64,000 nucleotides of DNA from Candidatus Liptonbacteria bacterium (GCA_016186635.1 JACPLI010000014.1:804-64803), one strand, 5' to 3'. Shown: positions 1 through 64,000, numbered from the stretch's first letter. A program made the numbers and translations. The notes: a model not told the origin generated them from the letters alone.

Positions 1-298
1 CGGCGACGATGGGAAATATACGCTCATCATCACCGCACTGTCGGAGCGCGAGGGGAAAACAGTCGGAGTTCCCAACGTGCCGCTCGACGTTGATTTCCAG
101 GGTCAGCTGATCCGGGAAATCCCGAATGGAGCAGGGACGATGGTAAGAATCTCGACGGGGATCGGGGGAAAAATTACGGTTCCCCTGCCGAACTTCAAGG
201 AGCGCGAGAAGTGGGTCACCGTCACCGTTGACAGCGTCATCGGCGCCGGCGTCTCCGCAACAATCAAACTCCTTGGTCCGTGGCAAACCGTAACATAA
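1..298 (+). CDS. hypothetical protein, C-terminal fragment (gene begins upstream of window)
   Basis: Frame open from nt 2 to TAA at 296-298 (ORF 77-298 is its in-frame tail); no domain recognised. Confidence 0.3.
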   Translation, partial: GDDGKYTLIITALSEREGKTVGVPNVPLDVDFQGQLIREIPNGAGTMVRISTGIGGKITVPLPNFKEREKWVTVTVDSVIGAGVSATIKLLGPWQTVT

Positions 299-320
299 CC
301 GAAAACTTCAAAGAAAGGAA

Positions 321-872
321 ATGAATATGAAATGGAATTGGAAAGAATGGCTTGATGCTATTGGCGCTACCGCGGGCATCGGCGCGCTCTGGATGCACTT
401 CAAGGAGTGGGCGAGGGAAACCGCCAAACATCCTGAGATTCAGGCGAAACTGGTAAAAAAGCTCACCGAAGACGAACGCGGCGAGAACATGAAAATTGTC
501 ATCGCCAAGATGCCGCACGACTGGCGGCATCAGCGCTTCATGCACCGGCTCGCGCAAGCGCAAAAACTCGGCCTTGAACACTCGTTCATGATTGGGTTGA
601 ACAAACTCAAGCTGGACGAGATGCAGGAAAATGAAGCAGTGGAAATCCTGCAGGAACTGGGGCAAATGGAGGACACGGAATTCTGGGCATACATGGACTC
701 GCTCCATGATGACCGGTACAGCCAGTTCTTCACTCGTCTCATCCTCGGGACTGCGGAGGTCGTCCGGCGCACCGCACCAATCGCAATCTCGGCAATCATA
801 CCCGTCATCCAGCAAGCGCGGGCGGAAGCCCACAGTCTTGCGGGATGGCTCCGCCAACAGAGAGGAAAATAG
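321..872 (+). CDS. hypothetical protein
   Basis: 183-aa ORF with purine-rich SD-like aaagaaaggaa immediately upstream; no recognisable motif. Confidence 0.45.
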   Translation: MNMKWNWKEWLDAIGATAGIGALWMHFKEWARETAKHPEIQAKLVKKLTEDERGENMKIVIAKMPHDWRHQRFMHRLAQAQKLGLEHSFMIGLNKLKLDEMQENEAVEILQELGQMEDTEFWAYMDSLHDDRYSQFFTRLILGTAEVVRRTAPIAISAIIPVIQQARAEAHSLAGWLRQQRGK

Positions 873-874
873 CC

Positions 875-1933
875 ATGAACATTGACCACATTATGGACGA
901 GGTAGAGCAGTCCGTAAACGCTCTTAAAACTGCCGCGCAGCAAACCTGGCCCGAAGTGAAGACATTCATAACGAACGAGGGCAAGGAATTGTTCGTCGAG
1001 GCCAACCTCTTCACCCGCTACATCCTCCAATGGGTGGGATGTATCGGGTTGCTCATACTCTTCACCATCCTCAACGTCGCCTTGATCTGGGAATCAAGGT
1101 TCTGGACCGCACTCGTGTCGGAGGTGCTCCTCGGAGGAGGATTCGCGGCATTCGTGATGACCTTCCGTTATCCCTTGCTCGTCCCGGTGATTCCCAAAAT
1201 CCCCGGAGGAGCGAAGGTAATGGAATGGCTTGAAGCCATCATCCTCGGACTCCTCGCCGTCGGACTGTTCTTCTCGCTCATACCCTTGGGGTACAAGCAG
1301 GAGTTCTGGACGAAGGTTGAGTACCTCCCCGTGCTCATGCTTGCGGCGACCACCGCAATCGCGACGCACGTGTTCGCGCGGACGCAGACATGGAGCAAAG
1401 GCCTCCGGATTGCGGCATGGGTTGCGGTCATCTGGGCAACTGCCATGCTCTTCTTCGGAGTGAGCGGCAACCCGGAAAACCAGGTAAAGGGCGTGTTCAT
1501 GGGAATCGCGGAAGCGGTGAACGGGAAACCGAAAACGCCACGATCGCCTCCGCCGCCTCCCCAGTACGCCATCTCCCCCGGAGACGGACACTGGGCACCC
1601 CCCATCGCGGGCCTCCACAGAGCTGAGTTCATCATTCAGCCAATGGGGCAGTTGAGTCACTGGATTCTGCCTCCGGAAGGAACGGATTCTGTCATCCTTC
1701 CCGAACGCCTCCCCAGCACGCTCCGCGTGCAATTGGCGTTCGCAAGCGGGATGGTGGGAAACGCATTTTGGGGAAACCCGATGCGGCAGTTCCAGACAAT
1801 GGCTCCCATCACAGGTGTGCGGTTCGAGGTCTCCCAACCGATGACGATACAGCTCGCGTTTGCACAAAAAGATGCGAGAAGTTCGTCGTCATCACAGGGG
1901 GGCTTTTACCTGCGGAACCCGCCGGGGTACTGA
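875..1933 (+). CDS. hypothetical polytopic membrane protein
   Basis: ORF 845-1933; internal ATG at 875 preceded by agagaggaaaa; several hydrophobic helices; Pro-rich segment PRSPPPPPQY. Confidence 0.5.
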   Translation: MNIDHIMDEVEQSVNALKTAAQQTWPEVKTFITNEGKELFVEANLFTRYILQWVGCIGLLILFTILNVALIWESRFWTALVSEVLLGGGFAAFVMTFRYPLLVPVIPKIPGGAKVMEWLEAIILGLLAVGLFFSLIPLGYKQEFWTKVEYLPVLMLAATTAIATHVFARTQTWSKGLRIAAWVAVIWATAMLFFGVSGNPENQVKGVFMGIAEAVNGKPKTPRSPPPPPQYAISPGDGHWAPPIAGLHRAEFIIQPMGQLSHWILPPEGTDSVILPERLPSTLRVQLAFASGMVGNAFWGNPMRQFQTMAPITGVRFEVSQPMTIQLAFAQKDARSSSSSQGGFYLRNPPGY

Positions 1934-1974
1934 CCCCCCGCGCTACGCTGAAATTCGGATGCGAAAGTAACAAT

Positions 1975-2014
1975 CGGCCCTGCAGGTCTCAAACTTGCAG
2001 GGTCGGCCTTTTTT
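1975..2014 (+). terminator. rho-independent terminator
   Basis: GC-rich stem ggccctgcagg/cttgcagggtcggcc followed by TTTTTT, just after stop of 875-1933. Confidence 0.5.
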
Positions 2015-2016
2015 AA

Positions 2017-2106
2017 GGAGTAGTCGCTAATAATGCGAATAAGGGCAAATAACGCAAATAGATTCGCATTATTGAATCCAAATTAGCGTTATTCGCGATT
2101 ACTCCC
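2017..2106. repeat. palindromic interspersed element, AATAAYGCRAAT family, copy 1
   Basis: ggagtagtcgc-taataatgcgaat...attcgcattatt...attcgcgattactcc; same architecture at 26319, 33326, 45557, 52988. Confidence 0.7.
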
Positions 2107-2131
2107 TTATTTTTCAATACTTTTGGCGTGA

Positions 2132-2160
2132 TTGACGAAACTACTTTTGTATGCTATAAT
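2132..2160 (+). promoter_or_regulatory. sigma70-like promoter (TTGACG-17-TATAAT)
   Basis: ttgacg at 2132-2137, 17-nt spacer, tataat at 2155-2160; downstream gene 2259 has SD taaagg 8 nt before ATG. Confidence 0.5.
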
Positions 2161-2258
2161 ATCGGCATCTTTTGGGATCTCGAGACCTCAAAAATCGAGG
2201 GGTCCTAGAAGGGATCCCTTGACAAATCAAAATCAACCTCAAAGTAAAGGATCATAAC

Positions 2259-3101
2259 ATGAGCGCGAGCGCAACAAGCGGAACAGGCACGGGCGGTGGA
2301 ACACCTCCAGCGGGCGGTGGAACACCTCCAGCGGGCGGTGGAACACCTCCAGCGGGCGGTGGAACACCTCCAGCGGGCGGTGGAACACCTCCAGTTCGGC
2401 GGCGTATCCTTATCGGACTCGCAATGGTAGTGGGTGCCGGACTCATCATCTTCGGCGCCTTCACGGCGGGTAAGAAATCAACGAGTGGTCCACCCTCAAA
2501 TCCTCCGGGGGTGGGCGGCGGGAGTACCAATGCGGTGCAACAAACCCAACCCAAGGGACAAAGCATGGCTAATCTCCCGCCTGGGTCGGGAGGGTCCACC
2601 GGCGGCACTGGCACCATCACTGCGGCTCCAGGGTCGGCCCTTGCCATCGGCAACCAACTCCATGTTCACATAGGGAAAGATGGGACGGTAACCACGGGGA
2701 CGAACACACCGTCAGGAGGACCACAAACTCCCGCGACAGGGCGATTCACTGCTGACGGACTCTTCGTGTTCTCATTGGAAGACGGCACAGGAGAAGTTGA
2801 GCCGTTTCCAAACGAACATGAATTCTGGGGGCTTCTCAACTACACCGGCACCAACACCACAAAGTGGGCGACAATTCCGGAGAGAGCACCGGATTTCGCC
2901 GTCACCCCGCAGAACATCGGGTTCTCCGTCCAATTCTCGCGGGGAGACGTGGAAGACCCCACGAACTGGACGCCGTGGTACAAGTTGTCGCCGACGGGGC
3001 CGGACGTTGATATCCCCGGAAAGCCGACGGCGTACCGCCTCCAACACACAAACAGTGTGGCGGCGGCGAGAATTCACCTTCTCTTCAAGAAAAGGTCCTA
3101 G
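2259..3101 (+). CDS. repeat-containing membrane-anchored/secreted protein
   Basis: N-terminus has 5 x GGGTPPA, one TM helix ILIGLAMVVGAGLIIFGAF, then Gly/Thr/Pro-rich ectodomain; no known domain. Confidence 0.6.
   Translation: MSASATSGTGTGGGTPPAGGGTPPAGGGTPPAGGGTPPAGGGTPPVRRRILIGLAMVVGAGLIIFGAFTAGKKSTSGPPSNPPGVGGGSTNAVQQTQPKGQSMANLPPGSGGSTGGTGTITAAPGSALAIGNQLHVHIGKDGTVTTGTNTPSGGPQTPATGRFTADGLFVFSLEDGTGEVEPFPNEHEFWGLLNYTGTNTTKWATIPERAPDFAVTPQNIGFSVQFSRGDVEDPTNWTPWYKLSPTGPDVDIPGKPTAYRLQHTNSVAAARIHLLFKKRS
2293..2398 (+). repeat. perfect tandem repeat 5 x 21 bp inside CDS
   Basis: unit ggcggtggaacacctccagcg repeated 5 times without mismatch, encoding (GGGTPPA)5. Confidence 0.85.
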
Positions 3102-3130
3102 TCCCCGCCGAACGGTGAAAGTTTAGTGCA

Positions 3131-3171
3131 ACAAGCCCTCGAGGGAAATTCTCTCGAGGGTCTTGCTTTTT
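3131..3171 (+). terminator. rho-independent terminator
   Basis: caagccctcgaggg-aaattct-ctcgagggtcttg hairpin followed by cttttt, 30 nt after stop of 2259-3101. Confidence 0.6.
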
Positions 3172-3227
3172 AAGAGGTCCAACTCCACGAGTCACATTCA
3201 CTACACTATCAGAGCGATCGCTCGCGT

Positions 3228-3275
3228 AGTGTAGCAGCCCCCGTTTTTCGACAGTGTAGCAACCCCCGTTTTTCG
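3228..3275 (+). repeat. tandem direct repeat 2 x ~24 bp
   Basis: agtgtagcagcccccgtttttcgac / agtgtagcaacccccgtttttcg, ~75 nt upstream of ORF 3350. Confidence 0.6.
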
Positions 3276-3349
3276 CTGGAAGCCGGATGTCCGGGTACAG
3301 TTGTGGTATCTTACAATCAGTTGTTTCAAACTTTTAACCTTTTGTATTT

Positions 3350-3892
3350 ATGGACGAACGAACCGAAAAGATTCTCACCACACTTGCCGGGCTCTTGAAC
3401 CGCGAGATAGACACCGCTGCCGAAGACACTGCGGCGACATTCTCCAAAGACAGCATTTTGCGCAACCCATTCGTCGCCCGCCTTGTAAGCGCCGGCGGCT
3501 CGTGGGTGGAGGCGCAAGGCAATATCCTACTGAAGATGCTCGGCAATTTCATCGAATTCATGGGGAATAAACTGCCGAAGACATCAAAGGCGGCAACCGC
3601 AGCATTCGGGAATTGGCGCACGCGCTTCTTTGAAGGAATCCCTGAACGGATGAGGACTGCCGCCGCGAATGGCACGCTCGCCGAAGAGAAAGCGCGCATC
3701 GAGACGGAAATCAACGCGATGCAGGAAATCGAAAATTTGCTCTACCCGCCGGGGGAAACACCGAAGTCATTCGATTGGAATGCGTGCTTCTCGAAAGCCA
3801 AGGATGCGGTGCATGCGACGCTCGCCGAGGCAACCCCTGCCGTCACAAGATTCGCCGACTGGGCGGAGACGCTCCCGGGCGCAAAACGCTAA
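3350..3892 (+). CDS. hypothetical protein
   Basis: 180-aa ORF, Ala-rich, predicted helical; no motif recognised. Confidence 0.45.
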   Translation: MDERTEKILTTLAGLLNREIDTAAEDTAATFSKDSILRNPFVARLVSAGGSWVEAQGNILLKMLGNFIEFMGNKLPKTSKAATAAFGNWRTRFFEGIPERMRTAAANGTLAEEKARIETEINAMQEIENLLYPPGETPKSFDWNACFSKAKDAVHATLAEATPAVTRFADWAETLPGAKR

Positions 3893-3966
3893 AACTCTTA
3901 CGGCCTCTTTCGGAAATTTCCAAAGGGGCCGTTCACGTTTCTCAAACATTACCCGCATCAATATTA

Positions 3967-4000
3967 GGAAGTCCGACTTCCTTACGGAAGTCGGACTTCT
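3967..4000. terminator. perfect hairpin between convergent genes (terminator-like, no T tract)
   Basis: ggaagtccgacttcc-ttac-ggaagtcggacttc, 15-bp perfect inverted repeat between 3892 and gyrA stop at 4037. Confidence 0.35.
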
Positions 4001-4036
4001 GCACTCTCACTCGCACCCCAACCACTCAACACTCTT

Positions 4037-6610
4037 CTAAATCACCACCACGCCAGCGACTCTATCGCCGGAGTTGAGGTTCATAATCCGCACGCCCTGC
4101 GCGGAGCGGCCCGTCTGGCGGACGCTTTTGAGCTCCGTGCGGATGACCTGCCCCTTTGCCGAGAGCGCGAGGAGTTCCGTCTCCTCGCCGAGGACGATGC
4201 CCGCAACCACCTTTCCCGTCTTCTCCGTCACCTTCGCCGTGCGAATCCCGGAGCCGCCGCGGTGCTGGGTTTTGTATTCCTTGAGCGGCGTCCGCTTGCC
4301 GAACCCCTTTTCCATCACCGCGAGGAGCTCCGCCGTGTCGCTCTTCTTCACCACGTCGAACCCCGCAACCGCGTCGCCGTGGCGAAGCCGGATGGCGCGC
4401 ACGCCCGCGGCGCCGCGCCCCATGGGCCTCGCCTGCGACTCCGCAAAGCGGATGGACTGGCCCTTCTCCGTCACGAGCACCACTTGGTCATCGCCCTTCG
4501 AGAGCCGGACCCACTTCAGCATGTCGCCTTTTTTTCCGCCGGAGGCGGATCCGGAGGTCCCTTTCCCGCCAGAGGCGGGTCCGCCTCGGGCGGAGGCGGA
4601 GAGCTTCATCCCGATAATCCCCGTGCGCCGGATATTTTCAAAGTCCTTCAAAGCGGTTTTCTTTATCATGCCGTTTTTGGTCACCATCACGAGATAGCGA
4701 TGAGCGATGAGTGATGAGTGATGAGTCTCCGATGCCTTGTTTCTTGCCCCTTGCTCGCCCCGTGGCGAAGCTGTACGGGGTTCCTTGTTACTCGATGGCA
4801 CATTGACGATCGCGCTTATGTTCTCGTCTGCGGGAATCTCAAGGAAATTGTGAATCGCTTTCCCCTTCGCGGTGCGGCTCGCGGCGGGAATCTCATACGC
4901 GCGCGTTTCGAATACTCTCCCGCGGCCGGTGAAGAAGAGTATCCGGTCGTGCGTGTTCGCGTGGAAGAAGTGCGAGAGGAAATCCTCCTCGGCGACATCA
5001 GACCCAATAAGCCCCTTGCCGCCACGCCGCTGGGCTTTGAAGGTGTCGGGCGGGAGGCGCTTCACATACCCCGACGCGGAGAAGGTAATAATTGCCTCTT
5101 CCTCGGGCACGAGGTCCTCGTCGGTCATCTCCTTCAAGGCATGCGCGACCACGTGCGTCCGGCGCGCCTCGCCATACTTCGCCTTGAGTTCCATGAGCTC
5201 CTTTTTCACCACCTCAAGCATCCGCGTGGGACTCTTCAAAATGAGCGTGAGTTCCTTGATGAGCGTGCGTTTTTCTTTAAGCTCGGCTTCGATTTTCTGC
5301 CGCTCCAATGCCGCGAGCGTCTGGAGCTTCATTTCCAAAATCGCGGCTGCCTGCGCCTCCGAGAGCGTGAAGTGCTTCATCAAGTTCGCCCTCGCGTCCT
5401 CGCGGTCCTTCGATTTCTTGATGGTGGCAATCACTTTGTCTATCGCATCAAGCGCCTTTGCGAGCCCCTCCAAAATATGCGCCCGCTCCTCCGCCCGCTT
5501 CAAGTCAAACTGCGTGCGGCGCTTCACCACCTCCCGCCGGTGCGCGACGTACGCGAGGAGCATCTCCTTCAAAGAGAAGAGTTCCGGCTGGATGCCGTCC
5601 CGCAAGGCAATCATGTTGAAATGGAAATCCTTCTGGAGGTCGGAGTGCTGGTAGAGCTGGTTTAAGATTTTCTGCGGCGCGGCATCGGACTTTAGTTCCA
5701 CCACGATGCGGAGCCCCTCGCGGTCGGACTCGTCGCGAAGGTCGCGGATGCCCTCGATTCTCTTCTCCTGCACAAGTTCCGCGATGTGCTTCACGAGCTC
5801 GGACTTGTTCACCTGGTAGGGAATCTCCGTAATCACGATGTCGAACCCCGCGCGCGTACTCTCTCCCTTCTTTCGCTCCACAATCTCCGCCTTCGCCCGG
5901 GTCGTGACCGCCCCCCGTCCCGTCGCGTATGCCGCCTTCACTGCCGCGCGGTCGTAAATCACGCCGCCCGTGGGAAAATCCGGCCCCTTCACATATTCGA
6001 GCAAATCCTCCGCCGCGGCGTTCGGCTTTTCGATAAGGAGCAGGGTTGCATCCACCACCTCCACCAAGTTGTGCGGCGGGATTGAGGTTGCCATCCCCAC
6101 CGCAATGCCCAAGGTGCCGTTCACGAGGAGGTTCGGAACCTTCGCAGGAAGCACCTTCGGCTCATCGCGGGTCGCATCGTAGTTCGGCTGCCAGTCCACC
6201 GTGTCTTTCTCGATATCAAACAGCATCTCCTCCGCGACTTTCGAGAGGCGCGCCTCCGTGTACCGCATCGCGGCGGGAGAATCCCCGTCCTGTGAACCAA
6301 AATTACCCTGGCCCCACACAAGGGGGTATCGCATGGAGAAGTCCTGCGCCATCCGCGCCAGCGTGTCGTAAATCGCCACGTCGCCGTGCGGGTGGTACTT
6401 CGCCATCGTCTCGCCCACCACGTTTGCCGACTTCCTGAATTTCGCGAGATGCGTGAGCCCTATGGACCACATGGTCCACAGCACCCTCCGGTGCACCGGC
6501 TTCAGCCCGTCGCGCACGTCCGGCAGGGCGCGCGCGACAATCACTGACATCGCGTAGTCGAGGTAGGATTCCTTTAACTCACTGGTGATTTCCCGTTTTT
6601 CGATATTCAT
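4037..6610 (-). CDS. gyrA: DNA gyrase subunit A
   Basis: 857 aa; N-terminal EITSELKESYLDYAMSVIVARALPDVRDGLKPVHRRVLW and catalytic-Tyr region AAMRYTEARL are GyrA hallmarks; C-terminal beta-pinwheel repeats. Confidence 0.95.
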   Translation of the reverse strand: MNIEKREITSELKESYLDYAMSVIVARALPDVRDGLKPVHRRVLWTMWSIGLTHLAKFRKSANVVGETMAKYHPHGDVAIYDTLARMAQDFSMRYPLVWGQGNFGSQDGDSPAAMRYTEARLSKVAEEMLFDIEKDTVDWQPNYDATRDEPKVLPAKVPNLLVNGTLGIAVGMATSIPPHNLVEVVDATLLLIEKPNAAAEDLLEYVKGPDFPTGGVIYDRAAVKAAYATGRGAVTTRAKAEIVERKKGESTRAGFDIVITEIPYQVNKSELVKHIAELVQEKRIEGIRDLRDESDREGLRIVVELKSDAAPQKILNQLYQHSDLQKDFHFNMIALRDGIQPELFSLKEMLLAYVAHRREVVKRRTQFDLKRAEERAHILEGLAKALDAIDKVIATIKKSKDREDARANLMKHFTLSEAQAAAILEMKLQTLAALERQKIEAELKEKRTLIKELTLILKSPTRMLEVVKKELMELKAKYGEARRTHVVAHALKEMTDEDLVPEEEAIITFSASGYVKRLPPDTFKAQRRGGKGLIGSDVAEEDFLSHFFHANTHDRILFFTGRGRVFETRAYEIPAASRTAKGKAIHNFLEIPADENISAIVNVPSSNKEPRTASPRGEQGARNKASETHHSSLIAHRYLVMVTKNGMIKKTALKDFENIRRTGIIGMKLSASARGGPASGGKGTSGSASGGKKGDMLKWVRLSKGDDQVVLVTEKGQSIRFAESQARPMGRGAAGVRAIRLRHGDAVAGFDVVKKSDTAELLAVMEKGFGKRTPLKEYKTQHRGGSGIRTAKVTEKTGKVVAGIVLGEETELLALSAKGQVIRTELKSVRQTGRSAQGVRIMNLNSGDRVAGVVVI
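4531..4600. repeat. GC-rich hairpin element inside gyrA (family CCGCCnnaGGCGGaTCC / TCCGCCTCGGGCGGA)
   Basis: ccgccggaggcggatcc ... cgccagaggcgggtccgcctcgggcggaggcgga; same motifs intergenic at 7629 and 33391; here translated as SASARGGPASGGKGTSGSASGGKKG. Confidence 0.55.
4697..4727. repeat. heptamer tandem array (GATGAGY)x4 in frame within gyrA
   Basis: gcgatgagcgatgagtgatgagtgatgagtc; minus-strand reading gives ETHHSSLIAHRY inside GyrA. Confidence 0.8.
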
Positions 6611-6644
6611 AGTGGATGAGTGATGAGTGATGAGTGATGAGTGA
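6611..6644. repeat. heptamer tandem array (TGATGAG)x4 abutting gyrA start codon
   Basis: agtggatgagtgatgagtgatgagtgatgagtga directly 5' of gyrA ATG (6610-6608, minus). Confidence 0.8.
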
Positions 6645-6684
6645 AATTTGCCCGCTCACCACTTGCCACTCCTCACTATTGTTA

Positions 6685-6993
6685 CTATTTCATCGGTTTC
6701 ACAATATATTCCCTGGACCCTTTCAGTAGTTCGCCAATTCGTCCGAAGGCGTCCGCCACATTATCGTAGAGCACGGCGCTCCCGCGCCGCATTGTCGCCC
6801 AAAACGACGCTCCCGTTTCCTCTCCGGCGCCCGCGGTGCGCGCGCCTCCCGCATCCGCAAGGAGGTTGTTGAAGTACACAAGCCACACGTAAAGCACCAC
6901 CACCATTGCCACCGCGGAACCCGCGATGAGCACGCGCCGCTTCGTGGTGGCGTCAGCTCCTTGGAGCCGTTTCAAAAAACCTTCGGTGTTCAT
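6685..6993 (-). CDS. hypothetical small membrane protein
   Basis: 102 aa, one TM helix VLIAGSAVAMVVVLYVWLVYF; same strand upstream of gyrA; preceded by (GGAACAA)n array at 6996-7025. Confidence 0.4.
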   Translation of the reverse strand: MNTEGFLKRLQGADATTKRRVLIAGSAVAMVVVLYVWLVYFNNLLADAGGARTAGAGEETGASFWATMRRGSAVLYDNVADAFGRIGELLKGSREYIVKPMK

Positions 6994-7020
6994 TGATTTT
7001 TGTTCCTTGTTCCTTGTCCC

Positions 7021-7593
7021 TCATGCGGACTTGAGCCCAATGGTTTTTGTCCCCTGCATCGCAACGAGGTCTTTCTTTCGGAAGACAAATTTCTCCTCGG
7101 CTCCGCCGCTTTCACCCATCTCCTTGAGGAATGACGCAGGAGATTTCTCATACGCGGGGATGACCACCTTCGGCTCGAGCTGGCGCACCACCTTCTCCGC
7201 GGCTTCGTCGCTTAAATATTTCGCGCCGAGCCGAAGGAACACCACGTCCGGCTCGTTCAGTTTCTCCAGCGCGTCCGCCTCAAGGCCTTTCGCGAGAGGA
7301 CCTAAAAACGCGAACTTCACATCCTCCCACCGCACGAGATACGCGGTGTGCGCCCGCCCGGCTCCCACCGGAAGCGCAATACCGCGCACTTCTATCCCCT
7401 TGGACTCGTATTCGCCGGGGAACGCGACCTCCGTCTGCGGACCCGGTTCCGCGTCGGGAGCAGGAATTTCTGCGTCGGTTTTCAAGACCACATCGCCCTT
7501 CAAGCGGTTTGATGGGGGGTCAACGAGCACCGAAACATCGCCGCTCTGGATGCGGAACGAACCCTCGCCGAGATAGGTGATAACCACGAGCAT
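7021..7593 (-). CDS. MBL-fold-like protein with degenerate metal-binding motif
   Basis: From internal ATG 7593: MLVVITYLGEGSFRIQSGDVSVLVDP resembles N-terminus of UPF0173/MBL hydrolases but the HxHxDH His ligands are replaced; ORF-track N-terminal 27 aa are translation of a hairpin repeat. Confidence 0.4.
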   Translation of the reverse strand: MLVVITYLGEGSFRIQSGDVSVLVDPPSNRLKGDVVLKTDAEIPAPDAEPGPQTEVAFPGEYESKGIEVRGIALPVGAGRAHTAYLVRWEDVKFAFLGPLAKGLEADALEKLNEPDVVFLRLGAKYLSDEAAEKVVRQLEPKVVIPAYEKSPASFLKEMGESGGAEEKFVFRKKDLVAMQGTKTIGLKSA

Positions 7594-7628
7594 AGTATAG
7601 CCGAAATCCAGGATAATTTCCAATGATT

Positions 7629-7657
7629 CCGCCAAAGGCGGATCCGCCTCGGGCGGA
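7629..7657. repeat. hairpin element ccgccaaaggcggatccgcctcgggcgga
   Basis: two adjacent short hairpins; near-identical copy at 33391-33420, related copy inside gyrA 4531-4600. Confidence 0.6.
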
Positions 7658-7766
7658 CAATTATCAATTTTCAAAAAATGCGTCGTAGAGAACCGATTGA
7701 AAATTGAACATTGATACTTGAAAATTCAGAAACGCGGGCTTGCGTTTCTGGGAAATCCCCGTATAA

Positions 7767-8873
7767 TTGCGAAACATGCCAGAAGCACAAAACAAGGCGG
7801 CGCAGGCAACCCTCCTTGAAACGCTCAAGGCGGCAATCCCCGCGGGCGAGTGGCCGAAGGAGGGAAGCGTCACTGAAGTGAAACTGCTCCGCAAGACGGA
7901 CCGCAAGGTGTTTTTCGACATGGGCAAATTCGGCACCGGCATCGTGTGGGGCGCGGAGCTGATGAACGCGCGGGAGATGGTGAAGAACCTAGAGTCAGGC
8001 GGCACGTGCCTTGCAAAAATCAAGTTGCTCGAATCAGACGACGGCTACATCGAACTTTCGCTCGCTGAAGCAGGCAGGGAACGGCTCTGGCAGCAGGCGA
8101 AGGAACTCCAAGAATCGGGCGAGCTTGCGAAGGTGAAGGTGGTGGGCGCGAATGCCGGGGGGCTCACCGCAATGCTCTTTGACCTCAAGGCGTTCCTGCC
8201 CGTCTCCCAGCTTTCGCAGGAACACTACCCGCGCGTCGAGGACGGCGACCGGCAAAAAATTTTTGACGAGCTCAAGAAATTTATCGGGCAGGAGCTCACG
8301 GTGAAGGTGATTGACGTGAACCCCCGCCACAACAAGTTCATTCTCTCGGAGCGCGAAGTGGTGAGCGGGAATGTGAAGGAGCTCCTGAAGAAATACAAAG
8401 CGGGCGACGATATCCAGGGGCTCGTGACGGGCATCGCTGACTTCGGCGCGTTTGTGCGCTTCGTGGACGAGCCGCAACTCGAGGGACTTATCCATATCTC
8501 CGAACTCTCGCACGCGCTCGTCGAGAACCCGAAAGACGTGCTCAAAGTGGACGAGACGGTGAAGGTGAAAATCATTGACATCCGCGAGGACGGGCGCGTG
8601 TTCCTCTCTTTGAAAGCGCTCCAGCCCGACCCGTGGAGCACACTCGGCGACCGGTTTAAGAAAGGAGGCGAGGTGGAGGGCAAGGGCTATAAGCTCAACC
8701 CCTTCGGCGCGATGGTGGACCTCGGCGGCGGGATTCAGGGCACCGTGCACATCGCGGAGTTCGAGTCTGCGGACGCGATGAAACAGTTGCTCACGCCCGG
8801 CAGCGCGCGCACGTTCGTCATCGAAGCGGTGAAGCCGGAGGAGAAGAGGATTGTGCTCAAGTTGAAGAAATAA
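7767..8873 (+). CDS. rpsA: 30S ribosomal protein S1 (four S1 domains)
   Basis: repeated S1 RNA-binding motifs e.g. GLVTGIADFGAFVRFVDEPQLEGLIHISELSHALVENPKDVLKVDETVKVKIIDI; TATAAT 10 nt before ATG. Confidence 0.8.
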   Translation: MRNMPEAQNKAAQATLLETLKAAIPAGEWPKEGSVTEVKLLRKTDRKVFFDMGKFGTGIVWGAELMNAREMVKNLESGGTCLAKIKLLESDDGYIELSLAEAGRERLWQQAKELQESGELAKVKVVGANAGGLTAMLFDLKAFLPVSQLSQEHYPRVEDGDRQKIFDELKKFIGQELTVKVIDVNPRHNKFILSEREVVSGNVKELLKKYKAGDDIQGLVTGIADFGAFVRFVDEPQLEGLIHISELSHALVENPKDVLKVDETVKVKIIDIREDGRVFLSLKALQPDPWSTLGDRFKKGGEVEGKGYKLNPFGAMVDLGGGIQGTVHIAEFESADAMKQLLTPGSARTFVIEAVKPEEKRIVLKLKK

Positions 8874-8922
8874 CCCCTCGATATCCAATAGGTTTCCAAA
8901 AGGTTCCCGATTGATTTCTACA

Positions 8923-8963
8923 ATTTAGCAAACTACACGCTATAGCGTGTAGTTTGCTAAATT
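8923..8963. repeat. perfect palindrome aatttagcaaactacacgc-tat-gcgtgtagtttgctaaatt
   Basis: 19-bp arms, 50 nt after rpsA stop; related copy at 11531-11572. Confidence 0.65.
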
Positions 8964-9080
8964 GCACAGTCATACAGTTGGTCATCCCAAGAACACCCGG
9001 GGCGGCTTTGGATTCACTCACGTATTGTCGTGTATTGAAGGATTGAAAGAAAACATGTAAGCTGGGTACTGCTAACGCAT

Positions 9081-9488
9081 GCCGCGGTAGCTCAGTGGTA
9101 GAGCATTCGCCTGAACTCTTCGGGCACCGGTTCAGTAATGAGCCGGAGAAAACTGGGTGAATTCGGGGGAACTTCTTTACTTTAAGAACAACCCCGAGCC
9201 AATCCTTCGCTAAAGCTATGGATTGCAAGCAAGCTACATGAGAAGGCTTGCCTGCTGTAGCCTTCGGCGAAGGCAGGTGTAGAGACTATCCCTTCGGGGA
9301 GTACTCTCCGACATGGGTCGGAGCGGAAGCGCCCAGCTCCATGCCAGATTTCAGACACCAGAAATCAGCTATCGGACAATGCATCCGATATCTGAAATCC
9401 GAGATCTAATTTCTGAACGTGGATGATGATATAGTCCAAACTCGCAAGGAAGAGCGATTGGTCGGGTGTTCGATTCACCCCCGCGGCA
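9081..9488 (+). tRNA. tRNA-Phe (anticodon GAA) interrupted by a group I intron; exons about 9081-9112 and 9449-9488
   Basis: exon1 GCCGCGG-TA-GCTC-AGTGGTA-GAGC-A-TTCGC-CT; exon2 GAAGA-GCGAT-TGGTC-GGGTG-TTCGATT-CACCC-CCGCGGC-A; joined gives a canonical cloverleaf with loop CTGAAGA; no CCA encoded. Confidence 0.75.
9113..9448 (+). other. group I intron in tRNA anticodon loop (after U33), ~336 nt, no ORF
   Basis: 5' exon ends in U and its GCCU can pair with intron GGGC (P1 with U.G); P7-like strands AGACTA (approx 9288) and TAGTC (9432-9436); last intron nt G. Confidence 0.65.
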
Positions 9489-9490
9489 CA

Positions 9491-9979
9491 TTATAACGAG
9501 GATAAAAACTCTTGCACGAATGCAGGACTGTTAATTATCAAAGCGCAGTTCTGTAAATTATACCCCTTATATCCCTCAAGCTGCTTGATAACACTGTAAA
9601 TCTGCCGTTTGCTATTTGGCCTGTTAGTGACAAATACCCCGGTGTTATTATCCATTCTTTTATAATCGTGAATCAGGACGCACCGTAAATGCTTGTACAG
9701 AACATTTAAAGAGGAGCCGCACTGTTGCGGACGCTTTTGGTGCAACTGAGAGCATTGAAGCCTACTAATCTGTTTTTTTCTGAGGACGTCATTTTCCTTT
9801 AACTGACGCAGGGTCGTGGGCATATTCTCTTTGATATACCGATCTACACACCCATTAGTAGATAAACTTTCCATAAAACAAAAGGCTATGAGAAGCGCTG
9901 GAACGGGAAGGTTGAGCTCTGAGTACTGGAGTCCCGAAAGAATTTTTCTCGCCTCTCTTTTCAATCTTGACACATCCAT
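9491..9979 (-). CDS. hypothetical protein in AT-rich islet
   Basis: 162-aa ORF inside low-GC segment 9490-10150 flanked by tRNA genes; no motif recognised; may be a fragment of acquired DNA. Confidence 0.3.
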   Translation of the reverse strand: MDVSRLKREARKILSGLQYSELNLPVPALLIAFCFMESLSTNGCVDRYIKENMPTTLRQLKENDVLRKKQISRLQCSQLHQKRPQQCGSSLNVLYKHLRCVLIHDYKRMDNNTGVFVTNRPNSKRQIYSVIKQLEGYKGYNLQNCALIINSPAFVQEFLSSL

Positions 9980-10197
9980 AAGCCAGTTCAGTACCTGTAA
10001 GGACCAGAACCTTGTTCGGGAAGATTATCGAGCCGGTCCCAGTCCTCTTGAGAAAAGTCGTTATAGTAGTCAAACCCAATCCAAAGAAAAAAGATCACGA
10101 ATGCGATGACTACTAACACGGTTATCGCGAGATCCTTGATTCTCCTCATCATTTCTTGATGTTAACACTTCGCCCACACAAAATTTGTAAGCATCTG

Positions 10198-10268
10198 TCG
10201 GGGAGCCGAGAATCGAACTCGGACTACATGCTCCCAAAGCATGCGTACTACCACTATACGACTCCCCG
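10198..10268 (-). tRNA. tRNA-Pro (anticodon TGG)
   Basis: minus-strand cloverleaf CGGGGAG-TC-GTAT-AGTGGTA-GTAC-G-CATGC-TTTGGGA-GCATG-TAGT-CCGAG-TTCGATT-CTCGG-CTCCCCG-A. Confidence 0.85.
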
Positions 10269-10369
10269 GTGTATTTCTAGCGGGGCAAGAAGGACTCGTG
10301 CTACCGTTACACTACAGTCCGAAGCGCCACTTCAAATTACGCCTTTTTTCGGCTAGAATCAAACCGCTT

Positions 10370-10445
10370 GTCCCCGTAGCTTAACGGATAAAGCGGCTCC
10401 CTTCTAAGGAGTAGACTGCAGGTTCAAGTCCTGCCGGGGACACCA
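10370..10445 (+). tRNA. tRNA-Arg (anticodon TCT), CCA encoded
   Basis: GTCCCCG-TA-GCTT-AACGGATA-AAGC-G-GCTCC-CTTCTAA-GGAGT-AGACT-GCAGG-TTCAAGT-CCTGC-CGGGGAC-A-CCA. Confidence 0.9.
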
Positions 10446-11218
10446 TGAAACTCATCTCACTAAACGCGTTCGGCGGCAAGGCGTATGCACCGCTCATGGA
10501 GTTCGTGAAGGAGCATGCTCCAACGACGGACATTTTCTGCCTTCAAGAGATATTTTCTTCGCCATCGCCCGTACACGAGAGCCACGGGGCGCGCATGAAC
10601 CTCTTTGAAGAACTGGGTGCCGCACTTCCTGATTTCCAAGGGCTCCTTGCGTCAGAGCAGGATGGGTGGGACTTCCAAGGACCCGTTGGCTTCCCCGTCT
10701 CCATGGGCAACGCCTTGTTTGTCCGGCGCACATTCCCCATTGCATCGTCGGGTAACTTTTTCGTGTACCTCGCAAAAAATAAAGTGATTGACAACCAACA
10801 CTTTCCGCAAAGCGTCATCTATACACGCCTTGAAATACGGGGTGCGCGGCTCACCGTTGCCAATTTCCACGGCATCCCCCAGCCCGGGCATAAACTCGAC
10901 ACGCCGGAGCGGCTCGCGCAGTCGCAGCGCATTTGCGAGTTTTTGGCGCGCGAACCCGGCGCGAAGATTCTCTGCGGCGATTTCAACCTTCTCCCCGGCA
11001 CGCAGTCCCTTGCGCTGGTTGAGAAAGATATGCGGAACCTCATCACGGAATTCAGCATCGAGCGCACCCGGAGCCGGCTTTCCCCGTTTTTCGGCAAGCC
11101 CGACTTTCAACCCTTCGCGGACTACATATTCACCTCTCCCCGCATACACGCAACGCGCCTTGAAGCGCCCGACGTCCAAATCTCCGACCACTTGCCGCTC
11201 GTGCTCGAGTTTTCGTAA
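10445..11218 (+). CDS. endonuclease/exonuclease/phosphatase (EEP) family protein
   Basis: 257 aa; N-terminal DIFCLQE and C-terminal ISDHLPLVLEF are typical EEP catalytic motifs; ATG overlaps CCA of tRNA-Arg. Confidence 0.75.
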   Translation: MKLISLNAFGGKAYAPLMEFVKEHAPTTDIFCLQEIFSSPSPVHESHGARMNLFEELGAALPDFQGLLASEQDGWDFQGPVGFPVSMGNALFVRRTFPIASSGNFFVYLAKNKVIDNQHFPQSVIYTRLEIRGARLTVANFHGIPQPGHKLDTPERLAQSQRICEFLAREPGAKILCGDFNLLPGTQSLALVEKDMRNLITEFSIERTRSRLSPFFGKPDFQPFADYIFTSPRIHATRLEAPDVQISDHLPLVLEFS

Positions 11219-11225
11219 GAATATG

Positions 11226-11242
11226 TGTGCGCGCTGAGGGGA
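11226..11242. repeat. 17-bp direct repeat of tRNA-Val 3' end (att-like)
   Basis: tgtgcgcgctgagggga matches 11412-11428 (complement of tRNA-Val acceptor/T-stem 3' end). Confidence 0.7.
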
Positions 11243-11413
11243 AATCAAACGTCGCTTCGCTCCCTCACAACCCTCCGCCTACGCTAAAGCTTCGGCGGAC
11301 AAGTCGGTTTCTCCTCCCGCCTGCCCGCCGTAGTTTCATACGGAGGCGGGACCCCTCCTTCGGTTCGATCCCCTCAGCGCACTCAACAAACAAGATGGAT
11401 ATTGCTAATTTTG

Positions 11414-11485
11414 TGCGCGCTGAGGGGATCGAACCCCCGACCTACTGTGTGTAAAACAGTCGCTCTACCACTGAGCTAAGCGCGC
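11414..11485 (-). tRNA. tRNA-Val (anticodon TAC)
   Basis: GCGCGCT-TA-GCTC-AGTGGTA-GAGC-G-ACTGT-TTTACAC-ACAGT-AGGTC-GGGGG-TTCGATC-CCCTC-AGCGCGC-A. Confidence 0.9.
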
Positions 11486-11530
11486 CCGCCCACAATACTT
11501 CCATACAAATCGCAGAAAATCCAGCGCCGC

Positions 11531-11572
11531 AATTTAGCAGATTACATGCGGTCGCGTGTAATTCGCTAAATT
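11531..11572. repeat. imperfect palindrome aatttagcagattacatgcg-gtc-gcgtgtaattcgctaaatt
   Basis: same outer arms AATTTAGCA...TGCTAAATT as 8923-8963. Confidence 0.55.
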
Positions 11573-11727
11573 GACTTCAGATGCCGAAATAATATACTTT
11601 CAACAATTCCCATGCTTCTCACCCGCCGCATCTCAACCTGGTCCAGTTTTGTGAGAATCCCCCTCTCTTTCTGACCCTGCCTTCCGGCAGGCAGGCGAGA
11701 GGCGTTGCACCGTATGCGTGTACGGTA

Positions 11728-11751
11728 CCCCGCCTCCAGGCGGGGTTTTTG
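11728..11751 (+). terminator. rho-independent terminator
   Basis: ccccgcctccaggcgggg followed by TTTTT; a second hairpin ccgtatgcgtgtacgg lies just upstream. Confidence 0.65.
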
Positions 11752-11961
11752 CTTCACAACAAAGCACATATGAAAAACGAAGAAGACGCAGCAAAAATAT
11801 TTGAGATCCAACCAGAAACTCAAAAAGCTCCTCAACAAAATCAAAACACAAACGGAGAAACGTGCGAGAGTCCTCCTCCAAAAAAACAAGACCCGTGTTT
11901 CGATCCGTACTAATTAAAAGAGGATACCTCGGCTATAACCGGGGCATCCTCGCTCACATCA

Positions 11962-12672
11962 ATGCTGGTTATACCCATAAAAACTCGCGTGTTCAGAGAA
12001 GGAGAAAAACTCTTCCCTTTCATAACGCGCTACATTAAAAAAGTTCCGGAGCGCTCGGTCCTTGTAATCACTTCAAAAATTCTCGCGCTTTCTGAAAAAA
12101 GAACTGCGCCTATAAAGAATTCTCGCACGAAAGCTGAACTCATCCGCAAAGAAAGCGAGGTGGCCATTCGCACCAAATACGTGTGGCTCACGATAAAAGA
12201 CGGGATGATGATGGCCTCGGCGGGGATTGATGAATCAAACGCGAACGGCAAACTGATACTCCTCCCCCATGACAGCTTCGCCGCCGCGCACGCACTCCGC
12301 AACGAATTGCGCCGACTCTACCGCATCAAACATCTTGGGGTGCTCATCACCGATAGCCGCACAATACCGCTTCGCCTAGGAGTAACGGGCGTAGCGGTGG
12401 GGTATGCGGGATTCCGGGGCGTGAGAGACTATCGCGGCGCTCCCGACATTTTCGGGAGAAAGTTCAAATTCGCCCGCACGAATGTCGCGGACAGTTTAGC
12501 AACCGCCGCCACGCTCCTTATGGGAGAAGGAAACGAGCAACAGCCGCTGGCACTTATTCAAAATGCGCCGATAGAATTTTGCGAAAAAGTGGCCCTCCGA
12601 GAAACGCACATAGACATTAACGAGGATATGTATAAACCGCTCTTCGTGCGTCTTCCGAAATCGCGCAGGTGA
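11962..12672 (+). CDS. CofE-like protein (F420-0:gamma-glutamyl ligase family fold)
   Basis: 236 aa; MMASAGIDESNANG and GVLITDSRTIPLRLGVTGVAVGYAGF match the conserved CofE/PF01996 core motifs. Confidence 0.7.
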   Translation: MLVIPIKTRVFREGEKLFPFITRYIKKVPERSVLVITSKILALSEKRTAPIKNSRTKAELIRKESEVAIRTKYVWLTIKDGMMMASAGIDESNANGKLILLPHDSFAAAHALRNELRRLYRIKHLGVLITDSRTIPLRLGVTGVAVGYAGFRGVRDYRGAPDIFGRKFKFARTNVADSLATAATLLMGEGNEQQPLALIQNAPIEFCEKVALRETHIDINEDMYKPLFVRLPKSRR

Positions 12673-12676
12673 TTAT

Positions 12677-13693
12677 TCACCGCGCCATGCTTTCCAACAC
12701 TTCAAGATAAAGTTTCTCAACTATTTTCTCCTGCGCACGCCCGGTCGCCACGTAGTGGTCGAGCCCCGGCGCGGCGTTCACTTCAAGCACCCAGTACTCG
12801 CCGGGCTTCTCGGTAATGCTTCCCTTCACCATAATATCCACCCCGCAAAGGCGGAGCCCCATGTCTTTCGTAAGACGCACCGCAATCCGCCGGAATGCCG
12901 GGTGCACATCCTTCGTCACATCCACGGAATCCCCTCCCGTCGAGAGGTTCGCGTTATCAAGCAAATAGATGCGCGCGCCCTCCGGAGGGACGGAGCGGAG
13001 CGTAAGTCCCTGGCGCCGGAGCTTCAGCGCAATGCGCGGGTCGCCGAACTTGAGGCGCGTGTCGCGGCTCGCGGCGACGAACCGGCGCTGTTTTTCTTTA
13101 AGAAGTTGCCGTATGGTGCGCCTCCCGTCCCCCACCACGTGGAGCGGGATGCGTTCGTAGGCGGAGATGACGCGCCCGTCGAGCACGACCACGCGGTAGT
13201 CGGTGCCTTTGACCGGGCGCTGCACGAGCGCCACGCGGTCGCCCGCGAAGCTCGCGCGCATGGCGCGGAAAAACTCCGCGCGCGTATGCGCGAACGCGAC
13301 ATTCGTTCCCTGACTCCCGCTGTTCGGCTTCACCACGACCGGGAACCCGAGTGTGCGCGCGTAGCGGTACGCCGCATCAATGCCGCGGCGCGAACCGATG
13401 GCTTTGCACCAATCATGGGAGAAAAACGCTTTTCCCGGAATCACGGGGTAGCCCATCCGCCGCATAAAAAAATTGGCGTAGTCTTTGTCTTTCGCGATGT
13501 CGGATGCGCCGAGCGGGTTCAGGTCGAGACTCGAATAGCGAAAATAGCGCTTCCTGCCGTTTTTGAAAAGAATCTGCCCGACGATATTCCACTCGGGCTC
13601 GAGCACCACCCGCGCGCCGATTTGCGGGGCGATTTTTTTGAGCACCTTCCCCAAAAGCGGGGCTCGGTAATTCGTTCGCATCTTACTTATCAA
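12677..13693 (-). CDS. ATP-grasp family ligase (RimK/cyanophycin-synthetase-like)
   Basis: 338 aa; FPVVVKPNSGSQGTNV ... RVALVQRPVKGTDYRVVVLDGRVISAYERI ... EVNAAPGL are ATP-grasp motifs. Confidence 0.7.
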   Translation of the reverse strand: MISKMRTNYRAPLLGKVLKKIAPQIGARVVLEPEWNIVGQILFKNGRKRYFRYSSLDLNPLGASDIAKDKDYANFFMRRMGYPVIPGKAFFSHDWCKAIGSRRGIDAAYRYARTLGFPVVVKPNSGSQGTNVAFAHTRAEFFRAMRASFAGDRVALVQRPVKGTDYRVVVLDGRVISAYERIPLHVVGDGRRTIRQLLKEKQRRFVAASRDTRLKFGDPRIALKLRRQGLTLRSVPPEGARIYLLDNANLSTGGDSVDVTKDVHPAFRRIAVRLTKDMGLRLCGVDIMVKGSITEKPGEYWVLEVNAAPGLDHYVATGRAQEKIVEKLYLEVLESMAR

Positions 13694-13717
13694 AGCTCGG
13701 TGAATAATTCGATTTCT

Positions 13718-13741
13718 GTCATTCCCGCGGAAGCGGGAATC
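13718..13741. repeat. hairpin gtcattcccgcggaagcgggaatc
   Basis: family also at 38551, 49086, 49903. Confidence 0.6.
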
Positions 13742-13769
13742 TATATCGTTATCGTTGAAGGGTTCTAGA

Positions 13770-14642
13770 TTATCGGGTCAAGCCCGATAATGACAATTGG
13801 GGGGTGTTATTCACCAAGCTCTTCTCATTCAACTTGTAGAAATTTTCGAAAAGCTTCGCGACAAGGATAGGTCCCGTGCCGCCAGGGGTGGGGGTGTAGG
13901 AAATAGTAGCGAGCGATGAGTGGCGAGTGGCGAGACTGCTGGAATCGAAGTCACCGAGAAGCTTGCCGCCCACGGAGTCGTACCCAAAATCAACCACAAG
14001 CGCGCCTTCTTTAAGCGTCTCTGCATTGAAAAGCCCTGCCTTGCCAGCGCCGGAGATTACCACATCACAGTTCTTGAGGATGGCAAAGTCCGCGCCGCGG
14101 CCCAACACATACAATTCACTCACCTTCCGCATGAGCCAGACCGCAATCGGCTTCCCGATGAGCATCCCCGCACCGATGACCGCCACTCGCTTACCCTTGA
14201 GGTCAACCTTCGCGCGCCGCAGGACCTCCTCCACGGTCGCGACCGCAGGGTGCAATACCTTCGCGCGGTTGTTGTAGTGGGCGCCCAGCGTCCGCTCGCT
14301 CAAGCAATCGGGGTCCTTCTCCGGCGGAATCGCATTCACGATGTAGGTGGCGTTCAGCGGCTCGGGGAGCGGCAGCTGCACAATCACGCCGCCGCAGGTT
14401 TTCCCCGCCGCGAGTTTTCCCACTTTCTCGCGGAGCGCATCATTCCCTAGGGCAGGAGCAAGTTTATAAATACGATAATCAATTCCCAGCCCTTTCGCGG
14501 TGTCCTGCTTTAGTTTTTGAAAACTTTCGGATGCGGGGTCATCGCCAATTAAAACTCCGGCGAAGAATTTCTTCGGCTTTGGCTTTTCTTTGAGGCGCCC
14601 GAGAAGCTCGGCGGCGATTTTTTTCCCGTCAATCATTGGCAT
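13770..14642 (-). CDS. folD: bifunctional methylenetetrahydrofolate dehydrogenase/cyclohydrolase
   Basis: MPMIDGKKIAAEL..., GVIVQLPLP, ...TPTPGGTGPIL FolD motifs; start placed at ATG 14642 (track start is a TTG within a heptamer array); C-terminal tail reads through hairpin repeats. Confidence 0.88.
   Translation of the reverse strand: MPMIDGKKIAAELLGRLKEKPKPKKFFAGVLIGDDPASESFQKLKQDTAKGLGIDYRIYKLAPALGNDALREKVGKLAAGKTCGGVIVQLPLPEPLNATYIVNAIPPEKDPDCLSERTLGAHYNNRAKVLHPAVATVEEVLRRAKVDLKGKRVAVIGAGMLIGKPIAVWLMRKVSELYVLGRGADFAILKNCDVVISGAGKAGLFNAETLKEGALVVDFGYDSVGGKLLGDFDSSSLATRHSSLATISYTPTPGGTGPILVAKLFENFYKLNEKSLVNNTPQLSLSGLTR
13917..13948. repeat. heptamer array (GAGTGGC/GATGAGT) in frame within folD
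   Basis: gtagcgagcgatgagtggcgagtggcgagactg encodes insert SSSLATRHSSLATIS just before the conserved TPxPGGxGP motif. Confidence 0.75.
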
Positions 14643-14644
14643 AG

Positions 14645-14770
14645 CAAGTGGCAAGTGGCAAGTAGTATGTAGCGAGTAGTATGGAGCAGGGAATAAGAAA
14701 AGTAAACGCGAATAAGCAAAAAAACCGCTTCGCTTCGCTATTCGCTACTTGCTACCCGCTACTTGCTCAC
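14645..14770. repeat. inverted pair of heptamer arrays (GCAAGTG)n ... (CTACTTGC)n forming a long hairpin
   Basis: gcaagtggcaagtggcaagtagtatgtagcgagtag ... ctacttgctacccgctacttgctcac; between glyA stop and folD start. Confidence 0.6.
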
Positions 14771-16086
14771 GCATCTATCCCCGGCACCGGGAACTTCGTC
14801 GCAAGCGCTTTCACGCGTTCGCGGATTTTCTTCACTGTTTCATGCCCCTCAAGCGTTTTCTCAAAATCTCTCACCGCCTGCGCGCGCTTCTCTTTCTCAT
14901 CCGGCAACGGAGTTGTCGCGAATGCCTTCACCACTTCCGCAATCCATGTGCCGATGACTACCATTTCCTTTTCCTTCATACCGCGCGTGGTGAGTGCTGG
15001 TGTTCCCAAGCGGATGCCCGAAGGATAAAACGGCACCGAAGGGTCGTTCGGCACCGTCGTGAAGTTCGTGTTGATTTCGGCGGCTTCAAGCGCCTTCGCG
15101 ACAAAGACCCCGCGCCCCGGCCCGAAGGGGCGTAGGTCAATGAGCATGAGGTGGGTTTCGGTCCCACCCGAGACAAGTTTCAACCCCTCTTTAATAAGTG
15201 TCGCGGCAAGAATCGAGGCATTTTTCACAATTTGCGCGGCATAGTCCTTAAATTCCGGCCGCAAGGCCTCCCCCAACGTCACGGCAATCCCCGCAATCGT
15301 GTGCTCGTGAGGCCCACCCTGCATGCCCGGGAACACCGCTTTGTCTATTTTCTCCCGCAGTTCTTCCTTGCAGAAAATCAGCGCCCCCCGCGGCCCGCGC
15401 AACGTCTTGTGCGTGGTAGTCGTCACCACATCCGTTGAGGGGAAAGGCGAGGGGTGTGCGCCGCCGATGACGAGCCCCGAGATATGCGAAATATCCGCCA
15501 TCGAAATTGCGCCGATGGAGCGCGCAATCAAAGCCATTTTTTCAAAATCCACCTTCCGCGGGTACGCGGTAAATCCGGAGAGGATGAGCTGCGGCTTCGT
15601 TTTCTCCGCGAGCTTTTGAATCGCGTCGTAGTCGAGCACTTCCTTCTCCGCATCGAGCGGATAAAACACGAAGTTGAAAAGCTTCCCCGAGGCGTTCACT
15701 GGCGAGCCGTGCGTGAGGTGCCCGCCCTGGTCGAGCCGCAAGGACATGATGGTGTCTCCGGGTTTCAATAACCCGAGGTACACCGCAAGGTTCGCGGGGC
15801 TCCCCGAATACGGCTGGACGTTTACATGATACCCTTCGGCATTGAACGCTTTCAAGGCGCGCGCCTGCGCAAGACGCTCCACCTCGTCAATGTGGACATT
15901 CCCGCTGTAGTAGCGGCGCCCCGGGTACCCCTCGGCATACTTGTCGTTCAAAATGCTCCCCGCCGCCTCAAGCGCGGCGGCAGAGGCGTAGTTCTCCGAA
16001 GGAATCATTTCGAGTCCCTCTTTCTGCCGTTTTTTCTCGCGCTCGATGATGGCGAAAACTTCGGGGTCTTGGGATGCGAGATTCAT
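14767..16086 (-). CDS. glyA: serine hydroxymethyltransferase
   Basis: LEMIPSENY, PLP-site THKTLRGPRG, GMQGGPHEHTIAG; start at ATG 16086 (MNLASQDPEV); upstream track extension is translation of AGTAATT repeats. Confidence 0.95.
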   Translation of the reverse strand: MNLASQDPEVFAIIEREKKRQKEGLEMIPSENYASAAALEAAGSILNDKYAEGYPGRRYYSGNVHIDEVERLAQARALKAFNAEGYHVNVQPYSGSPANLAVYLGLLKPGDTIMSLRLDQGGHLTHGSPVNASGKLFNFVFYPLDAEKEVLDYDAIQKLAEKTKPQLILSGFTAYPRKVDFEKMALIARSIGAISMADISHISGLVIGGAHPSPFPSTDVVTTTTHKTLRGPRGALIFCKEELREKIDKAVFPGMQGGPHEHTIAGIAVTLGEALRPEFKDYAAQIVKNASILAATLIKEGLKLVSGGTETHLMLIDLRPFGPGRGVFVAKALEAAEINTNFTTVPNDPSVPFYPSGIRLGTPALTTRGMKEKEMVVIGTWIAEVVKAFATTPLPDEKEKRAQAVRDFEKTLEGHETVKKIRERVKALATKFPVPGIDA

Positions 16087-16160
16087 AGTAATTGAGTAAT
16101 TAGTAATCAAGTAATTGGGGACGAATTACATATTTACCCAATTACATAATTACAGACGCG
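16087..16160. repeat. heptamer arrays (AGTAATT)x4 and (AATTACA)x3 abutting glyA start codon
   Basis: agtaattgagtaattagtaatcaagtaattgggg...gaattacatatttacccaattacataattacag. Confidence 0.75.
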
Positions 16161-16221
16161 CAAGTATCCGTAGCATATCACGATATTGTGCTATTTCCAG
16201 CCCCGCGATAGAATTGGTTCA

Positions 16222-16815
16222 ATGATTTTGTCCGACCGCGACATTAAGAAACATCTTGCGTCCGGGAAAATAACCATCGAGCCGCTTTTCCCTGATTCTC
16301 TCCAGCCGGCGTCCGTAGATTTGCATCTCGGACCCGACTTCCTCTTTTTCATCACCGACGAGCATGTCTGCATCGACCTTCGGGAGCCGATGGACCACAT
16401 GATGAAAAGCGTGACCATCGACGAAGCGCGCCAGTTTATTCTCCACCCTGGCCAGTTCGCGCTGGGGATGACCCATGAAGTAGTGGGCGTGGGAAACGAC
16501 ATGGTGGGGCGGCTCGAAGGCAAGTCCTCCCTCGGCCGCGTGGGGCTCATCATCCACGCCACCGCCGGATACATTGACCCGGGCAATAAGCTTAAAATCA
16601 CGCTTGAGCTCCACAACATTTCAAGTTTGCCGATAAAGCTCTTCTATAAAATGCCCATCGCGCAGATTTCCTTCTCTCCGCTCTCCTCCGCGGCAGACGT
16701 ACCCTACGGCAGCACGAAATTGGACAGCAAGTACTACGGCTCCATGAAGCCGCAGGCGAGCCAATACTGGAAGAATTTCAAGAACAAAAACTCGTGGATG
16801 AACTTCGGCGCATGA
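16222..16815 (+). CDS. dcd: dCTP deaminase
   Basis: MILSDRDIKKHLASGKITIEP ... QPASVDLHLG matches dCTP deaminase N-terminus; start at internal ATG 16222. Confidence 0.85.
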   Translation: MILSDRDIKKHLASGKITIEPLFPDSLQPASVDLHLGPDFLFFITDEHVCIDLREPMDHMMKSVTIDEARQFILHPGQFALGMTHEVVGVGNDMVGRLEGKSSLGRVGLIIHATAGYIDPGNKLKITLELHNISSLPIKLFYKMPIAQISFSPLSSAADVPYGSTKLDSKYYGSMKPQASQYWKNFKNKNSWMNFGA

Positions 16816-17237
16816 AGGTCAAGATTATTCGCATTGAGAAAGACCTGCCGCTCCCGGAGTACCACACCGAGGGCGCGGTGGCGTTCGACATGTACTCGCG
16901 CATTGACGCCGTGCTCGCGCCAAAAGAACTGAAAATTGTGCCGTCAAACCTCATCATTGAGGTGCCAAAGGGGTATTGCCTTCTCCTTGCGCCGCGGAGC
17001 AGCACGCCCCGGAAGAAAGGGCTTGTACTCCGCGGGAGCAATCTTATCGACCAGGACTACCACGGGCCGAATGACGAAATCGGCCTCGCGCTCTATAACT
17101 TCACCGATGCGCCCGCGGAGATAAAACGCGGGGAGCGCATCGCCCAAGGGCTCATTATTCCCATCGTTCGCGCCGAGTGGGAAGAAGTTGCACAAATAAA
17201 AGAATCCTCGCGAGGAGGGTTCGGGAGTACGGGGTAA
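16812..17237 (+). CDS. dut: dUTP diphosphatase
   Basis: MKVKIIRI..LP.YHTEGAVAFD ... LLAPRSS ... GSNLIDQDYHGPNDEIGLALYN ... RGGFGSTG (all five dUTPase motifs); overlaps dcd stop. Confidence 0.85.
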   Translation: MKVKIIRIEKDLPLPEYHTEGAVAFDMYSRIDAVLAPKELKIVPSNLIIEVPKGYCLLLAPRSSTPRKKGLVLRGSNLIDQDYHGPNDEIGLALYNFTDAPAEIKRGERIAQGLIIPIVRAEWEEVAQIKESSRGGFGSTG

Positions 17238-17342
17238 AGCACTCGCTTAGAGGTGAGGGCAACGAAGCCCGTATTGTCCCTCGGTGCCATACGATGTTTC
17301 TCTATGCCGATACGGGCATCGTCGCCGTAACCCTTCGACCAG

Positions 17343-17963
17343 TCAGCGATTTCTGCTTGTCCAAAGATTCGCCCACCACGCGGAGGGTTCCACTTCATAG
17401 ATTGCCCTGCCAAGTTCCTTTGAGGACTTGAGCTTTAGTTTCTTGAGCTGCGCGTTTGTGCGGAGCTTCCCTTTCCCTTCGTAGAGCCATTTCATCGCCT
17501 CGCGGTTCCCCTGCCACTCGTACTCGCGGAGCAGGAGAATCTCGTCGAGCAGGTCCGCGTCCTTCGCGATAATCGCTTCTTTTTTCTTCCGCGCCTCGTA
17601 CTCGCGCGCGAGCATGTGGAGGTCGCCGAAGGGCAATCCGCCGAGCTGCTCCGTGATAATCTCATCGTTGAACACTTTCATGTACCGCTTGTGCACCCAG
17701 TTGTGGTCATTGCTCCGCGCTTCGCCTAAATCGTGAAGCAATGCCATAAGCACTACTTTTCCCACGTCCGCGCGTTCTTTCCTCGCAAGCGCCCATGCAA
17801 TCAGCGCCACGCGGAAGGAGTGCGAAGCGATGTTGTCCGACATATCGTCAGTCAACAGCGTCTGCCGGTGCACGCGCAAAAGCTTCCGCATTGTCCCCGC
17901 CTCGAAGAGGAAGTTGGCAAGCTTCTCATCGCGGTTCCTGCGGGAATTGCGCCGTTTCGTCAT
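17343..17963 (-). CDS. HD-domain phosphohydrolase (YfbR-like 5'-deoxynucleotidase family)
   Basis: HSFRVALIAWALA ... VLMALLHDLGEARSNDHNW contains the H..HD metal motif; adjacent to dcd/dut. Confidence 0.7.
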   Translation of the reverse strand: MTKRRNSRRNRDEKLANFLFEAGTMRKLLRVHRQTLLTDDMSDNIASHSFRVALIAWALARKERADVGKVVLMALLHDLGEARSNDHNWVHKRYMKVFNDEIITEQLGGLPFGDLHMLAREYEARKKKEAIIAKDADLLDEILLLREYEWQGNREAMKWLYEGKGKLRTNAQLKKLKLKSSKELGRAIYEVEPSAWWANLWTSRNR

Positions 17964-18037
17964 GGGGTGCCCGACGGGGATTGAACCCGTGTCATCCCGG
18001 CCACAGCGGGAAGCTTTGCCACTAAGCTACGGGCACC
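17963..18037 (-). tRNA. tRNA-His (anticodon GTG) with G-1 and encoded CCA
   Basis: G-GTGCCCG-TA-GCTT-AGTGGCA-AAGC-T-TCCCG-CTGTGGC-CGGGA-TGAC-ACGGG-TTCAATC-CCCGT-CGGGCAC-C-CCA; CCA overlaps start codon of HD gene. Confidence 0.9.
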
Positions 18038-18152
18038 ATCTCGCAGGGGAAGTGTACTACAAAGGTTCAACCTTCGGCAATCTCCCCGAAAAGCTCCGCA
18101 CGGGGCAGGCAAGGTGGAACCTTGAATGATTCCGCTTTTTTTCGTATGCTCT

Positions 18153-18190
18153 AGTAGCTGTAGCTAATGGCTATTGGCTAATCGCTATCT
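18153..18190. repeat. 7-nt-periodic array (GCTAATG/GCTATTG/GCTAATC/GCTATCT) abutting ftsH start codon
   Basis: tagtagctgtagctaatggctattggctaatcgctatct directly 5' of ATG 18191. Confidence 0.6.
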
Positions 18191-20026
18191 ATGTCGAATC
18201 TCACTAAAAACATTTTCTGGGCAATCGCCACGCTGTTCGCCATCTCCTTCGTGTTTTCCATGTTCGCGGACACCGCAGGCGCGCCGGAGAAATTAAGTTT
18301 GAGCCAGCTCGCGCAGAAAATTGCGGCGGGGGAGGTGAAGGAAATTACCGTAAACGGCGACGACCTTGTCATCAAACTCCAGGACGGGAAGCCCGCGTCG
18401 GCAAAAAAGGAGAGTGAGGCGGGGCTCACAGAAACCTTCAAAAACCTCGGCGTGGAGCCGGCGATGCTCCAGCGCGTGAACGTGAGCGTACAGAGCCAGT
18501 CGGGGTGGCAGTTTTGGGCAGGAGTCCTTATTCCCACGCTCCTCCCCATCATTCTCATCGGCTTTTTCTTCTGGCTCATGTTCCGGCAGGCGCGCACGGG
18601 CGTAAACCAGGCGTTCAGCTTCGGGCGCTCGAATATCCGCCTCACCACCTTTGACAAGGAAAAAATCACGTTTAAGGACGTGGCAGGACTCAAGGAAGCA
18701 AAAGAAGAGCTTGTGGAAATCGTGGACTTTTTGAAAAATCCGAAAAAGTTCCTTGACCTCGGCGCGCGCATTCCCCGCGGCGTGCTCCTCATGGGTCCTC
18801 CGGGCACGGGGAAAACCTTAATTGCAAGGGCAACCGCGGGCGAGAGCAACGTCCCCTTCTTCCATATCTCGGCGTCGGAATTCGTGGAGATGTTCGTGGG
18901 AGTTGGGGCTTCGCGGACACGGGACGCCTTCACGGTCGCAAAGAAAGCCGCGCCCGCAATCCTTTTTATTGACGAGATTGACGCCGTCGGGCGCCAGCGC
19001 GGCGCGGGGCTCGGAGGCGGGAACGACGAACGCGAGCAAACCTTGAACCAGATTTTGGTGGAGCTTGACGGCTTCGACCGCGATACGAGGGTAATAATTT
19101 TGGCGGCTACGAACCGACCTGATATTTTGGACCCCGCACTCCTCCGCCCCGGACGATTCGACCGGCGCGTGGTCCTCGACCTTCCCGACTTGAACGACCG
19201 CGAGGCAATACTCAAAATCCACGCGAGGGAGAAAACGCTCGCGGGCGCGGTCGACCTCCGGAAAGTCGCCGTGCGCACGCCGGGATTCTCCGGCGCTGAC
19301 CTCGCTAACTTAATGAATGAAGGCGCCATCTTCGCCGCGCGGCAGAATAAGAAGCATATCTCGCAGGACGACCTCTTCAGCTCGGTTGAAAAAGTGCTCC
19401 TCGGCCCCGAGCGAAAAAGCCGCGCCATCAGCCCCCGCGAAAAAGAAATCACCGCCTACCACGAAGCAGGGCATGCCCTGACCGCCGCCTCCCTCAAAGA
19501 CGCGGACCCCGTGCACAAAATTTCCATCATCAGCCGCGGCATGGCGGGGGGATATACGATGAAGCTCCCTCTCGAAGACCAGCATCTCCGCACGCGCCAG
19601 CAGTTCCTCGCCGACCTCGCCATGATGCTCGGCGGCTACGTGTCGGAAAAACTTATGTTTGGAGATATCTCCACCGGCGCCTCGAGCGACCTCAAGGAAG
19701 CGACGCACCTCGCGCGGAAGCTCGTTACCCGCTACGGCATGAGCGAAAAACTGGGGCCGCAAACCTTCGGGAAAACCGAAGAGCTCGTCTTCCTCGGGCG
19801 CGAAATCGCCGTGGAGAAAGATTACTCCGAAAAAGTCGCGGCGGAGATAGACCATGAAGTGCGGTCATTTATCTCCCGCGCGCGCGCCACGGCGGAGAAA
19901 CTCCTCAAAACCCACAAAGCCGCGCTCAAAGCAATCGCCACAACGCTCGTCGAGAAAGAAACGCTTGAGCAGGAAGAATTCCTCGCGGTTTTAAAACCCT
20001 TCAAAATTAAGCCGGTTGCAGCATAG
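18191..20026 (+). CDS. ftsH: ATP-dependent zinc metalloprotease FtsH
   Basis: 611 aa; Walker [13 protein letters not shown] region, zinc motif HEAGHAL; two N-terminal TM helices. Confidence 0.95.
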
Positions 20027-20071
20027 ACGCGGTAAATAGAAAGTGGTGGATAATGGGAGTATACTAGGCGT

Positions 20072-21553
20072 ATGAAGATATCGCGCGGGAGTTGCCCAAC
20101 GACGCTCGTGCTCCTCGCAGCCACTGCGGGGGTAGTGGCAACTATCGCAACGTTTACAAATCCGGCCGCCGCAGCCACGCCCGACACACAGGTGAAGTAT
20201 GACCGGAAAATGCCGCTCCCGCCCGCGGAATTCGTGCCGCTTAGCACAGTGGAAATAAAAAGCATAACCGCGCCGCAGCTGTGCCATGACGCAACTTTCC
20301 AGAATCAATTTAGAGTTGACCCGGCGTTCCAAAAGAAGCACCTTGCCGATTGGAAAAAGCAGGCGCAGTGCGCACAAGGAATCGCGAAAGCGACTGCGCT
20401 TGGGCAAGAAATCTCGGGCATAGACACTGCGGCGTATAACTCTGTTCGAGCGCTTAAAGAATCGCTTGAGCAGACAAAACAAGCTCTTGCAAAAAGAACA
20501 ACAATTGACGGGCTTCTTCTTGTCGCAATTCCAATCGGCGGATTCGTACCGAACGGGTATCAAAGCGCAAAGAGTATCGAGGTGAAATGCGTAAGTGGTG
20601 TAGAAAAGGCCGTCGGTAGGGGCATCTTCACGGAAGGATTTGAGTTTAAACCCGTAACGCCGGAGCAGACTGCGAAAATAGCTGAACTGAAAAAAAATGC
20701 GGCAGAGATTCAAGCGAGATATAACGGACTTGCGACCGACTACGCAAAGAACGGCGGCAAGGGCAGTTTTTTGGAAGCAACCTGGGCGCGCGCGGCGGCT
20801 ATAGCGGCTGATTTCGGTAATTTGCTTAATTCTGCCAAAGCAGATTTTGTGTTGCTCACGCCAGAGGCAGTTGACCTCCGGCATTCGGACTTAAAGCTGG
20901 AGCAAAAGTTTTCTATTTCTTTCAGGATGACTCCTGGCAAGCAGGTAGAGGTACCGTCGCTCCCGAAAATCATACGAGACCACGGAGGCGTGCCTTCCGG
21001 CGCGGTATTCGAAACGGGAACCGTTAAGGTCGGCGACAAAACCTTTTTAGGGCTGCCAATACCGGCGACGCACACTTTGGACGGGTTTCGCAAAGGAGTT
21101 GATATGCTTCTCAAGAGTTTCACCACTGGCGAGTTCTTTGTGTTTGATGAAAAGACTAACGAGTTCGTACCGGATAAAAAAAAGGAAGGGGACATATTCG
21201 CTATCAGTGAAGCCGCATTGAAACTAAGACGCGATGCATTGCAAGCGAAACTAGATGCGCTCAAAACCGAGAATTATAACTGTACAACCTCCGCCACACC
21301 CCCCCCACCCACCAATCTCCAGTCTTCGCTCACTCCAAGCGTCCAGGGATTGAGAGAGTATGTTGAAGAACTTAAAAGAGAGCGCGACGGGCTAAAAGTG
21401 CAGATTGAGGGAATCAGGCGGCAACGGAATTATTCGCCCTCGCCATTGCTGGAGCAACAGTCAAATACCACCCCTTTGCGTCGGCAGCTCGGGGACATTG
21501 CGGAAGCGCTCGGAAATATTCTCAAGGCGCTCCAAGAAGCGAGTATGTTATAG
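20072..21553 (+). CDS. hypothetical secreted protein (paralog A) with conserved C-terminal module
   Basis: signal peptide MKISRGSCPTTLVLLAATAGVVA; C-terminus LKVQIEGIRRQRNYSPSPLLEQQSN shared with 21561-23030. Confidence 0.55.
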   Translation: MKISRGSCPTTLVLLAATAGVVATIATFTNPAAAATPDTQVKYDRKMPLPPAEFVPLSTVEIKSITAPQLCHDATFQNQFRVDPAFQKKHLADWKKQAQCAQGIAKATALGQEISGIDTAAYNSVRALKESLEQTKQALAKRTTIDGLLLVAIPIGGFVPNGYQSAKSIEVKCVSGVEKAVGRGIFTEGFEFKPVTPEQTAKIAELKKNAAEIQARYNGLATDYAKNGGKGSFLEATWARAAAIAADFGNLLNSAKADFVLLTPEAVDLRHSDLKLEQKFSISFRMTPGKQVEVPSLPKIIRDHGGVPSGAVFETGTVKVGDKTFLGLPIPATHTLDGFRKGVDMLLKSFTTGEFFVFDEKTNEFVPDKKKEGDIFAISEAALKLRRDALQAKLDALKTENYNCTTSATPPPPTNLQSSLTPSVQGLREYVEELKRERDGLKVQIEGIRRQRNYSPSPLLEQQSNTTPLRRQLGDIAEALGNILKALQEASML

Positions 21554-21560
21554 TGAAAGG

Positions 21561-23030
21561 ATGCAAAAACTAGCACGAACGGGACTCTTCTTCGCGGGCA
21601 TCGTAGGCATTTTTGTGCTTCTTTCCCTTTACACCCCACACGCACAGGCGCAAACCCCACAAGGAAACGAAGGAGCGGAAATCACGTACCCCTACTACAA
21701 AAAAACAGAGCGATGGGTCAATACCTGCTCCAGTGAAAGTCCGGTGTGTAACTCAAACCAGAGTAAGCGCATAGAGGAAAAAGTGGGGAAGTCCACGCGA
21801 TTTAGTTTCCTTAAAAAACTGGCTACGAATTTGATTCCGGGAAGCAGCCTGTTTACCTCGGCGAATCTCAAAAGTTCGGAGAAGGAAACGACGCTCTACC
21901 AGCCATGGTATGCCAAAAGTTATGGCATTACGAGTTGCAGGAGAGAACATACCTATACCACTTTTTGGGGGGCGCTTTCAATATTGAAGGGGAAAATCGG
22001 CACCTCCGAAGGAAAGACGAGGTCGTTCTGCACTGGAGAAAGAGGAAGGGACGAGGGGATAGAGCTTACCGACGTTCCCCCTGATATCGAAACGCGTTCT
22101 TACCGAGGCGCGCTGACTACCTCCATCCCCTCGCAGGGGATGACCACGGAACACGCGGTGAAAGAAGATTCTCGCGCACTACTCGCGCTCACGGTTCCCG
22201 AAGCGATGACGGTGGCGCCCACCACCATGAGAGAAGTGTGCAAGACATTCGCGAAAAACCTTCCAAAAACCTGCGCAAACACGGCAGTGTCGACTCTTGT
22301 GCCCGGCGGCATGCTCATCACCGCGAGCGGCATACTCGAGCCGATAACCGACGCGATACAACACCTCCTCTTCAAAGATAACCCGAGGTGGCAAGTACCG
22401 CTTTCGGTGCAAGCGTATTCGCTTGTTTCCACTCCGTCCGGAGCAGAAGAAAGGCTGGTTCCGTGCAACGCGGTGAGAGTTGCAGGAAAAACATTAGATG
22501 CGAACTGCGGCGTCACGGTATCGGTAAGTAAGAAGCAGTTGGTGCGAGACGTAACTCCAAGCACGAATGTTCCATACTATCGGTACGAACTCGCCGTTTC
22601 CGGGCCGGCCATAAAACAAGCATCGGCGCCGACTCGCCCGCTTCTCGGAGTTATTTCCCAGTCTCTCGGCATCACACAGGACGACGACGCCGAGGAAGAA
22701 GGAGCAGTTGTCTTCGACCAAGACGGATTCCTTGTGATTGAGGGATGGGACAATGAAGACTTGCCGATCGAGTCCCCTCTCGCGTCGCTCATTCAAGAAC
22801 TCCGCGAGCGCGTGAGAACGCTTGAAACAAGCCGCAATGCGCTCAAGGTGCAGATCGAGGGGATTAGGAAACAGCGGAATTATTCTCCTTCACCATTACT
22901 CGAACAGCAATCAAATGCCGCACCGCAACCACAGCCGTATGCCGCAACGCCGCAACAGCGCGCACAGCTTGGGAACATCATGGAGACACTCCAAAGCATT
23001 CTCGGGGCGATGGAGGAGGCGGTGCGGTAG
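21561..23030 (+). CDS. hypothetical secreted protein (paralog B) with conserved C-terminal module
   Basis: start at ATG 21561 (SD gaaagga); signal peptide LFFAGIVGIFVLLSLYTPHAQA; C-terminus LKVQIEGIRKQRNYSPSPLLEQQSN. Confidence 0.55.
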   Translation: MQKLARTGLFFAGIVGIFVLLSLYTPHAQAQTPQGNEGAEITYPYYKKTERWVNTCSSESPVCNSNQSKRIEEKVGKSTRFSFLKKLATNLIPGSSLFTSANLKSSEKETTLYQPWYAKSYGITSCRREHTYTTFWGALSILKGKIGTSEGKTRSFCTGERGRDEGIELTDVPPDIETRSYRGALTTSIPSQGMTTEHAVKEDSRALLALTVPEAMTVAPTTMREVCKTFAKNLPKTCANTAVSTLVPGGMLITASGILEPITDAIQHLLFKDNPRWQVPLSVQAYSLVSTPSGAEERLVPCNAVRVAGKTLDANCGVTVSVSKKQLVRDVTPSTNVPYYRYELAVSGPAIKQASAPTRPLLGVISQSLGITQDDDAEEEGAVVFDQDGFLVIEGWDNEDLPIESPLASLIQELRERVRTLETSRNALKVQIEGIRKQRNYSPSPLLEQQSNAAPQPQPYAATPQQRAQLGNIMETLQSILGAMEEAVR

Positions 23031-23145
23031 AACTCGTTGTACGTTTTCGGTTTCGCCGCCCGTATCGCTTCACGTTGACGTCTTACATATGCCCACACCG
23101 ATACGGGCTACGACACCGTCACCGCTCAACACCAAGTAAAATAAG

Positions 23146-23210
23146 TGGGCCAGGAAGGACTCGAACCTTCGATCCTCTTGGTATAAGCAAGATGCTTTAG
23201 CCGCTAAGTC
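23146..23210 (-). pseudogene. tRNA-like fragment (anticodon arm with loop CTTATAC, T-arm, acceptor 3' strand) lacking matching 5' half
   Basis: minus strand ...GCA-TCTTG-CTTATAC-CAAGA-GGATC-GAAGG-TTCGAGT-CCTTC-CTGGCCC-A; complementary GGGCCAG occurs only ~520 nt upstream (approx 23663-23669). Confidence 0.4.
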
Positions 23211-23256
23211 CCGACGCTCCGGTCGGGACCCCGACCCTGCAAGGCGTCGGGGCTAC
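23197..23256. repeat. double-hairpin element R copy 1 (CCCCGAC..GTCGGGG / TCCCGACC-GGAGC-GTCGGGA / CTTAGCGGCtAAAGCA)
   Basis: near-identical unit at 23591-23660; related hairpin at 28706-28740. Confidence 0.6.
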
Positions 23257-23258
23257 TG

Positions 23259-23329
23259 TGGGCGCACTAGGAATCGGACCTAGGTCGGGCGTGTATAAGA
23301 CGCCTGCTTTGCCATTAAGCTATGCGCCC
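23259..23329 (-). tRNA. tRNA-Ile with rare anticodon TAT (UAU)
   Basis: GGGCGCA-TA-GCTT-AATGGCA-AAGC-A-GGCGT-CTTATAC-ACGCC-CGAC-CTAGG-TCCGATT-CCTAG-TGCGCCC-A; unusual T-loop TCCGATT. Confidence 0.75.
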
Positions 23330-23583
23330 ATCCTTATCTTCCCATCTCTCACTATCTTCTCAAGATAATCCTTTCTTTTCAACCTTTTCAGTCGCCTTTC
23401 AATCTCGCGAGCTTTTGCAAGCGTTGGAAACTCTTGAGAAAAAACGAACGCGAGATTCCCAAGCCGCATCGTGGACGGCGTATGACCGCCGAAGTGGTGC
23501 GTTAATCTTGCACCAATGTCGGTGGTACTCCCCACGTAAAACCTCCCGTCCCGCCCATTCTGCAATATATACACCCAAGCCAT
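23320..23583 (-). CDS. GIY-YIG nuclease family protein (small YhbQ/UPF0213-like)
   Basis: from ATG 23583: MAWVYILQNGRDGRFYVGSTTDIGARLTHH = GIY-YIG core; stop codon TAG lies inside tRNA-Ile positions 8-10. Confidence 0.7.
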   Translation of the reverse strand: MAWVYILQNGRDGRFYVGSTTDIGARLTHHFGGHTPSTMRLGNLAFVFSQEFPTLAKAREIERRLKRLKRKDYLEKIVRDGKIRMGA

Positions 23584-23590
23584 AGTACCT

Positions 23591-23660
23591 GCTTTGCCGC
23601 TAAGTCCCGACGCTCCGAGGTCGGGAGGCCACACCCCCGACGTGCTAGTCGGGGCGTCGA
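23591..23660. repeat. double-hairpin element R copy 2
   Basis: gctttgccgctaagtcccgacgctccgaggtcggga...cccccgacgtgctagtcgggg. Confidence 0.6.
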
Positions 23661-23687
23661 CCCTACTGGCCCGCGCGCTCCCCACTC

Positions 23688-24275
23688 CTACTGCTTCACT
23701 ATCGCGTCAAACCGGTCCATTGCCTGCCCGGCTTGGCCGTTGAACGTGTTGATTGCCTGCACTTCCGCGTTAATCTGGTTCACGAGCACCGCTACCTGCT
23801 TCGCCGAGCCGGGGACTCCCTTGAAACGCCCCTCGAGCGCCTGCAGGAGCTCGCTCAAGTAGTTGCTGTAGCTGATAAGCTTGTTTAAAAGCGCCAAGCG
23901 GCTCGCGATGGACTCAAGCGCCGCCTGCCGCGCCTCGAAGGACTGAATGCCGGAGAGCGCCTTCGTCATCGCGCCGATTTCGTCTGCGAGCGCCACCGCC
24001 TGGTTGCGAATCGCCTCACTCTGCTTCGTGGCATCGAGTGTAATGGCAAGCGCCTCGGAGAACTTCCCCTTCTTGTCGAGCTCGCTGATTTTCTCGATGC
24101 TCGTTCGGGAATCGTTCGAAAGGTTCACAATGTTTTGGGAGATGAGCGCTCCCCGAAGGCGGGCGTCTTGGAACTCCGAAGGGATTCCTTGCGAGAAGGA
24201 AAAGAGCCGGCTCGCGCCGTAGCCGGCGGCCACAATTACCACAAACGCAAGGAATAATTTGGTGCGGCGGGACAT
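23688..24275 (-). CDS. hypothetical membrane-anchored coiled-coil protein
   Basis: start at internal ATG 24275 (MSRRTKLFLAFVVIVAAGYGAS = TM anchor); remainder Ala/Gln/Leu-rich helical; track N-terminal extension overlaps tRNA-Gly. Confidence 0.45.
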   Translation of the reverse strand: MSRRTKLFLAFVVIVAAGYGASRLFSFSQGIPSEFQDARLRGALISQNIVNLSNDSRTSIEKISELDKKGKFSEALAITLDATKQSEAIRNQAVALADEIGAMTKALSGIQSFEARQAALESIASRLALLNKLISYSNYLSELLQALEGRFKGVPGSAKQVAVLVNQINAEVQAINTFNGQAGQAMDRFDAIVKQ

Positions 24276-24369
24276 GCGTTCTTCTCCTTTGTAGCGCATC
24301 TTGGGGAAATAATCAACGGGTCTTGAGTAAGCGGTAGGGAGTAGGTAGTATGTGGTAGGGAAAACCGAA

Positions 24370-24443
24370 GCGGGCGTAGTATAGTGGCAGTACGGAATCC
24401 TTCCAAGATTCAGGTACGGGTCCGATTCCCGTCGCCCGCTCCA
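24370..24443 (+). tRNA. tRNA-Gly (anticodon TCC), CCA encoded
   Basis: GCGGGCG-TA-GTAT-AGTGGCA-GTAC-G-GAATC-CTTCCAA-GATTC-AGGT-ACGGG-TCCGATT-CCCGT-CGCCCGC-T-CCA; coordinates shifted +1 to agree with ORF track. Confidence 0.85.
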
Positions 24444-24448
24444 CACCA

Positions 24449-25660
24449 CTATTTCACCTTCGCCCGGAAAAAGTGGCGCTTGCCGACTCTGATTGTCTCG
24501 CCGCCGGAAAAAGAAGGCGCCATATGCGGGTCTTTGAGCGCCGCGCCCTCGACATGCACGCCTCCCTGCGCAATGAGCCGCCGCGCCTCGCTTTTACTTT
24601 TCACGACGCCGGTTTTCAGCACCACGTCAAGGAGAGGCAACTTCCCCACTTCCAGATAGGGAATATCCGCATTGTTCACGTCTCTCTCCGAAAAAATTTT
24701 TTTCCAGTCCTTTCGGGCTTTTTCTGCATTTTTCTCACTACAGTATGTCTTTACAACCTCAAAGGCCAAGGCAAGCTTTGCGTCTCGAGGATTATCAAAC
24801 TCTTTAAGCTTCCTAATCTCATCAAGTGGCATAGACGTTGACAATTCTGCAACTCCAGAAATCATCCCATCCGGCATAGCCATCACTCGCCCGAACATTT
24901 CACCCGGGCTATCGTCAAGATTCACTAAACTTGCCTCAGTTTTACTCAATTTTTTCCCAGTATTGGAATCCACGAGCAATTTCACCGCAACAAAGAAATT
25001 ATCCTTCCACACTTGGTCTCGAAAAGCGCGGCCGACATTCATATTAAATATCTGGTCACGACCACCAATTTCTACATTCACTCCAAGTTCTCTACCGTCC
25101 CATCCCTGCAAAAGGGGGTAAATAAATTCTCTTAGTTCTATAGATTTATGTTCTTCTAATCTCTTCTTAAAATCAGCTCGCTCTAACAAATTCTGAACAG
25201 AAAAAGCACCAAGTAGGGATTTGAAAAAATCTTCGAACTTCATCTTTCCAAACCACTCCGAGTTATATCTTACTTGTGCAGCATTCTCGCCTGAAAAATT
25301 CAGAATGCGAGATACCTGCTTCTTGAAAGTCTTCCAGTTCTCTTTAATCTGTTTTGGCGTGAGGGGTTGCCGCGGCGCCATCTTATCCGTCGGGTCTCCA
25401 ACCCGAGCAGTAAAATCTCCGATAAGCAGAATCGCTTTATGGCCAAGATCCTGAAATCTACGAAGGGTCCATAAGCCCGCCGCATGGCCAAGGTGAAGAT
25501 GCGAGCTAGTGGGATCGATACCGAAGTAGAAAGACAGCCGCCGACCGCTTAACAACTCTTTCTCAAACGCTTCAACGGATGGGTACACCATACTGAGCGA
25601 TCGCGTAAGAGCCTCTCTAACAAGCCTTTTGTCTTTCTTCGCCCCCATTTCTTTCTCCAT
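24449..25660 (-). CDS. tyrS: tyrosine--tRNA ligase
   Basis: GIDPTSSHLHLGH (HIGH region), KLSKT (KMSKS), C-terminal S4-like domain; start placed at ATG 25660. Confidence 0.9.
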   Translation of the reverse strand: MEKEMGAKKDKRLVREALTRSLSMVYPSVEAFEKELLSGRRLSFYFGIDPTSSHLHLGHAAGLWTLRRFQDLGHKAILLIGDFTARVGDPTDKMAPRQPLTPKQIKENWKTFKKQVSRILNFSGENAAQVRYNSEWFGKMKFEDFFKSLLGAFSVQNLLERADFKKRLEEHKSIELREFIYPLLQGWDGRELGVNVEIGGRDQIFNMNVGRAFRDQVWKDNFFVAVKLLVDSNTGKKLSKTEASLVNLDDSPGEMFGRVMAMPDGMISGVAELSTSMPLDEIRKLKEFDNPRDAKLALAFEVVKTYCSEKNAEKARKDWKKIFSERDVNNADIPYLEVGKLPLLDVVLKTGVVKSKSEARRLIAQGGVHVEGAALKDPHMAPSFSGGETIRVGKRHFFRAKVK

Positions 25661-25735
25661 ATCTAGGCTACATTCTACACAAAAAAGCCTCATCCCGTAA
25701 GAGCGGCTTTTTTTCTCACGCACTCACCTTCATAT

Positions 25736-26317
25736 TTACGAACTCTTCACAATCTGGTCGAGAAGCCCGTACTCCTTCGCTTCCGCGGCGGTCATATAGA
25801 AATCGCGGTCGGTGTCTTTTTCGATTTTTCCGATGGGCTGGCCCGTGTGCTTCGCTAGAATCTGGTTGATGTTGTCTTTTATTTTGATGATGTGCCGCGC
25901 CGTGATTTCCACCTCAATCGCCTGTCCCTCCACGCCGCCCATGACTTGGTGGAGAAGGATTTCGGAATTCGGCAGGGCAAAACGTTTCCCTTTCTTCCCT
26001 GCGGCGAGGAGCACCGCGCCCATCGAAGCCGCCATGCCGACGCACATCGTGGCGACATCCGGCTTCACATACTGCATCGTGTCGTAAATCGCCATGCCCG
26101 CGGTGACCGAGCCGCCGGGAGTGTTCAAATACAGCTTGATGTCTTTCTTCGGGTCCTCGTGCTCAAGGAAAAGAAGCTGTGCGATAATATTGTTCGCCAC
26201 CGCGTCCGTGACCGGACCGCCTAAGAAAATGATGCGTTCCTTAAGAAGCCGCGAGTAGATGTCGTAGGCGCGCTCGCCGTACTGCGATTTTTCGATGACG
26301 GTGGGAACAAGGTTCAT
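25736..26317 (-). CDS. clpP: ATP-dependent Clp protease proteolytic subunit
   Basis: 193 aa; active-site [14 protein letters not shown] region and conserved ClpP fold motifs. Confidence 0.95.
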
Positions 26318-26318
26318 A

Positions 26319-26472
26319 GGAGTAATCGCTAATAATGCGAATTATAATTTAATAACGCGAATTATTCAAACGTGGGAGGAGTATTCGCGAATAATGCAAA
26401 TATGGATTAAATAATGCGAATGGAATCTATTTGCATTATTTGCCGGAGATTCGCGATATTCGCGATTACTCC
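26319..26472. repeat. palindromic AATAAYGCRAAT-family element, copy 2 (longest, ~155 bp)
   Basis: ggagtaatcgctaataatgcgaat...attcgcgaataatgcaaat...aataatgcgaat...attcgcgatattcgcgattactcc between hppA 3' end and clpP 5' end. Confidence 0.7.
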
Positions 26473-26665
26473 TAGAGGAACGGCACCAGAAGTAAAGCAA
26501 TAATGTTGATTATCTTGATTACCGGATTGATTGCGGGTCCCGCCGTGTCCTTGTAGGGGTCGCCCACGTCGCTCGCTTCACTCACTCCCTCACAACCTCT
26601 CGGTTTTGAGTGATTTCCTACACGGTGAAACTCCCGTTTCCCCGACCCCCTTCCCGTGGGCGACC

Positions 26666-28690
26666 CTAGAGAAAAGGAACAAGCAACAGCGCAATTATAT
26701 TAATAATCTTTATCACAGGATTTATGGCTGGTCCAGCAGTATCTTTATACGGGTCGCCCACCGTGTCGCCCGTAACCGCCGCTTTATGCGCCACAGACCC
26801 CTTCCCGCCGAGATTCCCCTCTTCAATATATTTTTTCGCGTTATCCCACGCAGCGCCGCCGGAAGTCATTGCGAGCGCCACGAAAAGCCCCGTCACGATA
26901 GAACCCAAGAGAAGTCCTCCAAGCGCCGCCGCGCCGAGCGCCCATGCGACGAGTATGGGGATCACGACCGGCAAGAGCGCCGGCACCACCATTTCCCGAA
27001 TCGCCGCGCGCGTCACGATATCCACGCACTTCGCATAGTCCGGCAACGCTTTTCCCTCCATAATTCCAGGAATCTCCCTAAACTGCCGGCGCACTTCAAC
27101 CACTACGCTCCCCGCCGCCTTCCCCACCGCGCGCATCGAGATTGAAGCGAAGAGATAGGGGATGAGCCCGCCGATGAAGAGTCCTGCGATTACCTTCGGG
27201 TCGGTGAGGTCAAACGACTGCCCCGCATACTTCGCGCCGAGGTCGTGCACATACGAGGCGAAGAGCACCACCGCCGCAAGCCCTGCCGAGCCGATGGCAT
27301 ACCCCTTTGTTACCGCCTTTGTCGTGTTTCCCACGGAGTCAAGCGCATCCGTCACTTCGCGCACCGAGTCGGGAAGCCCCGCCATCTCCGCAATGCCGCC
27401 CGCATTGTCCGTAATCGGACCGAAGGCGTCAATCGCGACCACAATTCCTGTCATCGAGAGCATGCTCATCACCGCGAGCGCCACGCCGTAGAGTCCGGAG
27501 ACGGCATACGCACCAAGGATGCCCCCCACAATCACCAGCACGGGGAGTGCCGTCGCCTCCATTCCCACCGCGAGACCGGCGATGACGTTCGTGCCGTGGC
27601 CGGTTTCGGATGCCTGTGCAATCGCACGCACCGGACGGAACTTTTTCGACGTGTAGTACTCCGTAATAAGCACGATGAGCGCGGTCACTGCAATCCCGAG
27701 TACCATGGGGAGAAAAAGCTCCCATTGGCTCAGCGCGCCGCCTGCTCCCCCGGAGGACTGAAAGAGTCCCGCAACGCGGCCGCTCACGAACCAAAACCCG
27801 ATAAGCGCAAGCGCGCTTGCACCCGCAAGTCCCTTATACAGCGCCCCCATAATATACGCGCTCTTCGCGGAGCTCCCCGCAGGAAGGTGGACAAAGAAAA
27901 GCCCCAGCACCGACGCAATCGCGGCGACCCCCCCCATGAGAAGAGGGAGCGTTACCGCAACAGCGGTGCCGGGGAACGTAAGCGCCCCAAGAATCATTGC
28001 GGCAATCGCCGTCACTGCATACGTCTCAAAAAGGTCTGCCGCCATACCCGCGCAGTCTCCCACGTTGTCGCCGACATTGTCGGCAATCACCGCCGGGTTC
28101 CGCGGGTCGTCTTCAGGAATCCCCGCTTCCACTTTGCCTACAAGGTCCGCGCCCACATCGGCCCCCTTCGTAAAAATGCCGCCGCCCAAACGGGCGAAGA
28201 CAGATATCAAGCTTCCCCCGAAACCGAGTCCGATCAAGGCGCTCACGTTGTTCGTCGCCGCATAGAATCCCGCAACCGAGAGCAGCGCAAGCCCTACCAC
28301 GAGCAAACCCGTCACCGCGCCTCCTTCAAACGCCACCGCAAGCGCATCTTTAAATCCCCGCTTCGCCGCCTCCGCGGTTTTCACGTTCGCGCGGACGGAC
28401 ACGTGCATACCAACATACCCTGCCGCTCCCGACGCAACCGCCCCCACAATAAAACCGGCCATCGTTGTTGCATCCACGAGTACCCCAATGAGCGCCGCAA
28501 TGACGACTGCCACTCCCGCAATGGTCTTGTACTGCCGGTTCAAAAACGCCTTCGCGCCCGTGCGTATCGCACCCGCAATTTCTTCCATACGCGCATCGCC
28601 CCCGGGACGCTTCGCAATCCGCCCGCCAAGCCACGCGGCAACAAGAATGGAGAGCGCGCCCGCACCTACCGCAAATGATACTGGATTCAT
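26666..28690 (-). CDS. hppA: membrane-bound H+-translocating pyrophosphatase
   Basis: 674 aa, ~16 TM; [20 protein letters not shown] and [11 protein letters not shown] motifs. Confidence 0.95.
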
Positions 28691-28705
28691 ATTTTGGGTA
28701 ATAAC

Positions 28706-28800
28706 CCCGACGCTTCGGTCGGGGCTCCGACTCCCGCCGCAACGGGACGCCGGAGCTAATAACTTATGACTTATGACAAATGACCTTTCTCACTCTCACT
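28706..28800. repeat. hairpin ccccgacgcttcggtcgggg plus heptamer arrays (CTTATGA, CTCACTC, CTCTTAC)
   Basis: between hppA start and nusA stop; nusA C-terminal tail [14 protein letters not shown] is encoded by the arrays. Confidence 0.5.
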
Positions 28801-30012
28801 CTTACTCTTACTTTCATCCCCATGCTCATTTGTATTCTCGCTTTCGGTTTCGACAACGCCCGCCACTCCTCCTTCCTGAGATTCCTCGGGGCGCGTCTGC
28901 GAGCGCACGTCGAGTTTCCACCCGGTGAGCTTCGCCGCGAGCCGCACGTTCTGCCCGCCCTTGCCGATTGCCAAACTCAACTGGTCCTCGGGCACATAGA
29001 CGCGCGCCTCGCGCCGCGGCAAAACCTCAACCTTCTCCGCCTTCGCCGGAGAGAGCGCATTCCCCACAAACGTTCCCGAATCCTCCGACCACTCAATGAT
29101 GTCCACCTTCTCGGGACCAAGCTCGTTCGTCACCGCCATCACCCGCGTGCCGCGCTGACCCACAAGCGCCCCTACCGGGTCCACTCCCTCTGCCTTCGAC
29201 GCAACTGCAACCTTCGTGCGGTTCCCCGCCTCACGCGCAATCGCCTTTACCTCAACCACCCCTTCCGCGAGTTCGGGCACCTCGAGTTCAAAAAGCTTCG
29301 CAACAAATTTCGGGTGTGAGCGGGAGAGCACAATGCCGGGCAAGCGCGTGTCTTCCTGCACCGCGAGCACGAGGAACCGGAGCCGCTCCCCGGAGCGGTA
29401 GTGCTCTCCCGGAATGGACTCATTTGCGAACATCACTCCCACCGTCCGCCCCAAGTCCACATACACGTGCCCGCGCTCGAACCGCTGGACGATGCCGCTC
29501 ACAATCTGCCCTTCCTTATCCCGCCACTCGGAGAGGATGGAGTCACGCTCCGACTCCCGGAGTTTCTGCAAAATGATTTGCTTCGCGGTCTGCGCCGCGA
29601 TGCGGCTGAAGTCCTCGTGCGTCTCAAGCGGGAACAGCATTTCGTCGCCGAGTTTCGCGTTCGGCTTCACTTTTTTTGCTTCGTCTAAAAATACGTGGCG
29701 CTCGGGATTATAGCGCGGCAACACGGTTATCCCCTCTTCGCCCTGCGGCGCAGCCTCCGGCGGCGCCTCTTCCGTCCCCTCTTCCACAATGCGCACGGTG
29801 GATTCATCCACCACGGTTTTCACATGCCAAAAACGCAGCTCTCCTGATTTTGAATCGAGCTTCGCGCGCACCACATCACCCCGCGCCCCATACTCTTTTT
29901 TGTATGCGGCAGCAATGGAAGATTCGATTGCCTCAAGCACACGCTCGGGCTGAAGCCCTTTCTCCTCCGCAACTTGCTTGAGCGCGCGGGATATATCTTT
30001 GATATTCAGCAT
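28771..30012 (-). CDS. nusA: transcription termination/antitermination factor NusA
   Basis: N-terminal domain, S1 and KH domains (e.g. [32 protein letters not shown]). Confidence 0.9.
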
Positions 30013-30230
30013 CGAAATATTCTAATTAAAAATTCCGCATACGCGGAATTAAAATCCTTAACCTCATCTTACCCCCACAGAGAACGCCCGTCAAACGGCG
30101 CTTGTCCTATTTCCTGCGGGGACGCTGTCTGCGGCGGGCTGCCGCAACGCTCACTCTCGTGCCGCCGCACTGCGAGAAGCCCCGCAAGAAACAGGACTGC
30201 GCACTATTGGAAATATAACAAGGAACGTAA

Positions 30231-30593
30231 CTAGCACACATTCTCATAGTGGCGGATGTCCTCTCCCCCGTCATCCAGGAGCGTAATCGCCACGAGGTCA
30301 ATGCGCCAACCCCTTTTGTCGCGGAAAAGCTCGGCGTGCTCGTTCGCGAATAGTGAGCACGTTCTCCTCATCTTTGCAATCTTCGCCCGCGACATTTGGT
30401 CTTCCGGCTGGAGCCGCCCCTCCCGCATCGTCTTTACCTCCACAAACACAAGTGTCCCGTTGGGACTCTTTGCCACAATATCCAGTTCCCCCCATGGCTT
30501 GCGATAGTTTCTCTCCAAAACCCGATAGCCCTTTTTAGAAAGGGATTTGCAGGCGATTTCTTCGCCGAGTTTCCCGATTTCACTCTTTTCCAT
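30231..30593 (-). CDS. yraN: YraN/UPF0102 family endonuclease
   Basis: GKLGEEIACKSLSKKGYRVLERNYRKPWGELDIVAKSPNGTLVFVEVKTMREG matches UPF0102 motif. Confidence 0.75.
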   Translation of the reverse strand: MEKSEIGKLGEEIACKSLSKKGYRVLERNYRKPWGELDIVAKSPNGTLVFVEVKTMREGRLQPEDQMSRAKIAKMRRTCSLFANEHAELFRDKRGWRIDLVAITLLDDGGEDIRHYENVC

Positions 30594-30630
30594 TACATTG
30601 TGTGCACGCGTTAAACATTATATGATTTAT

Positions 30631-31071
30631 ATGAATCGTAAAGCGATAAACATGGAATTATCCTACGAATACATACGCGGTGTGGTTGAAGGAGAAGGAT
30701 GTTTTACATTCTCAAAGTCAAACGGGAGAAAAATTCCTGCTTTTGCAATAAGAATGCACATTCGAGACAAGAGCTTGATATGTGCAATACGAGATACTCT
30801 TGGATTAAGAAATAAGGTTTATGTCTATGATTATCAAGCAAAGGACAGGATAGAAAGAGCACCACAGGCAACGCTGATAGTAAGAGAATTTGGTCAACTC
30901 AAAAACATAATAGTTCCATTCTTTTACAAAAGGTTAAGGGGGAACAAACGAAATCAGTTTGAACTGTGGTTAGAGAAGATAGGTAACGATCCAAGCGTAC
31001 CAGAGAGTTTTAAATTCATATACAAGATTTACAAAGCAGGGTTCTATGATAAGAATCCAAAGTTTCCATAG
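30631..31071 (+). CDS. LAGLIDADG-family homing endonuclease (single-motif, free-standing)
   Basis: YIRGVVEGEGCFTF is a LAGLIDADG motif variant; ~147 aa; sits in AT-rich islet 30594-31290; start could also be ATG 30622 or 30652. Confidence 0.65.
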   Translation: MNRKAINMELSYEYIRGVVEGEGCFTFSKSNGRKIPAFAIRMHIRDKSLICAIRDTLGLRNKVYVYDYQAKDRIERAPQATLIVREFGQLKNIIVPFFYKRLRGNKRNQFELWLEKIGNDPSVPESFKFIYKIYKAGFYDKNPKFP

Positions 31072-31170
31072 GGTAGCATTGAAAGTTTGGACTAGTACAG
31101 ACGTTTGCCGCTTGACAAAGATATTCAATGAAAATTTATATAAAATTGAGAACCGCATTATTTTCCAATG

Positions 31171-31227
31171 GTTTGTCAGTGTTTTACAAGATTTTCCCAA
31201 TTTCTGACAAACAAAAAAGTTTGTCAG
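31171..31227. promoter_or_regulatory. three TTTGTCAG sites in inverted arrangement (putative operator)
   Basis: gtttgtcag (31171-31179), ctgacaaac (31204-31212), gtttgtcag (31219-31227) upstream of dksA-like gene. Confidence 0.35.
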
Positions 31228-31444
31228 GACTGTATGTGAGGAGAGAATTTTGAGCTAATTTTCCATATTTTTGCCGGATTAACTCGGCAAAGGATTGCCT
31301 ATTTTACCTGCCTCTTTCTTGCCGATTTATCCACCTACTCTTGCCGCATACAGGGGATTATCCACAGAATCGTGCACAGATGGGGGCGACCGGCCAATCA
31401 ACCGCCACTCAGCAACTTCATCGAGATTGTGGGTGGGGGAGCAT

Positions 31445-31798
31445 ATGCAGTGTGGTATGCTAGTCCCTATGGACACAAAAAATCTTGCACACTACAAAAC
31501 GCTCCTTGAGCGGCAGAAAGAAGAACTGCTTCGGGAAATCGCCTCCCACGCACAGAAGGAAGATTTCGGGAGCGATGTGGATTCCTCCGACGAGGCAACC
31601 GATGAAGCAGAAGAGGCGGGCAATCGGCTCGCAATCGTCGAGTCGCTCAAGGAAGATGTCGGTGAAATAGATTCCGCGCTCGAGAAAATCCGCCGAGGAA
31701 CCTACGGCGTCTGCGAGCGCTGCGGCGCATCAATTGAAGAAGAAGTGCTCACTACTGCGCCCGAATCTGCAGTATGCCGCTCGTGCAAGAAAAAATAG
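31445..31798 (+). CDS. DksA/TraR-family C4 zinc-finger protein
   Basis: C-terminal GTYGVCERCGASIEEEVLTTAPESAVCRSC four-Cys finger plus coiled-coil; start ATG uncertain (31445, 31457 or 31469). Confidence 0.65.
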   Translation: MQCGMLVPMDTKNLAHYKTLLERQKEELLREIASHAQKEDFGSDVDSSDEATDEAEEAGNRLAIVESLKEDVGEIDSALEKIRRGTYGVCERCGASIEEEVLTTAPESAVCRSCKKK

Positions 31799-31807
31799 GC
31801 ACGTCCG

Positions 31808-33331
31808 ATGCGCGACCACCTCGCCCGCGTGCACTCCGCAGAACTTGAGGGAATTAACGCGCGCCCCATCGAAGTTGAAGTTGACCTCAACGTCGGCCTC
31901 CATGCGTTCAACATTGTGGGACTCGCCGACAAGGCGCTGAACGAAGCGCGGGAGCGCGTGAACTCCTCGCTCAAAAATTCCGGCGTAAAGCCGCCGAACA
32001 GGGAAAACCGGAAGATTACGGTGAACCTCGCTCCCGCTGACGTAAAAAAAACGGGTTCGCAGTACGACCTTGCAATCGCGATAGGGTACCTCCTCGCCAC
32101 GCACCAGATAAAAGATTTTGACGCGAGCGACAAGCTTTTTATGGGAGAACTCGCGCTTGACGGCAGGCTCCGTCCGGTGCACGGAGCGCTCTGCATCAGC
32201 CACATGGCAGCGCAGTCCGGTTTCCGCTACCTCTTCCTCCCCGCGTCGAACGCCAACGAGGCCTCGGTAGTGCCCGACACGCACGTGGTTCCGGTTGAAA
32301 CACTGAATGATGCGATTGCATTCCTTGAGGGAAACCGCTCGCTCGCGCGTCACGCGTACCGCCCCGCCGAGCCGCCCACCGCGAATGTCCCCGACTTCGC
32401 CGACGTCAAAGGGCAGGAGAACGCGAAACGCGCGCTCATCATTGCGGCGGCGGGAGGGCACAATCTCCTCATGAGCGGGCCTCCCGGAGTAGGAAAGAGT
32501 CTCCTCGCGCACGCAATGGTGGGAATACTCCCCGCAATGGAGCCGGAGGAGTCCATTGAAGTTACAAAAATCTGGAGCGCCGCGGGGTTCCCTATGGCGG
32601 GGCTCCTTGCCGCACGGCCGTTCCGCGCGCCGCACCAAACCGCCACGCTTCCTGCAATCGTGGGAGGCGGCAGCGACCCCAAACCAGGCGAAATCAGCCT
32701 TTCGCACCGCGGCGTCCTTTTTCTCGATGAGTTTCCTGAATTTCAGCGTCACATTCTCGAAGCGCTCCGCGCGCCTCTCGAATCAGGCACCGTGCACGTC
32801 GCGCGCGCAAAGGGCGCGCTCACGTTCCCCGCGCGGTTTACGCTTATCGCCGCCATGAACCCCTGCCCGTGCGGATATCACGGCGACCCGGAAAAGGACT
32901 GCAAGTGTGCGCCGTACGAAGTGGTCCGTTACCAGAAGAAAATTTCCGGGCCGCTCACCGACCGCATTGACTTGCACGTCACCGTGCCGCGCGTGCCGAT
33001 TGAGCATCTCCGCGCGCCGCATGCCGCGGCGCTCACGAGCGCGGATGCGCGCGCCGTAATCGAGGCCGCGCGCGCCCGCCAGCGCGAACGGCTCAGCACA
33101 CTCCACATCACCACCAACGCCGACATGAGCTCCAAACACACCGAGTTGCTCGTGCGCATGGACCGGGGAGGGGAGGAGTTTGTGAGCACTCTCACACACA
33201 AAAAAATTTCTCCCCGCGCCTATTACCGCATTTTAAAAACCGCCCGCACGATTGCTGACATAGAAAATGCAGAATGCGTGTCTTCGGGGCACCTCGCGGA
33301 AGCGTGGAGTTACAGGGTGCGCGAGGAGTAA
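31808..33331 (+). CDS. comM: YifB/ComM-family Mg-chelatase-like AAA+ ATPase
   Basis: 507 aa; N-terminal Lon-like domain, Walker A GPPGVGKSL, sensor regions, C-terminal ChlI-like domain. Confidence 0.9.
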   Translation: MRDHLARVHSAELEGINARPIEVEVDLNVGLHAFNIVGLADKALNEARERVNSSLKNSGVKPPNRENRKITVNLAPADVKKTGSQYDLAIAIGYLLATHQIKDFDASDKLFMGELALDGRLRPVHGALCISHMAAQSGFRYLFLPASNANEASVVPDTHVVPVETLNDAIAFLEGNRSLARHAYRPAEPPTANVPDFADVKGQENAKRALIIAAAGGHNLLMSGPPGVGKSLLAHAMVGILPAMEPEESIEVTKIWSAAGFPMAGLLAARPFRAPHQTATLPAIVGGGSDPKPGEISLSHRGVLFLDEFPEFQRHILEALRAPLESGTVHVARAKGALTFPARFTLIAAMNPCPCGYHGDPEKDCKCAPYEVVRYQKKISGPLTDRIDLHVTVPRVPIEHLRAPHAAALTSADARAVIEAARARQRERLSTLHITTNADMSSKHTELLVRMDRGGEEFVSTLTHKKISPRAYYRILKTARTIADIENAECVSSGHLAEAWSYRVREE

Positions 33332-33453
33332 AAGTATCGCGAATATCGCAAATCGGCGGCAAATAATGCGAATGGATTCGCGTTATTTCCGCCAAAGGCG
33401 GATCCACCTCCGGCGGAGAATCAACCGTAATTCGCATTATTCGCGAATACTCC
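33326..33453. repeat. composite palindromic element (AATAAYGCRAAT family copy 3 fused with CCGCCAAAGGCGGATCC hairpin)
   Basis: ...tatcgcgaatatcgcaaat...aataatgcgaat...ccgccaaaggcggatccacctccggcgga...attcgcattattcgcgaatactcc between convergent comM and M23 peptidase. Confidence 0.7.
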
Positions 33454-34481
33454 TATTTGGCGAACGGGTTCACCGCTCCCAATACTTCAAAGTGCGCGTG
33501 GCACCCCGCCGCATCTCCCGTATCGCCCATCCTGCCGATTTCCTGCCCTTGTTTTACATACTCGCCCACATCCACCGACGCGGATTTAAGGTGCGCGTAG
33601 CGTGTCCGGACGTTGGCGCCCGCGGGGTGCTCGATCAGTACAAATGTCCCGTAGCCGCCGTTCCATCCGCCGCTCCCCTCGCCGTATTGCGCATCGGGCA
33701 CCGCAAGCCCCTCCGCCGCCGCGACGACTGGCGTGCCGCACACGCCCGCGATGTCCACTGCGTTCACCGGGTGGAGATTCCCGAGATTAAATCCGGACGC
33801 CGGCATCATAAAGTATCCCTTGAGCGCGGGAAGCGGCTTTCCATTTTCCCTCACGCGCGCGGCGAGCACGCCGGGGATAATGGGCCGGGCTCCCGGACCG
33901 AGCATCGCCACATTCACAGAGCGGTTTGCGTCCGCGATGTCCTTCGCCGCGACGCCGAACGCGTCCGCAACCGATTCAAGCGTTTCCCCTTCTTTGGTAA
34001 AGTAAACCGTCCCTGATACCGGGGGAATCTGAAGCGCCATCCCCACCGCAAGCCGGTTTGCCTTGACGTCCGGATTCGCCCGAAGCACGGTTTCGAGCGA
34101 TACCCCGAACTTTGCCGCAATCCCCGAAAACGTGTCGCCGCGTGCCACCTTATAGGTGGCAAATTCGGTGCGCGGCGAGAAACCCGGGGCGCTCCCGAAG
34201 GCACTAAGCGCGGCGAGGCGCACTCCCTGTGCCGCAGCGCGCTCGCCCGCCCGGTGCGCCGGAGACATGCCAAGCCGCGGGCGGCTCGCCATCGCCACGC
34301 TCACCGATTGAGCGCCCCGCGCGTGTAGCGCCGGCCCCCCCCACACCCCTTTCGCAAGAACCCGTGGGAGCTCTCCCGAAGAGTCAAGAATTCCCGCAGT
34401 GGCAAGTGCAACAAGCAACAAAACCGCGGCCACAAAAGGCGTGCGCTCCTCATGAAGCGATAGAATCATACTAATATTCAT
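33453..34481 (-). CDS. LysM-domain M23-family peptidase
   Basis: signal/TM, LysM YKVARGDTFSGIAAKFGVSLETVLRANP, M23 motifs GGYGTFVLIEHPAGANVRTRYAHL and HAHFEV. Confidence 0.8.
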   Translation of the reverse strand: MNISMILSLHEERTPFVAAVLLLVALATAGILDSSGELPRVLAKGVWGGPALHARGAQSVSVAMASRPRLGMSPAHRAGERAAAQGVRLAALSAFGSAPGFSPRTEFATYKVARGDTFSGIAAKFGVSLETVLRANPDVKANRLAVGMALQIPPVSGTVYFTKEGETLESVADAFGVAAKDIADANRSVNVAMLGPGARPIIPGVLAARVRENGKPLPALKGYFMMPASGFNLGNLHPVNAVDIAGVCGTPVVAAAEGLAVPDAQYGEGSGGWNGGYGTFVLIEHPAGANVRTRYAHLKSASVDVGEYVKQGQEIGRMGDTGDAAGCHAHFEVLGAVNPFAK

Positions 34482-34522
34482 AGTATACTCCCGAACGCGG
34501 AGTTTTCAACTCCTCTTGCATC

Positions 34523-36388
34523 ATGGACGCTCCTCTGAACCCGGAACAGCAGAAAGCCGCTTCCGCCCCGCACGGACCCCTCCTCATTGTTGCAGGGGCA
34601 GGCACCGGCAAGACGAAGACGCTCACGAGCCGGCTCCTCCGCCTCATAGAGGAAGGAGTTGTCCCGTCTTGCATCTGTGCGCTCACGTTTACGAACAAGG
34701 CGGCGAAGGAAATGGCGAACCGCGTCGCGACGATGACGAATGACCATAACGATGACGGCGGTCATAGTCATCGTCATAGTCATCGTATGAACGACCTGCC
34801 CTTCATCGGCACATTCCACTCGCTCGGGGCAAAAGTTCTCCGCGCTGAAGCGCGTGCAGTGGGGCGAACGCAGGGTTTCACCATCTTCGACGACGGCGAC
34901 TCGCTCTCCGCAATGAAGAAAGTTATGAAAGAACTTGACTTCCGCACGGGCAAACCCGCACAGGCGCTCCGCTACATTTCGTGGAAAAAAAGCGGGGCGG
35001 GAGAAGGCGTGGATGCCGGCACGCGTGACGACAAAAAGATATTTGAGCGTTACGAGGCATTCCTCGCCCGCGCAAACGCATTCGACTTCGATGACCTCAT
35101 CGCAAAGACAGTTGCGCTCTTCGAGCACAGCCCCGAGACGCTCGCGCGATATCAGAAGCGTTATACGCACATCCTCGTTGACGAATACCAAGACGTGAGC
35201 CCCGCGCAATACACGCTCGTGCGGCTCCTCGCGGGACGGCGCGCCCACGTGAGCGTCGTAGGAGACGACGCGCAGATGATTTACGGGTGGCGCTACGCAA
35301 ATCTCGACACGTTCCTTCACTTTGAGCGCGACTGGCCCGGCGCCCGCGTCGTGCTCCTCGAAGAAAACTACCGCTCTACCGCAATAATCGTCCGCGCCGC
35401 CTCTGCCGTCGCCGCGCAGAATGCGTTCGCCCGCAAAAAAGAACTCTGGACGCGGAATCCCGACGGAGAGCTCCTCACTATTGCCGAAACCGCGGACGAG
35501 GACGATGAAGCGGAGTGGGTGGGCGCGCAAATTGCGCGCACTATGACAGATGACGATCACCATGACGCCGGTTATCGTCATAGTCATGGTCATGGTCACG
35601 CCGGCAACTCCGTTGCCGTGCTCTACCGCACGAACGCCCAGTCGCGCGCGCTCGAGCAGGCGCTCCTCCGCCGCAACATTACGTACAAAATTTATGGAGG
35701 TCTGAAGTTCTACGAACGCCGCGAAATAAAAGACATCGTGGCGGGACTTCGTCTTGCGATAAACCCTCGAGACGAAATGAGCCGCGACCGCTTAGAAAAG
35801 GCCTTCCGGGTACGCGTGTTTGAAAACGTCGTGGCTACACTCACGAAGTGCGGTGGAACTTCCCCGCGCGCAGCAATCGAGAAGTTTCTTGCCGCTACGG
35901 ACTATTTTGAACATCTCGAGCGCGAAACCACGAACGCGGAAGAGCGCCGGGAAAACATCACCGAACTCCTCCGTTTTGCGGAGGGCTTCACCAACCTTGC
36001 TGATTTTCTCGAGCACGTTTCCCTTGTGCAGTCCACCGATGATGTGAACGCGAATTGCCAATTGCCAATTGCCAATTGCCAACCAGTGGTACATCTCTCC
36101 ACCATCCACCTCGCCAAGGGGCTTGAGTTCGACCGGGTGTTCCTCGCGGGATGTGCGGAAGGGCTCCTCCCGCACGCCCGCTCCATAGAAACGGAAGATG
36201 CAACAGAAGAAGAACGGCGGCTTATGTATGTGGGGATGACGCGCGCGCGGAAGAAGCTCTCGATTTCATTCTTCGGGATTCCCTCGAGGTTCCTTGGAGA
36301 AATCCCGGAAGATCTCATGGCGTACGAGAAAACCTCCGGCGCGGCCGATGATGAAAATAGTGAGGGGGCAGCGATTCAACTCAACTAG
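34523..36388 (+). CDS. UvrD/PcrA-family ATP-dependent DNA helicase
   Basis: Walker A GAGTGKT, motifs ILVDEYQD, VGDDAQMIYGWR, TIHLAKGLEFD, VGMTRAR; carries three in-frame heptamer-array inserts. Confidence 0.9.
   Translation: MDAPLNPEQQKAASAPHGPLLIVAGAGTGKTKTLTSRLLRLIEEGVVPSCICALTFTNKAAKEMANRVATMTNDHNDDGGHSHRHSHRMNDLPFIGTFHSLGAKVLRAEARAVGRTQGFTIFDDGDSLSAMKKVMKELDFRTGKPAQALRYISWKKSGAGEGVDAGTRDDKKIFERYEAFLARANAFDFDDLIAKTVALFEHSPETLARYQKRYTHILVDEYQDVSPAQYTLVRLLAGRRAHVSVVGDDAQMIYGWRYANLDTFLHFERDWPGARVVLLEENYRSTAIIVRAASAVAAQNAFARKKELWTRNPDGELLTIAETADEDDEAEWVGAQIARTMTDDDHHDAGYRHSHGHGHAGNSVAVLYRTNAQSRALEQALLRRNITYKIYGGLKFYERREIKDIVAGLRLAINPRDEMSRDRLEKAFRVRVFENVVATLTKCGGTSPRAAIEKFLAATDYFEHLERETTNAEERRENITELLRFAEGFTNLADFLEHVSLVQSTDDVNANCQLPIANCQPVVHLSTIHLAKGLEFDRVFLAGCAEGLLPHARSIETEDATEEERRLMYVGMTRARKKLSISFFGIPSRFLGEIPEDLMAYEKTSGAADDENSEGAAIQLN
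34761..34789. repeat. heptamer array (GTCATAG/TCATCGT)x4 in frame in helicase
   Basis: gtcatagtcatcgtcatagtcatcgtatg encodes GHSHRHSHRM; antisense gives spurious MTMTMT ORF. Confidence 0.8.
35571..35599. repeat. heptamer array in frame in helicase
   Basis: gttatcgtcatagtcatggtcatggtcac encodes YRHSHGHGH. Confidence 0.8.
36053..36075. repeat. heptamer array (AATTGCC)x3 in frame in helicase
   Basis: aattgccaattgccaattgccaa encodes NCQLPIANCQ immediately before conserved TIHLAKGLEFD. Confidence 0.8.
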
Positions 36389-36444
36389 GATCAACCCCCA
36401 TGCACCACTTTTTATCCCACGTGGGATAAAAAGTGGTGCATATT

Positions 36445-37638
36445 TTACTTGCTCGCGCCAGTCATAAAGATAGGAGCTCCTTCTTTCCAAACGCCCTCGC
36501 ACTCATCCGAGTAGTCAAGACAAGGAACCACACCAGGAGTATAGAGCCCCAGCCACCACACGCTCGCGCGCAGGGTCTTGAACGCAAAAAAGAGAGGAGA
36601 GGAGAGAAATGTCTTCGGCACAAAGAGCGCGCCGTTCGGCGGCGCCACCGGCCCGCTCACGGGCACCCAGTACGCGTTTTCACATTCGCAGGTCAAGGGC
36701 TGCCCCAACGTAACCCCAAACGGAGGGTTTGCGGCGAAGGCGGGGAGAGCGCCGAAGAGCCCGAGCACGCGCTCAAAGAAACCCCCGTGCTCCCGAAGCG
36801 CGGTGAGCTGGAACTGCCGTGAAAATTCTTTGTTCTCATGCTGCGCAGTCGCCATAAATTTCTCGAAGAAAGTTTTGAGCTCGGCGCTCTCCGCTGCGCC
36901 CCGCTCCGCCGCAAGCGCCTTCTCAATGAGCGCAAGCGTGAGCCGGTCAAACCCGAGCATTCTCTTCTGCACCGCCACCGCTTCTCCGTACACTTTTATT
37001 CCGCGCATGAACGCGAGCTTCGCAGTGATGAAATCCTTCCACGCAAGGAGCGAATCGCGGATTGCGGCAAATAAGCCGTCCCCGAGCGCCCGCGCCACAA
37101 GGTCCGCGGGGAGGAGCTCCACGCCGTCATCGTTCCGGAGTGCCGCCCGGAACCGCTTTGCATCAAAGCGCACCTCGCGCGAGTGCGAGACAAAATACTG
37201 CACATATGCCTCGGGTGTGCGTACGCCGGAAGCATCAATCGTAGTCTCCGCATCCGCAACTGCCGGCAGGGGGAGCATTTCCGCTTGCGGAGAGGGGAGG
37301 GGGAGCATCGCCGCGACTTCTTCCTTGACCTGCTTGAGCGTGGGAATTGAAACTGAATAGGGAGTTCCCTCCGAGCGAGCGCGGGGAGCGGCCCCCCCGT
37401 TATTCTCACGAGGCGCTGCGTGCCCCGTATCGCCTTGCTGCGGGGCAAGCCACCCTCCGCGGGAGCCCACAAACGCATTTCCCGGCGCCGCGGCGGCTCG
37501 CGGCGCTTCGCGCGGCGGCTCCACCACTTCGGCGCGGCGTGATGAGAAAAAACGGGGCACGAACACCACTATTGTCACTGCGATAACTGCTGCGGCACAG
37601 ATTATCATTACCCGCCACAGCTTCGGATTACCTGCCAT
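36445..37638 (-). CDS. hypothetical membrane-anchored protein
   Basis: 397 aa; N-terminal TM VMIICAAAVIAVTIVVFV; Ala/Pro-rich linker; no known domain. Confidence 0.45.
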   Translation of the reverse strand: MAGNPKLWRVMIICAAAVIAVTIVVFVPRFFSSRRAEVVEPPREAPRAAAAPGNAFVGSRGGWLAPQQGDTGHAAPRENNGGAAPRARSEGTPYSVSIPTLKQVKEEVAAMLPLPSPQAEMLPLPAVADAETTIDASGVRTPEAYVQYFVSHSREVRFDAKRFRAALRNDDGVELLPADLVARALGDGLFAAIRDSLLAWKDFITAKLAFMRGIKVYGEAVAVQKRMLGFDRLTLALIEKALAAERGAAESAELKTFFEKFMATAQHENKEFSRQFQLTALREHGGFFERVLGLFGALPAFAANPPFGVTLGQPLTCECENAYWVPVSGPVAPPNGALFVPKTFLSSPLFFAFKTLRASVWWLGLYTPGVVPCLDYSDECEGVWKEGAPIFMTGASK

Positions 37639-37662
37639 CCCTCTATTATATATAATGCACGC

Positions 37663-38502
37663 ATGCCAGGAGCAAGATTAGGCCAGCACTTCCTCCGTGA
37701 CCAAGGCGCCCTCCGCGCGGTTGCGGCGGCGCTCGAGCTCGCGCCGGGCGACACCATTATCGAAATCGGCGCGGGGCATGGGGAGCTCACGGAAGAGTTG
37801 ATGAGTGAAAAGTGGAAAGTGAAGAGTGGAGAAAAAATACAAGTTCTTGCCATAGAAAAAGATTCGCGGCTTGCAAGAACGCTTCGAGAAAAATACTCGC
37901 GAAGCAGGAACATTGAAATAGTCGAGGGCGATGTGCGAACCGTATTGCCCTCCTTACTCACCACTTCTCACTCATCACTCGCCACTCGCCACTCGCCACT
38001 CGTTTACAAGCTCTGCGGCAACATCCCCTACTACCTCACTGGGTTTCTCTTCCGCATCGTGAGCGAACTTGAGCCGCTCCCCGCGCGGGCGGTGTTCACC
38101 ATTCAGAAAGAAGTTGCGGAGCGAATTGATGCAAAACCGCCGCACATGAATCAGCTTGCGGCGAGCGTGCAGTTCTGGGCGGAGCCGAAAATAATCCGCG
38201 TGGTTCCTCGGAGCGCGTTCTCACCGGCGCCAAAAGTGGACTCGGCGATTCTATTACTCAACCCTGTCATAAAAAAGGGAGAAAGAGGAGAAAAGGGGGA
38301 AAGGGGGAAATACTATGCGGCGGTCCATGCGCTCTTCTCCCAACCCCGCAAGACCATTCTGAACAACGTGGCGGCGGCGCTCCACGTGCCGAAAGAAGAA
38401 GCCGCACACACGCTTCATGAAGCGGGGATAGCTCCTCTCGCCCGCGCGCAGAACCTTTCTGTTGCAGATATCAAAAAGATATCCTCGCTTTTCCCGCTTT
38501 GA
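37663..38502 (+). CDS. rsmA: 16S rRNA (adenine1518/1519-N6)-dimethyltransferase
   Basis: GQHFLRD, SAM motif IIEIGAGHGELT, GNIPYY; contains three low-complexity in-frame inserts (37797-37835, 37952-38002, 38275-38315). Confidence 0.85.
   Translation: MPGARLGQHFLRDQGALRAVAAALELAPGDTIIEIGAGHGELTEELMSEKWKVKSGEKIQVLAIEKDSRLARTLREKYSRSRNIEIVEGDVRTVLPSLLTTSHSSLATRHSPLVYKLCGNIPYYLTGFLFRIVSELEPLPARAVFTIQKEVAERIDAKPPHMNQLAASVQFWAEPKIIRVVPRSAFSPAPKVDSAILLLNPVIKKGERGEKGERGKYYAAVHALFSQPRKTILNNVAAALHVPKEEAAHTLHEAGIAPLARAQNLSVADIKKISSLFPL
37952..38002. repeat. heptamer array (CTCAYCA/CTCGCCA)x7 in frame within rsmA
   Basis: ccttactcaccacttctcactcatcactcgccactcgccactcgccactcg encodes SLLTTSHSSLATRHSPL between conserved EGDV and KLCGNIPYY. 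Confidence 0.8.
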
Positions 38503-38550
38503 AATAAGGAATGTGCCGCCCGCCATCCCCTCACGCCATACGGCACGATT

Positions 38551-38576
38551 GTCATCCCCGCATTCGCGGGGATGAC
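38551..38576. repeat. hairpin gtcatccccgcattcgcggggatgac
   Basis: variant of GTCATTCCCGCG...CGCGGGAATC family. Confidence 0.5.
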
Positions 38577-38706
38577 GGAGGGGATAAGATTGCGTATTCA
38601 GGGGAAAGATTGCGGGGGTGTGCACAAAAACCACGGGCTTGAGATTGTGCGCAAGGTATAATGAGTATGGCGTATTCTATCCACCGCCGCTCCACACCTT
38701 TTCCAC

Positions 38707-41463
38707 ATGGACATCAAGAGACTTATCGCAGGATTCCTCGTCTTCGCCGGGCTCGCCGCGGCGCTCGCGCTCGCCATCCCCTCCCTCTTCTCGCCGCCCG
38801 CCGTTCCCGCCACGCAGAAAACAAAATCAGCGGTAGCTCAAAACGCGTTCCTTTCACAATCAGGAGGCGGCGCGCAGGAAGCATACATTACATCTTCCCG
38901 CTCCGCCGCAAGAACGCCAGGCGCGTCCGCAAATCTCACTCAAAAGCTCGGCACCCTGCTTGCACAGGAGGTCATCCGCACCAACGAAGCGGCGGGGACT
39001 TTACAGGGCCCGCCCTCAGGGCTCATTATCCCCGCACGGAAAACGCTTGAAGCGGCGATAGAGGAGAATATTTCGAGCGCCGCGCAGGCCGCCTCATTCC
39101 TCCCGCGGTTTGACGAACCCGTGCCGGACCGCGAACTCCGCGTTCTTCGAACGCCGCGCGCGGAGGACTTCGCGGCATACATGAACGCCGCCGCGCACAC
39201 GCTCGGGGAAACCGTGGGGAGCAGCGCGTTCGAGAAACTCCTCGAAGGGACGCCGAATATGGAAGCGGCATACACCGCCGCCGCGGTCTACGGGAACGCC
39301 GCGCAGGGACTCGCGCGCACCCCCGTGCCGGAACCCTTTGTGCCGCTTCATAAGAGTATCCTCGCGGCAGTCAAGAACCGGAAGGCGCTTGTTGACCTCG
39401 CGCTCGGAGACCCGTCCGACCCGCTCAAATCCCTTGCGGCGCTCCGGAGCGTCGAAAACCGCGTTGGCGAAATCCTTGACCGCGACGCCGACGCCATCGA
39501 AAAGGAAGCGGGGCTGCTCCAGCGCATCTCGTTCTCTGTCCCAGAAGACGGGCGGGGCGCCTTCGCGCGCCTCCTCGGAATCGAGCGCGCATTTGCGCAA
39601 GGCGCGGTGGTGCCGGTGAACGACGCGAAGCTCAACGCGACCACCGCCACGCTCACGAAGCAAAAGGTGAAAGACGATACGAGGAGCTGGTTCCAGCGGC
39701 TCAAAGACCTGTCGCTCAAGATGTTTCTCCAACAGCTCAAGAACCAGCTCATCGCCATGCTCGAGCAGCAAATCGTAAACTGGATTAACGGAGGCGGTTC
39801 GCCACAGTTTATCACCGACTGGAAGGGGTTCCTCGGAAACGCATTCAACAATGCGGTGGGGGCGGAAATCGAAAGAGTGCTTCCGGAGCTCTGCCAGCCG
39901 ATGTCGCCGCTCCTCCGCGTTACCTTCACCCTGCCGAGCGTGAACATCCCCGTCTACAGCGGCTGTACGCTGAACCAAATCGTGGATAACGTGAAGAACT
40001 TCTACCGCGACTTTCGGAATGGCGGGTGGATTCAGTACGGCGTCACCTTCGAGCCCACGGGAAACTATTTCGGCGCGCTCATCGAGGGGCACGACCGCGC
40101 GACGCGCGAAGCGCTCGCCGCCCTCGGCGCCGAGCGGGACAAGGCGATTGCCGCAGCAGGATTTTTGAGTTCGTCGGTATGCCCCTCCACCGGAAAACCG
40201 CCGGATGAGAAAAAGGGATGCCCGGGCGGCGAATCGCCGCTCGTAAAGACCCCCGGGAAACTCCTGGGAGACGCCGTTTCAAAAGCGGTGGTTGACTCGC
40301 CCTTCGAGCTTATCGTGAATGCGGACGATATCGCAGGACTGGTGCAGACCGTCGCGAATGCCGCGCTGAACCGGCTCGTGATGCTCGGCATTGACGCCGC
40401 CTCCGGAAGGTCCACCGGCAAAGGACTTACCTCCATTACCCCTGCCACAGCGCCCCCCGCAAACACCGCCGATTCCCTCTGCTACGGCACCACTGGCGCC
40501 GCGCGGACGGAGTGCCTGCGCAAGGCCCAAAGTGCTTCAAGCACGCAGGGGCAATCGCCGCTCGCAGACCAGACCTCCTGCAGTTCCCTCGCCGACCCCG
40601 CGCTCCGCGCGAACTGCGAGGCCACCCAGCGCGAAGCGGCGGAGACCGCCGCGTCCATCGGAGAAGGCGGCACGCTTCCCGGCTTCGAGAGCCAGCCGGC
40701 ACGGGTGGACCTTAGCGGCGCAACCGCGTCCCAAAGCCGCTCGCGGCATCCTACCTACGACGCCTCCGCCGCAATCGACGGGTCTCCGCAGACATATTCC
40801 GACACGTGGCCCGGTTCTCCCTCATGGTGGGAACTCACGCTCGCCGCACCCGAGTATCTCGAATTCGCCCACATCGTAACGCATGGAACTGTCCCGCTTA
40901 GAGGATTCGCGCGGGCGAGAATCCCCGTAGAACCCTTCCTCACGCTCTTTGAGCCGGGCGGCGCGGCATGGACAGTTGATTTGCCAAGCGGGGTATCGGA
41001 CATGCAAATATATCTCAACACCGAGCAGGCGCGGAATACCGGCACAGGAACTATTCTCCCCGCGTCGAGCATCCGCGTGAACAAACTCCGCATCGATGCG
41101 GAGCGCCTTGCGCTTGCCACTGTGGAACTCTTCCGCCGCATGGCGCCGGTGCTCGACCTCTCGAAGGTGCTCGCCACGCTCACGAAAGCGGAGGCAGTGA
41201 GGTTCTTTCCGCTCCCGTGGGCGACGGCGACCTACTACCCCACCTACAACAGCCCGACGCCCGCGCCCGCCTCCGCGATTTCGCTCGTGATTGCCGAGAA
41301 CAGCGCGCGGGGAAGTACGTTCCCGCCGGTTGAGGAGAACCTTACCCGCCCCGAACTCACTCGCTACCAGCTTGACTTGCCAGGGCAGTACCGCTTCACC
41401 TACACCGTGGACATCGGCGGCGTGAGCGCCTCGCGCACGCGCATTGTCACCGTTACCGAGTAA
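38707..41463 (+). CDS. large secreted/membrane-anchored hypothetical protein, first gene of T4SS-like cluster
   Basis: 918 aa; N-terminal TM/signal LIAGFLVFAGLAAALALAIPSLF; Cys-containing extracellular region; no known domain. Confidence 0.5.
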   Translation: MDIKRLIAGFLVFAGLAAALALAIPSLFSPPAVPATQKTKSAVAQNAFLSQSGGGAQEAYITSSRSAARTPGASANLTQKLGTLLAQEVIRTNEAAGTLQGPPSGLIIPARKTLEAAIEENISSAAQAASFLPRFDEPVPDRELRVLRTPRAEDFAAYMNAAAHTLGETVGSSAFEKLLEGTPNMEAAYTAAAVYGNAAQGLARTPVPEPFVPLHKSILAAVKNRKALVDLALGDPSDPLKSLAALRSVENRVGEILDRDADAIEKEAGLLQRISFSVPEDGRGAFARLLGIERAFAQGAVVPVNDAKLNATTATLTKQKVKDDTRSWFQRLKDLSLKMFLQQLKNQLIAMLEQQIVNWINGGGSPQFITDWKGFLGNAFNNAVGAEIERVLPELCQPMSPLLRVTFTLPSVNIPVYSGCTLNQIVDNVKNFYRDFRNGGWIQYGVTFEPTGNYFGALIEGHDRATREALAALGAERDKAIAAAGFLSSSVCPSTGKPPDEKKGCPGGESPLVKTPGKLLGDAVSKAVVDSPFELIVNADDIAGLVQTVANAALNRLVMLGIDAASGRSTGKGLTSITPATAPPANTADSLCYGTTGAARTECLRKAQSASSTQGQSPLADQTSCSSLADPALRANCEATQREAAETAASIGEGGTLPGFESQPARVDLSGATASQSRSRHPTYDASAAIDGSPQTYSDTWPGSPSWWELTLAAPEYLEFAHIVTHGTVPLRGFARARIPVEPFLTLFEPGGAAWTVDLPSGVSDMQIYLNTEQARNTGTGTILPASSIRVNKLRIDAERLALATVELFRRMAPVLDLSKVLATLTKAEAVRFFPLPWATATYYPTYNSPTPAPASAISLVIAENSARGSTFPPVEENLTRPELTRYQLDLPGQYRFTYTVDIGGVSASRTRIVTVTE

Positions 41464-41468
41464 ACCCT

Positions 41469-44114
41469 ATGAAAAGCCCCTTCGCTATAGTCCATCACTT
41501 CATCCGCCGCATTGGGGGAATCTTCCGCTCTGCTTCCCGGCGCACGCGGCTCACCGCCGTGCTCTGTGCTGGTTTCTTCGTACTCGCCGCAGTGCTCCTT
41601 CCTTCGCCAGCGCACGCAGGCGTAGCCGACTTCCTCGGCAGCCTTACCAACACCTTCATCGGCGGCATACTGGGAGGAACCGTCGGGTTTGTCGGATTCG
41701 TCATCTCCTACATCGTGAGCGCCGTGGTCGGCTTCTTCACCGCGCTCGTCGTCTTCGGCATCGGGGTGGTGCTCCAGCTCAACACGAACATCATAAACTC
41801 CGTCGCCGTGCAGGAGGGATTCAAGGTGACACTCTCCATCGCGAACCTCGGCTTCGTCCTCGGCATCATCATTATTGCGATTGCCACCATTCTGCGGTAC
41901 GAGCACTACGGCATGAAGCGCCTCCTCATCAAGCTCATCGCGGCGGCGCTCCTCGTGAACTTCAGCTTGGTCATCGGCGGCGCCATCGTGAACTTCTCCG
42001 ACCGGATGTCCGGCGTGTTCCTCTCCGCCTTCCCGGGCGGCGGAGGCGGCGCCACCGCTTTCGCAGACGCATTCGCCGGAGCATTCGGTCCCCAGCGCCC
42101 CTTCCTCAACCAAACCATCAAGGATGCGGACACCATCTCAAGCGCCGAGGATTTGGAAAAAGTCGCGGGCGCCGGCTCCGCAGGACAAAGTTTGGGCACG
42201 CTCTTCGTGCCGCTCATCAACCTCATCTTCGTCGCCGCCATCCTTATTGTGATGTTCATCACAATAGCCACGTTCTTCTTCATGCTCCTTGTCCGCTATG
42301 TATATCTCGGCATGCTCCTCATCCTCATGCCTTTCGCGTGGCTCCTGTGGGTCTTCCCCTTGACCGAAGGCATCTGGAAGAAGTGGTGGGATAAATTCCT
42401 CAAGTGGACGTTCTTCGCGCCGATTTCGCTCTTCTTTATGTGGCTCGTGATTATCACGGGGCAGGTAATGTCCTCGGGGAATGCGGCGGACCCGTCCCAG
42501 GGGCTCCAAGGGCTCGCGTACATCGCGCCGCCCGACAGCTACGCGCGTGGCTTGAAGAGCTTCGTGGGGAGCGCCGCGAACCAGGTGATGGGCACCTTCC
42601 TCCAGGCGGCGGTTCTCGTGGGGCTTGCCATCGGCGGCCTCATCGCCGCGGAGAAATTCTCCATCACGGGGTCCCACGCGGCGATGGGCGCGGTAAAGGG
42701 CATCGGAAAAGCGGCACAGGGGTATGTGGGGAAACGCGCGAGACAGGCGGGCGGAGCGATTCTCCAAAAAGCGGGGGTGCAAAATGCCGCGACCGCACTC
42801 CAGCAAAAAGGAGCTGCTGCGCTTCGGCAAAGTAACATTAATCTCGGCGCAGGAAGCAAGAGCAGAATCCTTAGGGCCGTAGCAAAGCCGTTTAATTTTG
42901 CCGCGAACGCGGCGGCAAAAGCTCTCGGTTACACCGTCGGGTATGCTCCCGGGGCAGATTATGTCGCGGCGCGTACGGGTCGTGTGATTCAGGCAGGCGT
43001 CGCCGGAGGGCGGAGCGGCTTGATGGGCGGCGCGGAAGCGGATGTGAAAGATGCAACCAAAGGACTCACCGAAGAACAGCAGGCGAACCTCGCAAGCACC
43101 ATGACCGCGCCGCAACGGGTGGCGCTTGTTAAAAAGGCGACAAAGGAAGGATGGCTCGACAAAATTGACAGCAAGTACTACGGCCCCGAAGAAAAGGAGC
43201 GGACATTCAAAGCGCTCGGCCAGGAAAAGGCGTATGACGATGCATTTAAGGCGAGCCAAGGGGCAGGAGAAAAGAAACCATACGCGGAAGAACAAGATAA
43301 GGCGAGAGGAGTGGCAAAACAAGAAGCGGAAATGTGGGCAGAAAGACAGGGTCTCCCCCACAAGACCGATATTTCAGAAGCGGGGAGGATAGCGTATGAG
43401 ACCGCAAAAACACATGGGGATAGCGATAAAGACGCGGAGGAAAGGCGAAATAAAGCAATAGCAGTCGCAAGATACAGAAAGGGTCAGGTTGCGTATGAAG
43501 AAGCAAAAGCGCACGGAGATAGTGATGAAGATGCAGAAAAAGCTAGGGGAAAGGCGCTCGAAAAAGCCCAAGAGCCCTCCGAATACGAAAAGTTTGTAAA
43601 AGAAAAAGTAAAGAAAGCGGAAGAAGAAACAATGGCTGATGAAGTAGACCCGGAGACAGGGAAGAAAACCGGAAGAAAAGTAAACGCACAGGAGAAAATC
43701 AAAGAAATTACAGGCAAAGCTACGGAAGACTTAAAGAAAGGAGACAAAGTGCAGTATAAAGAAATCTTCGGCGACAAGGCGGCGTTTGGATTGAGCAAAG
43801 AAAGCATCAAAGCGATGGGCGAGGTATTTGCCCAAAAAGTGGCTTACTCGAACCAACAACTCATCCCGAATATCATCTCTAAGATGAGTGCGAAGCAATT
43901 TGATGGATTTAAGAAAATGTATACAAAAATCCTCAAAGACGGCATCGCCTCCACGAGCGGCGACCAAAAGAAGTATTTAGAAGAAGGTCTCGACAGATTC
44001 ACCAAGAAAATCCTTGCACACCACATGACAGGCGCCGCGCACGAAGGAGGAGGAGGTGAAGAAGAACACGCCGCGCCCGCGCCCCCTCCTCCTAGCGGCG
44101 GAGGCACAACTTAA
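41469..44114 (+). CDS. VirB6/TrbL-like polytopic membrane protein with long K/E-rich C-terminal extension
   Basis: 881 aa; N-terminal ~420 aa with >=6 TM helices in the arrangement typical of VirB6/TrbL, then hydrophilic charged tail; immediately upstream of PrgI-like and VirB4-like genes. Confidence 0.5.
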   Translation: MKSPFAIVHHFIRRIGGIFRSASRRTRLTAVLCAGFFVLAAVLLPSPAHAGVADFLGSLTNTFIGGILGGTVGFVGFVISYIVSAVVGFFTALVVFGIGVVLQLNTNIINSVAVQEGFKVTLSIANLGFVLGIIIIAIATILRYEHYGMKRLLIKLIAAALLVNFSLVIGGAIVNFSDRMSGVFLSAFPGGGGGATAFADAFAGAFGPQRPFLNQTIKDADTISSAEDLEKVAGAGSAGQSLGTLFVPLINLIFVAAILIVMFITIATFFFMLLVRYVYLGMLLILMPFAWLLWVFPLTEGIWKKWWDKFLKWTFFAPISLFFMWLVIITGQVMSSGNAADPSQGLQGLAYIAPPDSYARGLKSFVGSAANQVMGTFLQAAVLVGLAIGGLIAAEKFSITGSHAAMGAVKGIGKAAQGYVGKRARQAGGAILQKAGVQNAATALQQKGAAALRQSNINLGAGSKSRILRAVAKPFNFAANAAAKALGYTVGYAPGADYVAARTGRVIQAGVAGGRSGLMGGAEADVKDATKGLTEEQQANLASTMTAPQRVALVKKATKEGWLDKIDSKYYGPEEKERTFKALGQEKAYDDAFKASQGAGEKKPYAEEQDKARGVAKQEAEMWAERQGLPHKTDISEAGRIAYETAKTHGDSDKDAEERRNKAIAVARYRKGQVAYEEAKAHGDSDEDAEKARGKALEKAQEPSEYEKFVKEKVKKAEEETMADEVDPETGKKTGRKVNAQEKIKEITGKATEDLKKGDKVQYKEIFGDKAAFGLSKESIKAMGEVFAQKVAYSNQQLIPNIISKMSAKQFDGFKKMYTKILKDGIASTSGDQKKYLEEGLDRFTKKILAHHMTGAAHEGGGGEEEHAAPAPPPPSGGGTT

Positions 44115-44122
44115 ACACGCTC

Positions 44123-45544
44123 ATGAACAACCCAACCGTAATACCCGAAGAAAAAATCTTCCAGCGCTGGGATATGCTCCCCGAGGGACTCCGCGAGGCG
44201 CTTGTCTCTGAAAAATACGGCGATATTCTCTGGAAAACCTGCGCGGCGGAGCATCTCTCCGAGGAAAAAACGGGCGAGGTCGCCCGCATCGCTTCGTGGG
44301 TGTTTCTGGGATTCCTCCACCCCGAGGACATCGCGCGCGAGGTGCAGCTTTCGACCGGCATCCACGCCGAGGTTGCAAACGCGATTGCCGCGGCGCTCCA
44401 CGCGAAGATTTTCGCGCCGCTCCGCGAGACGCTCGAGTCCTCCTACGCCCCTCCGGGAACCACGCCCCGCTACGGCGAGGCGCCTGCGGGGCCCGTCATG
44501 CTTGAGGATATTCGCTCCATGGAAGACCGCGAGGGCGCGCCTGCTTCGCCGGAGCTCCCGCGAGGCGCGCAGGGCGCTTCTCTCTCTCACGGGATGGAAG
44601 CAACGCTCGAGAAGCTCCGCCCCTCCGCCGCAGAAGAGCCATTCTTCAAAGAAACGCCCGTAGCGCTTGAGGCGCTTAAGGAACAAGGAACAAGGAACAA
44701 GGAACAAGGAGAAGCCTTTGAAGTACCACCAGCATTCGAGATGCCGCCTCCCGAAAGAATGAGTGATGCGGGAAGAGTGATAAGTGATGAAGCGACCCGT
44801 CCCTCACCCCTCACCACTCAAAACTCATTCTCGCCACTCGCCACTCAACCCTCGCCACTTGAAACTTCCCCCTTCATCCTCCACGAAGAAGCCCCCGCGC
44901 CTTCGCTCCCGAACGTCGGCGACTTTTCGCTCGACATCAGGCCGGAAGAGTTCGGCCCCTCGGAGCAGGAACTGCAGAAAGCCCCGCAGGCGGACATCGA
45001 GATAGGGGGAGCAACAGAAGGAATAAGGAATAAGGAACAAGGAACAAGCGAGGAAGAAAAGGAATCGAGAATCGTTCACTACGGAGACTTGCGCACGCCG
45101 CTCGAAAGCGTGAGTGGCGAGGGAAAAGTGATGAGTGATGAGGCAACTCTCCTCTCACCCCTCACCCCTCAACACTCATCACTAGATGCAACTCCCGTTC
45201 CAAGCCCGACGTTTGCAGCGTTCAACCTCTCCGACCTTGCAGGGCTGGATGCTCCGCCTCCTCCACCTCCCGCCGCAACCGCGCCCGAGCCGGACGTGCC
45301 CCCGCCTCCGCCCGCCACTCAACCCTCGCCACTCGAAACTTCTCCAAAAAAGCAAGGGTTCTTTGCGCGGCTTTTCGGAAGAAGAGGAAGGGGGACTCTA
45401 GAACCTTCGGATGCCCAAGGTTCGACCTTGGAAGCAACCCCGGAACCCGACCTGCCTCCGCCTCCGCCCGATGAGCCACCCGTGCCGCCTCTACCCCCTG
45501 CTACCGGCGCCGACACGATAAACTTAGATTCTTTCAAGTCCTGA
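44123..45544 (+). CDS. hypothetical protein with folded N-domain and Pro-rich low-complexity tail
   Basis: 473 aa; tail contains AAGGAAC and GTGATGA-type heptamer arrays translated as EQGTRNKEQG, SDEATRPSPLTTQ etc. Confidence 0.45.
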   Translation: MNNPTVIPEEKIFQRWDMLPEGLREALVSEKYGDILWKTCAAEHLSEEKTGEVARIASWVFLGFLHPEDIAREVQLSTGIHAEVANAIAAALHAKIFAPLRETLESSYAPPGTTPRYGEAPAGPVMLEDIRSMEDREGAPASPELPRGAQGASLSHGMEATLEKLRPSAAEEPFFKETPVALEALKEQGTRNKEQGEAFEVPPAFEMPPPERMSDAGRVISDEATRPSPLTTQNSFSPLATQPSPLETSPFILHEEAPAPSLPNVGDFSLDIRPEEFGPSEQELQKAPQADIEIGGATEGIRNKEQGTSEEEKESRIVHYGDLRTPLESVSGEGKVMSDEATLLSPLTPQHSSLDATPVPSPTFAAFNLSDLAGLDAPPPPPPAATAPEPDVPPPPPATQPSPLETSPKKQGFFARLFGRRGRGTLEPSDAQGSTLEATPEPDLPPPPPDEPPVPPLPPATGADTINLDSFKS

Positions 45545-45556
45545 CTCGGAAAACCT

Positions 45557-45602
45557 TAATTCGCGTTATTTGCCCCAATTCGCATTATTCGCGATTACTC
45601 CT
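45557..45602. repeat. palindromic AATAAYGCRAAT-family element, copy 4
   Basis: taattcgcgttatttgccccaattcgcattattcgcgattactcc ending 1 nt before ATG 45603. Confidence 0.65.
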
Positions 45603-46109
45603 ATGCAATTCCAAGTTCCCCAATTTATCGAGACGGAAGACAAGATTGTGGGGCCTTTCACGCTCAAGCAGTTTATCGCGGTCGGCGCCGCAGTAGGCGT
45701 CTCGCTTGTCCTGTACCTCGTCGTCGTGCCGTGGCTCTGGCTCGTGCTCTCTATTCCCCTCGTCGGCGGCGGGATTGCCTTCGCCTTCGTGAGGGTAGGG
45801 GGGCGCGCGCTCCCTTCGGTCGCGCTCGCGGCGCTCCGCTATCTCTGGAAACCGCAAACGTACGTGTGGCAGCCGGAAGCGCAAGGAACAAGGGACAAGG
45901 AACAAGGAACGAAAACGGAAGAAAAGACGGGCGGGCTTTCGCTTGAGGAAGTGCTCTCGGGACTCTCCCTGCGGCGGACATGGCAGAAGCTCCAAACCGG
46001 CGCGGAGAAGCTCTCGCCGGGGCTCTTCCTCGCTCAGCGCGACCGCTACTCCATCTACCGGAAGCGGAGCGGGGAGAGGAGCGCCGCGAGGAGGATAGAT
46101 TACCGCTAG
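45603..46109 (+). CDS. PrgI/VirB3-like small membrane protein
   Basis: start at ATG 45603; two TM helices FIAVGAAVGVSLVLYLVVVPWLWLVLSIPLVGGGIAFAFV; position directly upstream of VirB4-like ATPase as in Gram-positive-type T4SS. Confidence 0.5.
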   Translation: MQFQVPQFIETEDKIVGPFTLKQFIAVGAAVGVSLVLYLVVVPWLWLVLSIPLVGGGIAFAFVRVGGRALPSVALAALRYLWKPQTYVWQPEAQGTRDKEQGTKTEEKTGGLSLEEVLSGLSLRRTWQKLQTGAEKLSPGLFLAQRDRYSIYRKRSGERSAARRIDYR

Positions 46110-46112
46110 AGG

Positions 46113-46168
46113 ACAAGTGGTGAGTGATGAGTGGTGAGTGGGGAGTGGTTAAGTGGCGAGTGATGAGG
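46113..46168. repeat. heptamer array (GTGGTGA/GTGATGA/GTGGGGA...)x8
   Basis: ggacaagtggtgagtgatgagtggtgagtggggagtggttaagtggcgagtgatgagg. Confidence 0.8.
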
Positions 46169-46582
46169 GAATACAATGCAATGCAAATCAAATCGTATAA
46201 AGAACTTACTGTTTGGAAAAAATCGGTTGTTCTTGTGGAAGAAGTTTACTGTTGCACCGCAAAACTTCCGAAGGAGGAGTTATATGGTCTCGTTATGCAA
46301 GCGCGCCGCGCAGTAGTTTCAATCCCGTCAAGCATCGCCGAAGGTTCGAGAAGGAAAAACGGCATGGAATATCTGCAGTACATAAGGATTGCGGATGGAT
46401 CATCGGCAGAACTTGAGACACAACTCATCATAATAAAACGCCTCTACCCTCACGTAAATGTCGCGAGAGCAGAACAGCTGCTTGATGAAGTGCAACGAAT
46501 GCTGCACGCAATGCGGCGGACTCTCGAATCTAAAATCAGGCTTACCCGAACACCTCCAAGCGAGTACAATGATAAAGAATAG
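46163..46582 (+). CDS. four-helix-bundle protein (23S rRNA intervening-sequence protein family)
   Basis: KSYKELTVWKKSVVLVEEVY...LPKEELYGLVMQARRAVVSIPSSIAEGSRR...ADGSSAELETQL matches PF05635-type proteins; lower-GC islet; start 46163 or 46181. Confidence 0.65.
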   Translation: MREYNAMQIKSYKELTVWKKSVVLVEEVYCCTAKLPKEELYGLVMQARRAVVSIPSSIAEGSRRKNGMEYLQYIRIADGSSAELETQLIIIKRLYPHVNVARAEQLLDEVQRMLHAMRRTLESKIRLTRTPPSEYNDKE

Positions 46583-46652
46583 CCACCACTTCCCTCACCC
46601 CTCACCACTTATCGCTCATCACTTATCACTCGCCACTTATCACTCAAAACTC
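46582..46652. repeat. heptamer array (CCTCACC/ACTTATC/ACTCGCC...)x10 abutting virB4-like start codon
   Basis: ccaccacttccctcacccctcaccacttatcgctcatcacttatcactcgccacttatcactcaaaactc then ATG 46653. Confidence 0.8.
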
Positions 46653-49079
46653 ATGCCCAAAGAATTCGCCAACGCCCAGGACCTCGTCGCGGTCAAGGAA
46701 ATCCGAGACGGGACGCTCATCTTGAAGGACGGCGGCCTCCGCCAGATACTTATGGTGAGCGGCGTGAACTTCGCGCTCCGCTCGGAGACGGAGCAAGGCA
46801 TCATCACCGCCAGCTACCAGAACTTTTTGAACACGCTCGATTTCCCCCTGCAGCTCATCATCCACTCCCGGAAAATCAACATTGATACATATCTCGAGAA
46901 GCTCGCCGCGTACGAGCAGAAAGAGCCCTCCCCCCTCCTCCGCAACCAAAACGCCGAGTACCGCGAGTTCATCAAGGGGTTCGTGGACAAAAACGCGATT
47001 ATGGAGAAAACATTCTTCGTGGTCGTGCCGTGGACGACCGTCTCACTCCCCACCACGAGGAGTCTTATGCGATTCATCCCGTTTCTCGGGAGAAGCAAGG
47101 GGGCGGAAGCGGCAGAGGCGAAAGAGAAGGAAGAGTCCTTCGAGGAGTCGCTGGAACAGCTCCAGCAGCGCGTCTCCCAGGTCGCCGAGGGGCTTGCCGC
47201 CGTGGGGCTTGAAGCGGTCCCTCTGGGCGACCGCGAGCTTGCGGAGATGCTCTACAACTTCTACAACCCCGAATCCGTCGAGCGCGAAAACCTTGCGCTT
47301 CCCGCCGACGAGAAAGGCGGGGCGAATGCAACGGCCCAAACCCAAGGCGCGGAGAAACCCGTGAAGAAGGGCGGAATTGGCGATGTCTCAAAAATCATTG
47401 CGCCGGCAGGCGCGGAGGTGACGCCGAATTTCGTCAAAATCGGCAGCAAGCTCGCAAAAACGTTTTTCGCGCTCTCCTACCCGAGGTACCTTGCAACCGG
47501 CTGGTTTGAGCCCATCGTGAACCTCCCCAGCCTTCTCGACGTCTCCATCTTCGTGAATCCCATGAACACGGGGGATGCCCTCAAAAACCTCCGCAAGAAA
47601 GCCGCCCAGCTCGAATCGCAAATCGCGGATACGGAAGAGAAAGGGCTCGTGCGCGACCCCCTGCTCGAAACCGCGCTCCGCGACGTGGAATCCCTTCGGG
47701 ACACGCTCCAGCAATCGGAGGAAAAGCTCTTCCACGCCGCCCTCTACATCACGATTTACGCGGACGCGCCGGACCAGCTTGCGCGGCTTGAGGGGCAAAT
47801 CACTTCGCTCATGGAAGCGAAGCTTGTTTACATCAAACCCGCCCTCTTCGAGCAGCTTGAGGGGCTCCTCTCGGTTTTTCCCTTCGGAGGCGACCGCCTC
47901 AATATCGGGACGCCGATGAACTCGAGCCCCATCTCCTCTTTTTTCCCATTCGTCTCCGAAGACCTCACCTCGAACGAGGGCATCATGTACGGCATCAACC
48001 GCCACAACAATAGCTTGGTCATATTCGACCGGTTTTCTCTCGAGAACGCAAATCAGGTCGTCTTTGCAAAATCCGGCTCCGGAAAATCCTACTCCACGAA
48101 ACTCGAAATCATCCGTTCGCTCATGGTGGGCGCCGAAGTCATCGTGATTGACCCCGAGAACGAATACCAGCGCCTCGCGGAGGCTTTGGGCGGGAGCTTC
48201 TTCAGCATTTCGCTCTCGTCCGAAGAGCACATCAACCCGTTCGACATCCCCATCATTCCGGAAGGGGAGTCTCCTTCGGACATCCTCCGGTCGCACGTCG
48301 TGAACCTCGCGAGCTTGGTGAAGCTCATGCTCGGGAAAATCACGCCCGAGGAAGACGCGCTCCTCGACCGCGCGATTACCGAAACCTACGCCTCGCGCGA
48401 AATCGTGGCGGGGGAAGATTTTTCCGGCAAGGAAGCCCCGCTCCTTGAGGACCTCGAAACCGTGCTCCGCAACCTTGAGGGCGGGCGCGCGATGGCGGAA
48501 CGGCTCTATAAGTACACGAAGGGGTCCTTCGCGGGATTCGTAAACCAGCACACGAATATCGACATCGGCAACCGCTTCATCGTCTTCTCCATCCGCGACC
48601 TTGAGGAGGAGCTCCGCCCGATTGCGATGTTCGTCATCCTGAACTTCATCTGGAACCTCATCCGCGCGAAGTTGAAACGCCGGATTCTCATGATTGACGA
48701 AGCATGGATTATGATGAAAAACGAAGACTCCGCCACGTTCCTCTTTGGGCTCGTGAAGCGCGCCCGGAAGTACTACCTTGGCGTTTCCACCATCACGCAG
48801 GACGTCGAGGACTTCCTGAGGTCTCCCTACGGCAGGCCCATCATCACGAATTCCTCGGTACAGCTCCTTTTGAAACAAGCGCCTGCGACGATTGATATCG
48901 TGGCAAAAGCGTTTGACCTCACGGAAGCCGAAAAATCGCTTCTCTTGGGCGCGGAGGTCGGCACGGGGCTCTTCTTCGCGGGGAAAAAGCACGTCGCCAT
49001 CCAGATTGTCGCCTCGTATTTCGAGGACCAGATTGTAACGACAAACCCCGCACAGCTCCTTGAGGAAAAATCCCGCTAG
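46653..49079 (+). CDS. VirB4/TrbE/PrgJ-family T4SS ATPase
   Basis: start at ATG 46653 (MPKEFANAQDLVAVKEIRDGTLILKDGG = typical Gram-positive-type VirB4 N-terminus); Walker A FAKSGSGKSYS; Walker B LMIDEAW; C-terminal VirB4 domain. Confidence 0.85.
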   Translation: MPKEFANAQDLVAVKEIRDGTLILKDGGLRQILMVSGVNFALRSETEQGIITASYQNFLNTLDFPLQLIIHSRKINIDTYLEKLAAYEQKEPSPLLRNQNAEYREFIKGFVDKNAIMEKTFFVVVPWTTVSLPTTRSLMRFIPFLGRSKGAEAAEAKEKEESFEESLEQLQQRVSQVAEGLAAVGLEAVPLGDRELAEMLYNFYNPESVERENLALPADEKGGANATAQTQGAEKPVKKGGIGDVSKIIAPAGAEVTPNFVKIGSKLAKTFFALSYPRYLATGWFEPIVNLPSLLDVSIFVNPMNTGDALKNLRKKAAQLESQIADTEEKGLVRDPLLETALRDVESLRDTLQQSEEKLFHAALYITIYADAPDQLARLEGQITSLMEAKLVYIKPALFEQLEGLLSVFPFGGDRLNIGTPMNSSPISSFFPFVSEDLTSNEGIMYGINRHNNSLVIFDRFSLENANQVVFAKSGSGKSYSTKLEIIRSLMVGAEVIVIDPENEYQRLAEALGGSFFSISLSSEEHINPFDIPIIPEGESPSDILRSHVVNLASLVKLMLGKITPEEDALLDRAITETYASREIVAGEDFSGKEAPLLEDLETVLRNLEGGRAMAERLYKYTKGSFAGFVNQHTNIDIGNRFIVFSIRDLEEELRPIAMFVILNFIWNLIRAKLKRRILMIDEAWIMMKNEDSATFLFGLVKRARKYYLGVSTITQDVEDFLRSPYGRPIITNSSVQLLLKQAPATIDIVAKAFDLTEAEKSLLLGAEVGTGLFFAGKKHVAIQIVASYFEDQIVTTNPAQLLEEKSR

Positions 49080-49085
49080 AGCCCT

Positions 49086-49153
49086 GTCATTCCCGCGTAT
49101 GCGGGAATCCAGGAAAGTGAGATAAGGTTCTGGGTTCCCGCTTCCGCGGGAAC
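49086..49153. repeat. ~70-bp double-hairpin element, left copy (GTCATTCCCGCGtatGCGGGAATC ... GGTTCCCGCTTCCGCGGGAAC)
   Basis: direct repeat of 49903-49968 (about 85% identical); the pair brackets gene 49189-49854. Confidence 0.7.
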
Positions 49154-49188
49154 AACAGAAAGAATACATTCGACCCCTGCACACTACC

Positions 49189-49854
49189 ATGGAACCCGAG
49201 CCAAAAATCTCCGTCGTTGAGGCGATATGGATAGGAACCGTATTCGCGCTCATAGACATTGCGGAAGTCGCCATTGTATTCTTCGGGCTCGACGATTTCT
49301 GGATTCTCGACGCGCTCGCGTCAACGATATTTGTGTATCTCGTCCTCAAGACAATCCCGCCGTTCCGCCAGCTCATCACATGGATTGGAGAACTCTTCCC
49401 GTATGTGGGCGCGCTCCCGCTCCTCACCGCAGGATGGCTCTGGACCACGTGGGCAGACTGGCATCCCGAGGGACTCGGCGCGAAGACGCTCGCCGTGGCG
49501 GAAACGGCGGCGTCCGCGGCAAAGGGAGGAGGGGGAGGAAAAGGCGCCGCGGAAGGCGGGGGAGGGGGCACAGCGGGCGCGCCCGCGCAGGCGCCGCAGG
49601 CACGCGCCGCCGAACAAGCCCCAGCCGGCGCGGGAACAACCGCAGAATCCGCTCCGGCATCCGCCGCGCCGGGCGGAGCGCCGGGAGCGCAACCGGTTCC
49701 CGATGAGGCGCTTGGGGTTCAAAAAGAGCCGATGGAAAAGGTACGGGAGCTCATGGAAAAACCGCTCCCGCCGGAAGAACCCGTCTCCTCAACCGAACCG
49801 CCAGCGCCCCCTCCTCCGAAACTTGAGGATGTGCGCCGGAGGGAAATGCTCTAG
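49189..49854 (+). CDS. hypothetical membrane protein with Gly/Ala/Pro-rich tail
   Basis: 221 aa; 3 TM helices; KGGGGGKGAAEGGGGGTAG low complexity; flanked by direct repeats. Confidence 0.45.
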   Translation: MEPEPKISVVEAIWIGTVFALIDIAEVAIVFFGLDDFWILDALASTIFVYLVLKTIPPFRQLITWIGELFPYVGALPLLTAGWLWTTWADWHPEGLGAKTLAVAETAASAAKGGGGGKGAAEGGGGGTAGAPAQAPQARAAEQAPAGAGTTAESAPASAAPGGAPGAQPVPDEALGVQKEPMEKVRELMEKPLPPEEPVSSTEPPAPPPPKLEDVRRREML

Positions 49855-49867
49855 AATGAAGGAGGAT

Positions 49868-50641
49868 ATGAATACCCGCGAATTACAACCTCCTCTTCCT
49901 TGTCATTCCCGCGAAAGCGGGAATCTAGGGGCACTAAGGGAGATCCTGGGTTCCCGCTTCTGCGGGAACGACAGAACGGCTCGCTTTATCGTCTCAGTTG
50001 CATTGCTTATTGTAATCGCAATGCTTCTGCCGCACGCGTACGCGCAAACCGAGCCGCAGGTCATCATCAGCTGGCAGGCGCACACCTATACCCCTCCCGG
50101 CTACGCCGGAAAGGCGCTCTCGACTGGCGGCTCAAAAGTGAGCGCGTCGCTTGATGTGCTCCACGGAGGGAAGCTTGCCGACCTCTCCGGAGAGACCTTC
50201 TACTGGTACCTCAACAACCGCCTCATTTCGCGCGGCAGGGGGCTCACGAGCGTTTCGCTCCGCGCGCCGGAGGAACTGCGCGGCTCATTTTCGCTCCGCG
50301 TCGAAGCCCTTTCTTACCGCGGCGGCGCCCTGCTCCGCGCCGTGAACATCCCCATCGTCCGCCCCGAGGCCGTGCTTGCGGCGCCTTTCCCCGACGCAAA
50401 AGTTTCCTCGCCGCTCTCCCTCCGCGGCATACCCTTTTTCTTCAACGTCACGGACCCCTTGGAGCTCGTCACGCGGTGGACGGTGAACGGCGCGCCCGCG
50501 TCGCAGACAGGCAACCCCACGGAACTCACTGCAACCATCCAAGGCGCCGCCGGCAGCGCGCTCTCCATAGCGCTCTCGTTCCTCAATCCCGCGTTTGATT
50601 TCGAGGCCGCGCAGGCGTCGGCAACATTCACGCTCAAATGA
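49868..50641 (+). CDS. hypothetical secreted protein
   Basis: ATG 49868 (or 49856) after aaggagga; N-terminal 40 aa are translated hairpin repeat, then signal-like FIVSVALLIVIAMLLPHAYA-QTEP; true start uncertain. Confidence 0.4.
   Translation: MNTRELQPPLPCHSRESGNLGALREILGSRFCGNDRTARFIVSVALLIVIAMLLPHAYAQTEPQVIISWQAHTYTPPGYAGKALSTGGSKVSASLDVLHGGKLADLSGETFYWYLNNRLISRGRGLTSVSLRAPEELRGSFSLRVEALSYRGGALLRAVNIPIVRPEAVLAAPFPDAKVSSPLSLRGIPFFFNVTDPLELVTRWTVNGAPASQTGNPTELTATIQGAAGSALSIALSFLNPAFDFEAAQASATFTLK
49903..49968. repeat. ~70-bp double-hairpin element, right copy
   Basis: gtcattcccgcgaaagcgggaatc...ggttcccgcttctgcgggaac. Confidence 0.7.
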
Positions 50642-51747
50642 AGTCCCCGCTCTCCGCACTCGCGCTCTTCCTCCTTGCCTCCGCCAGCTGGCGGACCGCC
50701 GCCTTTGCCTCGACCATCAACACGAACATCCCCGGCACCGCCCCCACCACAAGTCCCGCAGGGTTCGTCGCAAACTTCTACCAGTTCGCCTTGATGCTGG
50801 GCGGCATTCTCGCCTTCGGCGCCATCGTCTACGGCGCGATTCTCTACGCCGTCTCCGCGGCGAGCCCCGAACTGCGGAGCAGGGGGAAGGACCACATCAT
50901 ACAAGCGCTCATGGGGCTCGCGCTTCTCATGGGCGCGGTCCTCATCATCAACTACGTGAACCCCGACATCATCACGCATCCGCCGGGCACGGTAACGTTT
51001 ACGCTCAAAGATGTGAATTTGGAAGGTTTGAAGGCAAAAACCGGAACCCCGCCGGCGTACAACCCCTCGTCGATAGTGGACTACAATAAGCTGAATGAAG
51101 AAGCGAAAGAAGCAAGAAGGGAGGCCCAGAGGCTGGAAACGAGGGCGGCGGACCTCCGCAGAGAAGCATTACTCCTTGAGGAAGATGCGTTGTATGACCC
51201 GTCAGTTAAAACGAGGATAGACCAGCTGAATAAAGAGGCGGGTGACATAGAGCGCCAGCTCATCGGAAAAACGGCGCTGGCGTGGGCAAAGCGTCACGAC
51301 CTGGATTCCCGCGTCGCGCTCGAGAACAACGACCCTGCAGAAGCGGCGCGCCTCAGAGACGCGCGCGACAGGAGATTGGGAACTGCGGCGGTAAATCTGA
51401 ACGGCGCGGGAGACGCCGCAGGGGCTGCCGGCCTCCTCGTTGATAAGTTTAAGTACGGCGTCCAGTTCGACGCCGATGCCGCCGCGCGGGACGTCGCGGA
51501 ACGCATGAAGGTAACCGGCCAAGGAGCCGTAATCGCAAAGTCAACGGCGGAGTCCCAAGCAAAATCCGTGATGGAAAAAATAGTGACGAACGCAAAAACA
51601 AAGGCGGCCGAGGTGGAGAAAATCTCCCCGGGAAGCGGACAAAAAGTGCGTGATGAGGCAAAAATTGCGATAGATAAAATCAAAACTATCTGCGCGCAAA
51701 ACTCATTAAGAAGTTGCGCCGGCTTTACGTACGACCCTTCAAAATGA
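50638..51747 (+). CDS. pilin-like protein (VirB2/TrbC-like topology) with coiled-coil C-terminal extension
   Basis: signal peptide LALFLLASASWRTAAFA then two hydrophobic helices FYQFALMLGGILAFGAIVYGAILYAV / IIQALMGLALLMGAVLIINYV, typical of T4SS pilins; C-terminal ~220 aa charged/helical. Confidence 0.45.
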   Translation: MKSPLSALALFLLASASWRTAAFASTINTNIPGTAPTTSPAGFVANFYQFALMLGGILAFGAIVYGAILYAVSAASPELRSRGKDHIIQALMGLALLMGAVLIINYVNPDIITHPPGTVTFTLKDVNLEGLKAKTGTPPAYNPSSIVDYNKLNEEAKEARREAQRLETRAADLRREALLLEEDALYDPSVKTRIDQLNKEAGDIERQLIGKTALAWAKRHDLDSRVALENNDPAEAARLRDARDRRLGTAAVNLNGAGDAAGAAGLLVDKFKYGVQFDADAAARDVAERMKVTGQGAVIAKSTAESQAKSVMEKIVTNAKTKAAEVEKISPGSGQKVRDEAKIAIDKIKTICAQNSLRSCAGFTYDPSK

Positions 51748-52988
51748 AACGCCTCCTCTATCTCCTCATCATCCTCGCAGTCGCGGGCGCCGTCGTCCTC
51801 GCCGGGTTTTTCCTGCGCTACCGCAATGAGCCGGTTGCGCCTTCTCCGGCGGAAGAAATGGCGGGAGAAGAGCTCCCCGCGCCAGAGCTTGCCCCGACTG
51901 AAACGTCGGGGGGCGCCACCGCCGAGATGCCTCCCGCGCCCGCCTCTCCTTCCGAGCCCGTCCTCCTCGGCGACGGACTCCGCATCTTGTATCAAAACCC
52001 TGTTTTTGCACTTGCGCCCGCTCCAAACGGCGGCGTGCTGGTGATGGGCATCGACGGGGCGGTTGCCGCAGTGCGGGACACCGCCGCCACCTTGAGCCCC
52101 ACGCCGATTGCAGAGCTCCAAAAAGCGCTTTTTTCCGCGGGCGGCGTAAAGGCGCTTGCGCTCTTCGGCGACCGCACTGCGCCGCAAGCGGGCGTCTTCG
52201 ATGTCGCCTCGAAAACGTGGCAGCCGTTCCCATTCTCCATCATTGACGCGGCGTGGTCGCCGAACGACTCCCGCGCCGCATATCTCGCGCGGCAGAACAG
52301 CGGCGCTGTCGTGCTGGGAGTGCTCGATCTCGCGAACGCGAAGGCAAAACCCCAGGAACTTCTTCGCGCGCGCTTCGCGGACATCACGCTTGCATGGCCC
52401 TTGCCCGACCTTATCTTTCTCCAAGAGCGCCCCAGCGCGGCGGTTCCGGCGCGCGCGTGGATTTTTGACATGAAAAAGAAAATGCTTGCGCCGTTCGCGG
52501 AAGAACAGCGCGGACTCGCAGTGCGGTGGCCTGCCCCGGCCGGAGCGTCGGGGCCCCCGGGAGAATGGCTCGCCTTCGCCGCGGGAGATGCGGGACGGGG
52601 CGGGCGGCTGTACCTCGTCTCACCGCAGGGGACCATCCGCGAGGAGCTTACCTTCCTCACGCTTCCGCAAAAGTGCGCCTCCTTCGGCGGCGGCGCGGCG
52701 CCAAAGGCAGCCTCCGCGGCGCCCTCATCCGCTCCCGCCACTCTTATCTGCGCCGTCCCGCGCGACGCAGATACGCTCAATGTGAGCGCGCTCCCGGACG
52801 CGTACTGGAAACGGGCGCTTTTCACTGAAGATGTCTTCTTAATGATAAACCTTGCGACGGGCGCGACCCGAACTCTCTTTGACGATGCCGCTCGCCCGCT
52901 CGACGCCGACATGCTCGCCGTCTCGGGCGACACGCTCTATTTCATAAACCGCTACGACCAGAAACTGTACTCGCTCCAGATTAAATAG
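51744..52988 (+). CDS. hypothetical membrane-anchored/secreted protein, last gene of T4SS-like cluster
   Basis: start ATG 51744; TM LLYLLIILAVAGAVVLAGFFL; Ala/Pro-rich; no known domain. Confidence 0.45.
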   Translation: MKRLLYLLIILAVAGAVVLAGFFLRYRNEPVAPSPAEEMAGEELPAPELAPTETSGGATAEMPPAPASPSEPVLLGDGLRILYQNPVFALAPAPNGGVLVMGIDGAVAAVRDTAATLSPTPIAELQKALFSAGGVKALALFGDRTAPQAGVFDVASKTWQPFPFSIIDAAWSPNDSRAAYLARQNSGAVVLGVLDLANAKAKPQELLRARFADITLAWPLPDLIFLQERPSAAVPARAWIFDMKKKMLAPFAEEQRGLAVRWPAPAGASGPPGEWLAFAAGDAGRGGRLYLVSPQGTIREELTFLTLPQKCASFGGGAAPKAASAAPSSAPATLICAVPRDADTLNVSALPDAYWKRALFTEDVFLMINLATGATRTLFDDAARPLDADMLAVSGDTLYFINRYDQKLYSLQIK

Positions 52989-53038
52989 GGAGTAATCGCG
53001 AATAATGCGAATCTGGACTTCAATAACGCGAATTCATT
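52988..53038. repeat. palindromic AATAAYGCRAAT-family element, copy 5
   Basis: gggagtaatcgcgaataatgcgaatctggacttcaataacgcgaattcatt immediately after stop of 51744-52988. Confidence 0.65.
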
Positions 53039-53195
53039 CCCAACCCACCCGAGGATAGGCGCCCGCCACACGGTTCCGAGGGAACAGCGGAGATAACGGG
53101 ATTGCGCCAACTGTTCCCGCTCGCGCACTCACTCGCGGACAGTTGCGGGACTGGAGGCGAGCGACCCGTCCCCCGGAACCGCGTGCGGGCGCTCC

Positions 53196-53624
53196 CTATC
53201 CGACCGGCTTCACCACCACGTAACGCTCCTTCCCTTCTCCCACGCTCTCCGTCGTCACCTCGGGGTGCACCGCAAGGGCGGTGTGGACAATTCTGCGCTC
53301 ATAGGAGTTCATCACTGGCAGCGGAACCTCGGCTCTCGTCATGTGCACTTTTTTCGCCGCCGCCTTGGCGAGTTCAACGATTAAATTTTCCCGCTCCTGC
53401 CGGTAGTTGTTTACGTCAAAAATCACCGGGGGGATGCCGTGCTTCCGCCCGACGAGCTGCACCACGTGGTTCAAACTGGCAACCAGCGCAGGGAGCGCTT
53501 CCTTCACCAGCGCTTGATTGTCGTAAATGAAAACGGTGCCGCGCCGCTCCTCGCGCACTTCAACATGAAAGTCACGGAATCCCATCCGCTCAAAAAGCTC
53601 TTGTACGAAATTTCGAAAGTCCAT
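53196..53624 (-). CDS. jag: Jag/SpoIIIJ-associated KH + R3H RNA-binding protein
   Basis: start ATG 53624; R3H motif YERRIVHTAL; conserved position downstream of yidC. Confidence 0.75.
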   Translation of the reverse strand: MDFRNFVQELFERMGFRDFHVEVREERRGTVFIYDNQALVKEALPALVASLNHVVQLVGRKHGIPPVIFDVNNYRQERENLIVELAKAAAKKVHMTRAEVPLPVMNSYERRIVHTALAVHPEVTTESVGEGKERYVVVKPVG

Positions 53625-53649
53625 ATTCTCATTATGTGCTCGATTCGCG

Positions 53650-54387
53650 CTATTCGCGCCTGCCCGCCTCTGGCGGGATTCCTCCTTGGGCAAGCTGCCG
53701 ATTCACGATGAGCTGCTGTACCACCGAAAACGCCGAGGAAACCGCCCAGTACAAGCTCACTGCCGCCGGGAACTGCCAGAACACCACGAGCGTAATGAGC
53801 GGCGCAATGTACACCATGTTCCGCCCCATCCGCTCGGCGTCGGTGGGAGAGTGCCCACCTCCCCGCAGCGCAGGAAGCGCCATGCGCCCCTGAATATACT
53901 GCGCAAGTGCCGCCAAACCCACCATGAAGATACTCTGCTCACTTAAATTAAGCAAGCCGAAAAAGCTCGGCGTGAGCGTTTCCGGCGCATGCACGAAACT
54001 ATAGACTTCCTTCGCAACCACCTGCGGGTCGAGTATGCCGGAGAATACCTGATAGAGCGCGATGAGCACGGGGAGCTGCACGAGAAGAAGGAGAAATCCG
54101 GAGAAGGGGTTGATGCGGTGCGCGCGGTAAAGCTCGAGCATCGCTTTCGCCTGCCGCTCGCGGTCTTTCGCATGCTGCTCCTGGATTTTTTTGAGCTCCG
54201 GCTGCAGGCGCTGCATCACCACCTGATGGCGGACGCTTTTGTGAAACAGCGGGAAAAGAATGAGGCGGATGGCGATAGTAAGGAATATGATGGCAAGCCC
54301 CAGGTCCTGAAACGCAAGGGAATTGTAAAGCGCGACGAGCGCGTTTAAGAGCGGCTGGTAGAAAAAGGTGTCGTAGAGATAGACCAT
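53650..54387 (-). CDS. yidC: membrane protein insertase YidC (short form)
   Basis: 245 aa, 5 TM; conserved YidC/Oxa1 core (FLTIAIRLILFPL..., ...LVQLPVLIALYQVF). Confidence 0.9.
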   Translation of the reverse strand: MVYLYDTFFYQPLLNALVALYNSLAFQDLGLAIIFLTIAIRLILFPLFHKSVRHQVVMQRLQPELKKIQEQHAKDRERQAKAMLELYRAHRINPFSGFLLLLVQLPVLIALYQVFSGILDPQVVAKEVYSFVHAPETLTPSFFGLLNLSEQSIFMVGLAALAQYIQGRMALPALRGGGHSPTDAERMGRNMVYIAPLITLVVFWQFPAAVSLYWAVSSAFSVVQQLIVNRQLAQGGIPPEAGRRE

Positions 54388-54416
54388 TGGGATATTATAG
54401 TGGGGAGTGATAAGTG

Positions 54417-54755
54417 TTACGTGATACGGGATGCCTGCACTGCCGCATCGCGAGCGCGGTCAAGTTCCGCACGCAACTCTCCCGAAGAAAGGCGCGCCGC
54501 GGGGCGTGCGAGGATAACCACAAAGTCCGAGGAAAGGGAAGAGGGCCATGCGCGCATCGCCGCACACACCACGCGCTTCAGCCGATGGCGCACCACGGAA
54601 CGCGCATCTACCGCGGCGCCTGCCACTACCCCGAATCTGTTATGCCCCGCCTTGTTCGCCTGTGCTTTGAGAGTAACGGCGGGAGAAACATAGAGCGCGC
54701 GCACGCGCACCCTCAAGAGTTCGGCTACAGGCGCCCGAAACCGCCGAGCAAGCAT
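54417..54755 (-). CDS. rnpA: ribonuclease P protein component
   Basis: 112 aa basic protein with RNR-like motif region HRLKR...; located between rpmH and yidC as in most bacteria. Confidence 0.8.
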   Translation of the reverse strand: MLARRFRAPVAELLRVRVRALYVSPAVTLKAQANKAGHNRFGVVAGAAVDARSVVRHRLKRVVCAAMRAWPSSLSSDFVVILARPAARLSSGELRAELDRARDAAVQASRIT

Positions 54756-54764
54756 AGCACTTCC

Positions 54765-54899
54765 TTACACAGTGAGGGAGTGCCGCTTTTTAAGGCGCCT
54801 CCGGCGCAGCACCGCGCGCCCGCCCGGGCGGCGCTGGCGGGAAAGAAATCCGTGTGTGCGGGCTCGTTTCTTCTTCTTTGGCTGATAGGTGCGAGACAT
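54765..54899 (-). CDS. rpmH: 50S ribosomal protein L34
   Basis: 44 aa [44 protein letters not shown] (compare MKRTFQPS..KRNRSHGFRARM...GR.VLA.RR.KGRKRLTV); below ORF-track size cutoff. Confidence 0.85.
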
Positions 54900-55242
54900 G
54901 CATTCATGGTATCACGATTACTCCTCCATGCCAACCCCTAGGGCTCAAAAAATGCGTTGTGCACAGAAAATCCCCAAACTCGCGCGCAAGAGACTTTTGA
55001 CGGCTTCCAAATTCCACCTACAATGAATCCATCGGCGATGGAAGTTTCGCCCCCGCAGAATGAAGCCCGTGAGGGGCTCGCGCCGCCCGCACCGCATGAA
55101 GCTGCGCGTTTCATGGAATGAATCCTGTGAGAAGCAACAAAACTATGCACTATACATCTCGCCGCGCACCGCACCGGAAAAGCGTCGCAGGGGGTAAATA
55201 TAACTTGCTGCGGTTGTCCGAGGACAACCTGCTTCTAACGGG

Positions 55243-56604
55243 ATGAACCTCGAAGAACTGTGGCAATCAACACTCGCTGAGATGGAGGTGCAGCTCTCGC
55301 GGGCAAACTTCTCCACATGGCTGAAGAGCAGCCGGCTTGTCGACAAACAAGACGGCACGCTCTATATCGCGCTTCCCAACAACTTCGCCAAGGAGTGGGT
55401 GGAAAACAAGTATCACAAGAATCTTTTGGGGATTATCCGCAATTTCGATGCATCGGCGCGCAAATTAGAGTTTGTAGTGGCGCCCCATCACCTCGAAGCA
55501 ACTGCTCCCGGCGCCGCCCTCTCGCATCATCCCCAGCGGATGGAAACGAACGTGGGGGGGCTTGACCTTGCAGTTGACCCTGAATCAAACTTAAATCCCC
55601 GCTACTCGCTTTCCTCGTTCGTCGTTGGCCCCTCGAACGAGCTTGCGTTCGCGGCGGCATCGGCGATCGTGAACGATGTCGGGCGAAAATACAACCCGTT
55701 TTTCGTCTACGGCGGCGTGGGATTGGGGAAAACCCACCTCATCCAGGCAATCGGAAACGAGGTGAAGCTTAAGTATAAGAACAGCATCCGCCCCAAGTAC
55801 GTCCCCTCGGAGCGCTTCACGAGCGACGTGGTATGGGCAATCCGCAACAAACGGATGGAAGATATAAAAAAGAAATACCGGGACGTGGACCTTCTTATTA
55901 TTGACGACATTCAGTTTATCGGCGGGAAGGAAAAGACCGAGGAGGAGTTTTTCCACACCTTCAACGCGCTCTACGAAGGCAACAAGCAAATCATCATCTC
56001 GTCGGACCGCCCTCCCCAGTCAATTCCCACGCTTGAGGAAAGGCTGCGGTCGCGGTTTGAGGGAGGGCTTATCGCGGACATCAGCTACCCGGAATATGAA
56101 ATGCGGGTGGCAATCATCAGAAGCAAGCTTCAGGAGGTAAACCAAACCCTTCCCGACGGGGTGGTGGAGCTCGTCGCGAAGCGCGTCAAGAAGAATATCC
56201 GCGAACTCGAGGGAATTTTGAACAAGATTCTCTTCTATCAGGAACGGAAGCAGGCGCAGATTGCGGAGTCGGTTGCGGAAGAGATTATTGAGAAGTCGGC
56301 ACAAAGCCTTTCGCGCCGCGTGACGGATGCCCAAATCCTCAAAGCGGTTGCGGAGTTTTTCAACATCAGCGCGGACGACCTCATCACCCACAACCGCCGG
56401 AAGGAAGTGGTGGAGCCGCGGCAGATTGCGATGTACCTGCTTCGGGATATGCTGGAGTTATCCTATCCGTCGATTGGGGAAAGGCTGGGGAGGGACCACA
56501 CCACGGCGATACACGCCTATGAAAAAATCAACCGTGATGTGAATAAGTATGCACTGCTGAACCAAAAAATTCTCATGATAAAAGACCTTATTCATAAGGG
56601 GTAA
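55243..56604 (+). CDS. dnaA: chromosomal replication initiator protein DnaA
   Basis: 453 aa; Walker A GGVGLGKTHL, Walker B LLIIDDIQF, sensor motifs, C-terminal DNA-binding domain HTTAIHAYEKI. Confidence 0.95.
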   Translation: MNLEELWQSTLAEMEVQLSRANFSTWLKSSRLVDKQDGTLYIALPNNFAKEWVENKYHKNLLGIIRNFDASARKLEFVVAPHHLEATAPGAALSHHPQRMETNVGGLDLAVDPESNLNPRYSLSSFVVGPSNELAFAAASAIVNDVGRKYNPFFVYGGVGLGKTHLIQAIGNEVKLKYKNSIRPKYVPSERFTSDVVWAIRNKRMEDIKKKYRDVDLLIIDDIQFIGGKEKTEEEFFHTFNALYEGNKQIIISSDRPPQSIPTLEERLRSRFEGGLIADISYPEYEMRVAIIRSKLQEVNQTLPDGVVELVAKRVKKNIRELEGILNKILFYQERKQAQIAESVAEEIIEKSAQSLSRRVTDAQILKAVAEFFNISADDLITHNRRKEVVEPRQIAMYLLRDMLELSYPSIGERLGRDHTTAIHAYEKINRDVNKYALLNQKILMIKDLIHKG

Positions 56605-56739
56605 CCCACACACCATCCCCACCCCTCTTGCCATTTCCTCTTTGCGCTATATGCATGCCGCCGCTCCATCCCCATATCCACACACCTAACAGTAACAGCA
56701 GTAACAATAATCTATTTATCCTTTATACTACTTATTACT
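56605..56739. promoter_or_regulatory. dnaA-dnaN intergenic region, candidate oriC segment
   Basis: DnaA-box-like tatccaca at 56675-56682, ttatcc at ~56716; AT-rich; heptamer array (AGTAACA)x3 ... TTATTAC abutting dnaN ATG. Confidence 0.4.
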
Positions 56740-57849
56740 ATGAAAGCGGTTGTATTGCGGGCAGGAGTTGTGGAAGCGGTTTCCGCGGCGGGGCGTGCCG
56801 CAGGAGGAGATACGCTTCCGGCGCTGAAGCATATTCTTATCGAAGCGCACGGCAATAAGCTGGTATTTACCGGTACGAATCTTGAACTGGCGGTGCAATA
56901 CAGCGTGTCGGGGAAAGTGATTGAAGCGGGAAGGGTCACCGTACCCGCCCGCCCGTTTACGGAGGTTCTTGCGACACTTCGGAGTGAGCGGATTAATCTT
57001 GAACAGAAAGGCGCAAACCTTTCGCTTGCCTCCGACAACTACCGCGCCACATTCCAAGGGCTTCCCGCCGAGGAATTCCCTTTAATCCCCAAACTGCAAA
57101 GCACGAGGGCATGCATTGAGTGCAAAGCGCCCGCATTGCGGGATGCGCTTAGTGCGGTGCTCATTGCCACGGAGTTTTCCGACCTCCGCCCCGAACTCAA
57201 CAGCGTATTGCTCCATGTTGCACCCGAGCGGATGGCGTGTGCGGCAACCGACAGTTTCCGGCTTGCCGAACAGCAGATCCCTCCCTCGCAATTCTCCGCG
57301 GGAGAAACGCGCGAGTTTCGCGCCCTCATTCCTTTAAAAACAAGCCGCGAGCTTCTCCGCGTGCTTGGGGATGAGGGCAATGCGAAGGTCTGCGTGGACG
57401 AGAATCAAATCCTCGTTTCCGCCGGAGCGGCGGAGTGCATTTCCCGGCTTGTTGACGGGGCGTTTCCCGAGTACTCCGCGATCGTTCCCACATCGTTTAA
57501 AAGCGAACTCACGGTGGGCCGCGAGAACCTTCTCGAAGCCATCAAGCTCGCAAGCGTGTTCAACGACCGAAACAGCGAAGTTCGGTTTGCGTATTCCCGG
57601 GAGCGGAAGGTGCTTGAGGTGAGCGCTGCCGCACAGGGCGCGGGAGAGAACGTATATGCGCTCCCCGCAGCCGTTCGGGGAGAAGACGGGGATGTTCTCT
57701 TCAACGGGCGATACATTAATGACATGCTGCGCGTGGCGCGCGGGAGCGAGGTGTCCATCGGGCTGAACGACGAAGCCTCCCCCGCGCTTTTCCGCTCCCA
57801 AGGGGACGCATCGTATTTTTATATCGTGAAGCCGATTCTCAAAACCTAG
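56740..57849 (+). CDS. dnaN: DNA polymerase III subunit beta
   Basis: 369 aa three-domain sliding clamp; conserved N-terminal LEAHGNKLVFTGTNLELAV and C-terminal motifs. Confidence 0.9.
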   Translation: MKAVVLRAGVVEAVSAAGRAAGGDTLPALKHILIEAHGNKLVFTGTNLELAVQYSVSGKVIEAGRVTVPARPFTEVLATLRSERINLEQKGANLSLASDNYRATFQGLPAEEFPLIPKLQSTRACIECKAPALRDALSAVLIATEFSDLRPELNSVLLHVAPERMACAATDSFRLAEQQIPPSQFSAGETREFRALIPLKTSRELLRVLGDEGNAKVCVDENQILVSAGAAECISRLVDGAFPEYSAIVPTSFKSELTVGRENLLEAIKLASVFNDRNSEVRFAYSRERKVLEVSAAAQGAGENVYALPAAVRGEDGDVLFNGRYINDMLRVARGSEVSIGLNDEASPALFRSQGDASYFYIVKPILKT

Positions 57850-60341
57850 CGATAGAAAATTACCTGGGTTTTCGCGAGCACCTCATTCCCGTCGGCGGCC
57901 TCCACCTCGAGAAGGTTTTGTTGCCGCGCCTCTCTGAGCGGGATGCTGCGGGTGAGCGTGCTCCCCGTCGGGAAAGGCCCTTGGACATTTTCGAGGAGCG
58001 CCCCGTTGAGTCGGATGCGCATCTCCTGCGCGGCGCGGGGGCCTAAGAAGCGCGCGAGGAGAGGAATCGAGCTGCCCTGCGCGACAAAACCATTCTCCGG
58101 GGTTTCAATGATGAGCTGCGCAATTCCTATTGTGGAGGAGGCATTGTAGTTGCCGAAGTCGGGCATAAAGCGCGCCGCCCAGCTCAAGACACCCGTTTCC
58201 CAATTTTCGAACTGCGGGTCTTGCGCGGGGTCGGCGGGCGGGGGACCGGTGGGGTCATCCTTGTCCACGGAGTAGAGGATGGTGTGAATCTCGCGGTTTG
58301 CGCGGTAGTCCCCCGCGAGGATTGGCTTTGAGGGGGCTACGGGGTCGGGGCGGGGGAATGCTTCTGCGGGGAAATTTTGGGAGGCGTGAGCAGCTTGGAA
58401 AAACGCGCTCCAAATCGGCACGGCCGCGAATATGCTCGAGCCGCTTTTGTGCATGGGAGTGTTCTCGTTGCTGCCCGCCCATACTCCCGCGACGAGCGTC
58501 GGGGTATACCCAATCGCCCACGCGTCGCGGTAATCGTTTGATGTGCCGGTTTTCATGGCGACGTCGCGGTCGGCGAGCGTGGTGTACGAGGTGCTGTTGC
58601 CGAAAAGCCCCCGGCGCGCCTCCACGTCGGTCAAGATATCATTCACCAAGCGGACGGATTGCGCGTCGGCAACGCGTACGGGCGCGTCTTGATATGACTC
58701 GATAATCTCCCCATTGCTCGCATACACTTGGAGGATGTAGCTCTGCGCGTGCCGCACGCCGTCGTTGGCGAGCGCGGCGTAGGCGCCTACAAGTTCTGAG
58801 AGGTGCACGGCGCCGCCGCCTAAGACGAGAGAAAGCCCGTAGGCGCCGGGGTCGGTGAGTGTGGCAATGCCGAAGCGCTTGGTGTTCTCGAGGACGTCGC
58901 GGAGGCCGGCGAGGTAAAGCATCTTGACCGCAGGGAGGTTGCGCGAGCGCGCGAGCGCTTCTCGGATGGACATCGGTCCGCGGAACGAGCCGTCGAAGTT
59001 GTGCGGGTGGAAACAGGTGGAAGGCCCTGTGCTCGAAGCAGCAGCTTCCTCATATGCGGGGATTGAGGGGCAGTCCGGGTCCCGCGCCGCAAACTCTGTG
59101 GGGACGTCAAAGAGCACGGTGTCCGGCGCATACCCTTTCTCGAATGCGGTGAGGTATACGAAGGGCTTTAGGGCTGACCCGGGTTGGCGCAGCCCTTGGG
59201 TTGCCACATTAAAATTGCCGTCATGCTCGACATCGAAGTAATCGCGCGACCCGGCAAGCGCAAGAATTTGCCCTGTTGCAGGGTCCTCCGCCACAAGCGC
59301 CGCATTATTCCCCCCGTAGAGCGCCTCGTTTCGGTCCGCTCCTTCCCGCACCGCGGTTTCGGCAAGTTGCTGGAGTCCCCAGTTCAGTGTCGTGAGCACG
59401 CGGAGCCCTCCCTTCTGGACGAGGTCCTCGCCGTACTTCTGTGTGAGATAATCTTGCACGAGCATCACGAAATGGGGCGCTTTAATAGATTGCCCCTGCG
59501 GAGCGAACGTAATCTGCTCTTGTTCAGCCGTTTCGTGCTCTTGCACCCCGATTTTTCCGGCACCCCGCATTTTTTTCAGGATGAATTTCGCCCGCGCGAG
59601 AAGTTCGTTCCGGTGGGTGCCCCACGGCGAGTAGTAGGTGGGCGCTTTCGGGAGCGCGGCAAGCACCGCCGCCTCTCCCAGCGTGAGCGCACTCGCATTT
59701 TTCCCGAAAAACGTTTGGCTCGCCGCCTCCACGCCATAGGCGGTGGGACCATAGGGGATTTCGTTCAGGTACAGCTCCAGAATTTGATCCTTTGAGTATT
59801 GGCGGTTGATGTTGGTTGCAAGAATAAGCTCTTTGAGTTTCCGTGTGATAGTTTGCTCCGGCGAAAGGAAGGCGTTTTTTGCAAGCTGTTGTGTGATGGT
59901 GGACCCCCCTTGGACGATTCTCCCGCGCTCCACGTTTGCGAGGAGGGAGCGGAGGATTGCCTTCCAGTCAAACGCCGGCTCGTTATAAAAGTTTTCATCT
60001 TCCACCGTAATGGTTGCACTCTTCAGATAGGAGGGGATATCCGCGAGCGGAACGACAGTTCGCCGTTCGCCGCCGCTTACCTCATAGAGCAGTACCTTCC
60101 CGCTCCGGTCGTAAATTTTTGTTGACTGGGCGACCTTGCGGTGGCGTATTTCTTCGATTGACGGGAGGTCTTTTGCGAGGATGGAATAAGCGAGTGTGCC
60201 CGCGACGGCGGCGAGTGCGATGCCGCAGAGGAGCGCCGCGATGGCGCGTATAGTCCACGTGCGCAGTGCGGACGGGCGGCGGCGTGCATGGCGAAGATGT
60301 GCCATGGTTCGTATTGTAGCCCGCGGGGAAGAGAGTTTCAA
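57846..60341 (-). CDS. class A penicillin-binding protein (transglycosylase + transpeptidase)
   Basis: GT51 motifs EDENFYNEP, GGSTITQQLAKN; transpeptidase SxxK/SxN/KTG region (KTGTSND); N-terminal TM anchor. Confidence 0.9.
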   Translation of the reverse strand: MKLSSPRATIRTMAHLRHARRRPSALRTWTIRAIAALLCGIALAAVAGTLAYSILAKDLPSIEEIRHRKVAQSTKIYDRSGKVLLYEVSGGERRTVVPLADIPSYLKSATITVEDENFYNEPAFDWKAILRSLLANVERGRIVQGGSTITQQLAKNAFLSPEQTITRKLKELILATNINRQYSKDQILELYLNEIPYGPTAYGVEAASQTFFGKNASALTLGEAAVLAALPKAPTYYSPWGTHRNELLARAKFILKKMRGAGKIGVQEHETAEQEQITFAPQGQSIKAPHFVMLVQDYLTQKYGEDLVQKGGLRVLTTLNWGLQQLAETAVREGADRNEALYGGNNAALVAEDPATGQILALAGSRDYFDVEHDGNFNVATQGLRQPGSALKPFVYLTAFEKGYAPDTVLFDVPTEFAARDPDCPSIPAYEEAAASSTGPSTCFHPHNFDGSFRGPMSIREALARSRNLPAVKMLYLAGLRDVLENTKRFGIATLTDPGAYGLSLVLGGGAVHLSELVGAYAALANDGVRHAQSYILQVYASNGEIIESYQDAPVRVADAQSVRLVNDILTDVEARRGLFGNSTSYTTLADRDVAMKTGTSNDYRDAWAIGYTPTLVAGVWAGSNENTPMHKSGSSIFAAVPIWSAFFQAAHASQNFPAEAFPRPDPVAPSKPILAGDYRANREIHTILYSVDKDDPTGPPPADPAQDPQFENWETGVLSWAARFMPDFGNYNASSTIGIAQLIIETPENGFVAQGSSIPLLARFLGPRAAQEMRIRLNGALLENVQGPFPTGSTLTRSIPLREARQQNLLEVEAADGNEVLAKTQVIFYR

Positions 60342-60385
60342 AAATAAAACCCCGCCTGTCCATGGACAGGCGGGGGCAATAGCGG

Positions 60386-60568
60386 CTAGTCGTTCAACCC
60401 GAACCGGTCTTCGCGCCGCTCACCCTCCTCTTCCTGTTCCTCGCTTTCGAGAGGGGGGGTTGTTTCCTCTAACTCGTCATCAAATGTCGTGAGACCGTCA
60501 TTCTCGTCGTCCTCGTCGCTCAAGCCGCGCGACAGCTCTATGAGATGGACCCGTTCCATAAGTAGCAC
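60386..60568 (-). CDS. small acidic hypothetical protein
   Basis: 60 aa, Asp/Glu-rich; weak support. Confidence 0.2.
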   Translation of the reverse strand: MLLMERVHLIELSRGLSDEDDENDGLTTFDDELEETTPPLESEEQEEEGERREDRFGLND

Positions 60569-60661
60569 GTTATTCTCGACCTTTCATCAGCACCATCACT
60601 TTGTTATAGAGGAGTCCATTTTGTTGTCAACCCCTCACTGCAACGAGGAGGAAGTGAGGGG

Positions 60662-61141
60662 TCAATCCCGACCGAATGCTTTTATAAAGTGCGCGGCGAG
60701 CGCAGCTGCAAGCGCGTCGCTTACATCGTCAATCACGGAGAGCGAGGGGCATTTCAGGATGATGCGCACCATTTTTGCGACAGAGGATTTGTCCGCGGCG
60801 CCGTATCCGGTAAGGTGAGATTTTATTTCGCCGGGACCGAATTCAGCAATCGGGAGATTGTGCTCCGCGGCGGCGAGGAGGATTACCCCCCGGGCTTGCG
60901 CCACGGCAATGCCCGTTTTCTGGTTCCTCGTGACGAAGAGTTTCTCGACGGCGATGCCCGCGGGGCGGAATGCCCCAATCACCGTATCCATCCCGCGCTT
61001 GATATCTCTGAGGCGCAGATGCGCTTCTTCGTGGCGCGCAGGGAGGAGCCCCGCGCCGACATAGCGGCACTCGTTCCGGGAACTTTCGATAACGCCGTAT
61101 CCGGCGCGATGCGTGCCGGGGTCGATGCCGAGAATTACCAT
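60662..61141 (-). CDS. ruvC: crossover junction endodeoxyribonuclease RuvC
   Basis: MVILGIDPGTHRAGYGVIE... catalytic Asp/Glu motifs of RuvC fold. Confidence 0.9.
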   Translation of the reverse strand: MVILGIDPGTHRAGYGVIESSRNECRYVGAGLLPARHEEAHLRLRDIKRGMDTVIGAFRPAGIAVEKLFVTRNQKTGIAVAQARGVILLAAAEHNLPIAEFGPGEIKSHLTGYGAADKSSVAKMVRIILKCPSLSVIDDVSDALAAALAAHFIKAFGRD

Positions 61142-61213
61142 GACGATGACTGATGACTATGACGTAAGGATGGATTGTGGGCAGTCATTGTCATGTGTCA
61201 TAGTCATCGTACG
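61142..61213. repeat. inverted heptamer arrays (GACGATG/ACTGATG ... GTCATTG/TCATAGT) abutting ruvC start codon
   Basis: gacgatgactgatgactatgacg...cagtcattgtcatgtgtcatagtcatcgtacg between yebC stop and ruvC ATG. Confidence 0.75.
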
Positions 61214-61734
61214 TTGGTATACACTTTCTGCACATCCTGGTGCTCATGGAGTGCGGCGACGAGCGCGGCGAGCTTCCGTGCATCATCCGGCGCGAGTTCG
61301 ACGGGAAACTTTGCGCTCCATGCGCCCGCGCCTTTGTCCTCAAATGCCCACCGGACGCTCCCCGGCTCTGCCCACTTGCCCCCCGATTCATGCAAAATAT
61401 TTTTTACTTCCGCAACCGCACGGTTCTTGTTATCACTCGTTACTTCAATGAGAAGCGCGGCGCCCCCCGGCCCATATGCCTCAAAGAGCAGTTCCTCCAT
61501 GGTTGAGCCATCCTCGTGCGCCCGCCCGATGGCGCGCGTGATGTTCGCGGCAGGGACGTTTTCCGCGCGCGCTTTCTCGACCGCCGTGCGGAGGCGGGGG
61601 TTGAAGTCCGGATTCGGGTCCTTTTGTGCGGCGGCGGTAATCGCCGAGAGGAGCTTTGAGAATGCCGCCCCGCGTTTCTTATCCGCAATTTCCTTTTTAT
61701 GCTTGATTCCCGCCCAGTGCGAGTGGCCAGCCAT
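61204..61734 (-). CDS. YebC/PmpR-family transcriptional regulator (short form)
   Basis: MAGHSHWAGIKHKK N-terminus diagnostic of YebC family; 176 aa. Confidence 0.85.
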   Translation of the reverse strand: MAGHSHWAGIKHKKEIADKKRGAAFSKLLSAITAAAQKDPNPDFNPRLRTAVEKARAENVPAANITRAIGRAHEDGSTMEELLFEAYGPGGAALLIEVTSDNKNRAVAEVKNILHESGGKWAEPGSVRWAFEDKGAGAWSAKFPVELAPDDARKLAALVAALHEHQDVQKVYTNVR

Positions 61735-61885
61735 AGTGCTAGCATATAATTTTCAATTATCAATTTCCAATTTTCAAAATACTGAACTATTGGAGTCTCT
61801 CTGGGAAGTTGTAGTTGCTTTGAAAATTGATAATTGAACCTTGAAAATTTGCCGTGCAAGCAGCAAGAAGTATAGAATAGAGCAT

Positions 61886-63580
61886 ATGTCTCAAGTTGCT
61901 GCCCCTACTCCCTTAAACGAAGAACTGATAAAGCTCCGGCGGGAGGGCGAAGAGCGCGCCGCGAAGCGGCTGGGGGGAGAATTGGGGTACCCCTACGTGG
62001 ATATCGGCAAGACCCCCGCGTCGTTTGAAGCGGTTACCGCCATTCCTGAGCCGCAGGCGCGAGAAGCCCTTGCGGTGGGGCTTGAGCGCGGAGACCGCAC
62101 GCTTGCCGTGGCGGTGGCGGACCCCCGCCTTCCGCCGACACTCCGGCTCCTTGTCGAGTTAAGAAAGCAATTCCCCGCGCTCAAAGTGGTGATTGCGTCG
62201 AGGTCGGGAATCGCCCAGTTGTGGCATATGTACTCGTTTTCCGTAAAGGAGGCGAAAGGCATCACGGGAAAGGTGGAATTTGAGGCGCGGCTTGCCGAGC
62301 TCATGCGCAAACTCCCCAACTTCCGCGCGGTGAAGGAAGCGTTTGGAGCGCTTGATTTTGCCAAGGAGAGCACCACGGACTTTCTCGAAATGCTTCTTGC
62401 GGGAGCCCTTGCGAACGAAGCGTCCGACGTGCACTGCGAAGCCGAGGAAGAGCAGGCGAAATTCAGGTTTCGCATCGACGGGCGCCTCCACGACGTAGCG
62501 ACCAATATCCCTCTCAAAAACTACGAAGCACTCCTCGCACGCTTCAAACTTCTTGCAGGGTTAAAGATTAATGTCCGGGACGAGGCGCAAGACGGGCGTT
62601 TTACCGTGCGCGCGGCGAGCGATAAGGAGATAGAAATCCGCGTTTCCATTGTCCCGTCCGAGTTCGGGGAGACGGTGGTGATGCGGATTCTTGACCCGAA
62701 GGAAATCATCCTCACCTTTGCAGACCTTGGCCTCCGCGAGGACGACCTTGTGATTGTGAACGCCGAACTCGCGAAGCCGAACGGGCTTATCTTAAACACC
62801 GGTCCTACCGGCTCGGGAAAAACCACCACACTCTACGCCTTCTTACGGAAGCTGAACGACCCCGAGGTGAAGATTATTACGGTTGAGGACCCGATTGAGT
62901 ACCGCGTGGAGGGCATCGAGCAGACGCAGGTGGACGCGGAAGCGGGATACACCTTCGCGAGCGGGCTCCGGGCAATCGTGCGGCAGGACCCCGACGTGGT
63001 TCTCGTGGGGGAAATCCGCGACACGGAGACCGCGGACATCGCGCTCCAAGCGGCTTTGACTGGGCACCTCGTGCTTTCGACGTTGCACACGAACGATGCG
63101 GTAGGGGCAGTGCCGCGGCTCACCAATTTAGGCGTCAAGCCCGCGACCATCGGGGCAGCGGTTTCTCTCGTAATTGCCCAGCGCCTTGTACGGAAGCTGT
63201 GCGAGAAGTGCAAAAAAGAAGTGCCGCTCACTCCGGAAACAGAGGCGCATATCGCTTCGTTCCTGAAGCGGATTCCCTCTCGGGTTGACCGGGCGCCCTA
63301 CGCGCACCCTACGCTCTTTGAGCCGGCGGGGTGCGGCGCGTGCAACCACTTTGGGTACAAAGGCCGCATCGGGATTTTCGAGTTTTTCCGCGGCGGTCTC
63401 GAGCTCGAAGAAGTAATCCTTCAAGAGGTGGCGGAGACGGTGCTGGTACAGCTTGCCGTGAAACAGGGCATGGTGCGGATGCAGGAAGACGGAGTCCTTA
63501 AGGCTCTTCGCGGACTCACTAGTTTGAAGGAAGTGGAGGAAGTGACGGGCCCTTTGGAGTGGCAGTCGACTGGGATCTGA
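61886..63580 (+). CDS. GspE/PilB-family secretion/pilus assembly ATPase
   Basis: start ATG 61886; Walker A GPTGSGKTTT, Asp box, Walker B VLVGEIRD, His box LVLSTLHTNDA, C-terminal CxxC...CxxC zinc finger. Confidence 0.85.
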   Translation: MSQVAAPTPLNEELIKLRREGEERAAKRLGGELGYPYVDIGKTPASFEAVTAIPEPQAREALAVGLERGDRTLAVAVADPRLPPTLRLLVELRKQFPALKVVIASRSGIAQLWHMYSFSVKEAKGITGKVEFEARLAELMRKLPNFRAVKEAFGALDFAKESTTDFLEMLLAGALANEASDVHCEAEEEQAKFRFRIDGRLHDVATNIPLKNYEALLARFKLLAGLKINVRDEAQDGRFTVRAASDKEIEIRVSIVPSEFGETVVMRILDPKEIILTFADLGLREDDLVIVNAELAKPNGLILNTGPTGSGKTTTLYAFLRKLNDPEVKIITVEDPIEYRVEGIEQTQVDAEAGYTFASGLRAIVRQDPDVVLVGEIRDTETADIALQAALTGHLVLSTLHTNDAVGAVPRLTNLGVKPATIGAAVSLVIAQRLVRKLCEKCKKEVPLTPETEAHIASFLKRIPSRVDRAPYAHPTLFEPAGCGACNHFGYKGRIGIFEFFRGGLELEEVILQEVAETVLVQLAVKQGMVRMQEDGVLKALRGLTSLKEVEEVTGPLEWQSTGI

Positions 63581-63773
63581 GGGCATATCCGGCTTGCGCC
63601 GGATGATGGGTCTGTCCGATTAATACCGGGCAGGATAGAATTACTTCGAGGATGGGCTTCGCCGAAGCCAAGCCGTCCTGAATAATATTAGAAATAATTC
63701 CAGCCCTCAGATCTCAGGCGGGTGCGCCATTGCGGTGCGGAGATAGTAGCATAAAAAATATTTATTGTCAAGC

Positions 63774-64000
63774 ATGCCCAATATATCCTCCAGAAAGCTT
63801 AAAAATGATGACGGCACCGCTGATCAGGCACTTCGTCCTGCTACATGGGAGGCGTATGTGGGGCAGGAGCGGGTAAAGGACAATTTGAAAATCCTCATCG
63901 AAGCCGCGAAGAAACGGGGAGAGGCGGCGGATCACCTTCTCTTCTCCGGACCCGCGGGTTTGGGGAAGACGACGCTCGCGCACCTCGTCGCGCGGGAGCT
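63774..64000 (+). CDS. ruvB: Holliday junction DNA helicase RuvB (5' part; continues beyond window)
   Basis: [69 protein letters not shown] matches RuvB N-terminus and Walker A. Confidence 0.85.

Follow-up and report, generated by a model that had tools for sequence, protein, structure and literature searches.

A chromosomal, origin-proximal gene cluster for a probable T4SS of the Patescibacteria type in Candidatus Liptonbacteria

Much of the diversity of bacteria belongs to the Patescibacteria, whose cells live attached to those of other microbes. A ten-gene cluster in a Candidatus Liptonbacteria genome raises the question of which machine such a cell encodes beside its replication origin: a conjugative element, a DNA-uptake or attachment apparatus, or a T4SS that serves the contact between epibiont and host. 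The window analyzed is a 64-kb stretch of DNA in which ten co-oriented ORFs occupy 38707-52988 on the plus strand (Table 1), each of them found where a preliminary description had placed it. The cluster very probably encodes a chromosomal, origin-proximal T4SS of the Patescibacteria type.

Chromosomal setting and gene order

The genes are tightly spaced, with gaps of 5 and 8 nt and two overlaps of 4 nt. The cluster lies between ksgA and jag-yidC-rnpA-rpmH-dnaA-dnaN, and adjoins the replication origin. In relatives ksgA holds the equivalent position and the downstream order from jag to dnaN is also kept. The order ksgA-g1-g2-g3-prgI-virB4-g7-g8-pilin-g10-jag-yidC-(rnpA-rpmH)-dnaA-dnaN recurs in dozens of Paceibacteria genomes, including Liptonbacteria, Wolfebacteria, Harrisonbacteria, Jorgensenbacteria and others. 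A Patescibacteria T4SS clade has been described across 2,417 genomes (Quinonero-Coronel et al. 2025, PMC12102498), and that study places the Paceibacteria T4SS close to dnaA, dnaN and ksgA. The present locus has this position, with no relaxase or T4CP next to it.

Table 1. Features of the T4SS cluster and its chromosomal boundaries
Feature	Position	Strand	Basis
ksgA (rRNA adenine dimethylase), upstream boundary	37663..38502	+	PF00398 3.7e-40
g1, exported/N-terminally anchored protein, 918 aa	38707..41463	+	one N-terminal hydrophobic helix
g2, extended VirB6/TrbL-like polytopic membrane protein, 881 aa	41469..44114	+	homologue profiles, fold
g3, 473 aa, without TM helix, Pro-rich disordered tail	44123..45544	+	synteny
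g4, PrgI/VirB3-like, two TM	45603..46109	+	PF12666
IVP islet: gene 46163-46582 plus flanking inverted repeats	46109..46651	+	PF05635, TIGR02436
g6, VirB4-type ATPase, 808 aa	46653..49079	+	Pfam, NCBIfam conju_CD1110
g7, small membrane protein, 221 aa	49189..49854	+	hydrophobicity, synteny
g8, single-pass membrane protein, 257 aa	49868..50641	+	TM helix 40-58, synteny
g9, VirB2-like T4SS pilin	50638..51747	+	PF18895
g10, membrane-anchored TolB-like (PD40) beta-propeller, 414 aa	51744..52988	+	orthologue profile vs PDB
Downstream boundary/replication-origin region, jag to dnaN	53196..57849	both strands	Pfam, translations
jag/R3H	53196-53693	-	Pfam, translation
yidC	53650-54387	-	Pfam, translation
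rnpA	54417-54755	-	Pfam, translation
rpmH	54765-54899	-	Pfam, translation
dnaA	55243-56604	+	Pfam, translation
dnaN	56740-57849	+	Pfam, translation

A Pfam scan of the large ORFs of the whole 64-kb window found no relaxase, VirD4-type coupling protein, VirB11 or integrase, in agreement with the preliminary description, and only housekeeping genes among the large ORFs outside the cluster. The locus might belong to a conjugative element (an ICE of the MPF-FATA class), intact or in decay, with its relaxase, coupling protein and integrase encoded beyond the window or lost. Such an origin would suit a VirB4 of the conjugation-type CD1110 family accompanied by PrgI, TrbL-like and pilin-like parts, which are typical of conjugation. 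However, the slot between ksgA and jag-yidC-dnaA is constant in dozens of species, the sequence divergence of the locus tracks that of the hosts, and there is no GC break (2-kb windows spanning the cluster have 0.55-0.63, the remaining part of the 64 kb 0.48-0.62). The borders carry neither an integrase nor a tRNA, and nothing mobile was found in the 64 kb. PMC12102498 reports relaxases from no more than 103 of 3,035 genomes and seldom close to virB4, and a conjugative origin is highly improbable. Because the origin-adjacent synteny is conserved and the window lacks a relaxase, T4CP and integrase, the cluster is not a conjugative element, which upholds the earlier statement that it is not a classical one. 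A gene for a coupling protein may lie in another part of the genome; in many Patescibacteria VirD4 homologues are found far from virB4 (PMC12102498).

Translocon and pilin

g6 matches the Pfam families P-loop_TraG (3e-28), AAA_10, DUF87 and TraC_F_IV. Its best curated family is NCBIfam conju_CD1110, of the monoderm conjugation/FATA type, and the score (392 bits, 4e-117) exceeds the curated cutoff of 325, which bears out its identification as a VirB4 ATPase. The nucleotide-binding motifs are intact (Walker A AKSGSGKS, Walker B ILMIDE). A weak NCBIfam match to TrsD (residues 14-61, E=6.7e-5) marks a TrsD/TraC-like N-domain that forms one fused ORF with the ATPase, so that the TrsD-like protein expected with virB4 in the Patescibacteria clade is present here as a domain. 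In 79 of 85 related loci virB4 is instead split into ORFs of ~220 and 580 aa (TrsD-like and ATPase), the first being a separate TraC-like ORF (PF26593). VirB4 has at least 7997 homologues, and every named one is from Patescibacteria. In a comparison of best matches the named ones are likewise all from Patescibacteria, at 42-93% identity, which is consistent with a place of this VirB4 in the monophyletic Patescibacteria clade nested in MPF-FATA. Together with g1, which is 100% identical to a protein of a Candidatus Liptonbacteria MAG (NCBI HYW65_01835), these relatives support the suggested likeness to the pared-down T4SS of ultra-small bacteria.

g4 was proposed to be PrgI/VirB3-like, and it scores above the curated cutoff of PF12666 (33.6 bits, 6e-8, cutoff 27). 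The prgI gene lies immediately 5' of virB4 in 81 of 87 loci.

g2 has eight hydrophobic helices followed by a long, charged C-terminal tail. The protein itself has no direct Pfam profile match, and its assignment as VirB6-like is supported indirectly, by transitive homology and fold. Homologues found at E=1e-45 or better reach or come near the thresholds of Pfam TrbL, TrbL_3 and TrbL_4. The structure model is confident (pLDDT 82), and the membrane domain has two stalk or protochannel proteins, DotA of Legionella Dot/Icm and TrwI/VirB6 of R388 Trw, among its best PDB matches, with weak Foldseek E-values (0.05-0.3) and nonetheless a clear ranking. Identity to these two proteins is only 8-16%, and the tail, at 450 aa, is an addition of g2. 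The predicted VirB6-like gene and prgI both adjoin virB4, as expected of the Patescibacteria-clade T4SS. No VirB8-like or VirB1-like protein was identified within the cluster. By homology and fold, g2 (the VirB6-like channel), g4 (VirB3/PrgI-like) and g6 (a VirB4 with affinity to the monoderm MPF-FATA lineage) form a translocon in the cytoplasmic membrane.

g9 is a VirB2-like pilin by homology and fold. It passes the T4SS_pilin threshold (PF18895, 30.4 bits, 4.3e-7, cutoff 26.6) and weakly matches the NCBIfam Mbov_0395 pilin-like family; PF18895 is also carried by its orthologues in the related loci L004, L005 and L007. The signal peptide predicted in the preliminary description has a cleavage site (AFA|S) and is accompanied by two hydrophobic helices. 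Monoderms of the Patescibacteria clade have such a VirB2-like pilin encoded close to virB4, and the present locus shares this feature. The pilin domain (residues 24-112) is kept in 43 loci with full lengths of 97-538 aa. g9 carries an unusual helical, charged C-terminal extension of ~260 aa, which a VirB2 pilus of canonical form may be unable to accommodate.

Lineage-specific partners and the IVP islet

g1, g3, g7, g8 and g10 always accompany the T4SS core, as judged from conserved synteny. The preliminary description held that most components have no assignable domain. This is partly true, but g10 is a TolB-like beta-propeller, and all components except the IVP gene fall in families conserved in synteny. 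The roles suggested for g1, g3, g7 and g8 are drawn from topology and synteny.

g1 opens the cluster in 36 related loci. It consists of a helical N-terminal part, a Cys-rich core (~residues 300-610) and a C-terminal part that varies and is lectin-like, matching discoidin/F5_F8 type C weakly; its predicted structure is unusable (pLDDT 42). The core is strongly conserved, with the motifs QQIVNWINGGGSPQF and NGGW, and has 2652 representative homologues at E<=1e-3 and no match in Pfam or the PDB. Add-on fn3, PKD or Ig domains are found among the homologues. On sequence evidence the core appears to define a large, unannotated family of exported proteins linked to the T4SS. Lying directly upstream of g2, g1 is a candidate VirB5/IcmX partner, and could act as the functional counterpart of VirB5/IcmX on the VirB6-like channel, with host-binding domains.

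g3, a predicted cytoplasmic protein, has a conserved N-terminal domain (~1-110) that is kept at the equivalent position in 35 loci; it has no match in Pfam or the PDB. The Pro-rich tail includes translated repeat DNA, with in-frame hairpin copies at 44745-44828 and 45096-45179, and GGAACAA runs lie within the gene at 44678 and 45018. g7 has about three helices in residues 1-100 and an Ala/Gly/Pro-rich disordered tail, and matches no family in Pfam or NCBIfam. By tblastn its N-terminal part is kept at the equivalent place in 11 loci, and in L004-L007 this place is taken by genes of comparable length.

g8 has a beta-rich external domain, is kept in 46 loci and has no match in the PDB. Its residues 1-36 are translated from a REP-like palindrome, and a good Shine-Dalgarno sequence precedes the ATG. 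g10 has an N-terminal TM helix and closes the cluster in 37 loci. Searched against the PDB, a profile built from 33 orthologues hits TolB (3.5e-10), and several family members match PD40 and other beta-propeller families.

The islet gene between prgI and virB4 belongs to the four-helix-bundle family previously assigned to it (23S_rRNA_IVP PF05635, 5e-29; TIGR02436, 1.7e-28). It is flanked by inverted repeats of 7-nt units (~46109-46156 and 46594-46651), with inverted arms of 34-48 nt (z=8.3). Of the relatives, only the closest (L001-3, L008) have it at this junction, and L004-L007 lack it. The IVP gene is a repeat-flanked insertion and not a T4SS component. In 1.49 Mb of related loci there are 15-16 IVP genes, in both orientations, all but one within ~1.5 kb of prgI, and two of them sit between the N- and C-parts of virB4. 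The IVP islets appear to act like insertion elements, for which the g3/prgI/trsD/virB4 junctions of Paceibacteria T4SS operons are a strong hotspot, and to leave "empty" heptamer-periodic hairpins that are translated within the disordered tails of g3 and PrgI. Neither this hotspot nor the Cys-rich family of g1 is described in the literature searched. Taken jointly, the two proposals, insertion elements at a T4SS hotspot and a T4SS-linked family that may provide the VirB5/IcmX counterpart, are tentative and stand at somewhat less than even chances.

Relation to known systems and proposed function

The closest described system is the Patescibacteria T4SS of PMC12102498, which is described as lacking a relaxase and having TrsD, PrgI, VirB6 and VirB2-like parts. 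The Liptonbacteria cluster shares with it, as described there, the Patescibacteria VirB4 relatives, MPF-FATA affinity and a TrsD-like N-domain; PrgI/VirB3, VirB6-like and VirB2-like pilin genes adjoining virB4, with relaxase and T4CP absent nearby; and a chromosomal site adjoining ksgA, rnpA, rpmH, dnaA and dnaN. The two are the same in kind, with a TrsD-like domain fused to VirB4 and an IVP islet between prgI and virB4 in the present case. g1, g3, g7, g8 and the TolB-like g10 are not among the components named in the text examined.

Southlakia epibionticum, a Saccharibacterium, cannot grow as an epibiont without its homologous cluster (Wang et al. 2023, PMC10633639). That cluster, SEML1_0006-0019, also contains VirB4, PrgI, VirB6 and pilin(s) without a relaxase or coupling protein. 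S. epibionticum, of the class Saccharimonadia, has a six-pilin array and adjacent peptidase and lysozyme genes (PMC10633639), whereas the Liptonbacteria cluster has a single, long-extended pilin and encodes no hydrolase; a LysM-M23 peptidase is encoded 4 kb upstream. Conjugative MPF-FATA T4SS of Gram-positive bacteria (pCF10 Prg/Pcf, C. difficile CTn CD1110) are alike in the CD1110 VirB4, PrgI, a polytopic PrgH/VirB6-type protein and the monoderm envelope. Unlike them, the window has no relaxase or VirD4/PcfC, and the cluster no recognizable VirB8-like (PrgL/PrgD) or VirB1-like (PrgK) protein. A VirB2-like pilin, missing from the Gram-positive systems, is present, and the locus is chromosomal and vertically inherited.

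In the proposed mechanism, VirB4 would supply the energy with which the channel and a tube or filament of pilin are assembled. The proteins g1, g8 and g10 would build the extracellular or cell-wall-spanning part and touch the host cell, and the machine may carry macromolecules over the epibiont-host interface, either effectors out or host material in. The lack of a relaxase and a coupling protein in the window favors transfer of macromolecules over conjugation. A conduit role has been proposed for the T4SS (PMC12857230), and a 2026 preprint describes tubular structures at a parasite-host interface that are possibly T4SS pili.

The cluster may instead be chiefly an attachment organelle, in which the pilin and exported proteins form an adhesive filament that keeps the epibiont on its host and nothing is translocated. 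The long surface extension of the pilin, the discoidin-like C-terminus of g1, the add-on domains of its homologues and a beta-propeller at the surface would fit such a role, but the locus also conserves a catalytically intact VirB4 together with the extended VirB6-like channel, and type IV pili already serve adhesion in Patescibacteria (PMC12857230). Adhesion alone would not need an inner-membrane translocon, yet VirB4 is also required for pilus biogenesis elsewhere. A purely adhesive function is unlikely.

The preliminary description also connected the cluster to DNA uptake and to an orphan PilB/GspE ATPase. The ATPase (61886-63580; PF00437, MshEN) is indeed a local orphan, preceded by ruvC and yebC on the minus strand and followed by ruvB, and the window encodes no PilC platform or prepilin for a type IV pilus or T2SS. 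The tie to the cluster is one of proximity, at 9 kb, and PilB belongs to a separate system, if to a system at all. If the T4SS were of the competence type, as are ComB in Helicobacter and Ced in Sulfolobales, it would take in DNA from the host or the environment as a source of nucleotides, perhaps working with this nearby PilB. This would agree with a window that lacks a relaxase and coupling protein, with the weak similarity of VirB4 to CedB and with the missing nucleotide synthesis of Patescibacteria (PMC10633639). However, CedB and CedD reach only 36 and 18 bits (cutoffs 700 and 600), PilB has no adjoining pilus or competence genes, and Pfam finds no VirB7, VirB9 or VirB10 homologues, so that the cluster does not comprise a CedA/CedB- or ComB-type set of components. 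Saccharibacteria genetics also disfavors DNA uptake (PMC10633639; PMC12857230). In S. epibionticum transformation requires T4P and ComEC. Cells survive deletion of comEC but not loss of the T4SS, so that ComEC-dependent DNA uptake is not what makes the T4SS essential there (PMC12857230). DNA import is as doubtful a function as adhesion alone.

The secretion system proposed here is already known and not new in kind, since Quinonero-Coronel et al. (2025) described it in 2,417 Patescibacteria genomes and Wang et al. (2023) demonstrated that a Saccharibacterium depends on it. What the locus adds is a clean Paceibacteria example with a complete list of conserved partner genes, and the details of a TolB-like g10, the Cys-rich g1 family, a fused virB4 and a repeat-flanked IVP islet. 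Recurrent IVP islets may influence RNA processing of the operon and how virB4 became split. The Patescibacteria T4SS is the first demonstrated to be indispensable for the growth of its owner, and structural and genetic work on it must explain the TolB-like propeller, the Cys-rich family, the extended VirB6 and the long-extension pilin together.

Core components of the secretion cluster

The ten co-oriented ORFs of the preliminary description were all recovered (table). Their spacing is tight, including intervals of 5 and 8 nt and two overlaps of 4 nt; only next to the four-helix-bundle gene and downstream of virB4 do the gaps widen. Four of the cluster assignments are confirmed by curated profiles (Pfam, NCBIfam). 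The PrgI/VirB3-like and pilin-like calls, the latter including its signal peptide, are borne out by Pfam matches above cutoff. The VirB4 call is borne out as well: besides its Pfam matches, this ATPase scores 392 bits against NCBIfam conju_CD1110 (cutoff 325). Its Walker A (AKSGSGKS) and Walker B (ILMIDE) motifs are both intact. The identity of VirB4, PrgI, the pilin and the VirB6-like protein is established, and no VirB8-like or VirB1-like protein was recognised inside the cluster. The VirB2-like pilin has a helical, charged C-terminal extension of ~260 aa. Its orthologues in related loci (L004-L068) range from 97 to 538 aa overall and keep the 90-aa pilin domain, which makes the extension a variable surface-exposed add-on.

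The g2 protein (881 aa) combines eight hydrophobic helices with a charged tail of ~450 aa. It has no direct match in Pfam or NCBIfam, the consensus of its family has none in Pfam, and a profile of the family found nothing in the PDB for the membrane domain, only noise in the charged tail. The g2 membrane domain has 169 homologues; TrbL_3 (PF19590) is precomputed on about a third of the 120 listed, and TrbL (PF04610) on two. In a Pfam scan, the homologue P0205 exceeds the TrbL gathering score (26.6 vs 25.9) and P0148 lies exactly at it, and TrbL_4 matches P0153 and the proteins of loci L007 and L005 at 5e-6 to 4e-4. The L007 orthologue is 36% identical to g2 (E=3e-60). An AlphaFold2 model of g2 from 86 sequences is confident (pLDDT 81.8), and in a Foldseek search of 350,542 chains its top five hits are TrwI/VirB6 chains with probabilities of 0.80-0.99, at E-values (0.05-0.3) that are weak taken alone. 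The VirB6 call is thus supported by transitive homology and predicted fold rather than by a direct profile match.

Features of the window and of related loci (L numbers, fetched around VirB4 homologues); the last column gives the loci matched by tblastn, out of 87
Feature	Sequence	Position	Profile match or note	Loci
g1	window	38707-41463		36
g2, VirB6-like	window	41469-44114		58
g3	window	44123-45544		35
prgI (g4), PrgI/VirB3 family	window	45603-46109	PF12666, 33.6 bits (cutoff 27)	81
IVP islet	window	46109-46651
Four-helix-bundle (23S-rRNA-intervening-sequence, IVP) protein	window	46163-46582	PF05635, 5e-29; TIGR02436
virB4 (g6), VirB4-type ATPase	window	46653-49079	P-loop_TraG, AAA_10, DUF87, TraC_F_IV
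g7	window	49189-49854
g8	window	49868-50641		46
g9, pilin	window	50638-51747	T4SS_pilin, PF18895, 30.4 bits (cutoff 26.6); signal peptide N-terminal to domain	43
g10	window	51744-52988		37
IVP gene	L008	1642-2067
IVP genes	L042	8663-9022, 9602-9925
IVP genes	L048	8987-9358, 10669-11049
IVP gene	L068	10680-11066
IVP gene	L077	8681-9061
IVP gene	L065	9107-9511
IVP gene	L061	5348-5740
IVP gene	L039	8927-9253
IVP gene	L036	9440-9895
IVP gene	L022	9494-9961 (-)
IVP gene	L019	217-594
IVP gene	L034	10092-10454 (-)
ATTCGCATTATTCGCGATTACTCCT motif	window	45563-45605, 26315-26343 (-), 2016-2055 (-), 33429-33456, 52989-53012 (-)
REP-like palindromes	window	~38555-38580, 49085-49110, 49140-49165, 49895-49975
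LysM-Peptidase_M23 gene	window	33453-34481 (-)
LAGLIDADG ORF	window	30547-31071	3.6e-8
tRNA-Ile genes (TAT)	window	23145-23217, 23258-23329 (-)
PilB/GspE ATPase	window	61886-63580

Chromosomal setting and conserved gene order

The g1 protein is 100% identical to NCBI HYW65_01835 from a Candidatus Liptonbacteria MAG. A search with VirB4 yields at least 7997 homologues (E<=1e-10), and all the named ones belong to Patescibacteria (Parcubacteria, Colwell-, Harrison-, Wolfe-, Jorgensen- and Liptonbacteria). The loci around them share the gene order of the window: ksgA, a large exported protein, a polytopic TrbL-like protein, a ~400 aa protein, PrgI and VirB4, then proteins of ~235 aa and ~225 aa, the T4SS pilin and a ~410 aa protein, and beyond these jag, yidC, rnpA and rpmH, all on the opposite strand, followed by dnaA and dnaN. 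The tblastn matches of the window proteins across the 87 loci lie in the same order and orientation, and this recurrence marks all cluster genes except the four-helix-bundle gene as conserved members.

The cluster is chromosomal, vertically conserved and origin-proximal. It adjoins the replication origin, with ksgA (37663-38502) upstream; downstream come jag/R3H, yidC, rnpA and rpmH, all on the minus strand, followed by dnaA, dnaN and a gene for a class A PBP. The cluster shows no GC break. When the large ORFs across the 64-kb window were scanned against Pfam, only housekeeping genes came up, including gyrA, an S1 protein gene, clpP, nusA, H+-PPase, tyrS, ftsH, glyA, folD, dcd, uvrD and a Mg-chelatase-like (ComM-type) ATPase, and no relaxase, VirD4-type coupling protein, VirB11 or integrase, in agreement with the preliminary description. 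Conjugation-specific genes are absent across the 64 kb. An ICE reading is rejected on the synteny and on the lack of mobility genes in the window, in line with the earlier proposal that the cluster is not a classical conjugative element. The PilB/GspE ATPase that had been associated with it is indeed locally orphan, and only proximity speaks for a tie to the T4SS; its neighbours, ruvC and yebC (-) on one flank and ruvB, rule against its being part of the system.

Two side features lie elsewhere in the window. The LAGLIDADG homing-endonuclease ORF falls within the lowest-GC 2-kb stretch (0.476), and an Rfam search found no rRNA near it. Of the two neighbouring tRNA-Ile genes, one scores only 38 bits against the tRNA model and the other 66 bits.

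The cluster is already known, this being the system that Quinonero-Coronel et al. 2025 (PMC12102498) reported; the preliminary comparison with T4SS machinery of ultra-small bacteria was right. According to that paper, VirB4 occurs in 2,417 of 3,035 Patescibacteria genomes, mostly as one clade nested in monoderm MPF-FATA, with TrsD-like, PrgI/VirB3, VirB6 and VirB2-like pilin genes as neighbours. It also describes relaxases as almost absent and VirD4 homologues as usually far from virB4, and places the Paceibacteria locus near dnaA, dnaN, ksgA, rnpA and rpmH.

The window virB4 is a single 808-aa ORF, which was compared with L001 (9171-11752), L004 (9309-11737) and 77 other loci. Of the 85 related loci, 79 divide the gene into two ORFs and six have it fused, as in the window. 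Split copies consist of a TrsD/TraC-like N-domain ORF of ~200-235 aa and an ATPase ORF of ~580 aa, often joined by coupling-type overlaps (ATGA) or short gaps; several junctions carry heptamer-type repeats or an IVP gene. The widespread splitting agrees with the abundance of TrsD homologues described in PMC12102498.

Four-helix-bundle islets around prgI and virB4

The four-helix-bundle gene, correctly recognised in the preliminary description, encodes a 23S-rRNA-intervening-sequence protein. A reading as bAvd of a DGR was rejected, since Avd models match far more weakly, at 0.0015-0.005 vs 5e-29 for the IVP models, and no reverse transcriptase was found. Only the window and the relatives closest to it (L001-3, L008) have the gene at the prgI/virB4 junction; L004-L007 lack it. 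An iterated HMM over 1.49 Mb of loci gave 19 ORF hits, representing 15-16 IVP genes; with a single exception these are found no more than ~1.5 kb from prgI, and both orientations occur. Seven precede prgI, six lie between prgI and virB4 (L001-L003 counted as one; one copy inverted and frameshifted), and two separate the N- and C-parts of virB4 (L048, L068); the outlying gene is located between g10 and jag.

Inverted repeats of 7-nt periodic units flank 13 of 16 IVP genes, with a unit sequence that varies by genome. In the window these are GTGAGTG-type units (46109-46156 and 46594-46651). Two 84-nt 'empty' hairpin copies (44745-44828, 45096-45179) are translated in frame in g3, and three GGAACAA heptamer runs (44678-44710, 45018-45048, 45882-45910) are translated in g3 and PrgI. 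The repeats sit in the disordered tails of these proteins, as the peptides RNKEQG and SDEAT..SPLTTQ. Within the fetched loci, which are Paceibacteria T4SS loci, the gene looks like an IVS-like islet at an insertion hotspot rather than a T4SS component, and its clustering near prgI and virB4 suggests such a hotspot or an operon association. No literature on this clustering was found, and the hotspot merits follow-up.

Other repeats also touch the cluster. A ~25-40 nt motif, ATTCGCATTATTCGCGATTACTCCT (upstream GCGTTATT), occurs five times in the window; it abuts a start codon twice (prgI, clpP), lies once just past the g10 stop codon, and could represent either a promoter/5' element or a dispersed repeat. 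REP-like GC-rich palindromes (GTCATTCCCGCG...CGCGGGAATGAC type) are intergenic before g1 and after virB4, and one encodes the first 36 residues of g8 (PCHSRESGNL...FCGNDR).

Accessory proteins and proposed function

g10 (414 aa) is anchored in the membrane by its N-terminus. Its profile, built from 33 orthologues, hits TolB beta-propellers of the PDB at 3.5e-10, and PD40 and further beta-propeller families are hit by several members. g1 (918 aa) has a helical N-terminal part and a strongly conserved Cys-rich core (~residues 300-610), for which phmmer against 1.84 billion representatives found 2652 proteins at E<=1e-3, 1290 of them at E<=1e-10. The family has no match in Pfam or the PDB, and the C-terminal parts of its members differ, carrying discoidin, fn3, PKD or Ig domains. 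A model of g1 residues 60-620, from only 7 homologues, has a pLDDT of 42 and was excluded from the fold search. The Liptonbacteria relative L028 apparently has two g1-family paralogues upstream of its T4SS cluster (7-1707, 3516-5408). VirB5 pairs with VirB6 and IcmX with DotA in solved machines. A VirB5/IcmX-like role for g1 is attractive because of these pairings and its position directly upstream of the VirB6-like gene; the only hint from sequence, a DUF4141 match that is sub-threshold and in only 2 of 77 family members, is too weak for a VirB5-like assignment.

g3 has a conserved N-terminal domain of ~110 aa followed by a disordered tail, g7, a small membrane protein, combines three helices with a disordered tail, and g8 spans the membrane once and carries a beta-rich ectodomain. 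The three proteins match no known family or solved structure, and profile searches of the PDB with g8, the g3 N-domain and the g1 core found nothing. The LysM-Peptidase_M23 gene is conserved upstream of the cluster in many relatives, mostly ahead of uvrD and ksgA, and may encode the cell-wall hydrolase (VirB1-like role) missing from the cluster. The TolB-like component and the large unannotated g1 family merit follow-up.

In Southlakia epibionticum, Tn-seq showed the homologous cluster to be essential for growth as an epibiont; that cluster includes pilins, with neither a coupling protein nor a relaxase (Wang et al. 2023, PMC10633639). A 2025 review (PMC12857230) reports that a comEC deletion is viable and the T4SS is essential, which disfavours ComEC-dependent DNA uptake as the essential role. 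It raises the speculative idea of an epibiont-host conduit made of the T4SS and its pilus, and a 2026 preprint describes tubular structures at the parasite-host interface that may be T4SS pili. In the present cluster, VirB4 would energise a channel of the VirB6-like and VirB3-like proteins, the pilin would form a tube, and the lineage-specific surface proteins g1, g8 and g10 may contact the host, so that the machine would move macromolecules at the epibiont-host interface.
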